Shown: positions 1 through 64,000, counted from the stretch's first letter. The stretch is 64,000 nt of DNA from Lytechinus pictus (GCF_037042905.1 NC_087251.1:47680001-47744000), one strand, 5' to 3'. The notes: generated by a model not told the origin, from the letters alone. Numbers and translations are program-made.

Positions 1-226
1 TGAATAATTCTCATTTACCCAGGGTAGCCAGTAGGCCCTGCATAACATAAAACACTATTATTACCCTCTCCTATCATAATGCTGAGAACCTAGCAAGAAA
101 GCAGTTCAAAGGGCCCATTTTTATCAGTCTTTGGCATGACTTTTTCAGGGATTAAACCCACGAGTTCCTGTTCATGAGACGGGCTGCCACTGAGCTATCA
201 TGTAGTAATAACATAAGAATCACACA

Positions 227-659
227 CAGACCTGCCAACCTTCTCCAAAAAAAAAAAAGTATTCTTAGGAGAAAAAAAAAGTATTTTTGACAAAAAAAGA
301 GAGTATTTTTAAAAATTTGTCACAACGCAACAATCACCAGCCTGTTGTAATGAGATCGATGAAAAAACTTGTGAAATAAGTAATGACTCTACTTGAAAAC
401 TTGATAATTCACCCTTTTAAACATGTGCTCGTAGGCAAGAATTTACTTGTTCTTTTTTATTAAACAAGTTACTGGCCTGACAGTGATTTTTACATGTCTG
501 GGACTGTCGGACTGGCGCTAGTGTCACGCGCTGTGTATAATACATACTCCATGATCGGAAATTTAAAAAAAAGTAACAAATCATACAAAAAAAGTATTGG
601 TGTATTCATAGCAAAAAAGAGGAACAAATACTCTAAAAAGGGAACGGTTGGCATGTCTG
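227..659. mobile_element. Non-autonomous hAT-like MITE with 6-bp TSD
   Basis: Ends CAGACCTGCCAACC...GGTTGGCATGTCTG, flanked on both sides by CACACA. Confidence 0.65.
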
Positions 660-1018
660 CACACAATATTAATAATTGCCAGAAATCAAAGTAATAAAGT
701 ATAGGTCCTCTTGTCTTGTGTAAAGTAAAGATTCAAATTACATGTACAGTTTGACATAAAAAAAAATATGGGATTAGAGTTTAATCTAAAGGTTTTATTT
801 TCACTGGTTGTCATATATCTTCTTCTTTTTTTTCAGAGGGGGGGGGGGGCATACTGTAGGTAATCATCCACAGATATTTCAACAAACAGATTCCATCCAA
901 AAGCAACTCAATCAACAATATCAAATGTTTGATTTATGCTTCATAGGAAATCATTCAATCCACGAAATTTTCAATATCGTAAGGAGGTTATTAATGTAAC
1001 AAAGTAGTCTTTAATTAC

Positions 1019-4000
1019 CTTTGAGGAATGAATCTATTTCATCCTGGACCGATGTTGAAAGTCTGTACTGAGCCAATAGATCAAGGTATTGCATCTTGTT
1101 GTCTTCGGTTACAAGGAGACTTGAGCCACCAGGTAACAGCTCTACAATCTACATCATAAAGAGAACAGATAACACACATTACTGAGCTAACAGATCAAGG
1201 TATTCCATCTTGTTGTCTTCTGTTGTGTGTGGCTGAGCGAGACACACACAGACACACACTTTGTTCAGATTATCGGGATATCCCCAAGGGGTTTGTGTGT
1301 GCCTTGTGTGACTGTTCCAGTTATTTAAGAAAATTGATGTTAATTTCCTGTAGCTTCTTTTTGACTGAGTCAATGTAATAAATGGGGTAGTTTGTTTAAT
1401 CTCAGTTTCATTGATCTTTCTTCTGCCATTTTGTGACTTTGGATTCTGAAACCAAGTGATGTTAGGGGTTATAGCCTATCTGTGATTGAACCAATCTCTT
1501 CATTATTGACACATGAATTTTCATTTTTCATTTCTTTTTCATGTGCTTCGTAAAGATTACTGAAGCTAGCCTGTGTAAAAATACTGTTCAATTTGACTGG
1601 GTGAAATTTTTGCAGTGCCCTTGTTAAGTTTGATCCGTTTCTTTTGAAACCCAGTTCATATTGGAAAATGATATGATGAATGACTTAGACACATACCTGT
1701 TCAAGGTGACCATTTGAATCATACACCTCTTCTGAGAACTTGAGTTCCATGTCTTCCACTTCGTTATCTCGGATATACCTCACCTTGGTGGTGAAGAATT
1801 CAGAATCATCCGTCTCAAAATACTGATGAAAGAGAAAGACAGAGAATACTAATTACCGATATCAAAGGTTAGTCCATATTTGTGGCTGATTCTGCAGGTC
1901 GATTGATTAGTGGGATTGCCTTTCACTTAATAGTGTGAAAATAATCACAATGATACTCATAATTACTCTACATCAAATGTCTGGACAATTTTCTTTTCTC
2001 CCATTTTCCAAACCCGTAATGTTACATGCTCTAGTATTGACATACCCTGTATGAATAAATAAAACTTTTAAATAGCCCTAAATACTATTATCCCCGCTTT
2101 AGACGGGCCATCCTGATTAGGCGCTTAACCCTTAATCTCCCGGGGTATTTTTATTCTTGTCATTCCCGGGGGGGGGGGGGGGGGGGGGGGGGGGCATAAT
2201 GGCCCCCCCTTAAGATCTCAGCCGTTGATTGCGCGATCACAACGAAAATTTGCATGATGGTAGAGAATGACGTAATCTACGCAGTTGCATTGGTAAATTT
2301 CACTGAATTCATATATTTTCATTTTATATGAATTAATTATGCTAATTTATTCATGAAATCATACTTTTTGCTCTGATTCACTAAATAAAGCTCCTAGAAT
2401 GCTATTTTTTGGTGAAAATATTCTTTATAGCATTCCTAACAATTGTGAATGAAAAAAATTCTGGTACCAAGACCAATTTCTTATGTATTTTATTGTTTTT
2501 TAAATTTCTTATGTATTTCTTTGTTTTTTTACTTTTTGTTTTTTATTGTTTTTTCGATTGGAAATCGTTCCAGACTTAATTCTGATCATAAACAAGGCAA
2601 AATTAATTAAGTTTAATCGGTAAAAGTAGAAATAATGATACATTTATGAAGTCTGGCCAAATACACAATTTGCATTGGATTTGTACATGAAATCACGTTT
2701 ATGAGCAATTTTTGGTCTGACATGCACTTACATAATGTTGCGTAATGTCGTAACCGCGTACCCGGGCGTCACAAATTTGGTCTCAAAATTTGCGCGAGAC
2801 TTGAAAGTAAAAGTCAGTGAGCGGCGAGGTTAAACAATTTTGCGCAGCAGATATATCGCGAAAATTGTCGAGGGGGGGGGGGGGCATTATGGCCCCCCCC
2901 CCCCCCCCCCCGGGAGAATTAGGGTTAAGCATTCAAGCACTCCCTTCTTGGGTAGTACCCATTTATTAACTTTATTTATTTTAGAACTTTCAAGAAGAAG
3001 AAGAAAATAAAAAAGTATGCTGTCTTTCCCTGACTCTTTTATTTTTCCCCATATCCCCCTGATCTGTAACAATATTGCGTGTTTCTGCATGTTCATCACC
3101 CATATGAAAAATTAAAAACAAATATACACACATTACTTCCCCTACTAGTACATTTAAAGGGGAATGAAACCTTTGGAATTAGTAGGCTTTTGTCGAAACA
3201 GAAAAATCAAAGAAACAGATCAACAAAAGTTTGAGAAAAATCGGACAAAAAATTAGAAAGTTATGAGCATTTGAATATTGCAATCACTAATGCTATGGAG
3301 ATCCTCCTATTGGCAATGCAACAAGGATGTGTGATGTCACATGTGAACAACTTTCCCTTTGATGGACTATAAAATACCCCCAAAATGTCTCTTTTTGCTT
3401 TTTCGCATGGTGATACAAACTCTTTATCCATGATGTATTCTTTCAAAATCTGTATTACATGCCCTCCTATGAAAACTAAATGTGATAAAAGAGGCAAATT
3501 AAGTGAAATATATACTAAAGTAATGAGGGGAGTTGTTCACAGGTGACATCACACATCTTTAATAGTCGCATTGCCAATGTGAGGATCTCCATAGCATCAG
3601 TGATCGCAATATTCAAATGCTCATAACTTTCTCATAATTTGTCCAATTTTTCTCAAACTTTCGTTGATCAATTTTCTTTGATATGTCTGTTTTCACACAA
3701 GCTATCTTGTTTTAAAGTGATCATTTCACTTTGTTCTGATTAAAAAAATTCTCCTTTTGGTTCCTGAAAATGGGCTAAACATTAGGCTTATAGTGTAAAA
3801 ATACCATCCCAAAAGTTTCAAAGTATTATATTTACAGGATCAATTTTAAAACCTTGGAGATGTAAACCAAAGTTTGAAATAATTGGGAGTTGGTTTCAAT
3901 GACTATGTGTATACAGGGAATCTGTACACCACAACCCATTAATTCTAGATGAACACAGCATGACCTACATACAGTGTGTACAAGGTATACGCTGAATGTA

Positions 4001-7000
4001 CAGTGCAGCTAATAGTGTGTGTATAGGAGATACACACAACAGAAGGCAGTCAAAATAGCCAACGGACTTTTTGAATTGGAGAAAACTGGTCATAAGCTGC
4101 ACCCGTCTACTAGACGGTTCTCAAAATCAGGCTAATAAATTGCTACTTGTATCTAAATTAGAGTTTTTCATCCTATATTGTGGTCTGTTTCAGGGTTTTT
4201 GAGGACAAATACAGGCACTCATACGCACGTTTCAACTCAGTTTGAGAATATTTTTAATCAGCTGCTCACAAAGTTAAACGATCCCTTTAAAGGTTTCATT
4301 CTCCTTTAAGATGAGCTATTTATATACAGCCCTCACCTTATGGGTGACTCTGAGACCAATGAGTTGGGCAAGAAAGGATCGAGTAAACCTAGCCTTGACA
4401 ACCATTTGAGACGAGGTAGCCATGGGAATCGATGACTCGTACAAGCACTTGCCAATCAGCTTCCCTGCAAACTCATAGTATTTCAACTTGCCGAGGTAGG
4501 ATGGGCGGTTCGGGTTGGGGTGGACCTAGAATGAAAATAGTATGAAATTGAGACATATCAGGAATGAATATCAATATCCAAAAAAATTTAAAAAAGAGTA
4601 CTGATATTAAAACTTAAATTATTATGTATTATCACAACTAAAACTATGAAATGAGGGTATAATGATGCATTTACTAAATAATGCGATGCACACACTTTTC
4701 AAATTATGAATTTCACTATTCGTAGACTAGTAATTCTTTGAATGATGTAGAGATGACTTTCACAAAATTACATCCCAGCATGATTATTTGATTGCATCAG
4801 GTTTTCTTCAATTCCCTGACTTGGAATCTAAATAAATTAAATGTCCTTTCATAATATTCAGAATCAAATATTGCCCCAAATAAGAACATAAATATAGAAA
4901 TTACTATCAAAAACAAATTCGATTAAAATTTCCAACAGAAAATATAATAAAAATATAAAATGAATGATTAAAAATATAGACATAGAAAATTTCAGGACTT
5001 TCTTTGAATTTTTGCTTCTTGAAAAAGCGCTATTCAATTCCACAATTCTTCAGATACTTATTTCGATGAACTGTACAAATACTGTTTGGTATTCAATTCT
5101 CAATGAAAAAAAATAAAATGTTGATATAATGAGGATCTATGCTATATTACCAGGGCTTGATTATTGTCTTCTTCAAAGCGTTTGAAGAGTTTGTTGTCTG
5201 GATCAAAGAGAGATACGCAAAGCAGATTAATCCACTCTCTCATCAGACCTCCCCAATCTTGACCTGAGAGAAAGGAACAAACACAATACAGGATTCATTT
5301 GACATAAAAACATGTAAAATTAGAAATGAATATGAAAACTTGATAGGAAATATTTGTTACAGCTGCCTTCTGCTGAGTACATTTACATGCTAATGACACT
5401 ATGGATTCTTGAAATGAATGCGTCCACAACTGTGTTAGCTGAAATATATTGCACACTTCTAAAAAAAAAACATTCATTTATCATTATCAGATTGCAGGGT
5501 GCTACATAACTTTTTAGAAGCACTTGCCCAGTCGGGCAAGTAGATTTTTTAATGGGTGGAATATACTTGCCCAAAAATCTATTTCACTTTCCCGAAAAAA
5601 TCATTGAAAAAAAAAAAGGTTTTACCTCTCCAAAAGAAAGTTTTGCTGTTTTATAAACCATTGGCCCTTTACTCTCTTTTGACATGAACTGATCTACTCT
5701 GTTATATTGCATTTCTTTTTCCAAAGTGATTTTATCTTTCCTGTCATGACCAAAATCAGGGTCAATATATCATATCGACCCTAATTTTGATCATTCTACT
5801 GTGGGAAGTTTGCTTGCCCAATTCAGGCAAGTAGTTTTGGTCTTTACTTCAAAACACTTGCCCGACTCTAACTTTTACTTGCCCCGGGGAGTCGGGCAAG
5901 TGCTTATGTAGCACCCTGAGATTGTCCTCCAAATGATTATTCATGAGGCAATTTCTATTCTTTATTTATCTATTGGATGTAGAAGCTATTATGACAAAGA
6001 GTCATGACCTTTTGACCCCCAGATATTCTCAGATCATCTCTGCTCCAATGTGCATTACTACGCATAGTTTGAAGCCGAGGTTCCATGACATTTGCTCCGG
6101 CGACTATTGCTCCGCTGGAAAATCTGCAGGTTAAGCCAAACATTAAACCTAACTTCCAAAACAAAATAAACCCTAATCATAATCTTTACATTATTCTGAA
6201 CCAAAAAGTCTATTACAATCCTAACTATAACCCTATGCCCTCTGAAATGTTAAGAATGGAACAAATGTCCCAGGAGCATATGTCGTGTCACAGAAGTTGA
6301 TCCCACAGACTATTCTTTGATTATTGTAAGAACACAAACTAAGGCAGACATACAGACAGACGGAATGAAGACCCAAAAACAAAATGCCTCTGTCAACAAC
6401 ATACAGCAGACATAGGTATGACAATACAAGTTTTGATCATTGATGATTATAGATCCCCCTCCCAATATTATTTGGAAAAATGTTTAAATTTACCTTACAA
6501 AAAGCAATTCACTATGAAGGGGCTTATGAGACAACACATTCAGTAATAAGTCTAATGATAAAAGATCTTACATACCTTCTTCATTCATAAAGTGAATCTC
6601 AAACTTTTTACACCATTCTGATGTTGACAGACTTTTAGTGGCTTTCATGGACTGTAAGACAAACAATGTAAAGAAAGCCATCAAGCAGTATATTCATAAA
6701 TCTCATTCATTTTTAATGCAAACAGTGATATAAAGAGCAGATAACTCCCACTTTTTCAATCTTGAAATACACCTCTTCTTGACAAGCACGTCTGATTCCT
6801 TGATCAAAGAGTAAAAATATACAAATTTCACCAAATATTTTATTTTTCTTCAGAAACTTGACAATTCATTGACTTGGTCCTCCGATTTCTGGGATATAAT
6901 TTGTTAATTAATCGTGATTGAATGAACAGTTTGCTCTCATGATCTTTCTTTGGACTTGTATTAACAGAATCATTGAAGCTCTCTAAAGTATATCAATATC

Positions 7001-10000
7001 ATGAAAAGACCAACAAGAAAAATGAAAGGATTTTTGAGAAAGACATACCCTAGGTATCAATTATTTCCATTCTATTCATTGGTACTTTGATTCAATAAGA
7101 TATTCAATATCATACATATATGAACAGAAATTGATCATTGGTCAAGAGAATTAAGTTAACACATGTACATTGATCTGAATATTACCCAGGCTTTGATCTC
7201 ATAAAGATATCTTGACCTCTGATCTTAAGTCCATTGCAGAAAAGTTACCATTACGTTAACTTTGCCATCTAATGGTATTTACCATGGTAACAGTACTCAA
7301 CTTCCAATCATATTCAAGTTTTCAGTGCTAGTTACCATTGGATGGCAACGATACGGTAGTCAATGGGAATCATCTGGCTATAATGACGTATGGGCAAAGC
7401 CATAAAACAATCAACCTTTGTGTAGAACCCAACACCCTTTTTTCTTCATTTCACTGCACTTTGTGTACTCCTCAATCCATGATGAATTTAGAGCATTACA
7501 CCTTTCTTTTTATATGAAGCACAGAGCAGAGATGAAGCAGATCAGGGAGGCCTTGCAGAGATGGATGCAAATTACTTCATGGAATTACCCAATTCATGAT
7601 TATCTTTGATCTCTTAATTTACATGACACTTGATACACAGATAACAGAGCTGATAACCTTCTGCCAGCCAAAAAATAGAATCATAATGGCAAAAAAGGAA
7701 TTTGCAACAAGAACCAATAAAAAAAAAAAAGGAATTTGTAAACATGAACTTTAAAACCACACACAACAAACACCCGATACAGAAAGTACCTATGGAGTGA
7801 TGAGACATTCCATTCAACATGAAAAAAAAAAAACATTTCGGAGAGGCAATCAAAGGTAGTCCAGTGAAATTGTGTTAGTAGCTCCATATATTTTTAGCAT
7901 ACAAAATATGATCTTGACTTACGCTTTCTAGGAGGTTGTGTCTATCGATATTCAGACTGATGACGGATGCTTTCCTATTATGATGCTTCAGAACTTCTGA
8001 ATAGAAACATTTCTGCTTATCTTGAAAGGTCTCCGATCCACCTTCAAAAATTAAGCATAAAAAACAGATGGTACTTAATTAACTTTTGAATAACAGAGAT
8101 GACTCAAGACATACAATAATTGGTTAAATTGAAAACCATCTTAAATATCGTCAAGCAAAACATTATATCACTCTTTCATGTGCAAAGTCCATTTAGTACA
8201 GATAAGATGAATTGGCAGACCACGTATTTGCATATCAAGCGCGTGGAGCTGTTGTTTGCTTTGATTCAGTACATGTTTCCAATGGGATTTGCGCATTTTA
8301 TCTAAACTTGTATGGCATCGCCAAGAAAATCCCCACATATCTCAGAAACTAAAGTAAATTGCTACCTAGAAATTAAATCATGTAGAGGAATGGACTTGTA
8401 CTTTCATTTTCTGCAAAAATCTAAATATCAATATTTGTAAACCATAATTGACTGATACAACGATTCGGACGAATGCTGACGATATGATCAAAAGAGGATT
8501 TTCTTTTTCATTCAATTAAAAATCAACGAAAGTAAAGGCTAAATGCTTCATTTACGCAAATACCAGAAAATAACAAAGCAGTGTATTATCAAATGTGAAA
8601 GCTTTAGCAATTACTAATATTAGAACTAAAATACATATTTTTCCCCAAAATATAAGAAAATACTGCCAAGCAAGGTAACATGGTAGAGACATAAAACAAA
8701 TTTTCACAATAACAGCATTGACATTGGAACTAAAGATAATATACATTTTTTTACATATAAAAACAAATTACTGTAAAGGAAGTCAATGTTACACAGATAA
8801 ATAAAGAAGGTATTTCATAATAACAAATGAAGTTTAAAAGGCAATACCTATATTCATGAGTAGGAATTTAGTGAATGTAGCGGCCATGATGTCTCTGTGC
8901 TTAGAAGCTAGTTTAATGGGAGGTTGTCCACCATCGTCTATAGTAAACACAGGCACACTCTGGTCAGTCTCTCCTTCAAAATGAAACTAGACAAAAGACA
9001 GTATACTCAAATTAATTCAACACATGTTATTTTTTCAAACTATTTACATCTATGATTTCATAATGCAAACCAAAGTAATTTTATTCAATCTGCCCCTAAC
9101 AATCATTACCCAGCTATAGCATATGGATTTAAGTAAATTAATAATTTTCAGGTTTGGGAATATATCGTAATCATCACTTAATCTACAACTAACCAAGTAA
9201 TTTTGTTAAAGCTATAAATCATTAATAGGCACTTTGGTTTACTGTTTAAGCTTTCCATGAATTTCACACAAAGTGCCACTTCTGCATGAAAGGAGATTGC
9301 GATACAAGAAGGCATATTTTATAGAATGAACACATCTTCTTGATATACATGCATGAATTACTGTGAGAACATGTTAAGTCAGAGAAAACGGCTAATAAAG
9401 AAATTATAATCAGTAGCCAAGATAAATTATGGCATTCTCCGTGACATCGACTTGATTGCTATATATACATTTATTTTTATTATTTGCATAATCGTTTTTC
9501 GACATCATTTGATTCTTGATGAATTGTACTTTTTAAAAAGAAATTTACAATTAATTAATTTCAATTAGGAATGTGAAATTTGAATTTTGAAATGTGAAAT
9601 TTAATTTTTTTTACAATTTAAATTTGTAACTGAATTTGAATTTGGATAGTATGAAATACCTTAGTTGCCGGGCAGACCCTGAATGTGAATAATCTCTTTG
9701 GGATGACCATGAGGTAATATTCTTTGATGGTAAACTGCTTGGATGAGATGTAGCAGTAGACCTTCCTTGGTTTACGTAACTTCTCCTTATTGGTGGCCAG
9801 CAACGTAGCCTCGTACCAATTGTCTACATGCTTCTTCTTCATGGTTTTGCTGACTTTTGCAATGTCCGTTTCTATAAAGAGAAAGAAATTCAAGTGTATC
9901 ATGAGAAGCTTATTCACTGATATATTAGCATTTCTTGCAAAGAATAAAAAAAGAATATTGTTTCCCTTTAACCCTAAATAGACATCTAAGAAGACTGAGG

Positions 10001-13000
10001 GGGGGGGGGGGTGATTCAGCCCCCTTATGATCTCGGCCATCAATCGCGCGATCGCAACGAAAATTGGCACGCGCATTACCCATGGCATGGCATAGTCTAC
10101 AACACTAAGATTCTGCGAAAAATCTCATTGCTAATTAATTATGCTAATTTATGCATAAATTCAAGTTTGCACTAATTAACTAAATAATGCTCCTATTAAA
10201 AATGCTACTTTTTGATTCACAGACTCTTTATAGGAATCTGATCAAATTAACTTTTAAAAAATTCATCATCACATTTCTTTTCTTTTCTTTTGTATTTTAT
10301 TTTTTTCTAAATTTCCTATGTATTTCTCTGTTTTTCAACTTTTTGTTTTTAATTGTTTTTTCAATGTTAATTGTCGGGGACTTTATTTTGACCATAAACA
10401 AGATGAAATTAATTGATTTTAATCACTATTAAAAAAGGAAAAACAATGATACATTTATGAATTTTGGCTCAAAACATTATTTGCATTGGATTTGTACACG
10501 AATTCACGTTTTTGAGCAATTTGGGGTCTGCATGCACTTACAAAATTTTGTGTAATTTCAGAACCCGTACCCGGGGGTCACAATTTTGGTCTCAAAAGTT
10601 GCGCCAGACTTGAAAAAAAGTCAGCGAGCGACACGGTCAAAAAATTTTGCGCGGCAGATTCATCGCGAAAAATGTCGAGGGGGGGGGGCTGAATCAGCCC
10701 CTCTGTCTTATTAGGGTTAATTCAGAGAGCGTTTCATGAATTATCTTGCCAGTGATTTTCACTGACAAATTTGCTCTGAGCCAATCAGATGCAAGGATTT
10801 TAGTACCTTATAATAGTTGCCAATGAAAATCATTGACCATTTGAAACACTCCCCTGTAATGTAAACCTATTCAGAAGAGTCATACAAAAGTAACAAATCC
10901 AAATGGGAATGGAGTACAAATTCAAATGGACTTGAACAACACATTTCTTGTCACTATTGTATGCTGTGGCATATTAAAGGAATAAGGCATGAACTTCAAA
11001 TAATGACCTTGCTCTTTGTCCTAAAAAAGTTAATGAGATAAGTTTAAAAAAAGATGACTTGAAAGAAGAAAGAGCAAACGCATTAACTTTATTTGCAGGA
11101 AATGAAAAATCATTTGGGCAAGAACTTCGATTAATCTATTTTTTTTGTGGTGGTAGTGCTTTGTCATGGAGGGCCTTTTTCTACGTTCTTGAATCTGTTG
11201 TGCATCGTGGAAACGAAAACTCTCTATCATCTTGTTGGCTTACCGTTAAGCACAAGGATGTTAAAGTCCCCATTCATGAACTGGGTGCCGTGGTATGTTG
11301 CAATGGCCTTGTAGCAGCCAGCCAGATCTAGCTTGATGATCATAGAAATACACTGACTCTCCCTCACCGGGGCTATGTCATAGAGCGGACTGAAAGAATC
11401 GAAGGCTTGGTCCCCTACCTGCACGCAGAGAAGAAAACAAACATTTTGAGCCAGGGAAAAAAAATTACAAGGGGTCAGGAAAATTTCAATCCCCAAATGC
11501 CCAAAAGAGCCTCGGAAAACAACAACAACAATTAAAAAAAAAGGATCCCAGGAAATTCCCACAGGGTCCAATAAAATCTGTAATACAATGTAGAAAATTG
11601 TGGCTGGTGAGCTCAAGAGTGGAATTTTAAAACTCTCCACTAATTTGAAAGCCTATCTGTAAACAAGAGAGAAGAATATTAACCTGTTGCCTACTAGATA
11701 TGGATGATCTCTTATAAAGCCAGTGGAAATTACAAACTTCAGTATTCAACAGGTTTTTATAAAAGTCAAAATATGAATATCTGGCTCTGAGCCACACTAT
11801 GGTAGGAGAGGCCAAGGCAGTGTTTCATGCAACATCTTGTTAGTGATTTTCATTGACAAATTTACTCTGAGCCAATCAGATGGAAGGAATTTCAGTAGCT
11901 TATAACAGTTGTTGGTGAAAATCATTGACAATTTGTTTGATGAAAAGCTCCCCTGGATTTATCAGTATTTTGGCAAAGGATGGGACCCAGTAGAGACCCT
12001 GGCGTATAAAGTAAACAAATGAAATAAACAATATACAGTCTATGATATACATGTAATGACATACATGTATGGATGACCTACTTTGATAATTGTTTTTATC
12101 TAAGTTAAGTCAATGTATAATCACAATGACCTATGGCAATGCAATGTCATTGACTTCGACAATTATCTGACCGATAATCAAAGAACATCTTTCTGGGTTT
12201 CGTTTGAGTGCATTTCCTCGGACTACAAAACTTCTTTCAAAAAAGAAATAAATCCCTGATCCAAGATCAGTGAATTTAACTTTGAATTTAACTTTGAATT
12301 TAACTTTGTTGAATTACTATACCATATATTCATAACAATTTGAAACTTAATTGTTATATCTCGGCAGTCTATCACTTTTACATTCTTCTCTTTCTTTCCT
12401 CTCTTCCTTATTCTTACATTTTTATTTTGTTTTCTTGGATGCAAAACCAGTTTAAAGGTGCTTCAACCAATCAAGCTTTTAGCTTATGTTGTAACACCTT
12501 TGTATGTTCATTATTTACTTGTGTTTCATATATATATTTATATATTATCTGTGTATTCTTTTACATTGTACATTGTGAACATGCATGAATAAATAAATAA
12601 ATAAATAAATAAGATCCAAATGAATTTCATATCATACTACCGTCATGGAAAAGGGTTACTTTTACTCATATTAAAAAAAAACATCAACAGAACTGCTATT
12701 CAAAAAAAAAGAAAGAAAGAAAACAGGTAATAACCATTTTTAAATGGGATAATTTTGTCAATCTTCAAACATAAACTTCTCCACACTCTTCCATCAAAAG
12801 GAGAGTAGGAACAGTGGGGACTATATTTCCCATTGTATTGGTTCCATTTCACTTATTTTTTTCAACTTCTTAAATTTCTATCTCTCTCTTGGAGGGGGGG
12901 GGGGGGGGGAAGTGGGTAGCTTCTAAAAGAATTTGAATGAATCACAATTTCATACTATACATACCCTTGTAACCTTGAGCTCAAAACCATGCCATCTCTC

Positions 13001-16000
13001 GTCTCCATTATCATGCCCCTTGTTCCATCTCTCTGGAGAACATGTATTGCCATACTGATCTCTTGGCTCCACCTGGAGCCCATGAAGGAGCCCCTGTGTG
13101 ACAACCACTGTGGAGCTGTGCTGGACAAAACCTGTTTTATGAGGATCCACATCACCTGTTGAGAGATGAGAGATGGAAGTATTCAAATAATCATTCATCA
13201 AACTAATAATAATAATAGCTATTTTCATATAGCACTTTCCCATAATGGCCCAGAGCGCTTTACAGCATATTATTACCCCAGTCATCGGATCCTTGCATGC
13301 CCGCACACAATGTATGCACCTTCTCCACTCCCTGGGGAGCATTCCAACAAGAGTTCCAAGAATAAATTGCTAGGCATACTGCATAGGCTTTCGCATCCTA
13401 TCGGGTACCCATTTAGCACCTGGGTCGAGAGTGGCAAAGTGTGGATTAACGCCTTGCCAAAGGACGCTAGACTGCGGTGGGATTCAAACACACGACCCTC
13501 TGTTTTCAAGGCTAGAGTCAGAACCACAACACCACGGCTCTTCCAAACTGATCTCTTGATAACAAAAACTGATAAGTGAAGAACATAGTCAATACATCAT
13601 TTTGAATCATGAGTCTTCAATGAATACTATCTATTTTAATTAGGCCAACATTCTGGAATGCAACCAAATTTCCAAACTCTTATTAAACGGAAACCAAAAC
13701 CCAAGAAGAGAAGCGATTTTATTGAAAAGAGTAAAATGAGAGGAACAATTTAAAACAAGTTTCATCAAAATAGGTTAAAAATAAGTAAGTCAGGGATGTT
13801 TAAAGAGTGTTCTACTTTCTATGGGGGACCTCAAATTGGCAACACCATGCTTTAGAATGGCAGATTTTGTGGACAAATCTCCATTTGTTTTGTACACAAA
13901 TTTTCAAATTTCCCCCTTTATTTTGAATATTTCACATTGTCTCCTCCTGACCTTAACATAATTATATTTTCCCATGACATATGTTAAGCTCAGAAGGAGG
14001 CAAGATGAAATTTGAAAGATAATGGGGAAAATCTGAAAATTTGTGTCCAAAACAAATGGAGATTTGTCCACAAAATCAGCCATTTTGAACATGTTTGCCA
14101 ATTTGAGGATCCCCATAGAAAGTACAACAAGACTTTTTAAACGACCCTAACCTAGCTTATTTCTTAACTGATTTTGATGAAACTTGTCTTAAATTCTTCC
14201 TCTCATTTTACTCTTTCAAACAATATGCTTCTTCTCTTGGGTTTTGGTTTCCTTTAATGCCTTCATATATTTCAAACAGAGCCTAGCACAGGAATATTTC
14301 TTCTACTCAAATCATAACACACATATTTCCTATCGAACAATTGGTTGTGAACTTCCTTATTACCTATCAAACATTTGAAACAAAAACAATAACAAAAAAT
14401 AATAATAATAATAATAATGCCATTATATTGCATTCAAGAGCGTTCCATAGACTTACATGTACGCCTACAATGCACAAATATCAGGTTGAAGTATAGTGCC
14501 TGAAATTATTCATGCATCTCCTGAATACATGTAAGAGCATTGCCCAAGGACATTAATCCCAATTCTCAAACATGGTAGAGAATGCAATGTCTCTCCGGTG
14601 AAACCGCCCTCAGGGCAGAACCTTACGAGCACCTGGGGAGCATTTCATGAATAGTTTAGTCAGTGGTATCCAATGACTGATTTGCTCCCAGCCAATCAGA
14701 TGCAAGGATTCCAGTAGCTTATAACAGCTGTCAGTGTAAATCACTGACTTTTTGTTTTCATGAAATGCTCCCCTGCTATCCATTATGCATGAGAATTCAT
14801 GTATCTGGTACACGATCCGGTGACCTACATTTACCTCCCCAGAGACGGGGCATGTACAGGTAGGCATATCCACACAATGCATAATATACGTTGTTATGTG
14901 GGGCAACATAACTTGGATATTCACAACTGATAAGCTTTAGCAGGGAGATGGATTTGAAGAAACATCATTATTCATCAAATTTATGTCCAGTACACATGTA
15001 TAGATCTGATATTTATTTTATGTACATCAATCTAGGTATTTCAAAATGGCAATGTGGGGTCGAATACAAAATGATGTCTTGTGGCGCAGACATACTACAT
15101 CTTTATCGAGAATATTAATGGATAAAAATCTCATTAAATTTTCAAAAAATACATTATTACACATTTAATGTGTAGTATAAAAGTATAATTTCAGGAGAAT
15201 AAGAAGAGGATATTCTGATTTTATTAAATGAAAGTTTCAATAATATGTACACTGAGTTACACAAAGTTTAACTCCTTGAGAAATCAACCCTGAGAATTTT
15301 TTTTTAAGAAATGAAATATTCAATATCATTCATCAACAGAAGACTAAATTAGTGAATACTTCAAACACTAGTTATTTTTGAACTGCTTGTTTGTTGATCC
15401 CCAGACAAATTGTACGAAAATCAAATTATATCTTGTTTTCGTTTCCCATGCTATTATTAAACTGTCTTATTTTTACACAATATGTTACATTAAATTGATA
15501 AGATTTAAATCAGAAAGACAGAAAGGGACTAGATTTCAATTTTTCTCTAATACTTGATATTTTCATTAATTCGGTATACATGAGCGATAAGCCAGTTCGT
15601 AGTTCCACTCTGCGCATGATCAGAGGAAGGTTATTTGTACTAAAGTGACATGGTAGTTTAAAATTTAATGAGATAAGCACCAACTTTGTTGTCTTGATTA
15701 TTCATATATTCTTTTGAATTGTGTTTCATTTACATCCCCAAAAACAGCAATGCGTCCACGAACGACTGGTATTTCACAGTTTGCCATGCAGTACATCGTA
15801 CAATATGCATTCAGAGTAGAAATGCAACAAATAGTGTCCATTGGTGTGCTGTTCTAGTCACCTGGTCTATTCAATTTCTTCATCCTGCTATGCAAGGCAT
15901 GCTTACATAATATCTTGCTTTGAAATCTGCCTATTACAATGAAAGAAATGAAAGGTCAGTTGAACAAAATTGTCCATGAAGTAACCACGAACTGGTCTAT

Positions 16001-19000
16001 TAACTGGAAATAAGACAAAATGGAAAATGTGCTAAATGACAATTAGACCACATGTTTTGACAAACTGGTCATAAACGGAGTAGGATAAGACCAGGGGGGA
16101 TGTTTCAAAAAATTTAAGTATGACTTAGATTCACACTTAAATGTCTATTTGCGTGGGGTATAAAAGGCATGACCGCATTGGTCAGATCATGCGAAGAGGA
16201 TGCGCACTACTGTATATTCATCAATAAGATTGCGCATTGCATATCTTGTATGCGTCAGCATTTAAGTGCGACTTTAGTCATACTTAAATTTTTGTGAAAC
16301 ACCCCCTGTGAGATGAGACCAAATGGGAAGTAGACAAAAAGGGTATAGACCAAGTAGCAATTAGCCAACTTACCGGCTACAAATTCTTTGTAGAACGGAC
16401 TACCCCTGATGGGGGTTGGACCCAGACGGACGGAGATGGTGTATAGTCCTGACCGACGCACTGTGAATGCACACTTGACCCAGTTATAGTTTGTTTCATT
16501 GTACTCCACAGAGCAAGCCATCCGCTGCTGACCGACCAGTATCTCAACGGCCAGCTGGTCAGCGTCTGAGATCGCGTACTTCATGCCGTTCCTTTGGTAA
16601 AACTAAAATGTAATGAAAAATGTGTGTCACAAGATGAAGAAATTGTGAATAAGGACACTATTATTGTTTGTAACGTAATTTAAAGCACAATAAAGAAAAC
16701 AATTTGCAAACAAGCAGCAATTTCCATTACACTACGGTATGGTTTATTTCCAATTCGTCTAATGCCAATTCATCCAATTGCCAACTCGTCTAATTTGGTC
16801 CATCATCAGTTCGTCTACTCACCACATGGTCTACTTTCATTTAGTCTAATGCCATTCCGTCTAATAACCAGATGGTCCAATAGCCATTTAGTCCATACAC
16901 CATTTGGTCTAATTAAATTAAAGTATTAATTGTGCAAAGTGAATGAAAAGAAAATGGGTATTAGACCAACTGGTTATTAGATGAAATGGTAATAGATGAA
17001 ATAGTGATTAGACGAAGTGATGATTGGACCAAATGGTTGTTAGACGAAATGTTGATGGACGGAATGGCATTAGGCTAAATGAAGGTAGACCATGTGGTGA
17101 GTGGACGAGTTGACAGTAGACGAATTGGCAATTTCCCTACGCTATGACTTGGTCATTTTGGGGAATAAATGCTATATGATTATTTTAGTTACAAAATGTG
17201 CATCAGGAAAGTTTTATCCTTTTTTATATTTCTTTAACTTTCATACCTTATCACTGTATCAAATCATACCTTATCACTGTATCAAATAAGTTAAACAGCT
17301 ATCTTGATTTTATTTATTTGTATCAACAGGAAAAATGCAATAGCTCTATTTCAAGTGAAGTACATGAAGGTAGCATTTGGTAATTAAACCAGAAATACAG
17401 GTCTTTGTGAAATGCACATACTGCGGGAAACATTCAATTTTTCCTAAATTTGTGCATTCTCCTGAAGACGGCGAAGGCATACATGCCAAAGCGTCGAGTC
17501 TGGGTGGTTCTTTTCATGACCAAACAAAGGTTTATTGTGTGATTCATTCTTTGCCATGGAAACCTTAACAAGTTACAATCTTCGGCTTGTTACATAGAAC
17601 CTGCCTTGATGGTGAAAGACATAGTATCGCCCACGGGAACCGGTCCATCCCACCCCCAGTCCACCTGGCACCTGCATGGGTCGACCAGACTCCCGGTGAT
17701 GTAATCAATGATGGGGGCGTTCCGGCTACGGGACGACGCCCCGCTGGCCTGGGCAGTACGGTAGTTTCCATTCACCCAGGCGAACCCGATGGCACATATC
17801 AATGTGGCAAGAGTGACGTTGCCTGTAACGACATCGTGGTTAGACATTCTTGATTTAGTGTTTATTTTTGTATGATGCAGAGTTGCAATCGTTGATTATT
17901 ATCAACAAAGTTCTGCAAATATCATCATATTTGTGAACCATGGTCTACAGACCTCAGTGCATTGTGCAGATTTTGAATGTACTTTTGATTTCACTGTGTT
18001 ATAAACTTCTGCCAAATGTGAATAATTTTTTTTTCAAAATGCTATAACACTTCAATTTCTTTCTATTATTAACTTGGTAATTTCCACTAATAGATTAAAA
18101 GAATGAATTTCATTAGGGGGTTACCCTGATTCCAATATGATACTTAACTTGTATGTATAATGTAATTAAACTTTCTACTACAAAATACTTGTCCAATTGC
18201 ACTTAAATAACAATAATTCAATTCATCAAGTGCTTGCACCCTCCATTTTATTAAAACAAAGTGGACATATAACTGTTAATGCACACATTAAGTAAAAATT
18301 TACAATGAGAATAGGGTACATGTACTTCAAGATCAAAGAATCTTTGTAAAGTTATACTACCAACAAGGTTGAAGACATCTGATATTTTTTTCCACAATGT
18401 GATTTACATCTAATGAAAATATTGCATACAACATAGATTTTACATGAAATTTCTTGGATATACAGATATGTAGTACAACGTCTATCATGAAAATTCTGAA
18501 GTGTTTCAAGATCTTTGTGAAACTCTCCTTACCGAAGCTCTGAACGAAATGTGAGATGCCGCTCCACATGCGCCTTGCTAGGGAGAAGTCCAATTCATAC
18601 GGACTATTCCAGGCCATCTCCTCCTCTACCGCCCTCTGTAGTTGACTGAGTTCTTGGTAAATGGCGATGGATTTGAGTGGATCACTGTCCTCCTGGGTTA
18701 TAGCATCTATATCAAGCTCTAGAACCTTGTCAAGTTCACTGAATACCGTGATGTCTAGATCATCAAGTCTGCAGAAAAAAAAAATTAAAAGTGTACAAAT
18801 TAATCCAGATTATAATGACAGATATAATAAAGTTTCATCACTTTTCCATTACCTTGGTATGAATCCAGTTGTCAAGCTACAGGCTCTGTATAACAAATTT
18901 TTTAGTCTCTGTGTATATTAAAATTGATAATAACAATAATAACAATCTTGTATCTATGCACATATCACATTATCACTGAAAGTGCATCTTTTTAAATTTT

Positions 19001-22000
19001 AAATTTTATCATTGCCTTTTAATTTGAAATCAACTTTTCTATGTCTATCTAATTTATTTTATCTATATGTATTGCTTTGTATGTAATTTGTTAATTAGTA
19101 TCATGTTTTTAAGGATGCCGTATGCTTGCTACTCTGTTTTCTGTTATGATATGAGTTAAGTTATTTAGAATATTTCTGTGTATATTTCATATGTATTTAA
19201 ATGTTTTTATACTTGTTTTTATCATGTATTCCAGGGCCCCACGGGAGACCAGTTTATTGCTGAGTGGGCTACCCTGGTTAAATATATTGAAATAAATAAA
19301 TAAATAAATCATAATATGGTCCCTGTACGCTTACAAAGGAATATCATTACCCTGGGTTCAGCCCCACAGCCTTTTAGAGCACGGACACATTTCAAGGAAT
19401 AAAATTCCTGCCACCTACCCATTTACCTCACCTGATTTGAGTGCGACACTATGCAGATCAATTTCTTTTCTTTTTGAACCCACAACCCTCTGCTTCAAAG
19501 ACAGGCACTATGACATATTTGACTACTTGGCGAATAAAACACGGTATCAGAATGATTTCTTCAAGTACGGTTAAAGGGGTACTCCATGGCGAAAACATTA
19601 TGGGTTGAACAGATCAAGAAAAATCAGACAATGTCTTCATGAATATTCAGTGAGCACATTGATGATGTCATATCCCCACTTGTTCTTTCGTAATTTATGA
19701 TATGTACATGCACAACATGTAATTCAAATTTTGTCCTCCAAGAATTAAAAATATTGGATTGTAAACTGATTTAATGAATTATAATTGCTGCAACTTTTTT
19801 TTTAATTATTTAAGGGAGACATATCATACACACATGTATGAAAATATGAAATAATTATGATTTCATGCAATAACATACAAAAAAGGAAAGTGGGGATAGA
19901 CATCATCAGCCCACCTGATAAATATTCATGATGACTGTCATGCATGTAACTGTTTTCACAAATTATTGCTATTATAACATTAATTAACTTCATTATTTGT
20001 TATCAGATTTGGTTGTAATTTTCAGCATTTTGCTATTAAAGTGAATTTTACTCTATTTATTTAATAATTTTCAGCCTAAAGTACCCTTTTAAAATCACAT
20101 TTTTATGTATCACATCATGCTTGATTTATTGTCATTAAGAGATTAGTATGTGTGGTATGCCCAGGGTTCTTTATCATTGAGCATGAATGACTAAATTCAT
20201 GGTTAAATCCAGTCTCCATGCCACTGAATAATAGACAAACCGCCCTTTCACACGGTACCAAAATCGTGTGAAACCAAACTAGAATCACGGACGCTCTCAC
20301 GAATTCAAATTATACTTCGGAGGTGAATTCCAGTTAAGTTTCACTCAAATTTTGGTACAAATTTTACGTCTGAAAGGGTTGACCTCCAAAACATCTTTTG
20401 AGGGGCGGAGCTTACGTGAGCTTTCAAGCACTTCCGTAGATAATAAATTGTCATGCAATCATCGTGGTTTCTTTTTTGTGATGCAGTGCTTTGAATGGGT
20501 TTGATTGACAAGTCACCAAGGACACAATACCGCCTTTGGTCAGGAATTCGAATTCAAATCACAGTTTTCGAGTGAACATGTGAATGATTTATGGTACAAT
20601 GATTCTAAAGACGACTTGCAATCATCATCACAATGATGACTCAAGATTCTCGTGTGAAAAGGCCCAATGTTTCAATTTAAAATAGCCACTTGGACATGTA
20701 TATAAAACAATCTAGAAAGATGGCAGAAATGTGGTTCATGTACCTTTCCCTTTTCATTTTTATAAATGATTCATTTTTAAAAATACACAATATACATTCT
20801 GGCAGGCAACAGGCTGAATTACAAAGACAATGTTTGTGAATTTATATGGACACACGATACCTAATAGAATTAAAAGCAATGTCTAACCTAACAACAAGTT
20901 GATTTGAATAAAGATAAAAGTCAAACGTGCATAATGCTGAACATATCTTCAAAAACATGCACATAATAAAAAGATATATCATTACAAGGAGTATCACTTG
21001 ATTTCACCATGGATCCTACTACATGTAGGTAGTTCTAGTAAAATCCATGATCTCACAAAACCCTGGTGATTCAGTGTACAGTACAGGTGTCAAAGCACAC
21101 TTGGGCTCACTATTTTTTTCCTATTCGCATTCCTGTGGAGCGTTGTGGCCCAGTGGATTAGTCTTCGGACTTTGAAACAGAGGGTCGTGGGTTCAAATCC
21201 CAGCCATGGCGTAATTTCCTTCAGCAAGAAACTGATCCACAGTGTGCTGCACTCAACTCAGGTGAGGTAAATGGGTACCGGTAGGAAGTAATTCCTTAAA
21301 AAGCTGTGTGCGCTATGAACGCCTAGCTTAGCTGGGTAATATAGGAGCGCCTTGAGCACCTAACAAGGTGGATATGTGCGCAATATAAATACCCTACATT
21401 ATTTCGTGAAATATTCTATTTTTCCTATTTAAAGCATAACTTGACTTCAGCTTGAATACTAAGTATATATGTAAGATTCAATAAATATATTATAACCAAC
21501 ATTGCACAAATAAATATATTCATATTTAAAAAAATAAATTACAAAATAAAATAGAGAGCATACATGATTCTCTCATACATGCACATGTATGCAGTTTTGT
21601 TCTTGGTATCATAAGCATATTAATCTTTTGTGATATTAAGTATCAAATCTTTACAAAATTAATGACATTTTTTTTTCTTTTCACATCCAATTATGAAACA
21701 ATTATAGTGTATATAAAAATCAGCTTGATTTTGGGGTAGTCTTAACCTTTAAGCACTGTAAAGGTGTCTAGATGTGGACGGAGAGCTGACTCTGATAGAC
21801 ACAATTAATTATGACTATGTCTGTTCCCAGGTTACTAATGAATTTTCAGTGTACATTGCCATAGAAACTATTAATTGTAATTAATAACCTACCGTATGCT
21901 GGCACAGAGCGTGTTCACGTGTGTATACATTATTTATTTGGGGGGAACACTGTATGCAACTACATTGCATGAATGCACCCAAGTCAAGGGGATTAATTGT

Positions 22001-25000
22001 GGTTAATATGAAAAGCGCAGAACATACCATGCAGGTGACATTTTCTAGCAGAAAAAATGAAAACCCCAATATTCCCATTTCTATTTTTTTCCCTGTCATG
22101 GATTTTTTTTTTTTTTTGGGGGGGGGGGGGGGGGACTGTAATTAGTTACATGTAGGACTCATTGCAAAACGTGTTTTGTGCTTTATACACCATTGGGCAT
22201 ATATATGTACTTGTATGAGCTTTGCAATACAAGTGATATGTTAATAGCTTGCCCTCCTTGTTTAATAATAATAATAGAGAGTATTTCTAAAGCGCCAAAT
22301 CCACATTGATTATGTGCTCAAGGCGCTGCGAAAAGGAAATAATAGAAAAATTACACGGTACAGGAAGGGACAAAGATAAAAAGAATGACAGTCATGACAA
22401 TGAAAGGAAACTACTGGAAGGCAATTTTAAACAAATGGGTTTTTAGAGTAATTTTGAAATTATCGATATTTGAAATACTACGAATGGAATATGGCAACTG
22501 ATTCCATAAGGATGGCCCAGCATGTGCAAATGTCCGATCCCCCCATGATTTCTTGGATTTAGGAACTGTAAGCAATTTAGAATCAGAAGATCTTAAACGT
22601 CGAGGAGGATTGTATGGCATCAACAAATTAACATTATATTCTGGGGCAGATCCATGGATACAGTGAAAAACTAACAATAATAACTTAAAGGAGAATGAAA
22701 CCCTTAAAACCAGCTGAATCTATATCAAAGAGAAAAATCATAGAAACATATTGTTGAAAGTTTGAGGAAGATTGAATGAATAATAAGAAAGTTATGAGCA
22801 TTCGAATATTGAGATCACTAGTGCCATGTAGATCCTCCCAACGGCAATGCGACCAAGATCTGTGATATCACACACGTACAACTCCCTCATTACTTTAGTA
22901 CTTATTTCACTTATATTCTCACTTTTATAGAGTCTATCACAAGGTGAGGTGTTCTCTTTATGATATGACAAGTACAGAGGTTTCACAACATTATATCATT
23001 GATGAATCGTTTGTCATATGATTAGAATGAGCAAAAAGAGATGTTTTGGGGTATATTTTCAGTGTCCAAATGGGAGAGTTGTACGTGTGTGACATCACAG
23101 ATCTTGGTCGCATTGCCAATGGGAGGATCTCCATAGCATTAGTGATCTCGACATTCAAATGCTCATAACTCTTTTATTGCTAGTCCTATTTTACTCAAAG
23201 TTTTGTTGATCTTATTCTTTGATTTTTCTGCTTTCACAAAAGCTAACTTGCTCCAAGAGTTTCATTCTCCTTTAAATACAATACGGTACTCGATGGGTAA
23301 CCAATGCAGTGAGGACAGAACTGGAGTTATGTGAGTAGAGCGCCTGATAAGGGTAACAATACGGGCTGCAGAATTCTGTAATTTTTGTAAGCGTGAGAGT
23401 TGGGATTGTGGAAGGTGAAACAAAAGAGAATTGCCAAAATCAAGTCGAGATGATATCAGAGCATGTATAATCTTTTCTGTAGCGGATCAGGTTAAATACT
23501 TGCGAATGATGCCTAAATTACGCAATTGATATCTGACTGATTTACACACGGCAGTGATCTGGGCAGACATAGACATTGTTGAATCAAACAAAACTCCAAG
23601 ATTCCTGCATGATTTGGATGGCATAACATTAACATTACCAATTCTCAAAGAGGGAAGTCTTATCTTATCTAGTGCAGCTTTAGAGCCAATAAACAGCAGC
23701 TCAGATTTATCTTCATTTAATTTTAAAGAATTGCAGCTCATCCACCTATTGATATCGTGAACACAAGCCTCAAGATTTTTTACAGCATCAATGGCATTGG
23801 TCTGGTTAGGTAGGAATGATGTGTACAGTTGAATATCGTCTGCATAACAATGATATTTAAAACAATGGCTTCTTAAAATCTGTTTAAGGCCACCCAAGTA
23901 CAATGAAAAAAGGGTCGGGCCTCCGACTGATCCCTGCGGTACACCATGAACTAATTCAGCAGGATCACTCTTTGAATTGTTAATACAGACTACTTGAAAC
24001 CTTTCAGATAAGTATGACTTAAACCACTCTAGGGGTGCGTTTATCCGCCACTTTTTCACCCTAGAATCATGATCTGAATCACGATTCAAATCATGATTCT
24101 GCAGAATCACGATTGCGTTTAGGGTGCGTTTATCCGCCACTTTTTCACCCTAGAATCATGATCTGAATCATGATTCAAATCACGATTCTGCAGAATCACG
24201 ATTGCGTTTAGTCGAAATTGAATATAATCATGATTAGAATCACAAACATGAACTACGAAAAAAGGGGCGTTTGGAAAGACGTTTCTACAGAATCACGTAT
24301 GAAAATGTTCGAATAAACGATATCGTGATTTGAATCATGATTATATGACCTCACTGTGTCGGGCTACTTTCGGTTTGACTCTTGCCAAGCTCAAGGCTCT
24401 CTATATGCTCATTGTATGTACATGGTTACTCTGCATGCATTTCTTGTCATGTTCAAGTTCTGTGTTGGTCATCGCATCGTCCACTACTTTTCATTTTTTG
24501 GTCATGTCTTCAACTTCAAGTTCTAGTGAATGAATTAACTGGACAGACAATGATCTCAGTTGTTGTTGAGTATAGAGTGTTAATATTAAATTGGATCTAC
24601 GCTGAAATTCACTTCCGAACACCATTTTGGATAAACTAACAAGATGAATAGAAGCATATGGACCCTATAGAAGTAAACAAAATTAGGTATAGACTGAATT
24701 CTGGAAGCAAAAGATTTTTCGAGAGCCGAAACACGTGCGAAAAACTTCCTCTGTCAAACTGCGCACTAGTGATGCGCACTGGATTGGCCCGAATCTGAGG
24801 AGAAACAGCATTGTAATGAAGGTCGTCTAAACGCTGATTCTGTGACATCGTGATTCATGTTTGTGTTTTGAATCATGATTCAAATCATGATTCTGGCTTG
24901 AGGTCGCATAAACGCAGCCTTAGTCGAAATTGAATATAATCATGATTAGAATCACAAACATGAAACACGAAAAAAGGGGCGTTTGGAAAGACGTTTCTGC

Positions 25001-28000
25001 AGAATCACGTACGAAAATGCTCGAATAAACGATATCGTGATTTGAATCATGATTATATGACCTCACTGTGTCGGGCTACTTTCGGTTTGACTCTTGCCAA
25101 GCTCAGCTCATTGTATGTACATGATTACTCTGCATGCATTTCTTGTCATGTCCAAGTTCTGTGTTGGTCATCGCATCGTCCACTACTTTTCATTTTTTGG
25201 TCATGTCTTCAACTTCAAGTTCTAGTAAATGAATTAACTGGACAGACAATGATCTCAGTTGTTGTTGAGTATAGAGTGTCAATATTAAATTGGATCTACG
25301 CTGAAATTCACTTCCGAACACCATTTTTTATAAATTAACAAGATGAATAGAAGCACATGGACCCTATATGATAGAAGTAAATAAAATTAGGTATAGACTG
25401 AATTCTGGAAGCAAAAGATTTTTCGAGAGCCGAAGCACGTGCGAAAAACTTCCTCTGTCAAACTGCGCACTAGTGATGCGCACTGGATTGGCCCGAATCT
25501 GAGGAGAAACAGCATTGGAATGAAGGTCGTCTAAACGCTGATTCTGTGATATCGTGATTCATGTTTGTGTTTTGAATCATGATTCGAATCATGATTCAAA
25601 TCATGATTCTGGCTTGAGGTCGCATAAACGCAGCCTAGAGCTATCCCATCAACCCCAAGGGATCTCAAAGTATTTAGCATGATTGTATGATTGACAGTGT
25701 CAAACGCTGAAGATAAGTCAACAAGTATGCTAGTCTGCAGGTACAGACCCTTAGTTTTTGCAAAATCGCATAGTGCAGAGTCTGAAGTAGGGAGACTAGA
25801 TTTACTAATCACTATGTACTGTGGCTGGCTCTACAGACAGTTTGGCGTCTAGTCTTCCCTCGAGACATGGTATAATTGGTGTAAGAGTCATATTATTAGT
25901 CTGTGCTTGCAGACTACAATATGCCTCTGCAAGAATCTGATGTACTGTTTGAAGATGTCCCCTTGAATTTAGTCTACAGGCACAGACTCATATTTGACAC
26001 TTTAACTAAAACCATGTCTAGAGTGAAGACTACATGCCAAAGTCTCTCTGTGTCAAATCAGCCACAGAACACGGTGAATCTAGTCTCACTATCACAGACT
26101 CTGCATTATGCACCATGCAAAAAATTGTGAAAACAAGGGTCTGTGCCTGCAGACTAGACAACAGTAGTCTTTCCCAAAATCTAATCAGGTAAATGTAGCC
26201 ATGTTTGCCTGGCTATTCCTTAGGAAATGGGAAGAAATTGATACTATAATCCACCTTTGGCTTTGCAAAGATATTACAAGAAAAAAACCCAATGGTGTAA
26301 AATGTATTTGAAAAGACTTCAGGGTCCCATAACACAGAGGTTAGTGATTAATCGTACACTCGATTTTCATGACTGATTGTACATTGTAGTCAATAGAATT
26401 AATCGGAGAAAAATGTTCTACGATCATTGCTAAAGCTTTGTGTTACGGGCCCCAGGTATGAATTTCAAGATGACAGGATTACGGAGGATTTGAGGTGAAA
26501 TTAATGCCTAGATACAGAACACTCTGAGGCTGGAAAATGTTGTTATCATAAGTGCCATGTTGGACCAAGGAGGTGATATCTCCTTGGCTGGACAAAAAGT
26601 TTAAAACCACTGAAAGGTTCCTTGTAGCCTATAATCTAGACGGAGGCTGCAGTTATTGTCTTTGCTGTTAAAGCTGAACGCAATTGATACATCTGATCTG
26701 GCAAAGACTACGCATTGTGGCAGTGTTAGCAGCCACCGCCTATACACTCCCGTCTGCCCATTCAATATTCATGTATTCATCTCGTCGTTTGACGTGTTGT
26801 GGTACCGGGATCCGTACCGGTACCCGTATTGCTGTCGTGTGCCAACGACTTGAGATATCATAAAAGCGAAGATATTATCGTTACACAGAGGGATTGCCTG
26901 GTATATTTCGCCTTTTCCACATCCCTCCCATCGTCAATAATGCTACAAATGGCAGATACTTGGGGATACTTAAAGGCCTCAGAATTTTCCACGAGGAATG
27001 CGGAGTTTATTGGCAGCATAATCCAAACTGTCACGGAAGTTTCTCGCATGTACTCATACTCGCCATTGTGGATGAAGAAAGTGACATCATGTCACGTGAC
27101 ATATATATGCATTACCTTCTTCTTTCCAACGTCTTTCTGATTGGTCCGATTTATTTCTTCTCATACATATATACATGTATGCATGAGAATTTTTTGTACG
27201 AAAAACTGGCGTCATTTCAAAGTCGATAATAAAAAAACAACATCCAAAGCGAGACGGGAGTGTATAGGCGGTGGCTGCTAACGCAGCCACAATGCATAGT
27301 CTTCGCCAGATCAGACGTATCGCTTCCGTTCAGCATAACAGCAAAGACAATAACTGCAGCCTCCGCCTAGATTATAGGCTAGGTGCCTTGCTGATTACCA
27401 TAGTTTTTAATGTATACATGTACATGTAGAGTGTACAATGATACTATTAAACAAAATCTTCTTTATTTTTTCCACTATAGAGTGGATTGTATATTCTATT
27501 GGCATACAGTGTATTTCAATTCATCTTTTCTATTTCTCATTCCCCTTTGATAAATTGTAAACAAAAATTGTTCATCTCAAAATTATAAATGTAGAGCATG
27601 TAACTATGTATGTATTTGTAAATGAAGTCTGCGTCCAGGTGATTTGAGTGACTTTTTTCCCACCTAGGGGAGACGAGACAAGTATCCCTTTTTTCCAAAC
27701 TTAAAAATAAATGACTATGGGATAAATTTTTGAATGCAACTAAAGACATTTGAGCTCCAGGATACACATGAGTTGATGGAAAAATTCCATCAGTGGCTGA
27801 GGCTGAAATCATTATACCAAATACAGAATAACTGCATTCACATAACAATGTATACGGTCATCATACATGTACCGGTAGTGAAAATGTTGATGAGTAATAG
27901 TATATTAGATTGAAATAAAAAATAATTTGAATACAATAACAGCTTGTCCTTCATCATCCGCCATTTAAAAAAAAGACAACCTTGAAAATGTTATTGTGTA

Positions 28001-31000
28001 AAAGGCAAATACCATACAAAACAGTCAATTAAGCAAATCAAATACACTCCAGTCATATGCCAATGTTGGGATTGGGTGTCCAGACACTTTAAAATTTTGA
28101 AGCCTTCTTTTTTATCTTTGGATTACACAAAAAATATGAATTCAATAGTTGTAGGCCTAATCTTCTTCAATTTTTTTTTTTTTGCCTAACATTTTGTACT
28201 GAAAATTGATGAGAATTGAGATTTGCCTGTTACTTTTCCAAACGGCTGTTTAAAAATTGATTGATTGGACACACGAACTGTCCGGATTCCAGATACACAA
28301 CTACTGGGTATACCCACCCCTTGCAGTTTTAGTAACTCTTTCACTTTTAGTTTAGGCCACTTAGTAAAAAGTACAGTATTCTTTCAGTGATTCACAATAG
28401 ATTGGTGTTTGTATTGCAAGAAACTAAAATATGATCAGTTTGCACGTCCAAAAGGGAGGAACTGTCTGCACATGCCTATATCAGGCCCTCTTATGACATC
28501 ATCTTTTAAAACAATATTTAAATTTTGGCATAATCATAGTCCATTTATAAGTAAATCTGCATCATTTAAAAGACTAAATCTGCGAAATAAATTTGTAGAT
28601 CAAAGTATGTTCAGTTATGATGTGATAACAGTACACTGTAATGGGTTGGGGAAAATCCAAGTTGACGAATCTGTGTACCAAACAGGAAGCGAGTTATTGG
28701 TGAGGCATACCAGTTACGCTGAAAGGATGTGCAGATGGGGGGGGGGGGGGGTTGAGGGACCCCTTAACAATTTCACGACCAAGAAAAAAAAACGAAAAAA
28801 AGGAAAAGTGGGATATCATTTTCTGAATATTTTATCAAAATTTGTCACAAATCAGATTGTTTTATTAAAAAGGTAAAAATTGTTGCTCAGAATTCACACC
28901 TTTTAAAAAGAAATTTTGCCCCATATGCCATGTCTGGCCCCCTCTGTATGGCTTATTATATTCACTCGCGTTCGTAATCACTCGCGTCGCATTGGTAATC
29001 ACACGCGTTTTTGATTTTTGGCGATTTTTTTTTTTCATTTCGGTGCGATTTTTTTTCTAACGGTGTCTTCAATGGGACAAACACGCTGGGAAAATAAAAT
29101 GAAATTGAAATTCGAGTTTCGTTTTAAGCCGGCAAGTGCCTTAAATAAGATGTACTCGACTACTGTTTTAACATAACAAACAAGCAAATCAGCCATGTGG
29201 CTCAACTAACTTAGCATAGATCTGGACTTCTACTGTGTCTTATACGAGGACTCCGAGTCGGAACTTGCCATATCTGCCACATCGATACTACATCGTATCA
29301 TTCCCATATGCGGACATGCCTGCATGCAATGGCCCCAAGGCGGCCGGACCCGGCCGCGGTCGGACACGACGTGCATCGGTAGCATGGAGCAAGCTAACGT
29401 GAGTCGAGCTGAGTTAGATCCCACGTTACATATGAGGCGCCGATTGTACCAATATTATATAGAACAATTATTTGTTACATAATCATTATTCATTAAATAA
29501 TAACTATTATTTATATATAATTTACATTCTATTTGTAAATAATTACTATTATATAAAATAACATTTCTAATTATTTATATATAATTCCAAGTAATACTTC
29601 ACCATTTGTAAATAATAATAGTTCGACATTCTATTATTTATAAATAATGATTATTTCTTTTTAATTATTTGTAAATAATGATTATTTTTTTTCATTATTT
29701 ATGAATAATGATAATTTGTTTTTCATTATTTATAAATAATGATTATTTGTTTTTCATTATTTATAAATACTGATTGTTTGTTTTTTCATTATTTATAAAT
29801 AATGATTATTTCTTTTTAATTATTTGTAAATAATGATTATTTTTTTCAGTATTTATAAATAATGATAATTTGTTTTTCATTATTTATAAATAATGATTAT
29901 TTGTTTTTCATTATTTATAAATAATGATTATTTGTTTTTCATTATTTATAAATAATGGTTATTTGCATATAAATAACGATTATTTGTATATAATGGCAAA
30001 CTGTAAGAATCGTTTATAAATAATGATTATTTATAAATAATGGGATATTCAAACAAAAATGTTATTTATAAATAATGAAACACAATGAATTTTCATTATT
30101 TATAAATAATGGGAAACTCAACAAATTATTTATGAATAAAGAAATGTGCACTGGCATTGTTAATAGATAATTTTCATTTACAAATAATAGAAAACTCGAC
30201 AAACTTATTTATAAATAATAAAAGAACAAATTGCAATTATTCATAAATAATGAAGTATGCAGTGTCATTATTTATAAATAATGAAACACAAAAATTATTA
30301 TTTATAGATAATGAAAAACAAATAATCATTATTTATAAATAATGGAATGTCGAACTTTTATTATTTACAAGTAATGAAGTACTGTATTACTTGGAATTAT
30401 ATATAAATAATTAGAAATGTTATTTTATATAATAGTAATTATTTACAAATAGAATGTAAATCATATATAAATAATAGTTATTATTTAATGAATAATGATT
30501 ATATAACAAATAATTGTTCTATATAATATTGGTACAATCGGCGCCTCATATATAACGTGGGATCTAACTCAGCTCGACTCACGTTAGCTTGCTCCATGCT
30601 ACCGATGCACGTCGTGTCCGACTGCGGCCGGGTCCGGCCGCCTTGGGGCCATTGCATGCAGGCATGTCCGCATATATGGGAATGATACGATGTAATATCG
30701 ATGTGGCAGATATGGCAAGTTCCGACTCGGGAGTCCTCGTATAAGACACAATAGAAGTCCGGATCTATTCTAAGTTAGTTGAGCCACATGGCTGATTTGC
30801 TTGTTTGTTATGTTAAAACAGTAGTCAAGTACATTTTATTTTAAGGCACTTAATTGCCGGCTTAAAACGAAACTCGAATTTCAATTTCATTTATTTTCCC
30901 TGCATGTCTGCCCCATTGAAGACACCGTTAAAAAAAAATCGCACCGAAAAAAAAAAAAAAATCGCCAAAAATTCAAAACGCGAGTGATTACGAACCCGCA

Positions 31001-34000
31001 CGCGACGCGAGTGATTATAAACTGCCCTCTGTATGTACATAAAGAACTTGGGCTAAGATGCTGGTAATGTACAATCCGGGGAGGGGAGCATTCAACTATA
31101 TTGTCGAGCACACAATTTGATAATGATGTAAAAAATACTTGAAGGGTAATTTCTTCTAATAAGATGTAACTCTCACAGAGCTCATTAAAGGAGAATGAAA
31201 CTCTTGGAGCAAGTTAGCTTTTGTGAAAGCAGAAAAATCAAAGAATAAGATCAACAAAAGTTTGAGTAAAATAGGACTAGCAATAGAAGAGTTATGGGCA
31301 TTTGAATGTCGAGATCACTAATGCTATGGAGATCCTCCCATTGGCAATGCGACCAAGATCTATGATGTCACAGATGAACAACTCTCCCCTTTTGGACACT
31401 GAAAATATACCCCAAAACATATCTTTTTGCTCATTATAATCATATGACAAACGATTCATCAATGATATAATGTTGTGAAACCTCTGTACTTGTCCTCTCA
31501 TTAAAAAGAACACCTCACATTGTGATAGACTCTATAAAAGTGAGAATATAAGTGAAATAAGTACTTAAGTAATGAGGGAGTTGTACGTGTGTGACATCAC
31601 AGATCTTGGTCGCATTGCCAATGGGAGGAACTACATGGCATTAGTGATCTCAATATTCAAATGCTCATAACTTTCTTATTATTCATTCAATCTTCCTCAA
31701 ACTTTCAACAATATGTTTCTTTGATTTTTCTCTTTGATATGGATTCAGCTGGTTTCAAGGGTTTCATTCTCCTTTAAGATTAGGAAGAGACAAAAAAATA
31801 GGGGAAAGGATATATGGTTTATGAGAATATTCATGCATGTTTCTTTTTTCCCCCATATTCATACCTGTCTTGCTTCAGTTCATGTTTTCATTTTATCAAT
31901 GAATGTCTGCAGACAGTTTTTCATACGAAAAACCTGCCCTGCATGCGAGTAGATGCAAGAAAACAAAAACTAAAGCAAGACAAGGGAGTATTTACTTTGC
32001 ACCCACTCACTCACACTAGCGCGAGGTTAGTACATGTATGCTATACTATAACCTTGCACACTGAACCGTGTTTGGGTCTGGATTTCTGAGAAGTCAGCAA
32101 ACATCGCTTAATTTGCCGAAACTTCCTCCAGCTACTCACCGGGGCTCTTTCCTCTGAGTATATAGCTATATACAATATTTTTTTTACAAATTAAAATTCA
32201 TTACAAAAAGAGCAATTCATCGCTTACCTCAGCCTGAAAAGTGGTTTCACATATCTCTTCCACGGAAATAAAAGGAAGCCAATGGTGGCGCTAATAAATA
32301 TCACAACCTAAATTCAGCTCATCGGAGTTTTATAACTGTGTGTAGTACGCTCAATTCAGATGGTTATTTGATAAAATATGGGCACCAATAAATGGCATAC
32401 CTTCGAAAACATACTTTTATGTTTAGGATTATTTTTGGTGATGATAACACTTTAAAAAAAAATCATTTTAAAGTAATGACAGATTTAACAAAAATAGAAA
32501 AATTCTATGTGCCTTGAATGAAACCAGCAGTACAAGCTTTGTTCATTTGTCAACAAACGGTACACCAAAGTCTATACAATGAAAAGACTGGACACTTTGC
32601 TGACTTCGAGTAATGCTTCGCATCAATTTGCGTGTGAAATCGTTTCAGTGCCTGGTCTTTCCCTTATTTTTTATTTTTTTTAATCAAACAAGTGCACACC
32701 TAGTTACCAATAATGCATATATATAGCATTTCCATTTATTTGAAAGCAGGATAAAAGAGCATTGTAGATTAAATAACTTGCTTACGGGCATAGGCGCCGC
32801 GGCCGGGAATCGAACCCCGGACTTTCCATGTATAGCCAGACGCCTTAGACCACTCGGCCACGGCACCTCCACTTTGATATAAATATAATAAATCTTGCGC
32901 CCTCTTTAGACAAAGAATTGCTGTTCGCGAAGTCGAAGAGCAAGAAAAGTAAACATCATCGAGCTGTGGAAATCTTAGGATTTAACTGCATCTTATCGAA
33001 TAAATGTAGAATGAAGGTCACTATTTATTCGCTAAGCGTCAACCAAATTCAAATGATAATTTTATGGGCTTTTTACCCCTTTAGGATAGCCAGGTCTAAA
33101 TCAAATTTGACCACCATCGATTTCATGTACAAAAGAAAACGCAATGCACCCATAGGTGGAACCTACTGTTGTCTGGCCATACTAAATGTATAGTGTTTTT
33201 AGCATTAACAGATAGTTGTAAATGCAGCCTTTACTTTATAGATTAAGGGATACATGAGCTTGAGGCCCAGTGACTAAAATTCAAGAAAACTTACATTGGT
33301 AAAAGGCTGAGTGAAGAATAGTCCTCTAGCCACTGCTTGAGTAATAGCTGGTCTTTTAACTCTTCTATGGCAGCTTCAAGATGTTCTTTGTCACGAGGTT
33401 TGAGTCTCCTCAAGGCCCGCTGGTTAATGTCCAATTGGGCTACCTCCCCCAGGCTCACACAACCTTTAGGGGAAAAAAAACCACATGAAATCAATGATCA
33501 TCAATCGTAGGAATATATAAAAAGTTTAAAAAGTACTATCAATTAAATCAAAATTAGCAAATTATACACATGTACATCTATCCTGCTGTTTGCTTTCCTT
33601 TTAGGGCAAAGTAAAAAATCCCATCTAAATATTTCTAAAGCAAACTGGCATGTGATTTCAGTATTGTCATTCTAAAAAGAACATACACATTTGTATTAAG
33701 TAAAAAATGAATACAGGAAATGTTAGCGGTAATAGTGAAAGCAATTGAACTTGACCTGCATGGTGAATCAATACCAGGCATTCAGGCAAAGAACGATTTT
33801 TATTTTTTTACTGTATCTTTTATTATTTCTTTTACTGTATCTTGCCTGGCGTTACGTACATACTTTTTAAAATAATGTTTGTCAATGTGTTTTATTTGAA
33901 TTTTAATAATGTGCAATTTTATATATTGAATGTGCAATATTCTCTCAACGGTTTTTCCATGAGGGCTCGCATGCCTCTGGGCAATAGTACTGAATTTTAC

Positions 34001-37000
34001 TTTTGCGAGCCCTGGCCCATGGAAAAACCGTTTTCTTACTCTTTTCTTCTTCTCTTTCATTTCTACCTTATCTATATTTAATTATTCAATTTCAAATTTT
34101 ATTTATGTAATTACATTGTACAATTTTTGTATGTTTTTATGGCCAAATAAATAATAATAATAATAATAATCATAATTTTTTTTTTTTGGGGGGGGCTCCT
34201 TTTCATAAATTACTGCCTAAATATGCATCATCGGATAAGCTTTAACATGACGATGAAAGAAGTTCCAGGGTTCATTTTGTTTAGTTTCCAGGGCTCTCTT
34301 TAGCATTTTCCGGGGCTAAATCGCCCCTGCCTCCCATCTAATTATTTTTCGCGATTAACCCTTTCACCCCACCCACACACACACACAATACCAAATAATG
34401 TTGAGAAGTAACAATAACATGTACACATATGTATGTAGGCCTATGTTAAGTTGGGAACTGGAAGTGGCAGATAAGGGGAAAAAAGGGGTGGGAGAGAAAA
34501 GAAAACACCTAATTGTATCATTACTAATTTACATGGAAATTGACTTGAAATGGTAGTCCATGGTAGTCCTTTCTAGTGCCTAGGGCAGACCCAGGATTGA
34601 ATCGGGGGAGGGGGGGGGGGTTGTGTACTAGGGAAAAAACTGCACGGGGGCTCCGGGCGACTTTGCCCAAAAAATGCTTACAAGTACCTACCCTATAAAA
34701 AGTATAAAATCCCATTCACTGCAATGTCAAAGCTTATCCAATGTATCAGGTTCAGGCAGTAGGTTGTGAAGGTCACATAACCATTAGGGGCCTGTTGCAT
34801 GACAAGATGAGCGATACGTAGGAACGTCCTAGGACCATTCTTCCGAGATAGGAAGATTGGCGACAAATCAGCACTTTCCGTTTCACGAAGGCAATTTTGT
34901 CTTCCAAGTCCGCGACATCGTTTGATATCGATAGTATCGGAAAAATATTTAGTCTTCATCGTCACCTGAACCTTTTATTTCTGAATGACGACTTTACATA
35001 AAATCCGATATTTCAATAAAAGGAGATCAAATAATGTTTTATTTATTACTGATAGTAGAATTGATGTATGGAGCTTACTTTATGAGGTTAAAAGAGAAAA
35101 AAACTTTAAAGATTCACAAACATAACTAAATAAAAATCGAAATTTTCATTATTTCCCTTATTTAGAACACGATGTCTTTGTAGAGACACCTTTTATTGAT
35201 ATTTCAACGAAAGAGACCTTTGTCCGACATAAAAATTGATTTAACTAAGTAATTTCGACATTTATTAGTTCAATATTCTGTATTTTTATAGAATACTTGT
35301 ATATAATAATAATTTTGCAAATTATGCGTTAATATGTTATTTGTTGAGGTAAATATAGGGTTTGAATGGAGTAAACAAAATCAACAGTGTCTGATTGTAT
35401 GAGACTAAAAAGGAAAATATGAGAGGCAGCGTGTGAAAAATCTAATTTATTTATTTTATTTGTCAGATATAACGCAAGAAATACAAATGTGAGTGTTTAG
35501 AGTATAAACATACCTCAGTTGCATGAGTAACAGAAAATGAAAATATGAAAATTGCTGCAAACATGTCCAAGTGGATAAAGTAGTACTTTGCAATAATAAT
35601 TAAAACATAGAAAAAGGTGTGAATCAATCCGCAATGGAAAAAATACTTTTACAGAAATAATGCTAAATATGACAACGATCATAAACGCTGGTCATATTTA
35701 AAGATGATCACTTAATTTATGGAAGTTTATATAACAATATAAGGTTTAAGAAATAACAAAAAATATATATGTTCAACATTTCAAAGTTAAGGAGTATAGA
35801 GATTATATGCTATGACATAAGGGCCGAAAGGGGCCTACCCTAAGATTTAAAATGCGCCTCTTCGTATGGACTTTCCATAATCTATTCTTTAATGAACTTA
35901 TCTTCATTTGTAATGATTGTGATGGATTCGAAAGCTATATAGGCTTAATCTGTATCTTAAATTCAATATTAGCTGCAGGTTTTTTGTTTTGTTTCACTGT
36001 TTCAAATCCAACAATTAATTTTCATTGATTAAAATAAATCTCAGCAAAAAAAAATAATTATAATGAAAATAAAATTAAAATAAATAAATGATTTAGCATG
36101 TTTAACATCTTAGTTTTGTTTGTCGTTTTTTTTTTGCTGAATGTTATTGAACACGTTTTTTACCTTATATGATTTCTTTTAAAGAAATTTGTTGTTTATC
36201 TATAATGAGATCATTAGGGGTCGGCTAAAGAGATATAGTGCCGCCCATTTCAAGTATTTCAAGTTTATTTTTTTAATAGAAAAGGGGTGGGGATAAGACG
36301 GAGGGAGAATAGAAGAAAACATATTAAAAAAAATATTTGGCCCTATACATTACCCCCAGGAATAATACATGTACACCGGAGAAGTTAAAATGACATCCGT
36401 TTTTGGTCGTCCTGCCGTGCAAAAAGACGACCTGAAATTGATGACAACTAGCTCCCCATATAAAAAATAACTTGGCGCCATCCCAGATAAAATGCATCAG
36501 AGTGCAACCAAAAAAATGTTTAGAGGTGATGAGTCAGTGTGGCTTGCCGTAAATGCATTTTCTCTCAATGCCGACGGTGGCGGGCGGTGTGCAAAGAAGA
36601 TCATGCCTATGTAGGACATGTCTGGAGGTGTCTTTCCAAGGACCATTCTTCGTATCGCCCAAATCGGCTTTGTGAAACAGTTGAGCGATATCTCGTTCTT
36701 ACGTAGAATGGTTCTACTTTCATGCAACAGGCCCTAGTTCTCTTAGAGAAGCAATTGCCTCTCCAATCCACCCCCCCCTCAAATGAATAAAGTGACAAGC
36801 AAAAATAAAAACACATATTTCTAAAGGCAGAGGTGCATATCATTCAATCATTTTTAAAGCACCAAAGCCTTGAACAATTTTGGTAATCTCCATTTAATGA
36901 TACAATGTAGATCTAGGTCACCCTTGAGGAGTAATAATGATATTACACCCTGTAATGTTATAGAAAATAGTACAGTAACAATAATTATGACAATAAAATG

Positions 37001-38605
37001 TAAAAAAATTGTTAGCAAATACTAACAAAACAATTTATGTGGAAATTAGGTGGAAAATATTGGTTTAGGGATTATAATTTCATAACCTTTCAATTGGACC
37101 CCAATGAATTGAATTGGTTTGGAATCAATGCCTGGTTATCATTCAAGTCTTTATTTATTTATTTACTTTTAATTTATACCTTTATTGATTTACTTATTTA
37201 TTCATTAATTCCTTCATTTATCTATTCATTCATTTATTTATCTAATTTCTAATTATCTATTCATTCATTTCAATGTGAGCAAGTTCACAATTCTTTTAGA
37301 GAGTGAATTGCCCTTGACTTTCTCACATGCTATAATGCTAGCAGAAGTGTTGTCTACAAAAGTTGCAGAATTGCAATATCAAGGATCAGGATTTTTAAAT
37401 TTCACTCTGAATTCAATAACCGATGTCACTAAAGTCATTGTAACTCAAAATGCCCAGGTTGAATTTAAATACAATTCTGAACACTCCTCCCCAAGACAAG
37501 CCCTGGTCAACCCAATACAAAGCAATTAAGAGATAAACAATGAATGTAGGCCTAGATCTAAGTAGAAAAAACCCTTTGATTAATTTTTTAATTGCTGAAT
37601 AAATTCAGGATCATAGGATCCAAATGAAACAGATCATCACAATCACAATGACCAAAACAAAGCAATAGTCTTACTATAAACATCAAGATGAAAGCAGAGA
37701 CAAAACAATGAATGTATTAAAGTGAAAACAATAACAATGAAACCTTTTAATATAATTATTCAATTGCTAAATAAATTCAGGATCATAGGATCCAAATAAA
37801 ACAGATCATCACAATCACAATGACCAAAACAAAGCAATAGTCTTACTAACAGAATAAACATCAAGATGAAAGCAGAGACAAAACAATGAATGTATTAAAG
37901 TGAAAACAATAACAATGAAACCTTTTAATATAATTATTCAATTGCTAAATAAATTCAGGATCATAGCATCCAAATAAAACAGATCATCATAATTACAATG
38001 ACCAAAACGAAGCAATAGTCTTAATAGATTAAACATCAAGATGGAAAGCAGAGACAAAACAATGAATGTATTAAAGTGAAAACAATAACAATGAAACCTT
38101 TTAATATAATTATTCAATTGCTAAATAAATTCAGGATCATAGCATCCAAATAAAACAGATCATCATAATTACAATGACCAAAACGAAGCAATAGTCTTAC
38201 TAACAGAATAAACATCAAGATGAAAGCAGAGACAAAACAATGAATGTATTAAAGTGACGTGAAAACAAAAACAAAGAAACCTTTTAATATAATTATTCAA
38301 TTGCTAAATAAATTCTCATAGGATCCAAATAAAACAGATCATCACAATTACAATGACCAAAACGAAGCAATAGTCTTAATAGATTAAACATCAAGATGGA
38401 AAGCAGAGATGTGTGAAAACAACCTACCAGTATCCCTCAGTATCTTCTCAAGATGCACCAACTCGTTTTCCTTCAACCAAGTTTGAAAAGGAGTTTCTTC
38501 CTCGGAACTAAGTTGTGAAAATGTTGTCTTCAAAGCAATGTATATTACAATGAATAAAAAAAGCCTTGAAAAATATTTAAAGACAGTTGTTGTATCATCA
38601 GCCAT
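1019..38605 (-). CDS. AREL1: Apoptosis-resistant E3 ubiquitin ligase 1 (TM, SAM-like N-terminus, filamin repeat, HECT); 15 exons in window, 3' end continues off the left edge
   Basis: Hand-spliced exons (minus): 38605-38428, 33463-33295, 18768-18533, 17822-17605, 16602-16374, 13155-12965, 11418-11244, 9871-9660, 8986-8848, 8041-7923, 6651-6576, 5263-5151, 4525-4337, 1822-1697, 1148-1019. All phases are compatible (2500 nt, open frame). Peptides IIDYITGSLVDPCRCQVDWGW, GGSETFQDK, QDWGGLMREW, NQALVHPNPNRP, YEFAGKLIGKCLYESS, ARFTRSFLAQLIGLRV, YFETDDSEF and YLDLLAQYRL closely match human AREL1/KIAA0317 as recalled. The first three exons are less certain than the rest. Confidence 0.93.
2129..2924. 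mobile_element. piggyBac-type MITE (CCCT...AGGG, TTAA TSD)
   Basis: TTAA|CCCTTAATCTCCCGGGG ... CCCCGGGAGAATTAGGG|TTAA; internal sequence is similar to the copy at 9972-10716. Confidence 0.8.
3158..4305. mobile_element. Kolobok-type MITE (AGG...CCT, TTAA TSD) containing a nested TTAA element at 3716-4286
   Basis: Outer TIR AGGGGAATGAAACCTTT / AAAGGTTTCATTCTCCT. Inner element AGTGATCATTTCACTTTG...CAAAGTTAAACGATCCCT is bounded by TTAA at 3712 and 4287. Same family as 22689-23271 and 31189-31773. Confidence 0.78.
5495..5918. mobile_element. hAT-like MITE with 6-bp TSD
   Basis: CAGGGTGCTACATAA...TTATGTAGCACCCTG flanked by AGATTG on both sides; internal ACTTGCCC/GGGCAAGT subterminal motifs. Confidence 0.7.
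9972..10716. mobile_element. piggyBac-type MITE, second copy
   Basis: TTAA|CCCTAA ... TTAGGG|TTAA; collinear similarity with 2129-2924. Confidence 0.78.
13205..13544 (-). mobile_element. tRNA-derived SINE
   Basis: On the minus strand: tRNA-like head (A box, GTTTGAATCCC B box), conserved core ACTCTCGACCCAGGTGCTAAATGGGTACC and (TTA)n tail. Confidence 0.75.
13687..14253. mobile_element. Palindromic Kolobok-type MITE (TTAA TSD)
   Basis: Long inverted arms GGAAACCAAAACCCAAGAAGAGAAGC / GCTTCTTCTCTTGGGTTTTGGTTTCC bounded by TTAA. Confidence 0.75.
14635..14774. mobile_element. Short Harbinger-type MITE family (GGGGAGC..TTTCATGA / TCATGAAATGCTCCCC); related copies near 10725-10855, 11815-11955 and 55860-56020
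   Basis: About 140 bp with inverted ends and a shared core AGCCAATCAGATGCAAGGAT, repeated several times in the window. Confidence 0.65.
16740..17137. mobile_element. MITE-like inverted repeat with short internal subrepeats
   Basis: The left arm (CCAATTCGTCTA...CACCACATGGTCTACT) is the reverse complement of the right arm (GTAGACCATGTGGTGAG...TAGACGAATTGG). Confidence 0.6.
19575..20088. mobile_element. Kolobok-type MITE (TTAA|AGGGGTACTCC...); related copies near 41955-42665, 54452-55044 and 57400-57848
   Basis: TTAA-bounded AGGGGTAC...GTACCCTT ends; shared internal TGACATC/ATAACTT motifs across copies. Confidence 0.6.
21137..21402 (+). mobile_element. Near-complete tRNA-derived SINE with L2/CR1-type tail; other copies near 19290-19510, 44040-44303 and 63403-63671 (all minus)
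   Basis: Head GGAGCGTTGTGGCCCAGTGG...GGTTCAAATCCC (A/B boxes), core GTGCTGCACTCAACTCAGGTGAGGTAAATGGGTACC, tail AGCGCCTTGAGCAC...ATTATT. Confidence 0.8.
22689..23271. mobile_element. Kolobok-type MITE inserted in the LINE ORF
   Basis: TTAA TSD duplicated inside the codons for FK of ...RIVFKLLL...; near-identical to the inverted copy at 31189-31773. Confidence 0.85.
24033..25635. mobile_element. PIF/Harbinger-like non-autonomous element with internal tandem duplication
   Basis: TAG|GGGTGCGTTTA...TAAACGCAGCC|TAG (3-bp TSD). A ~90-bp left end and a ~710-bp block are each duplicated in tandem. Removing the element restores LINE ...GIALEWFK. Confidence 0.8.
25731..26156. mobile_element. TAG...CTA-ended MITE (Academ-like termini) in the LINE
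   Basis: TIR TAGTCTGCAGGTACAGACCCTT / AAGGGTCTGTGCCTGCAGACTA. Removal approximately restores RT ...KTTVVILVDLS. No clean TSD. Confidence 0.65.
26625..27381. mobile_element. Long-TIR non-autonomous DNA transposon with 9-bp TSD (AcademH- or MULE-like)
   Basis: About 130-bp TIRs starting TAGCCTATAATCTAG; flanks GGTTCCTTG / GGTGCCTTG. Confidence 0.75.
28951..31026. mobile_element. Foldback element with long inverted arms and AT-rich tandem inner domain
   Basis: 28951-~29700 is the reverse complement of ~30300-31026. The centre is built of TTATTTATAAATAATGA subrepeats. Flanking direct repeat CTCTGTATG. Confidence 0.85.
31189..31773. mobile_element. Kolobok-type MITE, inverted copy of 22689-23271
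   Basis: TTAA|AGGAGAATGAAAC...GTTTCATTCTCCT|TTAA. Confidence 0.85.
32690..32872 (-). mobile_element. tRNA-derived SINE (second family)
   Basis: Minus strand GGTGCCGTGGCCGAGTGGTCTAAGGCG...GGTTCGATTCCCGG, followed by a non-tRNA body and an A-rich tail. Confidence 0.65.
37585..38409. repeat. Tandem array of ~177-bp monomers (~4.6 copies) at the start of AREL1 intron 1
   Basis: TAAACATCAAGATG recurs near 37677, 37855, 38031, 38209 and 38385. Confidence 0.9.
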
Positions 38606-38899
38606 ACTAGAAGGTCATCATTAGTTTATCCTGATATCCAAGACGAGTTCTCCAGATCCAGCTGGCTCAGCTCAGCAGTACGCATCCAGCTGCAGTCTAG
38701 CTAGCTTGGTCGATCCGATATCCGCCAGCTGCAGTTGCCATGCTTTCTTTGCATGCAGCTAGCTAGCTAGCTAGCGCGCAGTTTCGGGGGAATTCGTGTG
38801 GCGTTCTTTGATCCAGATTCAAATTAAGACGCCGCATCAGACTCCAGAGTCTAACTTTAGTCCGGCTCAATCAGCTCATTAATCAACGCGATCAGCAAG
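38606..38899. promoter_or_regulatory. Probable bidirectional promoter between AREL1 (-) and the CaRF-PPC gene (+), including a likely non-coding first exon ending at 38899
   Basis: CpG-richer island with AGCT/CAGCTG repeats, lying between the AREL1 ATG (38605) and a perfect plus-strand donor AAG|gtaagt at 38899/38900. No other promoter-like region was seen before the coding exon at 40162. Confidence 0.6.
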
Positions 38900-40161
38900 G
38901 TAAGTTTGTTTTTATTTTTCAGTAATTATAGATGAATATAGTCTATTTTTTCCAATATTATAGTTCGTAAGAATGCGGAAATCCTGGCACATAATCCCTT
39001 GAAATCAGTGGAAAATGCCCGACGTTCATTGTTCCTTGAGCTGAGCTATGCTATTCCGCCCAGCTAGCTAGCCGCGCTCGAAGGCAACACTGGTATACCG
39101 GTACCGGTATGTACGGTAGCCTGATTTCAGACACCCAGCCAGTCCAAGCCAGGATTTGGCTTGTGATGATTCGATTGATCATATCAGTTAGATCTCTATT
39201 ATTTTGGCGCCATTATTTTTTACTCTTTGAATTAATTATATTTCTAAGGTATACCCGGTATTTGTGGGAAATTACTCTGATAGTGATATTGATAAAACAC
39301 AATTTAGTTGCAAATAAGCCTGGTCGACCAGACTCGGACTCGGAGGTCAATATTATAGATACCGGTCATAATTTTGTTTTGCATTAATGTAGTGCACAGC
39401 CAGCAAAGAGTCTGACTTATCAGTGTCACCACTTTTACAACCAAAATTAAAATTTCATTTTCAGTAAGGTGCCTAAATTCTAACATTTGTTTTGTCTAAC
39501 GTAGTTGGTCTAACTCCTAGTAACAGTTAGCTCCTTTAACGTAAGCACTAAGCAGAGTGGAAATTAGACAGACGCAGATGGCGGCTGTCTGTTTCGAGGA
39601 GTTAAAAAAAAAAAAAAAAATTGAATGATTTCTCTTCGTACACAGACGGCTTGCGATCGTGCAGCCGCCATTAGGGGGCAAAATGCAAAAATTCCCCCCT
39701 TCATTGATTTTTGTCTTTATTTCATAAAAATATATAGGCTAAAAAGAACTGGACCAAGATAAAGATTAATTATTATTCCGTTTTGGCCTGAAATGCACCA
39801 AAACTGGAAAAAAATAAACTAAAAAGAACAAAAAACAGTGACTTGCTTTGGCTGTCGCGCAACTCCACTTCTCTGGTTTTGCCGAACTTTATACATAAAC
39901 ATATACGGCCATTGAGTGCCTGTACAGATCGAGTTAGAACTTCGGTCTCTGTAATTGGTGAGTGGAGCCAACGGAGTTCAGCGGAACAACCAATACAACA
40001 GAGACCGAAGCTTTTGGTCTAAATGGAAATGGGATAAACTTGCATCAACATTTTATCTATTTTTGAAATAATTTTTTTTTCTGATTTTTTTTAAAACTTG
40101 AACATGAAGGTGCAGTTTGATTGTGAGATTCCGTACGATCCTGCCAATCCCAACAGGCAAC

Positions 40162-43100
40162 ATGTCTACAAACTCTGCCGTGAGCTCAGCATTCGAATCA
40201 TTGTGGACACCTATAAAATCCGAAGATGAGCAGAGCAAGGGTCTTCGAGGATATGTTGGAACTCTAGAAGAAGCGCTGGTAGTTTTGAAGGCGTATGAGC
40301 TTGCATCATCCTTGAAAATCAACAAAAATTTTGAAACTTCTTCTGGACTTGGTGACAATTGTTTAAGAAGTATGTAACTGAACAGAAGTAGATTTTGCTA
40401 TTCCATTTGAAAAAAAAAGTTTTAAATTAATGTAAACCATATATTTAATTGAACCCCCACTGAATTTTAATTGGTTGAAAACTAATCCATTTCTTGAAAA
40501 ATATTGATGGCATACCGTATTGCTCTGGCCTAACAAAGGTAGTGTAACAGGCTAAAAAGACAAATGCTTTAGAAATTTTAAATTTTGATGGCTTTGTGGT
40601 GGACAAAATTTATCATTCAAGATGCAAAAAATAGGGTTTGACTGTAGAAGCATGGCACCGTGGGTAAACTAAGTGTGCAATGATGAATACATCAATTCAG
40701 TAATGAAATGGTTGATGTTTCTTTTATCTATTTTTATTTCATTAATTTCAGTTGAAAATTGCAATATATATCATATATATATTTTCATCACACTTTAATG
40801 AAAAAAAAATGTATATTCAACAGATCAATTGAAATGATGTTGCCATGCAAACAAAACAAAGAATTACAAAGAAAATATAATTAAACATACAAAATATTAC
40901 ATTTTTTGGTAAAATATAGCACGCTCACACAAGGGTATTATCTTTTGATTTTAATGTAAGCATTAGAGATTTATCTGAGAGCTATGTTATTGGTGCTGTG
41001 TGATTCTGATACATATCAAAGAGGTTTCAAAACTGAATTATATATTGCACATTTTTTCATTGCTATTTTGTTTGATTCTGTGATTTTAGTACTGGCAAGT
41101 ATGTGGTCTCAACATGAAAACCTATTTAAAATCCACTGTAATTTTTGGTCAGTTTTTCAATTTCTGCCAAGTATTTTTAAAATTAATTTTTACTCAGACT
41201 GGTGTTTGACGGCTGTAGGCTCATGCAGGCATTCACTGCCTTGATTTTGGGATTGCGATGCGAGCATCTTATATCCCTAGTATTACCTAACACTTTTCAT
41301 AAATATTCAATCATATCAAACGCAATATTCTCATGAAATTTAAATAAACTGGTTTCTCTATCTAGTCAATACACTTAATTTTTTTTTTATTTTTTTATAA
41401 TGACAGATGCATCCAAGAAAGTCTGCTTTCTAGACCGTCAGGATGGTACGATTCCTGCGGATGGTGTCCCTTTCATGACTGTTCGTCATATCTCTTATGC
41501 ATGCGAGTATGGTCGGGACAAAAATGCTAAAAGTAGAAGGTCTGCGAAAGAGGATAGGGAAAAAATGCTCAGGGTGAGTAAATCGTTCTCATATTTTTTA
41601 TTTGTTGTTTTCAATACAGACAAGGAACATTATATAATATGAAAGGAAAAATAAATTGAGCCATTAAGTGATATTTTTATTCTGTATTTCTATGATATAT
41701 GTTATTTCTAGCATGTAAATGCATGTATACTTCATATATAAATGTACACATACGGTACTTATAACATTTGTAATATACTCCCGATTATTAAAGACGTACA
41801 ACTTCAAAATTATGGGTCCAATAAATGATTTATTGGACAAACAGAGCTTAAGTTTCTGTAAATTGGTCATGTATTGGATTAAAAACAATAAATGATAGTC
41901 GTGAAAGTCAATGAGGCATTTGTATTATTGCAAATGATGATTTACCTTTCTTAAAGGGGTACTCCAGGCTAAAAATAATATGATTTGAACAAATTTAAAG
42001 AAAAATCAGAAAAACAAGAGACTGATAATTTGACCAAAATCAGACAAGGATTGATGAAGTTATGACATATTAAAAATTTGCATTATTTCAATGAAACAAT
42101 TCATTGCTGCAACTTAGTTTATTAGGGAGACATATGAAATACCTATGATTAAATGTAATAACATAAGGAAAAGGAAAGTGGGGTCATAACATCAGCCCAC
42201 CTAATAAATATTCATGACATTGTACATACATGTATAGGCCTAATTGCTTTCACAAAGTTTTGCTAAGCTTTAAAATTCATCAACTCTTATTCGTAATCAG
42301 GGGTGCATTTCATAAAAGTATAAATTTCATATTTATATTTTTAATAATTTTACAGTTAAAAGCTACTAAAATCCTTCAATCTGATTGGCTGATAGTAAAT
42401 TTTTTATAGAAACTGTTTACTTGTTATACATAGGGATACTTAGGGAGTATACTGAACGAAGTCATTATGACTCTGTATTCAGTTCCAAATTCTTTCCCCT
42501 CTTTAGGTTGGCTGGATCATGTCCTGGTGGGTCAGCGTTGAACTTGCTATTATACCAAGTCTTTATAAAAGGGACCCAGATTTTGATTAAATTTTCAGCA
42601 TTTTACTCGGTGAATTTTACTCTATTTAGACATTGTTTTCAAGCCTTTCAGTAGGGGGATTCCTTGAAAATTTAGTGAATCAATTATCAATATCATTGGA
42701 AAAAATGTATGTTTTTAATTGTGTAATGATTCATGATCACATTGATAATCCATTTAAAGTCACAAATATTTTATACTTTTGTTATATCTTATCAGGGTGA
42801 GTCACCATCACAGAGACGCTACAAGAGAATCAAACGCCCAGAATCCAAAAAACTGGGATGTAAGGCTGTTGTACATGTGAAGCAGACAGCAAAGTTCATT
42901 GACTATACGGTAATTTTGCTTGCCAATGTACTTTTTCCATCTACAGTTACTATTGGAAGAGACCAGGGGGCCGTTTCATAAAGCTGTTCGTAAGTTAAGA
43001 GCGACTTTAAGAACGACTGGTGATCCTTTCTCATGGCTTAACCATCGCCAATGAATATACCTTTTACCACAAGAAAGGATCACCAGTCGTTCTTAAAGTC

Positions 43101-44961
43101 GCTCTTAAATTACGAACAGCTTTATGAAACACCCACCAGGGGCCTGTGTTACAAAGAGTTGTGATTGATCCGATCGACCACAACTATGGAAAGCCGGCAA
43201 CACCAATATCTAAAATGCATGTTTCTTCAAAATGTTTTCTAGATGTGATGTATACTCATATATTCATTGATGTCTTGACATTTCAGCATGCTCCTCATTG
43301 CTTACAAAGGACATTTTGCAAATTTCCTGTATCATGTAAAGTTATGACAATGATGGATTTCACATAACTGAGGTTGATTTCTAGATCAATCTCAACTCTT
43401 TGTAAGACGGGACACAGGGCTTTTTTTTTTAAGGGTTGTGATTGATTCGCTTCTGAAAAGTTTCTTTTATATAGGAAATGTACACAATATGGCCTTAGAA
43501 ACAAAAAGGAACACATTGAATTGTCAAGAAAATGATGCGTATATGAGTATACATCATATTTAGAGAACACTTTGATCAGAGATGCACTCTAGAAGTGCCT
43601 GTTGCTGACTTTATATAGATAATATTCCTTAGATCAGTAATTAATCTTTGAAAGACTGTGGCCAGAAAAATTATGTTTTTGGGTTATACCTCATTCACAT
43701 TTGCTCTACGGCGGCCGTATGGTGAGTCAAAAACAGCTGTTTTAACCTTTTTTGTAATAGCTACAAACAGGTGGTTTGAATAAAATGGCTGTTTTTTTTA
43801 CTCACGGTTCGGCCGCCGTAGAGCAGATGTGACTGAGGTATTATCCATCAGTCCCATATCATTGTTCTTGTGATGGTTTTGAAAATCTTTTTGGCTTGTG
43901 ATCCCCATTACAATTTTTCAATGTCATGAGGTGAATTCTTGTCAGACTATATATATATATATGCAGACACCTTGTGGGCGTTTCATAAAGATTTACATGT
44001 GACTGGTGACTTCATGGACATCTGGATTGCCTTACATTGATAATCATAGGCATTTATATAGCGCCACGTATCTTGAAATAATCTATTCTAAGGTGCATTG
44101 TTATTGTTATTACCCCGGCTTTAGCTCAAGCTGCCTTCCCACGCTTTTGTGCATTCAAGGAATCAATCCTGCCACGTACCCATTCACCTCACCTGGGTTG
44201 AGTGCAGTGCAATTGGGTAAATTTCTTGCTGAAGGAAAACACACCATGGCTGGGATTCAAACCCATGCCCCTCTGATTTGTGACCACTAGACCACAATGC
44301 CCCAATTGACCCAAATCAAATATTACATCACAGCAAATAATACTTTCTGATTATCCAATTGTAGACATATGTACCACACAAAAATGAAATCAAATTATTT
44401 GGGATAAGATATAATTTGATAATAAAATGATTATTTCTGTGTTTAAAATATTATTTCTATCATTGTTTGGTGAGTTTTTCTTCCTGACTCACTTGGTGTG
44501 ATAAAGCAGCTTGGAATGGATTGTACCTACATTTATTTGCATGCCATGTACTGAAATCTGCTTTTCATTCGTATGTACACTGTACATGATAAATTCTCTG
44601 TTGTGTTTTGTTTCTTATTTCAATGAATTGGCTGAAATATTATATATTTGCATGCCATACTGAAATCTATTTTTCATTTGTATGTACATGATTAATGCTC
44701 TATTGTGTTTTTGTTTCTTATTTCAATTAATGTAAATTCTATATATTTTTTAAATTAGTGTATAAAATTAGAGCTCTTTAAAAAAAGATTATTTATATAT
44801 ATATTTTTGCATAGGATATTAAGAATGGCTATCAGAAGAAGAAGGCAAGTGAGGCGATCAGGGGTGCACTACTGAAAGGGGAAAACCCAGCCATCGAGAC
44901 AAGATTTTACATCAGGCTTCCAAGCAGAGAGGAGCATCTAGAAACACATGATATAGGCGAG
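40162..44961 (+). CDS. N-terminal part: calcium-responsive transcription factor (CaRF/ALS2CR8)-like domain, exons 1-4
   Basis: Motifs GTIPADGVPFMTVRHISYACEYGRD, RPESKKLGCKAVVHVKQTAKFIDY and TRFYIRLPSREEHLETH give the C...C...H...H pattern of the CaRF domain (WRKY/GCM1/MULE-type zinc-binding DBD). The splice sites are strong. Confidence 0.8.
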
Positions 44962-47900
44962 GTATGCAAACACTTGGTAGAAGTTTCATTCTGTTGGTTT
45001 TTGTCTCACCCGCATAGCAGAGTGAGACTATAGGCGCCGCTTTTCCGGCAGGGTCAACACCAAATCTTAACCGAAGGTTAAGTTTTTGAAATGACAGCAT
45101 AACTTAGAAAATATATTGACCTAGTTCATGAAACTTGGTCATAAGGGTAATCAAATATTACTGAACATCCTGCCTGAGTTTCAAGTTACATGACCAAGTT
45201 GGGGATATCTGTTGAATTACCATCTTAACTTAAGTTTATGGATCTGATTCATGAAACTTAGACATAAAAGTAATCAAGTATCACTGAATATCCTGTGGGA
45301 GTTTCAGGTCACATGATCAAGGTCAAAGGTCATTTAAGGTCAATGAACTTTGGCCAAGTTGGGGTATTTGTTGAATTACCATCATAACTTTGAAAGTTTA
45401 TTGGTCTAGTTCATAAAACTTGTACAGTATCACTGAGCATCCTGTTCGAGTTCAGGTAACATGACCAAGGTCAAAGGTCAATGAACTATGGCCATGTTGG
45501 GATTATCTGTTGAATTATCATCATAACTTTGAATGTTTATGGATTTGATTCATGAAACTTGGACATGAGAGTAATCAAGTGTCACTGAATATCTCATGCG
45601 AATTTCAGGTCACATGACCAAAGTCAAAGGCTATTTAAGGTGAATGAACTTTGGCCATTTTGGAGGTAATTATTAGATTGCTGTCATAAGTTTCAAAGTT
45701 TATATATATAGTTTATAAAATGTGGATATTAAGGGTAATCAAGTATCACTGACAAGTCTTAGGTCGCATGATCAAGGTCAAATGTCATTTATTGTCAATG
45801 AACTTAGTATTGTATCATTATATGAATTGTGTTCTTTGTGAATAATTATATTATAGTAGACTTCAAAGTCAGCACTGCTGCTATATTAAATCGCGAGCAG
45901 GTGAGACTGCCAGAGGTGCTCCACTTGTTTACTGACAAGATTAACAGTGGCGTAGCTACGGGGGGGCCTGGGGGGGCACGTGCCCCCCCTGAGATTTGGT
46001 GTGCCCCCCCAGGTGCCCCCCCTGAAAAAAAATGGCAGAGCAAAAAAAAAAAGGAGAAAGAAGAAAAGAAAAAAGGAAAAGAAGAAGAAAGACAGAAGAA
46101 AAAAAAAGAAGAGGAAAATAAGAGGAGGAAGACGAGTGAATGATATAATGTGAGGGGAAGACTTGCAAAAAAAAAATCCTTCATGTTACTTTATAAAATT
46201 TTTGCTTGCGCTTCGCGCCAGAATTGCCTGTTCGATGAGATTCATATCTTGCTCAATAGGCTGATATGGAGCAAGTTTTGAAGTCAATATACAAAACATA
46301 TTTTAGCTCGGACATCGAGCTTTCATAATTTTTTTTCATTTACAAATTTAAGTGCTCTGTAAAATGTCCATTTTATGGTCTACATATCAGCATTTTAAGC
46401 TCACGCTGCGTGGTCACATTGTTTGATTTGCCAAGTTCATATTGTCTACGTGTCCCGGCTACGTGTATTCCATAATGTTCCATTAAACAAATGTATTCAG
46501 AATGCCCAGATTCTAGGTCTAAATCTAAAACATGCGCGATAGCCTGCATGTTCTTTATTTAAAATGTACTTAAATTATCCAGTTTCACATCAAAATATCA
46601 ATAATTGTCTGCTCACGCTTCACGATCGCATTATTAATGATACCCAATTAACTATATCCTATTTATGATTTACAAAATATGAATATAGTGTCCCGCTTTT
46701 AGGTCTAAAATCTCAATTTTCTTCCTCTCGCGCTTCGCGCTCGCATCAATTGTTTAGTTACATAACTATCCCATTTATTAATACAAAAAGTGCTTAGAAT
46801 GACCATTTTTTTAGGTCGGAATGTCAAAAAAATTTGCTCGCGCTTTGCGCTCGCATTATTGAAATATATACCATCTTCCTTAACAGGTCCCTTTTCGATA
46901 ATGCTAGAACAGTTAATAAAAATTTCTGCTAACGCTTGGCGTTCGCAGTAACCATCTAGTTACATACGAATATTGTTCAGGATCACACATTGATTGATTG
47001 ATTTTATTTGTCAGGTAACTATGAACAAGTACAAGGAAATATAAACAGAAGTGTATACCTTGACAGGATTACCCATGAAAGCCGAGATGGCTTATTTCCA
47101 ATGGGGTCCTTAAACATAACATTGCCCAGAATATCAAATTTTCAGGACAAAATACATGAAAGTAAAAAAAAATCGCTCGCGCTTCGCGCTCGCACTTTTT
47201 ATAAGGCTTATGAGATTATTTCATGTTTATGTTGTTTTATAAGAATAAAACTGAGAAGGTACTGATCGGGTAAAATATAGGTGAAGATAATTTCGGGCCC
47301 CGTCCCATATTGACGAAAGTCGGATCCGCCCTTGTGACACATACACACACCGAAAAAAATGGTGCCCCCCCTGAAAAAGCAAGGACCCCCCAGTGCCCCC
47401 CCAGGAAAAAAATCCTAGCTACGCCACTGAAGATTAAATGTTGTGAAATGTCCCTCTTGTTTTTTTTTTAGGTATGAGTGTGTTCAGTTTATCCTTACAA
47501 AGATCTAAAAATTAAAAAAAATTGAAATTGAAGGTCTGTTGTAAATCATCATGGATTCCTTTTATTTTTGTCTCACCTGCATAGCAGAGTGAGACTATAG
47601 GCGCCGCTTTTCCGACGGCGGCGGCGTCAACACCAAATCTTAACCTGAGGTTAAGTTTTTTAAATGACAGCATAACTTAGAAAGTATATGGTCCTAGTTC
47701 ATGAAACTTGGCCATAAGGTTAATCAAGTATTACTGAACATCCTGCCTGAGTTTCATGTCACATGACCATGGTCAATGGTCATTTAGGGTCAATGAACTT
47801 AGACCATGTTGGGGGAATCAACATCAAAATCTTAACCTAAGGTTAAGTTTTTGAAATGTCATCATAACTTAGAAAATATATGGACCTAGTTCATAAAACT

Positions 47901-50900
47901 TATACATAAGGTTAATCAAGTATCACTGAACATCCTGCATGAGTTTCACGTCACATGACCAAGGTCAAAGGTCATTTCGGGTCAATGAACTTTGGCCGAA
48001 TTGGGTGTATCTGTTGAATCACCATCATAACTTTAAAAGTTTATGGATCTGATTCATGAAACTTGGACATAATAGTAATCAAGTATTACTGAACATCCTG
48101 TGCAAGTTTCAGGTCACATGATTAAGGTCAAAGGTCATTTAGGGTCAATGAACTTTGGTCAAATTGGGGTATTTGTTGAATTACCGCCATAACTTTGAAA
48201 GTGTGTTGGTCTAGTTCATGAAACTTGGACATAAGAGTAATCAAGTATCACTGAACATTCTGTGCGCATTTTAGGTCACATGACCAAGGTCAAAGGTCAA
48301 TGAACTTTGGCCATAATGGGGGTATCTGTTTAATTACCATTATAACTTGGAAAGTTGTTGGATCTTACTCTTGAAACTTGGACATAAGAGTAATCAAGTA
48401 TCACTGAACATCCTGTGTGAGTTTCAGGTCACATGATCAAGGTCAAAGGTCATGTAAGGTCAATGAACTTTGGCCACGTTGGGGGTATTTGTTGAATTAC
48501 CATCATATCTCTATAAGTGTATTGGTCTAGTTTATAAAACGTGGAAATAAGAGTAACCAAGTATCACTGAACATCTTGTGCGAGTTATAGTAGTTTTCAA
48601 AATCAGCACTGCTGCTATATTGAATCGCGTGATGCAGGTGAGACGGTCAGAGGCATTCATCTTGTTTCATGAATGATGACACTAGGTGAATTGAGTTTGG
48701 TGCCCAAAGCTTCATATGAAAAAAAATGAAAGAAAGCTTTGCTGTGTACAAATGAGAATGACAGGATTGTAATTAGATGCATGCCTTCTATTTCTATTTT
48801 ACATTCAAATTAATTGCCCATGTCAAATATTTTCAACCAACATTTGAGTCACATATATCAGCTTTTTTATCATCCATATAGAATTTTAAGTCAGTCATTC
48901 AAGGAGACCTGAAACTGTTGTGTCATAGATGGTGTATAATATAGGCCCTGTTTTTTATCATTATTATTTACACAGTATACTGTTCCAAATAGGAGTCTAT
49001 TGGAGGGTGCATTGCTAAACCGGGCTGTCAGGTACGGCTACAGTTGTGTGTGTCTAAAAATAATCTCTACTCTCTTACTATCTCTGTACCTCCCCTTCTC
49101 TCTCTTTCTTCTTCTTTCTCTCCCCCCTCTTCCTTATTTTTTTCTCTTGTCTTCTACATAACAAATGACCGGTCAATCAAAATAAAATATCAGCTGTTTT
49201 TAAAAATCCTTTATATAAAACCACTTTTCATGCCTGGAATTGTCTAAATACATCAAGATGACATCTTTGTAGGTTTTGATATCTAGTCACTAAATTTATG
49301 AGATAGGGACTCAAAAGCCCCTTTTTAAAGCAAAAATAAAAATGTCAGCATGAGTGGGCTCTAGGTATTTATAATAAAAGAATTTTACAGAGAATTAACT
49401 GATGGGATAACCTTCAACAGCCACCACCACAGGTTTGTAAGATTAGAATGTTAGATGGTAAATGAGGATAATTAACATTATTGACCTTTTATAAAAGCTT
49501 TTACAACCCACCTTAAAAGATAGGTTTTAATCATCTGAATATGTAAAGATCACTGGAGTTAAAAGTAGGCCCCCTATTTAAGTAATTCAGATTGAGCAAT
49601 AAATGTTACATTGGCTGGCCACATCCCAACCTGTTGGAAGTTATACATGTACATGCATTTACTGGTAACTTTGCCAAGGTCGAATCTATTGGGACAGCAA
49701 AAATATATTTTAGAACAGGTATATTTTACAGGGGGATACTTTTGAAAGTGGAAGTGGGGCTGAACATGAATAAAATCACAACTTGAAGGTCATTTTAACA
49801 TCAAATTGAATTGAATTGAATTTGAAACTTTTTAAACCCATGCAGACGGGAAATCGGCCTCCACTATTGCATTACAAAAATATAAAGAAAATTAAGTTTA
49901 CAAATGAGATGACAAATATAAATCAACATTCCAGCTGAAGTAACCCAATTTAAACATAGGGTCTAGTATAGCAGTAATTATAACATTTGAATAAGGAAAA
50001 AAGAATCCATGTATTTTTTTATATCCGAAATCTATTTGAATTTTAGAATAGGTTGATTTATGCAAGTTTTTAAATTGTTTACGGTATGATTCTTTACAGC
50101 AGTAAACCTTTGAGGAATCCATTTACCAATAAGGGTAGTGGAATGACCTGTCATGCCCTCAGACTAAGACCCGGGGAGGAGCTGAGGGGGAAACTCTTTG
50201 AATACGTCCAAAACCATGGCCTCAAGGCGGCATTCATCTTGACGTGTGTCGGCAGCCTCCAGACGGTGTCTCTAAGAATGGCTGATTCAGTGACGGTGAG
50301 GCATACCGGTTAATTCCCACTTGGGGGGGGGGGGGGGGTCACAAAGGTTCAAGTGTGACTTGAGTTGCACCTTAGTCATACCTAACTATTTGCCAGACAC
50401 CCCCCCCAGGTCATCACCACATTGATCAAGTCATGCAAAGAGGACACACACTACTTTGTAATAATCATTCAGGTTACATATCATTTGTAATATCATCAGC
50501 ACTCATGCATGACTCCAAGTCACACTTCTTTGTGAAACACCCCCCAGGTCTAATAATAGACGGTCCAATTCACAGATTGGCTAACACTATCGTGGCAAAA
50601 CCCACTTGGTCCACACAATCCATTTGGTCTAATTTCTGTGTGATCCAACCATCACTTGGTCAATACCCATGTGTTCTAAAAGTAGATGGTCTCACAAGCA
50701 GATTTGCTAACACCGTCATGGCAAAACCCACTTGGCCTACTGTCTTGGTCAAATTATTGTTTGACCCAACCATCCCTTAGGATGTGTTGTAAGAAAATAT
50801 TGGTGATCAATTGCAAATATTGTGTTGTAATTTTACAATTGATAGATCAATTTTAACTGTAGCAAATCAGATTACACTTCTTGTTTCAAGAAGCATGTTA

Positions 50901-52615
50901 AGAATCAGTAGTAAATTCACAATTAGTTTCAAGACTTGATTGATTTAGGAACAGAAAATCGACTTGCAATTGATTGCAAGTTTCTTGCAATGCCCCACCT
51001 GTCTGTTATTCAATATTCTAATGTCCAGATGCTCTCATTTCCACTTCATCTACTGACTACATAATATCTTGCATTTTGTCAAGTGACAATTTGGTTCTGA
51101 AAAAGTTCATTTAATCATCTAGACTAAGAAATTAGAATTAACAGAATGGCGAAAGGAGAGAATTTCATACCAGAAACATATCTTAATGTTACTGAATTTT
51201 GAAAATTTTGGTGGAAACTGCCCCTCCCCCCCATTTCCAATAGCATCAGAGGGCTATTGACAAATGCATGTTATCTTTCTACATTCAGATGATGCATATT
51301 GAGAAGAACCTTGAGATCGTCTCCCTGGTTGGAACGCTGTCTGGAGGACATGGGCACCTACATATGAGCTTATCAGATGAACTTGGCAATGTAAGTTTAG
51401 GGCCCTGTCTTACGAAGAGTTGTGATTGATCCGATCAATCGCAGCTATGGAAAGCCAGCAACGTCAACATCTATGATTCATGTTTGTTCAAAATATTTTC
51501 TAGCTATGATGTATATTCATGCATTCATTGTTTTCTTGAGAATTCCCTGTGCATCTCTTTGTTTACAAAGGACATTGGGCAAAATTCCTGTAGAAAATAT
51601 TATGACACTGATGGATTTCCATAATTATGATTGATTGGATCATTGTAACTCTTTGCAAGACGGGGCCCTGGGGCCATTTCTATAACTTGTTGGAATAAAA
51701 AAATTCAAATATAAGTTAAATGCTATTGAAATCTTTCTATCCGATTGGGCGATTTTGAATTTGTTATAACAATTGCGCATTTACAAGTCTTGTGAAACAG
51801 AACCAAGAGGACCGTTTCAAATGAATTCGAATTCAATTTGGTTTTATTCAACAATACTCATCAAGCAAGCATTTAGTGCTTTATATGATATAGTTGTTAT
51901 AAGCTGCTGAAAATCTTTTCATGTGATTGGCTCACAGCTTATACTGGACACACAGCCTTGTGGGTTGAATTAATTGAAGATTCATGGTATGAATAATAAA
52001 TATCAGTAACTATTCATTTCATGAACATGAAATGCTCCCCAGAGCTTGGGTTGGAAGTGCAAATATTTGTCAAAATTTTACAACTTAAATTCTAAAGTTG
52101 ACTAGACTTATGTTCTCTGATTTATCCTACAAGATTTGTATGTGTGGGGGGGGGGGGGGGATTCCTGAATATTTAAATGGATTGGCTCAGTAATATGTGG
52201 GAGGTCTTGATTGAAAGTGTTTGTAATTGTAATTTCCTTGGAACATGGGAGTGTAGGATGTTGCCTTCTTGAGGATGGTGAGATATTGATATCATGAACA
52301 AATGAAAGCAAGGACAACTTACTATTTTAATTACAGTCTTGAGAAAGAAGGTTTGGAGGAAGTCTTGATGACATCACCTCACAATGTTTTGCTAGAATTC
52401 TATGAAATAGTTGCGTTAAAATGTCAAGCGTTAAAGCAAGTATATAATTCTGTAATTTTCTTGTCTTTGAAAAGGTTGTTGGCGGTCATCTTCTCGGCGA
52501 CGCTGTGGTGTTCTCAACGGCAGAAGTGGTGATTGGAGAGATCCCTCACCTGTCGTTTTCCAGAGAGCCAGATCCAGAAACTGGTTACGATGAGCTTGTT
52601 ATAGAAAAGAGATAG
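40162..52615 (+). CDS. Predicted CaRF/ALS2CR8-like DNA-binding domain fused to PPC (DUF296) domain, 376 aa, 8 coding exons
   Basis: Exons 40162-40369, 41407-41573, 42796-42909, 44815-44961, 48976-49031, 50100-50295, 51289-51390, 52475-52615. All introns are GT-AG with matching phases (1,0,0,0,2,0,0); 1131 nt open frame ending in TAG at 52613-52615. Confidence 0.7.
42966..43420. mobile_element. Two adjacent short Harbinger-type MITEs; the second has another copy near 51400-51668
   Basis: GGGGCCGTTTCATAAAGCTGTTCGTAA...TTACGAACAGCTTTATGAAAC palindrome, followed by GGCCTGTGTTACAAAGAGTT...AACTCTTTGTAAGACGGG. Confidence 0.65.
44998..45929 (+). mobile_element. Helentron-associated (HINE/DINE/pearl-like) element with internal ~155-bp tandem repeats
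   Basis: T-run start, subterminal inverted repeat GTCTCACC...GGTGAGAC, 5' inverted copy GTGAGAC and end CTTGTT; core repeats TTCATGAAACTTGG...GGTCACATGACCAAGGTCAAAGGTCA. Confidence 0.7.
45945..47429. mobile_element. hAT-type non-autonomous element, 8-bp TSD
   Basis: AAGATTAA|CAGTGGCGTAGCTA...TAGCTACGCCACTG|AAGATTAA. Confidence 0.88.
47565..48667 (+). mobile_element. Second Helentron-associated repeat-array element
   Basis: Same termini and core monomer as 44998-45929, with about 6 monomers. Confidence 0.7.
50100..52615 (+). CDS. C-terminal part: PPC/DUF296 domain (animal homologues are often auto-annotated 'GlmU-like'), exons 6-8
   Basis: HALRLRPGEEL...AAFILTCVGSL...LRMAD / LEIVSLVGTLSGGHGHLHMSLSDELGN / VVGGHLLG...VFSTAEVVIGE...FSREPDPETGYDEL: all the hallmark PPC/DUF296 motifs, spread over three phase-0-joined exons. 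Confidence 0.92.
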
Positions 52616-55600
52616 TATTTGTACATCCTGCCATCTTGATCTACCATTGAAGGTTTACTCTATACATGTAGACTGATTAAATGATATGGGTCCAACAAAG
52701 TTATTTTTGCTTGTGCTTATGATACCAAGTTATGAAAAGTTAAAAGAGAAATGCCAGTTGTGGGAACGATCTCAAAATGAGTTCGAGAAGAATCTAATAA
52801 AATGATCACTCCATGTTTGTATGTGTAAATATAATTTGTATGTGCCAAATGGCTCTGAAAAAAATGTATAATTGCTGGGAAATGAGCAAATATCCTGGAA
52901 TTCAATAAAATGTCTGGTAATTTTCTAAGCAATATTAGTAGACTGTCCCACATATGCTTTTCTGTGTTAGTGATCATAAATGTAGGTTTTCAGCTAGGAT
53001 TTCATTTAAAAAAGGTTAGTTTATGTTTTATGAGTTTATGATTGTAAAGGCTTTCTCATGAAATAATTGTTGGCGGCAACTACATTCCTTTTCTCTGAGA
53101 TATGATTATCTTGTCAAGAAAAGTACAAGAATATCTGTTTTTCAGATTTATATTTTCCAAAGGGAAATTTGAAAGATATGTAGTTTTTCAGCATATAATT
53201 GCTTTCCTGTGAATGCATGGTTCTCAAAAGTTGAAGTATGTCACATGACATATTATAGAACACCTATGATATCAGAAAGAGGTATTAAAAATGGAAAGTA
53301 GATAATATTTCCGTTATATTGATAAGAAATTCAATTAATTTTTTTTATAGCATTTGTGTATTTTATTTGCTGACTAAAGTCTAGTCAAAATTTGAATGAA
53401 GAGGCTAAATAATGTCCAAGTCCTACTTTATTATGTTGATATTTTTTACGATTTCCCACGATAATGAGTGAATGATAGAATAACAGCCATTGATATTGCA
53501 TATTTTTGAGATTATGTACTGTATGATTAAAATGGAATACCCACATCACCCCCAAAATTAAATGCTTCAGGTTCTATGGCCCATTTTTTGCATGCTTGGT
53601 TATCATATTTATCTTCATAACACCATTAAGGATCAATGGTACCGGTACTCTGTGATCTTGGTATCTGCATAAACCTAATACAACGTGGGCAATATTGTTG
53701 TCACAATCGCAACTCCATAACCTACATATTTATCACTTAATTGCACATTCTTGTGCAATTATTGTTTACCATGACCGTCATACTCTCAAAATATGTACAA
53801 ATATGGTTTGATGTACTTTTTTTTCAGGATCATGTAGCATGGTCTCAAATATTTGCTGTTAATTTGTTTATATTTCACCCAAATCAATTAGGACATTAGA
53901 CACATAAAACAAGGATTCTCAATAAGTGATGAGTATGTAATTTGTAGCACATCAGGCCCTTTTTAATGGCCTATGTAAGCAGCTATTGAAATTGAAAATG
54001 TATTTAGATAATTATCATAACTGTTTAAAATATTGTATATTGTTTACAATAACAAAAGCAATTTTGGCAAAATTAAATGGCCTCTTATTTTAAAGCATCC
54101 AGTGGGGGGAGATCAGCTTCTGGATTCCCAACCTATGAACCCCCCCTCCCCCATGCCGAGATGTTTCCCTTGCTCTTCTATCTCTGTATATGTTGGATGC
54201 AGAACAGATATTGAATAATTGAGGACCCCTGGTTTTAAGTGACCTCTCTCCTGAATGTCAACATATTGACTTGGAGTTCACTAAGAATGTGATATTTTAA
54301 AAAGATGCTGCTTTCAGTGTTTGGGTTCTTTGATAATTGAACAAAGTCTTGTTTTAAATCATCTACATATTCGTTGCAAATTCATGTATTATTGTTTGTA
54401 TATATTTTTCTTATTTTATTGTTTTTCTTTATTCACAATAACTGGATCTGTTAGAGGTCAAGTCCATCACAGAAAAATGTTTATTTGAATAAATTGAGAA
54501 AAATCAAACTAGCATAATGCTGATATTTTCATCAAAATCGGATGTAAAATAAGAAAGTTATGGCATTGTTAAGTTTTGCTTATTTTTCACAAAACAGTGA
54601 TATGCATAACTCAGTGACATGCAAATGAGTCAGTTTATGATGTCCCTCACTATTTTGTTTGTAATTTATTTGAATATTATATTTTTTTACAGATTTGGCA
54701 ATAAGGACCAACTGGACTGAACCATATATGGTATTAAAAAATGCTAATTCCACCTGTTCAGGGAGGAATTACTCGTTGTTTCAACTTGACAATGAGGGGA
54801 AAATGAGAATATTCCATATTTCATTAAAAAATACAAAAGAAATAGTGAGTGGATGATGTCATCAGTCTCCTCATTTGCATACCAACCGAGATGTGCCTTT
54901 AACTGTTTTGTGAAATGAAGCGAAACTTTAAAATGTCATAACTTTCTTATTTTACATCCGATTTTGATGAAATTTTCAGTGTTATGCTTGTTGAATTTTT
55001 CTCTTTTTATTCAAATCAAGTTTTTGTTGGGGTGGACTTGTCCTTTAAAGACACCTTATTATTGGGCCATATAAGACTTGTCAGGTACCTTCAGTTTTTA
55101 AATGATACCAAAGCAAAACTTTATTTTATATCCGATTTTGATGAAATTTCAGTGGTATGCTTGTTCAATGTTTCTCTTTTTATTCAAATTAACATTTCTG
55201 TTGGGGTGGACTTGTCTAACTTTTCTTGTAAATAATATCTTGTAATTTTATCGTTTTTGTTTTATGATTCAATAAAAACGCATGTATATTTAAAAAAAAT
55301 AATTTTCAGTGTTTACTTGTTTGATTAAAGTTATTACACACCATAGAAAAAATATCATGGAACCTAAATTTAATGATGTAAATAAACAATACATATCATT
55401 TTTTATTTACAAATAGGTCTTTCCTTGATTACAATAGAAATAAAAGCAAATCAAAGATTGATTTTAGAACCAGTAAACAAGGCATAAGGGAAATGAAGAC
55501 CAATGTGACAGTTCTTCTATCAGCAATATTTGAAAATTTATACTTAAATCATCAATATTTTTCAGAAAATAAGGTGTTACATATTCTGCCTTTTCTTTCA

Positions 55601-56648
55601 CTTAACAATGGACATTTTATTCCAAGCCAGATGATTTCATTTCCTTAATCATTACTGGTATATGTAAACATTAATATTTAGCCGCACTTACAAAGAATTG
55701 TAGAAATGCAAAATATCTATACGATAAGTGTAAGGTTATCAATGCAAGTGAGAATGAAAAAAGATATCGTCTAGGGAAAGAATAGGGGAAAAGGAAAATT
55801 AATGTAAAATAAATAAATCACCTATCATCTTTTGGGAGTTCATCTACAGGCTGTCAACCAGGGGAGCGTTTCATGAAAGGACTTGTCGGACATTTTATCC
55901 GACAAGTCCCAGTTTATCCGACAGTTACCATAGGAACAGTGCCTCTCAGCCAATCAAAATCATGGAAAGATGTCAGATCTGACAACTTGTCGGATGAAAA
56001 TATTGATGAAATGCTCCCCAGAGTCAATACCCTGGGGTTCACTTTTCCAAAATATCCTGGGATAATCAGGTAAAAACTATCACGAATGATGTGTTTGAAA
56101 TCTGAAACAGTAAAGATTCAACTTGACAGTGCATTCAGTTGACAACTGTTTGGGAATGATGAAGAATATAGTTTTCATTATCATGAAAGCTTGGAAAAGA
56201 ACACAATAAATATTAGAAACATACAACTGAAATACTTTTTTGAAATAATATTCTTCGCTTCCCATATGATAAGAACAGAATTAGACCGCAGTCTAAGTTA
56301 TAGCGGTCTTCAGAATAAGGGCCTCTGACATCAGTGATCCAATTTTAATCTTGACAGGATGCACTCAAGTTGTCCTTGGAATATAATTCATGATCAGTGA
56401 AGCAGAGGCAGTGGATGCTAGTATAGTATACCTCACACAAGGTCAACACAGGTCGATTGTCCATTGGTAATATGCAGAGCAGATCTTCAAAATGTCACCA
56501 TTGTCGGCTTTCATGGATTGAGAGTCAGTTGAGATCGCTGAGTATGGAATAAAAAGCTAATCACCATACAGGTCTATTGTCCAATGGTGATAGACATAGC
56601 TTGAGCTTTGTTCATGTCTTGAATAAAAGACTAATCACCATTCGCTGA

Positions 56649-59600
56649 TCATACACGAGGAGCACCGAAAGCATCTGGCATTCTCTCGATTGTATATCTA
56701 GGAAAGAAAAATACAAAAACAAAATGCAGATGGAGTCACAGAAAATATTCACCCAACTTACATGTATGTTGTGGCCTGGAGGGGAAGGGTTTATATGTAC
56801 ACATGCACGTAAGTCATAAACATATCACTTGCGCAAGTGAACATCCTTGAATATGTGTTGTAATGTTGAATTTTTATGTTGTTAATAAGTGACATTTCCA
56901 TCTCGGAAATGTTCCAGCAAAAATATTTTGTATAAGCTAAAACATCTGCTTAAGGTAAACACAAAAATCCATCATTTTTTTCTGCACTAACAGCAAAGAA
57001 AAAAAATCTGTCATTTTTTCTGCATTATCAGCATTATACTATGCTTTGTTTTCCTTTGGTTTTCTATAAAAGAAAACAAACACCACGAAACAAGATCACA
57101 CTGGTTATATATCATAACTGACTTAAACTATTTAATATTGTTTTGAAGCTGTAACAGTGATGAAATATTGGCGATTGAGGAAAGAAAGATATGTTCTCAC
57201 CTATGCTGAGATAGATACATGATGGGCACTCCTGGAATCTTCCTTATTCTCCTCTTCAAATCTCGGTCACAAGTAGCCACGATATAACATTTATGCTATA
57301 TAAAGATAAATAAAAAAAAAATGGTTTTTAAAAACAAAATTTAAATACTATGTTGACTCCAACACCAAGTTAATTTTAATAAAAAGAAAAAATAAAACCA
57401 TGATAGTCGGTCGGTATGCAAATGAGGGAACTGATGACATCACTCACTCATTATTTCTTTTGTATTTTATTGCATGAAATATTTTTATTTTCTCGTCATT
57501 GTCATGTGAAATGAAGTTTTATTCCTGCCTGAACACGTGGAATTCCAATATTTTAACATTTTGTGCTTCAGGCAAGGAGGTCCTAATCATCAAATTCGTA
57601 AAAATTGAAATATTGTATAATTCAAACGATAAAAAACAAAAGAAATAGTGAGTGAGTGACATCATCGACTCTCTCATTTGGATGTAACTGGCTCGTTCAT
57701 ATAACTATTTTGTTAAAAATAAGCGAAACTTTGAAATATCATAACTTTCTTATTTTACATCCGATTTTGATGAAATTTTCAGCATTGTGCTTGTCTGATT
57801 TTTCTCTATTGATTCAAATCAACATTTTTCTGAGGTGGACTTGACCTTTAATAATATCTACAGTCACTATTTTCTTTTTCCTTTCATTATTTGAAGTTTC
57901 AAATATTTCCATTTAAATTGCTCTGAATTCAGCCACCATGAAAATATTTCATTCATCATTTTTGTAACTTATCCCGATTCTTTTAATGGAGATAGTACGC
58001 AGTAGACATATTTTCTGTTCATTTCATACACACTAGAATGAAAGGATGGCACCTTGTGTTAATTTAAATGTGTATAAATCAAAGCTATTGATTTCAGATA
58101 TCAGTGAACACAAAACAAAAACTGGGGGCATTTCATGAAACTATTTATGAATGACTTTACTCATGACTGGTGACCCTTTCTTGTGCTAAATGATAGATCC
58201 ATATGTAACTGAAGCAGCACCTAAGAACATGTTCCAGTCATTTGTAGATTCATGTGTTACTTTACGGACAGCTTTATGAAATACCACCCCAGGCAAAAAA
58301 TAAAAAATATCTGTTTAAACACCTACTGCTTAAGTATGCATGCAACATTGTAGTGGATTTTCCAGGGATTTTTTTTTTTTCAATTTTCCTATGCTCTTTT
58401 CATCAATTTGGGGGCAAAATGGGCCCAAGCTCCCTTGTATCTTCTCACCACCCTGGTGAGAAATGGGCAGAACTATAGTTTGTCATGTAATTTACTTTTA
58501 ACCAATAACAGGGGTGTGAGTGATCACAAATAAAAAGATCTGAAAAAAGCTGAAGAGTGTTGAAAAGGTCTGAAATAGAAAGAGCTCCCATACTTTTTGT
58601 ACAGAGGAAAGCCAAAAATAAGCTGAAATTAAGCTGAAAATCAAAACAAAAAAATCTGAAATCAGATAAAAATCTGAACTCTCAAACCCCTGCGATCATA
58701 AGACAGCAGGATTTTTTCGACAAAACATATTTGGCAACATTCAAGCGAACAACAACCAACCTGTGTAACTCTTTGCACAATACAGTCATCAGCATACGTC
58801 CCAGTGTGCATGCATGGGAGCCGTTCTATCCTTGGATCTCTAACTGTTCTTAGAGCTACATTATACTTCTTCCCAAGCTTTTCAATCTCGGCCATCACGC
58901 AGTCTGTAATGCATGGTATGCCTGGAGAAAGTGAAAGAAACAAATAATGAAAATAATTAAACCCAGATTTTTAGGATTTCTTGCAACATCTATGGCTAAA
59001 ATATAATATTAATTCCTTCAAAAAATAAAAATGTTTGTGAGCCAAGATGGGGATGCTATAAAGCCAGGGTAATGTTAGCCCTTGTACACTCTGCAAAGAA
59101 AAGTGCAAATTAATGATTAATAACATAAGGTTTACCGTTCACCATGTCTTATGTTCTCTGTACCACCATGCAACAGTGAAAAAAAAGTGAGGGCTAAGGG
59201 CAATTAGTCCCTGAAACATTTGAAATAGCCACCATAAATGAAAAGACCCACAGTCAAAACAATATTTCTGCCAATAAATCATAGTGCATTAAAATATCTG
59301 AACACAATAGATGGACTTCTAAGCAGCCCTCGAGAGAAGAATTTTAATTTTCATACTGCCATGCAAACCTTTAAAGTTTATTATTATCAATATTATAAAT
59401 ACCAAATCATTGTTGAGAAGTATCGATTATCTTCAATTTTTTAATGGTTATATAAGCAGCAATTTGGGTAAAAATTGTCTATATGCAGCATTTTGGGTAA
59501 AAATTGTCTATATGAGTTACAACACACTGAACTCAAGCATGTTTAATACATGATTGAACTTATATAGCACTTAATACATGATGTTTCTAAGCACCTCTGA

Positions 59601-62600
59601 ATGTTCTAGACTGAATTATCTATTTCTCTATTAGAGCAAAACAGTAAAATATGTGAGTTAAATAATCACTGTATACTTCGCTAGAAAACATGGCTGAAAG
59701 CAGCAGCAAAAAAAAGTACAACTAAAGAATTGCATTCCTACTGGCATCCGAATGAATGCAATATATTTCTTTTTAAAGAGCAACAATCATAATAATTAAA
59801 TTATGTCATGGCGTAAATGTTCTCTCATGTATGAACACCTAATATCAAACAACAACAAAAACAGCACTTACATTTAGCATATAGACAATCCATCATGCCT
59901 TGCACAAGGTCTATCTTATTCTTGATAGAGAAGTTGACAAAGTTGGTATCAACGATGACGTAATAAGGAGGACCGAGTTGTGTGTTGTACTTGAAGAACA
60001 ATGCAGAGGAATATTGAGGAACCTCTCTTATTTTCACTTGATGTGCCTTTTCCTTCTCCACCTTCCATTTAGGTTTTTCCTTCTTCTCTCTGTCCTTTTC
60101 TTTTCTGTGACAAAATTGTACAACCATAAACAAATATTGTGACAAATATACATGTACTTTGCACAGTATGAAATTACAATTATCTAATGAGAAAAAATAA
60201 TTCCTAGGACATTAAAAAAACTTAAAATTTGGGTTTCTTAATAATAAATTTGAGGATAAAGGACAAAGATCTAAAAAAATTTATGATAAATGATGGTGAT
60301 GCACAGCATTTGTATAGCGCCATGTATCTGTCAAAGACATTCAAAGGCGCTTTTTGGAGGAGCCAGCCAATTGTGGGTCGCCTACTTGTAGAAGGGCACG
60401 CACACAGAAATGTGACCCGCAGGTCTCTCCTCCCGATATAAATGATATAAACAAGCTTCTGAAGTTCTGGTAGTAAGTAAATAATTTACGTTTACCATAA
60501 TTTTTTCGATTCTATTTTTTTATGACATTAATATTCAACATGTGTACTACGGAAATAAACATGATTTTTATTTGATTCAATGATTGTATTTTTGGTTTGG
60601 TCCAATTATGCTTAAGTGTCCGATATTTGGGCACTTTAGTCTAGTCTTTCATAATATTGATGTCGTCGTCAATTTCCTAATTTTCTGGTGGAAAAATTCG
60701 GCTGGTGGCGGTGCGAAACTGCATTAGCGCCTAATCTTTAACTAGTTTTTGAGAGAAAAACAAATCATTTTGTAGTGTATGATGCCTAACTTACAACTAC
60801 AAGCCAGAGGCCAGGGGTGGTATTCTGAAAATTGTCTTAACTTTTCTTGTAACTCAGCAAGATAACAGCTCTTAAATCGGTATTCTGAAAATTGTCTGAT
60901 CTCTGTAAGGACATCCCCTATTTCATCTCTGACACGCCTAATATTTTATCGTCAACCAATCATTAAACTTTTTATATGTTTCGGTCAACCAATAGAAACG
61001 CCCCTTCTAAAAAATAATTAAGCGCATTGTTGACATGCGGCGTAGTTTCCTATGCGCCGACGCTTATGCTTGTACGCTACTGTGCTAGAACCTTGAAGAG
61101 TAATCCCTTTCAGCAGCTTCAAAGCTATCCCGGGATATTATACATGTGGCTTTTCTCAGAGTCATATTTTCTCTGAAAAAAATTCATCATCTTGAATGCC
61201 AATTTTCAATTGCTGAAAAGTCTACCAGTACCTCCAGTCCGTCGTTATAACGTCTCCTTTTGTAAAACATGATGTTCTTGCGAGATGCAACAAGAAATTA
61301 TTGTTGACCGAGAAATATCGCATTCAACATTCGCGACATTAAGTTACAATAAATAGCCCCCTACCATGCCTACATGTACCTCTTACTCGATCTACTCTTA
61401 GGCTCTTGTAACCCAGAGAGCTCCAGCCCGCGTAGCGGGCTGGAGCCCAGACGCTCAGTGTGCAAACGGGCATTCAGGTGAGAGTACCGTGAAGTTTGGT
61501 CAAAATAATTTTGATAATACATAATTAAAACAGAAATTAAGCACTTACCACGATTGTATGGATGATAGTCTAACGAGTGGCAGTTTCCTGACATCGAGGC
61601 ACAGACTGGAACCTCAAAAAACGATCAGTTCTGTCGCGGTGGCTCTCCTTCTTTCAAAATTCATAGCAAAATGGCCGTTCGAGAGGGTGTAGGGCGCATG
61701 CGCGAATTTGACAAAGTCTATATGCGCTAGTGCTATACTAGCCTCGGTCTCGATCGGCCATTTTGTGTTGAATTCTGAAAGAGGAGAGCTACCGCGACAG
61801 AACTGATCGTTTTTTGAGGTTCCAGTCTGTGCCTCGATGTCAGGAAACTGCCACTCGTTAGACTATCATCCATACAATCGTGGTAAGTGCTTAATTTCTG
61901 TTTTAATTATGTATTATCAAAATTATTTTGACCAAACTTCACGGTACTCTCACCTGAATGCCCGTTTGCACACTGAGCGTCTGGGCTCCAGCCCGCTACG
62001 CGGGCTGGAGCTCTCTGGGTTAAGGCTCTTGTAAATTTTCTTGTATTTTGCAAGTTAACAGAATGCAAACTTTGCAAAGATAAGAGAATTTGTAGAATAC
62101 CTTTTCTCTCCATATGTTATCTTGCGCCACAGAGATATATGTGCCGTTTACTTTACGCATCATGACATTATAACTCTTCCATCATATTCAATCATAAATA
62201 AATCATTGTCATTAATTTATTGTCATACGTGTTTAGTGAAAGTTTTACAATTACAACAAGAAAATTTACTAAAGATACAAGTTTTCGGAATACTATTTTA
62301 TTGTAACTCTAAATATACAAGAATATTTCTCTTAAGACAATTTTCAGAATACGGCCCCAAAATTGATATTGAAAATGTACTTATCAATGTTGCTTTCTAA
62401 CACATTTTTCAACAGGTGGGACTAGACAAAAACAGCCAACTTACATTCTTGAATCTCTGAGCGATATCATGCGTTTCATTGTAGCAAACTTCTTTGTTCT
62501 TTTATCCTTCCCCTGAAATATTAAAAAAAAAAAAAAATTGAAGAATGCGAATCAATAATTGAAGATTTTATCATAATTTAGTGACATATATATCTTCTTC

Positions 62601-62609
62601 ACTTACCAT
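56649..62609 (-). CDS. FCF1: rRNA-processing protein FCF1/UTP24 (PIN-domain endonuclease), 202 aa, 6 coding exons
   Basis: Exons (minus): 62609-62607 (ATG|gtaagt), 62512-62445 ([22 protein letters not shown]), 60104-59872 ([30 protein letters not shown]...CLYAK), 58921-58761 ([17 protein letters not shown]...[14 protein letters not shown]), 57295-57201 ([27 protein letters not shown]), 56697-56649 ([15 protein letters not shown]). 609 nt with consistent phases. Confidence 0.97.
60814..62358. mobile_element. Non-autonomous TIR element in FCF1 intron 2 carrying a nested foldback
   Basis: TIR GGGGTGGTATTCTGAAAATTGTCTTAA / TTAAGACAATTTTCAGAATACGGCCCC. Confidence 0.7.
61409..62022. mobile_element. 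Young palindromic element with ~230-bp near-perfect TIRs and perfect 9-bp TSD
   Basis: AGGCTCTTG|TAACCCAGAGAGCTCC...GGAGCTCTCTGGGTTA|AGGCTCTTG. The identical ORFs 61370(-) and 61837(+) simply reflect the two arms. Confidence 0.88.
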
Positions 62610-63402
62610 GCTGAGTTCGGACAGGTAGATACAGTTGCGCAATTTTAGCTCGCACGTAATCCGCGATCCGACCACCGATATAATCGTTGTATGGCGCACT
62701 GAACGCGTTACCCCGCACATAACATTTTACACGCTATGGTATCATTTCAAAACTGAAGGTTCCTGACAAGTCTTATATGGCCCAATAATACGGTGTCTTT
62801 AAATTCAAAGGAGACCCTTTTTTTTTTTCGAAAGAACTTGATTATTTGTGGGATGAACTCCTGAAGCATAAGCACTAGATTACCTCATATCAACATAATT
62901 AAGTTCCCAAATAGGAAAGATATGTTTTCCTTGTGTTTTTTTATAACTTATTGATACTCAAGAATGCAGTAATTAAGTGATTGCACTGGCGTACAGATAG
63001 GTTATTACGTTGCGTGGTTGTTGCCCATCCCTTCCCCTCCCCTAAAAAAAAGTAATGACCAACAAAAAAGGGGGAGAGATGAAAGTAAAAAATTGTAGAA
63101 TATGAAATTATTTTTCCGATATTTTGTTAAAATGTGTCCCAAAATGAGATTTTCATTTAAAAAAAGGTCAGATTTTGCCGCCCCCTTTTGCCCTCTAGTT
63201 TCAATTGCTCGCTTGTGGCTACAAGGAAAATTTCCTCTGAATCATGCCATGTTTTGCACTCTTCATTTTTATCTTTTAATCCCTACTTAGATCTACTTGA
63301 TTTATATATATCAAGTATCTGGTGGAAATGCACTGATTTTAAATGAGATCACCACTGTATTTCAGGTAAAAAAAAAAAAAAAAAAAAAGGAATGTTGAGC
63401 AT

Positions 63403-63671
63403 AATAATAATAGCTGGATTTATAAAGCGCTTTTTGTCAGAGGATACAAAGCGCTGCTATTATTACCCCGGCTTTAGCTCGAGCTACCATCACCGGCGCT
63501 CAGTGCATGCAAGGAATTACTCCTGCCGGGTACCCATTCACCTCACCTGGGTCGAGTGCAGCACAGTGTGGATAAATTTCTTGCTGAAGGAAAATACGCC
63601 ATGGCTACGATTCGAACACACGACTTTCTGTTTCAAAGGCGAGAGTCAGAACCACTAGACCACGACACACC
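63403..63671 (-). mobile_element. tRNA-derived SINE, same family as 21137-21402
   Basis: Minus-strand head GTGGTCTAGTGGTTCTGACTCTCG...GTTCGAATC, core CACTCGACCCAGGTGAGGTGAATGGGTACCCGG and (TTA)n tail. Confidence 0.8.
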
Positions 63672-64000
63672 CACAAGAAGCATGAAGAATATGATTTTGA
63701 AGTGTTTGTTAAAATGAAATCAAACTGAAATCATTTAAGGGTATAAGATGGATTTCAAGAGTCCTTCAATTTTCTATCCCACAGCTGGGACTAACGTTCT
63801 GTATAATCAAGTAAAGATCAATTCTTTATAAAATAAATTGAAGTAAAATACCCTCATGTTTGTACTGTAAATGAAGTTTGGACATCAGATGCAATTGATT
63901 CTTATGACTTAACATTGAAAATTGAACAATTCATTGTAAACTTGAAAGGAAAGAATTAGGGGTATTATGATACTTGACGGGGCAAGGAGACTGATGGTTT

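What the first reader, a model, noticed from the sequence alone, without database searches (positions are those of the whole stretch)
40162..52615. In-frame fusion of a CaRF-type DNA-binding domain to a PPC/DUF296 domain: a possible animal counterpart of plant AHL proteins
Seen: four CaRF-like exons end in phase 0 with no stop (..THDIGE|gtatgc, 44961). A small 56-nt exon that the ORF track does not show (48976-49031, cacag|YTVPNRSLLEGALLNRAVS|gtacgg) starts in phase 0 and ends in phase 2, exactly the phase needed by the PPC exon acceptor (ttacag|C, 50100). The result is one 376-aa ORF. Established: PPC/DUF296 is a trimerising domain that stands alone in prokaryotes, and in land plants it is fused to AT-hooks (AHL chromatin regulators); CaRF/ALS2CR8 is a sequence-specific DNA-binding domain. 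Inference: an independently evolved DBD+PPC architecture that could display three DBDs per trimer and bridge DNA sites. I do not recall this architecture being described.
Basis: partly seen in the sequence, partly recalled or inferred. Interest (0 to 1): 0.9.

Follow-up and report, generated by a model that had tools for sequence, protein, structure and literature searches.

The report
Sea urchin transposase-type DNA-binding domain fused to PPC
In the sea urchin genus Lytechinus, a DNA-binding module of a kind found on Mutator-like transposases has been spliced in frame onto the animal's only PPC (DUF296) gene, giving a protein built like plant AHL factors but made from different parts, though I could not confirm from RNA reads that it is expressed as one transcript.

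Summary
All eight exons have GT-AG borders and matching phases, and they give a 376-codon ORF. This ORF is letter for letter RefSeq XP_063959019.1, LOC129264298 isoform X1 of Lytechinus pictus. Isoform X2 differs only by a tandem acceptor at 50100/50103. L. variegatus has the same fusion.

S. purpuratus, Diadema and a crinoid have a lone PPC protein of 133-161 aa. The fusion is therefore lineage-restricted and is already catalogued as an uncharacterised protein. My literature searches found no description of it.

Domain evidence:
- **N-terminal half:** it matches only positions 15-141 of 235 in the ALS2CR8 profile. In this genome that domain type sits upstream of MULE/ZSWIM-type transposase cores at 3 loci.
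- **PPC half:** it folds like bacterial PPC proteins (TM 0.93) and models as a trimer (score 0.96, best control 0.22).

Sea cucumbers carry a separate THAP+PPC fusion.

Weak points:
- The S. purpuratus relative of the N-terminal module is itself a chimeric gene model.
- The bridging exon is one of 136 frame-compatible candidates.

Verdict: a probable real fusion gene by capture of a transposase-type DNA-binding domain. This is a new variant of a known kind.

The parts
40162..40369 (+). Exon 1: start codon and N-terminal leader (residues 1-69), conserved with family members (WTP..LRGYV..EEA motif)
   Evidence: ATG at 40162 and donor gaa|GTATGT. Aligns with P0007, P0019 and the L008 paralogue. 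No Pfam hit.
41407..41573 (+). Exon 2: ALS2CR8 profile positions 15-49. Holds DGVPF and the first conserved Cys (C102, YACEYGRDKN).
   Evidence: Pfam 29.4 bits. Cys present in 9 of 9 family rows that cover the column.
42796..42909 (+). Exon 3: ALS2CR8 positions 56-87. Basic NLS-like run (RRYKRIKRPESKK) and the second conserved Cys (C146, LGCKAVV). Skipped in L. variegatus isoform X2.
   Evidence: Pfam ALS2CR8 25.3 bits and a weak FAR1 hit at E 0.019. Cys in 8 of 8 rows. P0003 lacks these 38 residues.
44815..44961 (+). Exon 4: ALS2CR8 positions 94-141. Holds ETRFYIRLP and the His pair H204/H208. It ends in phase 0 with no stop. Homology to the S. purpuratus and Patiria relatives stops here.
   Evidence: Reading into the intron adds 23 codons before a stop.
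48976..49031 (+). Exon 5: 56-nt bridging exon (YTVPNRSLLEGALLNRAVS), phase 0 in and phase 2 out. It has no counterpart in relatives outside Lytechinus.
   Evidence: Present in P0165, P0001, P0002 and P0003, with 17 of 18 residues identical between the two species. The exon is single-copy in the genome. Skipping it gives a stop 2 codons into exon 6.
50100..50295 (+). Exon 6: 13 linker codons, then the start of the PPC domain at Met245 (MTCHALRLRPGEEL). Tandem acceptor at 50100/50103 gives isoforms X1 and X2.
   Evidence: Pfam PCC 38.6 bits. P0165 and P0001 differ by one Ser at this junction. S. purpuratus PPC homology begins at 50137.
50086..50088 (+). In-frame ATG just upstream of the exon 6 acceptor. 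Together with Met245, it would allow a lone PPC protein of about 132-150 aa from a transcript that starts in intron 5.
   Evidence: Open frame from 50074 with Met at codon 5. No transcript evidence either way.
51289..51390 (+). Exon 7: PPC core (EIVSLVGTLSGGHGHLHMSL), with the nearly invariant H319 and H321
   Evidence: Pfam PCC 23.4 bits. Conservation from A2. Lies in the modelled trimer interface.
52475..52615 (+). Exon 8: PPC C-terminal strands and the stop codon (52613-52615). Candidate poly(A) signals near 52676, 52796 and 52904.
   Evidence: Pfam PCC 19.5 bits..
44962..48975 (.). Intron 4 (4 kb), filled with repeats: about 160-nt tandem units at 47627-48586, related copies at 45046-45729, and a purine-rich low-complexity run.

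Best explanation
This is a lineage-restricted chimeric gene, LOC129264298 of Lytechinus pictus, with an orthologue in L. variegatus.

Structure of the fusion:
- Four exons encode the N-terminal Cys-Cys-His-His module of an ALS2CR8/CaRF-like family. In this genome that domain also sits in front of MULE/ZSWIM-type transposase cores.
- These exons are spliced, through a private 56-nt bridging exon, onto the three coding exons of the ancestral single-copy echinoderm PPC/DUF296 gene.

Proposed mechanism: the PPC half forms a homotrimer, as solved prokaryotic PPC proteins do. Each subunit then carries one flexibly linked DNA-binding module with a basic NLS-like run. The product would be a trivalent nuclear DNA-binding protein. 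It is analogous in layout to plant AT-hook+PPC (AHL) factors and, in origin, to the host-transposase fusion genes of vertebrates.

Shown here: the exon chain and ORF; membership of both domains; the PPC fold; the single PPC locus in the genome; the fused state in two Lytechinus species and the unfused state in other echinoderms.

Inferred: that the chain is one abundant mRNA; that it is translated from the first ATG; that the module binds DNA; that the trimer forms in vivo.
For: 1. **ORF.** It is intact with canonical splice sites and is identical to RefSeq isoform X1. Isoform X2 differs only by the tandem acceptor at the critical exon 5/6 junction. From my knowledge of the NCBI pipeline, not from any call, alternative isoforms are built from transcript or RNA-seq alignments.

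2. **Second species.** L. variegatus models P0003 and P0002 carry the same exon 4-5-6 chain.

3. **Domains.** ALS2CR8 scores 81 bits and PCC 95.7 bits. The PPC half has pLDDT 93-98, Foldseek TM 0.93-0.94 and rmsd 0.8-1.3 A to 2hx0/2nmu/2p6y at 43-44% identity, and phmmer E 3e-28.

4. **Trimer model.** Score 0.96 against a best of 0.22 among 3 controls. That mark was reached by 20 of 30 proteins solved as pairs of one chain and by 1 of 23 solved as single chains. The runs agree in at least 94% of contacts and partner pLDDT is at least 92. On eukaryotes the mark was reached by 17 of 29, but by only 1 of the 7 with no older solved relative. PPC trimers are solved, so the pass may be from memory.

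5. **Ancestral state is unfused.** S. purpuratus PPC is 161 aa, Diadema 138 aa and Anneissia 133/134 aa. The S. purpuratus relative of the module is on record on a contig of a different length from its PPC gene (45.80 vs 45.23 Mb).

6. **Only PPC locus.** This is the only PPC locus in the 812-Mb assembly: 2 matches from 3 candidates, both in the window.

7. **Constraint on the module since the two species split.** Changes hit 5 of 52 family-conserved positions against 18 of 72 other positions (one-sided Fisher p = 0.024). The candidate zinc ligands C102, C146, H204 and H208 are kept.

8. **Module type.** 3 ALS2CR8 loci in this genome have a ZSWIM1-3 RNaseH-like core 1-4 kb downstream on the same strand. 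As a lead only, the nearest Atlas structural cluster carries ALS2CR8 in 100% of members, ZSWIM1-3_RNaseH-like in 88% and MULE in 68%.

9. **A parallel case.** Holothurian proteins carry THAP (68.3 bits) plus PCC (100 bits) as an unbroken ORF on contigs of 1.3-2.0 kb.
Against: - **No RNA reads were examined.** The join rests on automatic gene models.
- **The module family is prone to chimeric models.** S. purpuratus P0007 joins the same kind of 4-exon module to exons that in L. pictus lie on another contig (C4), and it ends in intron read-through.
- **The bridging exon is not distinctive.** It is one of 136 frame-compatible candidates and scores no better than they do.
- **The module half evolves faster than the PPC half.** Between the two Lytechinus species, 29 of 212 residues differ in the module half against 10 of 132 in the PPC half. 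Exon 4 is only 38/49 identical. I have no neutral rate to compare this with.
- **Only part of the ALS2CR8 profile is present.** Positions 15-141 of 235 match, and I found no C-terminal half in the window.
- **The module fold is not tied to a solved DNA-binding domain.** The module model reached pLDDT 76-89 only in its core, and it matched no solved structure (best Z 3.5; no Foldseek hit at E <= 0.001).
- **A lone PPC protein remains possible.** It could still be made from Met245 or from the ATG at 50086.
Confidence: 0.6

Rival explanations
1. This is a conjoined or read-through locus. A truncated CaRF-like gene with no terminal exon of its own sits upstream of the PPC gene. The fused mRNA exists, but it is a minor by-product. 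The working PPC protein is the lone form of about 132-150 aa, made from a start site in intron 5 or from Met245.
For: - The S. purpuratus relative P0007 is exactly such a chimera with an unrelated downstream gene, and it ends in a retained intron.
- An in-frame ATG at 50086 and Met245 allow a lone PPC protein.
- Met245 aligns with the region where the lone S. purpuratus protein begins.
- This is the only PPC locus in the genome, so any ancestral stand-alone function has to be supplied from here.
- The module half diverges faster than the PPC half.
Against: - Every Lytechinus model that my searches returned is fused: 5 proteins across 2 species, and none is a lone PPC.
- The fusion keeps the whole PPC domain in frame to its natural stop in both species. 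The S. purpuratus chimera instead breaks off.
- Changes between the two species avoid family-conserved positions of the module (p = 0.024).
Confidence: 0.27
2. The N-terminal module is a decaying relic. Exons 1-5 now serve only as a long 5' leader of the PPC gene, and the open frame across them is a leftover that has not yet been broken.
For: - There is rapid change in exon 4: 11 of 49 residues differ between congeners.
- Only half of the ALS2CR8 profile is present.
- P0165 carries the family majority residue at only 36 of 52 conserved positions.
Against: - The frame is open over 244 codons in both species with no stop or frameshift.
- All 11 differences in exon 4 fall in its first 25 residues, while the strand and the His pair are untouched.
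- The 4 candidate metal ligands are conserved.
- The half-length domain is shared with S. purpuratus P0007 and Patiria P0019 (profile positions 7-146 and 7-149), so it is a feature of this subfamily and not decay.
Confidence: 0.1
3. The join is a chance reading-frame coincidence or a first-reader artefact, and no such exon chain exists.
For: There are 136 frame-compatible candidate bridging segments in the intron.
Against: The exact chain is an independent RefSeq model in two species, with isoforms that differ at the junction itself.
Confidence: 0.02

Closest known systems
Plant AHL proteins (AT-hook Motif Nuclear Localized: AT-hook + PPC/DUF296)
   Same: A DNA-binding element lies N-terminal to a PPC domain. 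The PPC is proposed to trimerise and so present several DNA-binding elements (PMC4209074, passages read). The core EI[LV]SL.G stretch of the PPC is present here as LEIVSLVGTL. The plant motif is recalled from memory, not taken from a call.
   Different: - There is no AT-hook: the protein has no RGR core (sequence).
- The DNA-binding part is a folded module of about 140 residues, not a short minor-groove motif.
- This PPC is 43-44% identical to gamma-proteobacterial PPC proteins.
- It is restricted to one animal genus and arose independently.
Host-transposase fusion genes of tetrapods (e.g. KRABINER, SETMAR; Cosby et al. preprint 10.1101/2020.05.07.082677, abstract and passages read)
   Same: - A DNA-binding domain of transposase type and a host domain are encoded by separate exons and joined by splicing.
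- The parental host gene is unfused in outgroups.
- The fusion is young and lineage-restricted.
   Different: - The host partner is PPC, not KRAB or SCAN.
- The module is multi-exonic and has no flanking terminal inverted repeats, so I cannot show a direct transposon insertion at this site.
- The preprint's main text does not contain the words MULE, Mutator, CARF, THAP or invertebrate (0 occurrences each).
- That survey covered tetrapods.
Vertebrate CaRF (calcium-response factor, ALS2CR8)
   Same: Same Pfam family (PF15299, 81 bits). CaRF binds DNA directly and sequence-specifically through a conserved domain, and it has a natural short isoform that ends just after the exons encoding that domain (PMC2877716, abstract and passages read).
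   Different: - Only profile positions 15-141 of 235 are present.
- There is no intermediate domain or activation domain.
- It is one of at least ten ALS2CR8-like loci in the urchin, whereas that paper reports a single gene per species.
- It is not the CaRF orthologue.
Lone PPC proteins (bacterial COG1661 such as 2hx0, 2nmu, 2p6y; animal 'bifunctional protein GlmU-like')
   Same: The C-terminal 132 residues are an ordinary member: TM 0.93-0.94, with nearly invariant H319, H321, H335 and E347.
   Different: Here the domain carries a 244-residue N-terminal extension with a second domain.
Holothurian THAP+PPC proteins (P0008 cluster; Holothuria leucospilota KAJ8046019.1 is the only named member)
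   Same: An echinoderm PPC domain (58% identical to this one over the PPC stretch) preceded by a DNA-binding domain of transposase type.
   Different: - It has THAP instead of ALS2CR8 and a basic C-terminal tail, and it belongs to a different echinoderm class, so it is a separate fusion event.
- Seven of the eight cluster members are unnamed assemblies. I inferred that they are sea cucumber sequences only from their at least 90% identity to the named one.

Membership tests
PPC / PCC / DUF296 (PF03479) | Profile match above the curated cut-off over the whole domain | tested here: met
   95.7 bits against a cut-off of 25. Residues 247/248-353/354 match profile positions 2-116 of 117.
PPC / PCC / DUF296 (PF03479) | Fold of solved PPC proteins | tested here: met
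   AF2 pLDDT 93-98 for residues 243-376. Foldseek TM by target 0.93-0.94 and rmsd 0.8-1.3 A to 2hx0, 2nmu and 2p6y.
PPC / PCC / DUF296 (PF03479) | Homotrimer | tested here: met
   Prediction only. Score 0.96 against a best of 0.22 among 3 controls. That mark was reached by 20 of 30 proteins solved as pairs of one chain and by 1 of 23 solved as single chains. Contacts agree in at least 94%, and pLDDT is at least 92. The job held three copies and my own alignment, which differs from the calibration. PPC trimers are solved, so the pass may be from memory.
ALS2CR8 / CaRF family (PF15299) | Profile match above the curated cut-off | tested here: met
   81 bits against a cut-off of 28.9.
ALS2CR8 / CaRF family (PF15299) | Whole domain present (235 profile positions) | tested here: not met
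   Only positions 15-141 match. tblastn with the C-terminal halves of three paralogues found nothing in the window better than E 0.4. The same half-length domain occurs in P0007 and P0019.
ALS2CR8 / CaRF family (PF15299) | Direct sequence-specific DNA binding, as shown for mammalian CaRF | not testable with these tools
   The property is known for CaRF (PMC2877716). I could not map which profile positions hold the experimentally defined region. The module matched no solved DNA-binding fold, which is inconclusive.
Plant AHL family | AT-hook (R-G-R core) N-terminal to the PPC domain | tested here: not met
   P0165 contains no R-G-R (sequence). The N-terminal part is an ALS2CR8 module instead.
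Plant AHL family | PPC domain C-terminal to a DNA-binding element in one polypeptide | tested here: met
   Domain order is ALS2CR8 81-212, then PCC 248-354. This holds at the level of the gene model only.
Host-transposase fusion genes | The DNA-binding domain is of a type carried by transposases | tested here: met
   Loci at C7:25.44 Mb, C18:18.46 Mb and C12:25.01 Mb have ALS2CR8 exons followed within 1-4 kb on the same strand by a ZSWIM1-3 RNaseH-like core. The Atlas cluster is a lead only.
Host-transposase fusion genes | The fusion arose from a transposon insertion at this locus | tested here: inconclusive
   No inverted repeats flank the module. The module has four exons, and other paralogues share its intron positions. 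A domesticated paralogue moved by rearrangement is equally possible.
Host-transposase fusion genes | The parental host gene is unfused in outgroups | tested here: met
   Lone PPC proteins in S. purpuratus, Diadema antillarum and Anneissia japonica.
Host-transposase fusion genes | A fusion transcript is observed | not testable with these tools
Only RefSeq models speak for it.

The most novel reading that the evidence does not exclude
Echinoderms, and perhaps other eukaryotes, have repeatedly built AHL-like trivalent DNA-binding factors by capturing unrelated DNA-binding domains onto the PPC domain:
- a MULE-type ALS2CR8 module in Lytechinus;
- THAP in sea cucumbers;
- an HMG box in one unnamed eukaryotic sequence.

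On this reading, PPC is a general trimerising scaffold for DNA-binding domains that plants and animals found by convergence. Because its conserved His/Glu cluster lies at the subunit interface, it may also sense a ligand or a metal. The Lytechinus protein would then be a young, functional transcription or chromatin factor.
Probability: 0.35. Interest if true: 0.75.

Novelty: new variant of a known kind. Interest (0 to 1): 0.55.

Why it matters
The PPC domain is treated in the literature as a plant and prokaryote domain. In that account its only link to DNA binding is the land-plant AHL family (PMC4209074).

This locus shows three things:
- Animals keep a single-copy PPC gene.
- In at least one urchin genus it has been joined to a transposase-type DNA-binding module.
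- A second, independent DBD+PPC join (THAP) exists in sea cucumbers.

If the fusion protein is real, it is a natural experiment on two open questions. The first is what PPC contributes to a DNA-binding protein, such as trimerisation, partner binding or possibly ligand sensing. The second is how new transcription factors arise by exon capture outside vertebrates.

A paper I read calls L. pictus genetically tractable (PMC13419447). Tagging, knock-out and binding-site mapping should therefore be feasible there.

Tried and rejected
**RNA evidence**
- The look-up of sequencing runs listed 7 runs and no RNA holder. Three are RNA raw-read runs of 2026 with the same species label, and four are small contig runs of uncertain kind.
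No reads were laid.
- A search for short database proteins spanning residues 175-290 found 10 proteins among 35 candidates. None was from Lytechinus, so there are no assembled transcript fragments for or against the join.

**Missing half of the domain**
- I looked for the C-terminal half of ALS2CR8, or for the S. purpuratus C-terminus, in the window. I found none.
- My first attempt, using all ORFs of the paralogue loci, was swamped by repeat matches and I discarded it.

**Fold of the module**
- The first AF2 model gave pLDDT 30-60 for the module.
- The second, made with a module-centred alignment, gave 76-89 in the core.
- Neither VIA-align over 48,161 chains (best Z 3.5, nothing at Z 5 or above) nor Foldseek (0 matches at E <= 0.001) tied the module to a solved fold. 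WRKY, GCM and FAR1-type folds are not excluded.
- A weak FAR1 profile hit appeared only for exon 3 scanned alone (E 0.019) and not for the full proteins.
- The mixed alignment A4 misaligned the fragments and I did not use it.

**Other checks**
- Terminal inverted repeats around the module: none. There are only small MITE-like pairs inside intron 3.
- Repeat origin of exon 5: none, since it is single-copy. A short repeat lies just upstream of exon 6.
- Neutral divergence between L. pictus and L. variegatus: not found in PMC13419447, and the L. pictus genome paper is not held. I therefore make no dN/dS statement.
- Earlier findings of this scan: none by place, words or sequence.

**Literature searches**
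- 'PPC domain'+'THAP': 1 irrelevant paper.
- 'DUF296'+'metazoa': 5 papers. I read two, and both only list the domain in tables.
- 'ALS2CR8'+'DNA-binding domain': 0 papers.
- The four LOC identifiers: 0 papers.
- Supplementary files were not searched.

Full report
**What is in the sequence.**
- The eight exons are 40162-40369, 41407-41573, 42796-42909, 44815-44961, 48976-49031, 50100-50295, 51289-51390 and 52475-52615.
- Every internal border is AG|exon|GT, and the phases fit.
- The chain is 1131 nt, which is 376 codons plus a stop.
- Scanned exon by exon against Pfam, 3 of the 4 N-terminal exons hit ALS2CR8 (PF15299) and 3 of 3 C-terminal exons hit PCC (PF03479).

**Whether the join is more than chance.** From the sequence alone it is not.
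- The interval 44962-50099 holds 136 open AG..GT segments of 20-300 nt with the phase needed to bridge exon 4 to exon 6. Exon 5 does not stand out from them on a crude splice score.
- The independent support comes from the databases. A search with exon 6 alone returned a 375-aa protein, 100% identical, that carries both Pfam domains: LOC129264298 isoform X2 of Lytechinus pictus. It also returned two fused isoforms of LOC121418179 of L. variegatus. A search with exon 2 returned the same genes.
- X1 and X2 differ by one Ser at the exon 5/6 junction. This corresponds to the tandem acceptor cag|CAG|T at 50100/50103. From my knowledge of the NCBI pipeline, not from a call, such isoform pairs are built from transcript alignments. 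This is indirect evidence that reads cross this junction.
- The window is G000:C7:47680001-47744000 of an 812-Mb assembly.

**Direct RNA evidence could not be obtained.** The run search listed three RNA raw-read runs of the species. A search for short database proteins across the junction found none from Lytechinus. The expression of the join therefore remains inferred.

**The two halves.**
- *Full protein.* ALS2CR8 scores 81 bits (cut-off 28.9) over residues 81-212, but this covers only profile positions 15-141 of 235. PCC scores 95.7 bits over residues 247-353 of isoform X2 (248-354 in X1) and is complete.
- *PPC half.* It is an ordinary, well-conserved PPC domain.
  - AF2 pLDDT is 93-98.
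  - Foldseek TM is 0.93-0.94 to the Salmonella and Vibrio proteins 2hx0, 2nmu and 2p6y at 43-44% identity, and phmmer gives E 3e-28.
  - Three copies of residues 240-376 model as a trimer. The score is 0.96 against a best of 0.22 among 3 controls.
  - That mark was reached by 20 of 30 proteins solved as pairs of one chain and by 1 of 23 solved as single chains. Contacts agree in at least 94% and pLDDT is at least 92.
  - Prokaryotic PPC trimers are solved (PMC4209074), so this pass may reflect memory of them. It shows likeness, not binding.
  - The nearly invariant H319, H321, H335 and E347 lie in the modelled interface.
- *Module half.* It keeps a Cys...Cys...His-x3-His set: C102 in 9 of 9 family rows, C146 in 8 of 8, and H204 and H208. 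It also has a basic NLS-like run in exon 3.
  - Its best model reaches pLDDT 76-89 only in the core.
  - It matches no solved structure: best Z 3.5 among 48,161 chains, and no Foldseek match at E <= 0.001.
  - Its status as a DNA-binding domain therefore rests on family membership. CaRF binds DNA directly (PMC2877716), but I could not map the experimentally defined region onto the half that is present here.

**What kind of module it is.**
- The genome holds at least ten ALS2CR8-like loci: 21 exon matches from 36 candidates.
- At three of them (C7:25.44 Mb, C18:18.46 Mb, C12:25.01 Mb) a ZSWIM1-3 RNaseH-like core, the catalytic-type domain of MULE-related transposase derivatives, follows within 1-4 kb on the same strand.
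- As a lead, the nearest structural cluster in the ESM Atlas carries ALS2CR8 in 100% of members, ZSWIM1-3_RNaseH-like in 88% and MULE in 68%. FAR1 clusters appear at low TM.
- Exon 3 alone gives a weak FAR1 hit (E 0.019).
- The module is therefore better described as the N-terminal domain of Mutator-like transposase derivatives than as the CaRF domain in particular.
- No inverted repeats flank it. Its four-exon structure is shared with paralogues. A recent transposon insertion at this site is therefore not shown.

**Evolution.**
- The PPC gene is single-copy here.
- It is a lone protein in S. purpuratus (161 aa), Diadema antillarum (138 aa) and the crinoid Anneissia japonica (133/134 aa).
- Homology of the window to S. 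purpuratus PPC begins at 50137, just before Met245.
- Homology to the nearest module relatives ends exactly at the end of exon 4. These are S. purpuratus LOC100889690 (P0007) and Patiria miniata LOC119737634 (P0019). Exon 5 has no counterpart in either.
- The join is therefore specific to the Lytechinus lineage among the species I could see.
- One caution. P0007 is itself a chimera. Its residues 253-363 match exons that in L. pictus lie on another contig (C4:26196861-26199321, 67-89% identity). Its last 19 residues read into an intron that carries a stop in L. pictus. Automatic models of this module family can thus run into whatever gene lies downstream.
- Against reading the Lytechinus case the same way:
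  - The whole PPC domain is kept in frame to its natural stop in both species.
  - All five Lytechinus proteins returned are fused.
  - Substitutions between the two species avoid family-conserved positions of the module: 5 of 52 against 18 of 72 (one-sided Fisher p = 0.024).
- The module half does change faster than the PPC half: 29 of 212 residues against 10 of 132. I have no neutral rate with which to judge this.

**A wider pattern.** The profile-free search of 1.84 billion representatives gave 1911 hits at E <= 0.001. I scanned 58 of the 150 listed against Pfam, choosing those longer than a lone domain plus the three module relatives.
- Two more PPC proteins carry a DNA-binding partner.
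  - P0008 has THAP (68.3 bits) plus PCC (100 bits). Its eight-member cluster includes Holothuria leucospilota KAJ8046019.1 and seven unnamed assemblies of 1.3-2.0 kb, each with an unbroken ORF of 337-415 aa.
  - P0101 has PCC plus an HMG box and is unnamed.
- Other partners seen are a protein kinase, Cupin_5, GGACT, NADAR, hexapeptide transferase and MazG.
- PPC is thus a promiscuous fusion partner. Joins between a DNA-binding domain and PPC have arisen at least twice in echinoderms with different, transposase-type domains.

**Comparison with what is known.**
- The layout copies plant AHLs (a DNA-binding element followed by PPC), but the protein fails the defining AT-hook test, so it is not an AHL.
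- The origin resembles the host-transposase fusions of tetrapods: separate exons joined by splicing, with the parental gene unfused in outgroups (preprint 10.1101/2020.05.07.082677, abstract and passages). That survey covers tetrapods, and its main text contains none of the words MULE, Mutator, CARF or THAP.
- The AHL literature I read describes PPC only in prokaryotes, algae and land plants (PMC4209074).
- My searches found no paper on animal fusions of PPC with a DNA-binding domain. Supplementary files were not searched.

**Verdict.**
- The finding is real at the level of sequence and gene model.
- It is already catalogued as an uncharacterised protein and is restricted to one genus.
- It is most likely a young fusion gene (confidence 0.6). 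A read-through reading is at 0.27, a decaying-relic reading at 0.1 and an artefact reading at 0.02.
- It is a new variant of a known kind.
- Interest is moderate. It would rise if junction reads, a 42-kDa protein and DNA binding were shown.

Noticed in passing
P0008 cluster (P0156-P0162); no window coordinates: Sea cucumber proteins join a THAP domain (residues 49-130) to a PPC domain (180-284) and a basic C-terminal tail. The only named member, Holothuria leucospilota KAJ8046019.1 (285 aa), starts inside the THAP domain, so that gene model probably misses its first exon or exons.
   Followed up: partly
P0101 (249 aa, unnamed, contig of 6129 nt): A PPC domain (11-118) is followed by an HMG box (174-243). 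This is a third kind of PPC fusion with a DNA-binding domain, from an unidentified eukaryote.
   Followed up: no
S. purpuratus XP_030849947.1 (P0007); L. pictus G000:C4:26196861-26199321: The S. purpuratus model LOC100889690 is chimeric. A CaRF-like module (residues 1-237) is joined to the first exons of another gene (motif FLNHGAFGA...RQPLRF), and the model ends in intron read-through. In L. pictus those exons lie on a different contig with no CaRF-like module found in the 10.9 kb fetched upstream of them (tblastn).
   Followed up: partly
G000:C7:25441978-25445374, C18:18464658-18468038, C12:25014179-25018823: Three L. pictus loci combine ALS2CR8 exons with a downstream ZSWIM1-3 RNaseH-like (MULE-related) core on the same strand. 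They are probably domesticated or decaying Mutator-like transposase genes.
   Followed up: partly
G000:C19:866310-869813 (L008, ORF 934-2217 minus strand): An intronless 427-aa ORF carries ALS2CR8 profile positions 16-215 and a long helical tail. It is a paralogue without introns.
   Followed up: no
G000:C11:8863342-8866630: Another paralogue has the same exon 1 / exon 2 layout and is closer to Patiria P0019 (57% in exon 2). No exons 3-4 were found within 30 kb.
   Followed up: partly
window 47627-48586 and 45046-45729: Intron 4 holds a tandem array of units of about 160 nt (4.5 copies, 79% matches) and related dispersed copies. There is also a purine-rich low-complexity run near the middle of the intron.
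   Followed up: no
window 42963-43140, 43184-43618, 43680-43847; 51399-51592: Intron 3 holds small MITE-like inverted-repeat pairs. One element (43138-43331) has an 81% identical copy in the intron between exons 7 and 8.
   Followed up: no
window 58662-58967 (-), 16255-16599 (-), 23487-24146 (-): Neighbouring features: an Fcf1-domain exon on the minus strand downstream (convergent), a weak filamin-repeat exon upstream on the minus strand, and a reverse-transcriptase fragment. The other 28 of the 31 long ORFs scanned had no Pfam hit.
   Followed up: no
P0165 residues 164-188 (window 44815-44889): All 11 differences between L. pictus and L. variegatus in exon 4 fall in its first 25 residues, which are a predicted helix. 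The following strand and His pair are identical. This could be a fast-evolving recognition or surface helix.
   Followed up: partly
PPC domain, residues 305-347 of P0165: The nearly invariant His/Glu cluster (E305, H319, H321, H335, E347) lies in the modelled subunit interface. One solved relative (2h6l) is titled a metal-containing protein, and the next structural neighbours are acetolactate decarboxylases. This hints that PPC may bind a metal or a ligand.
   Followed up: no
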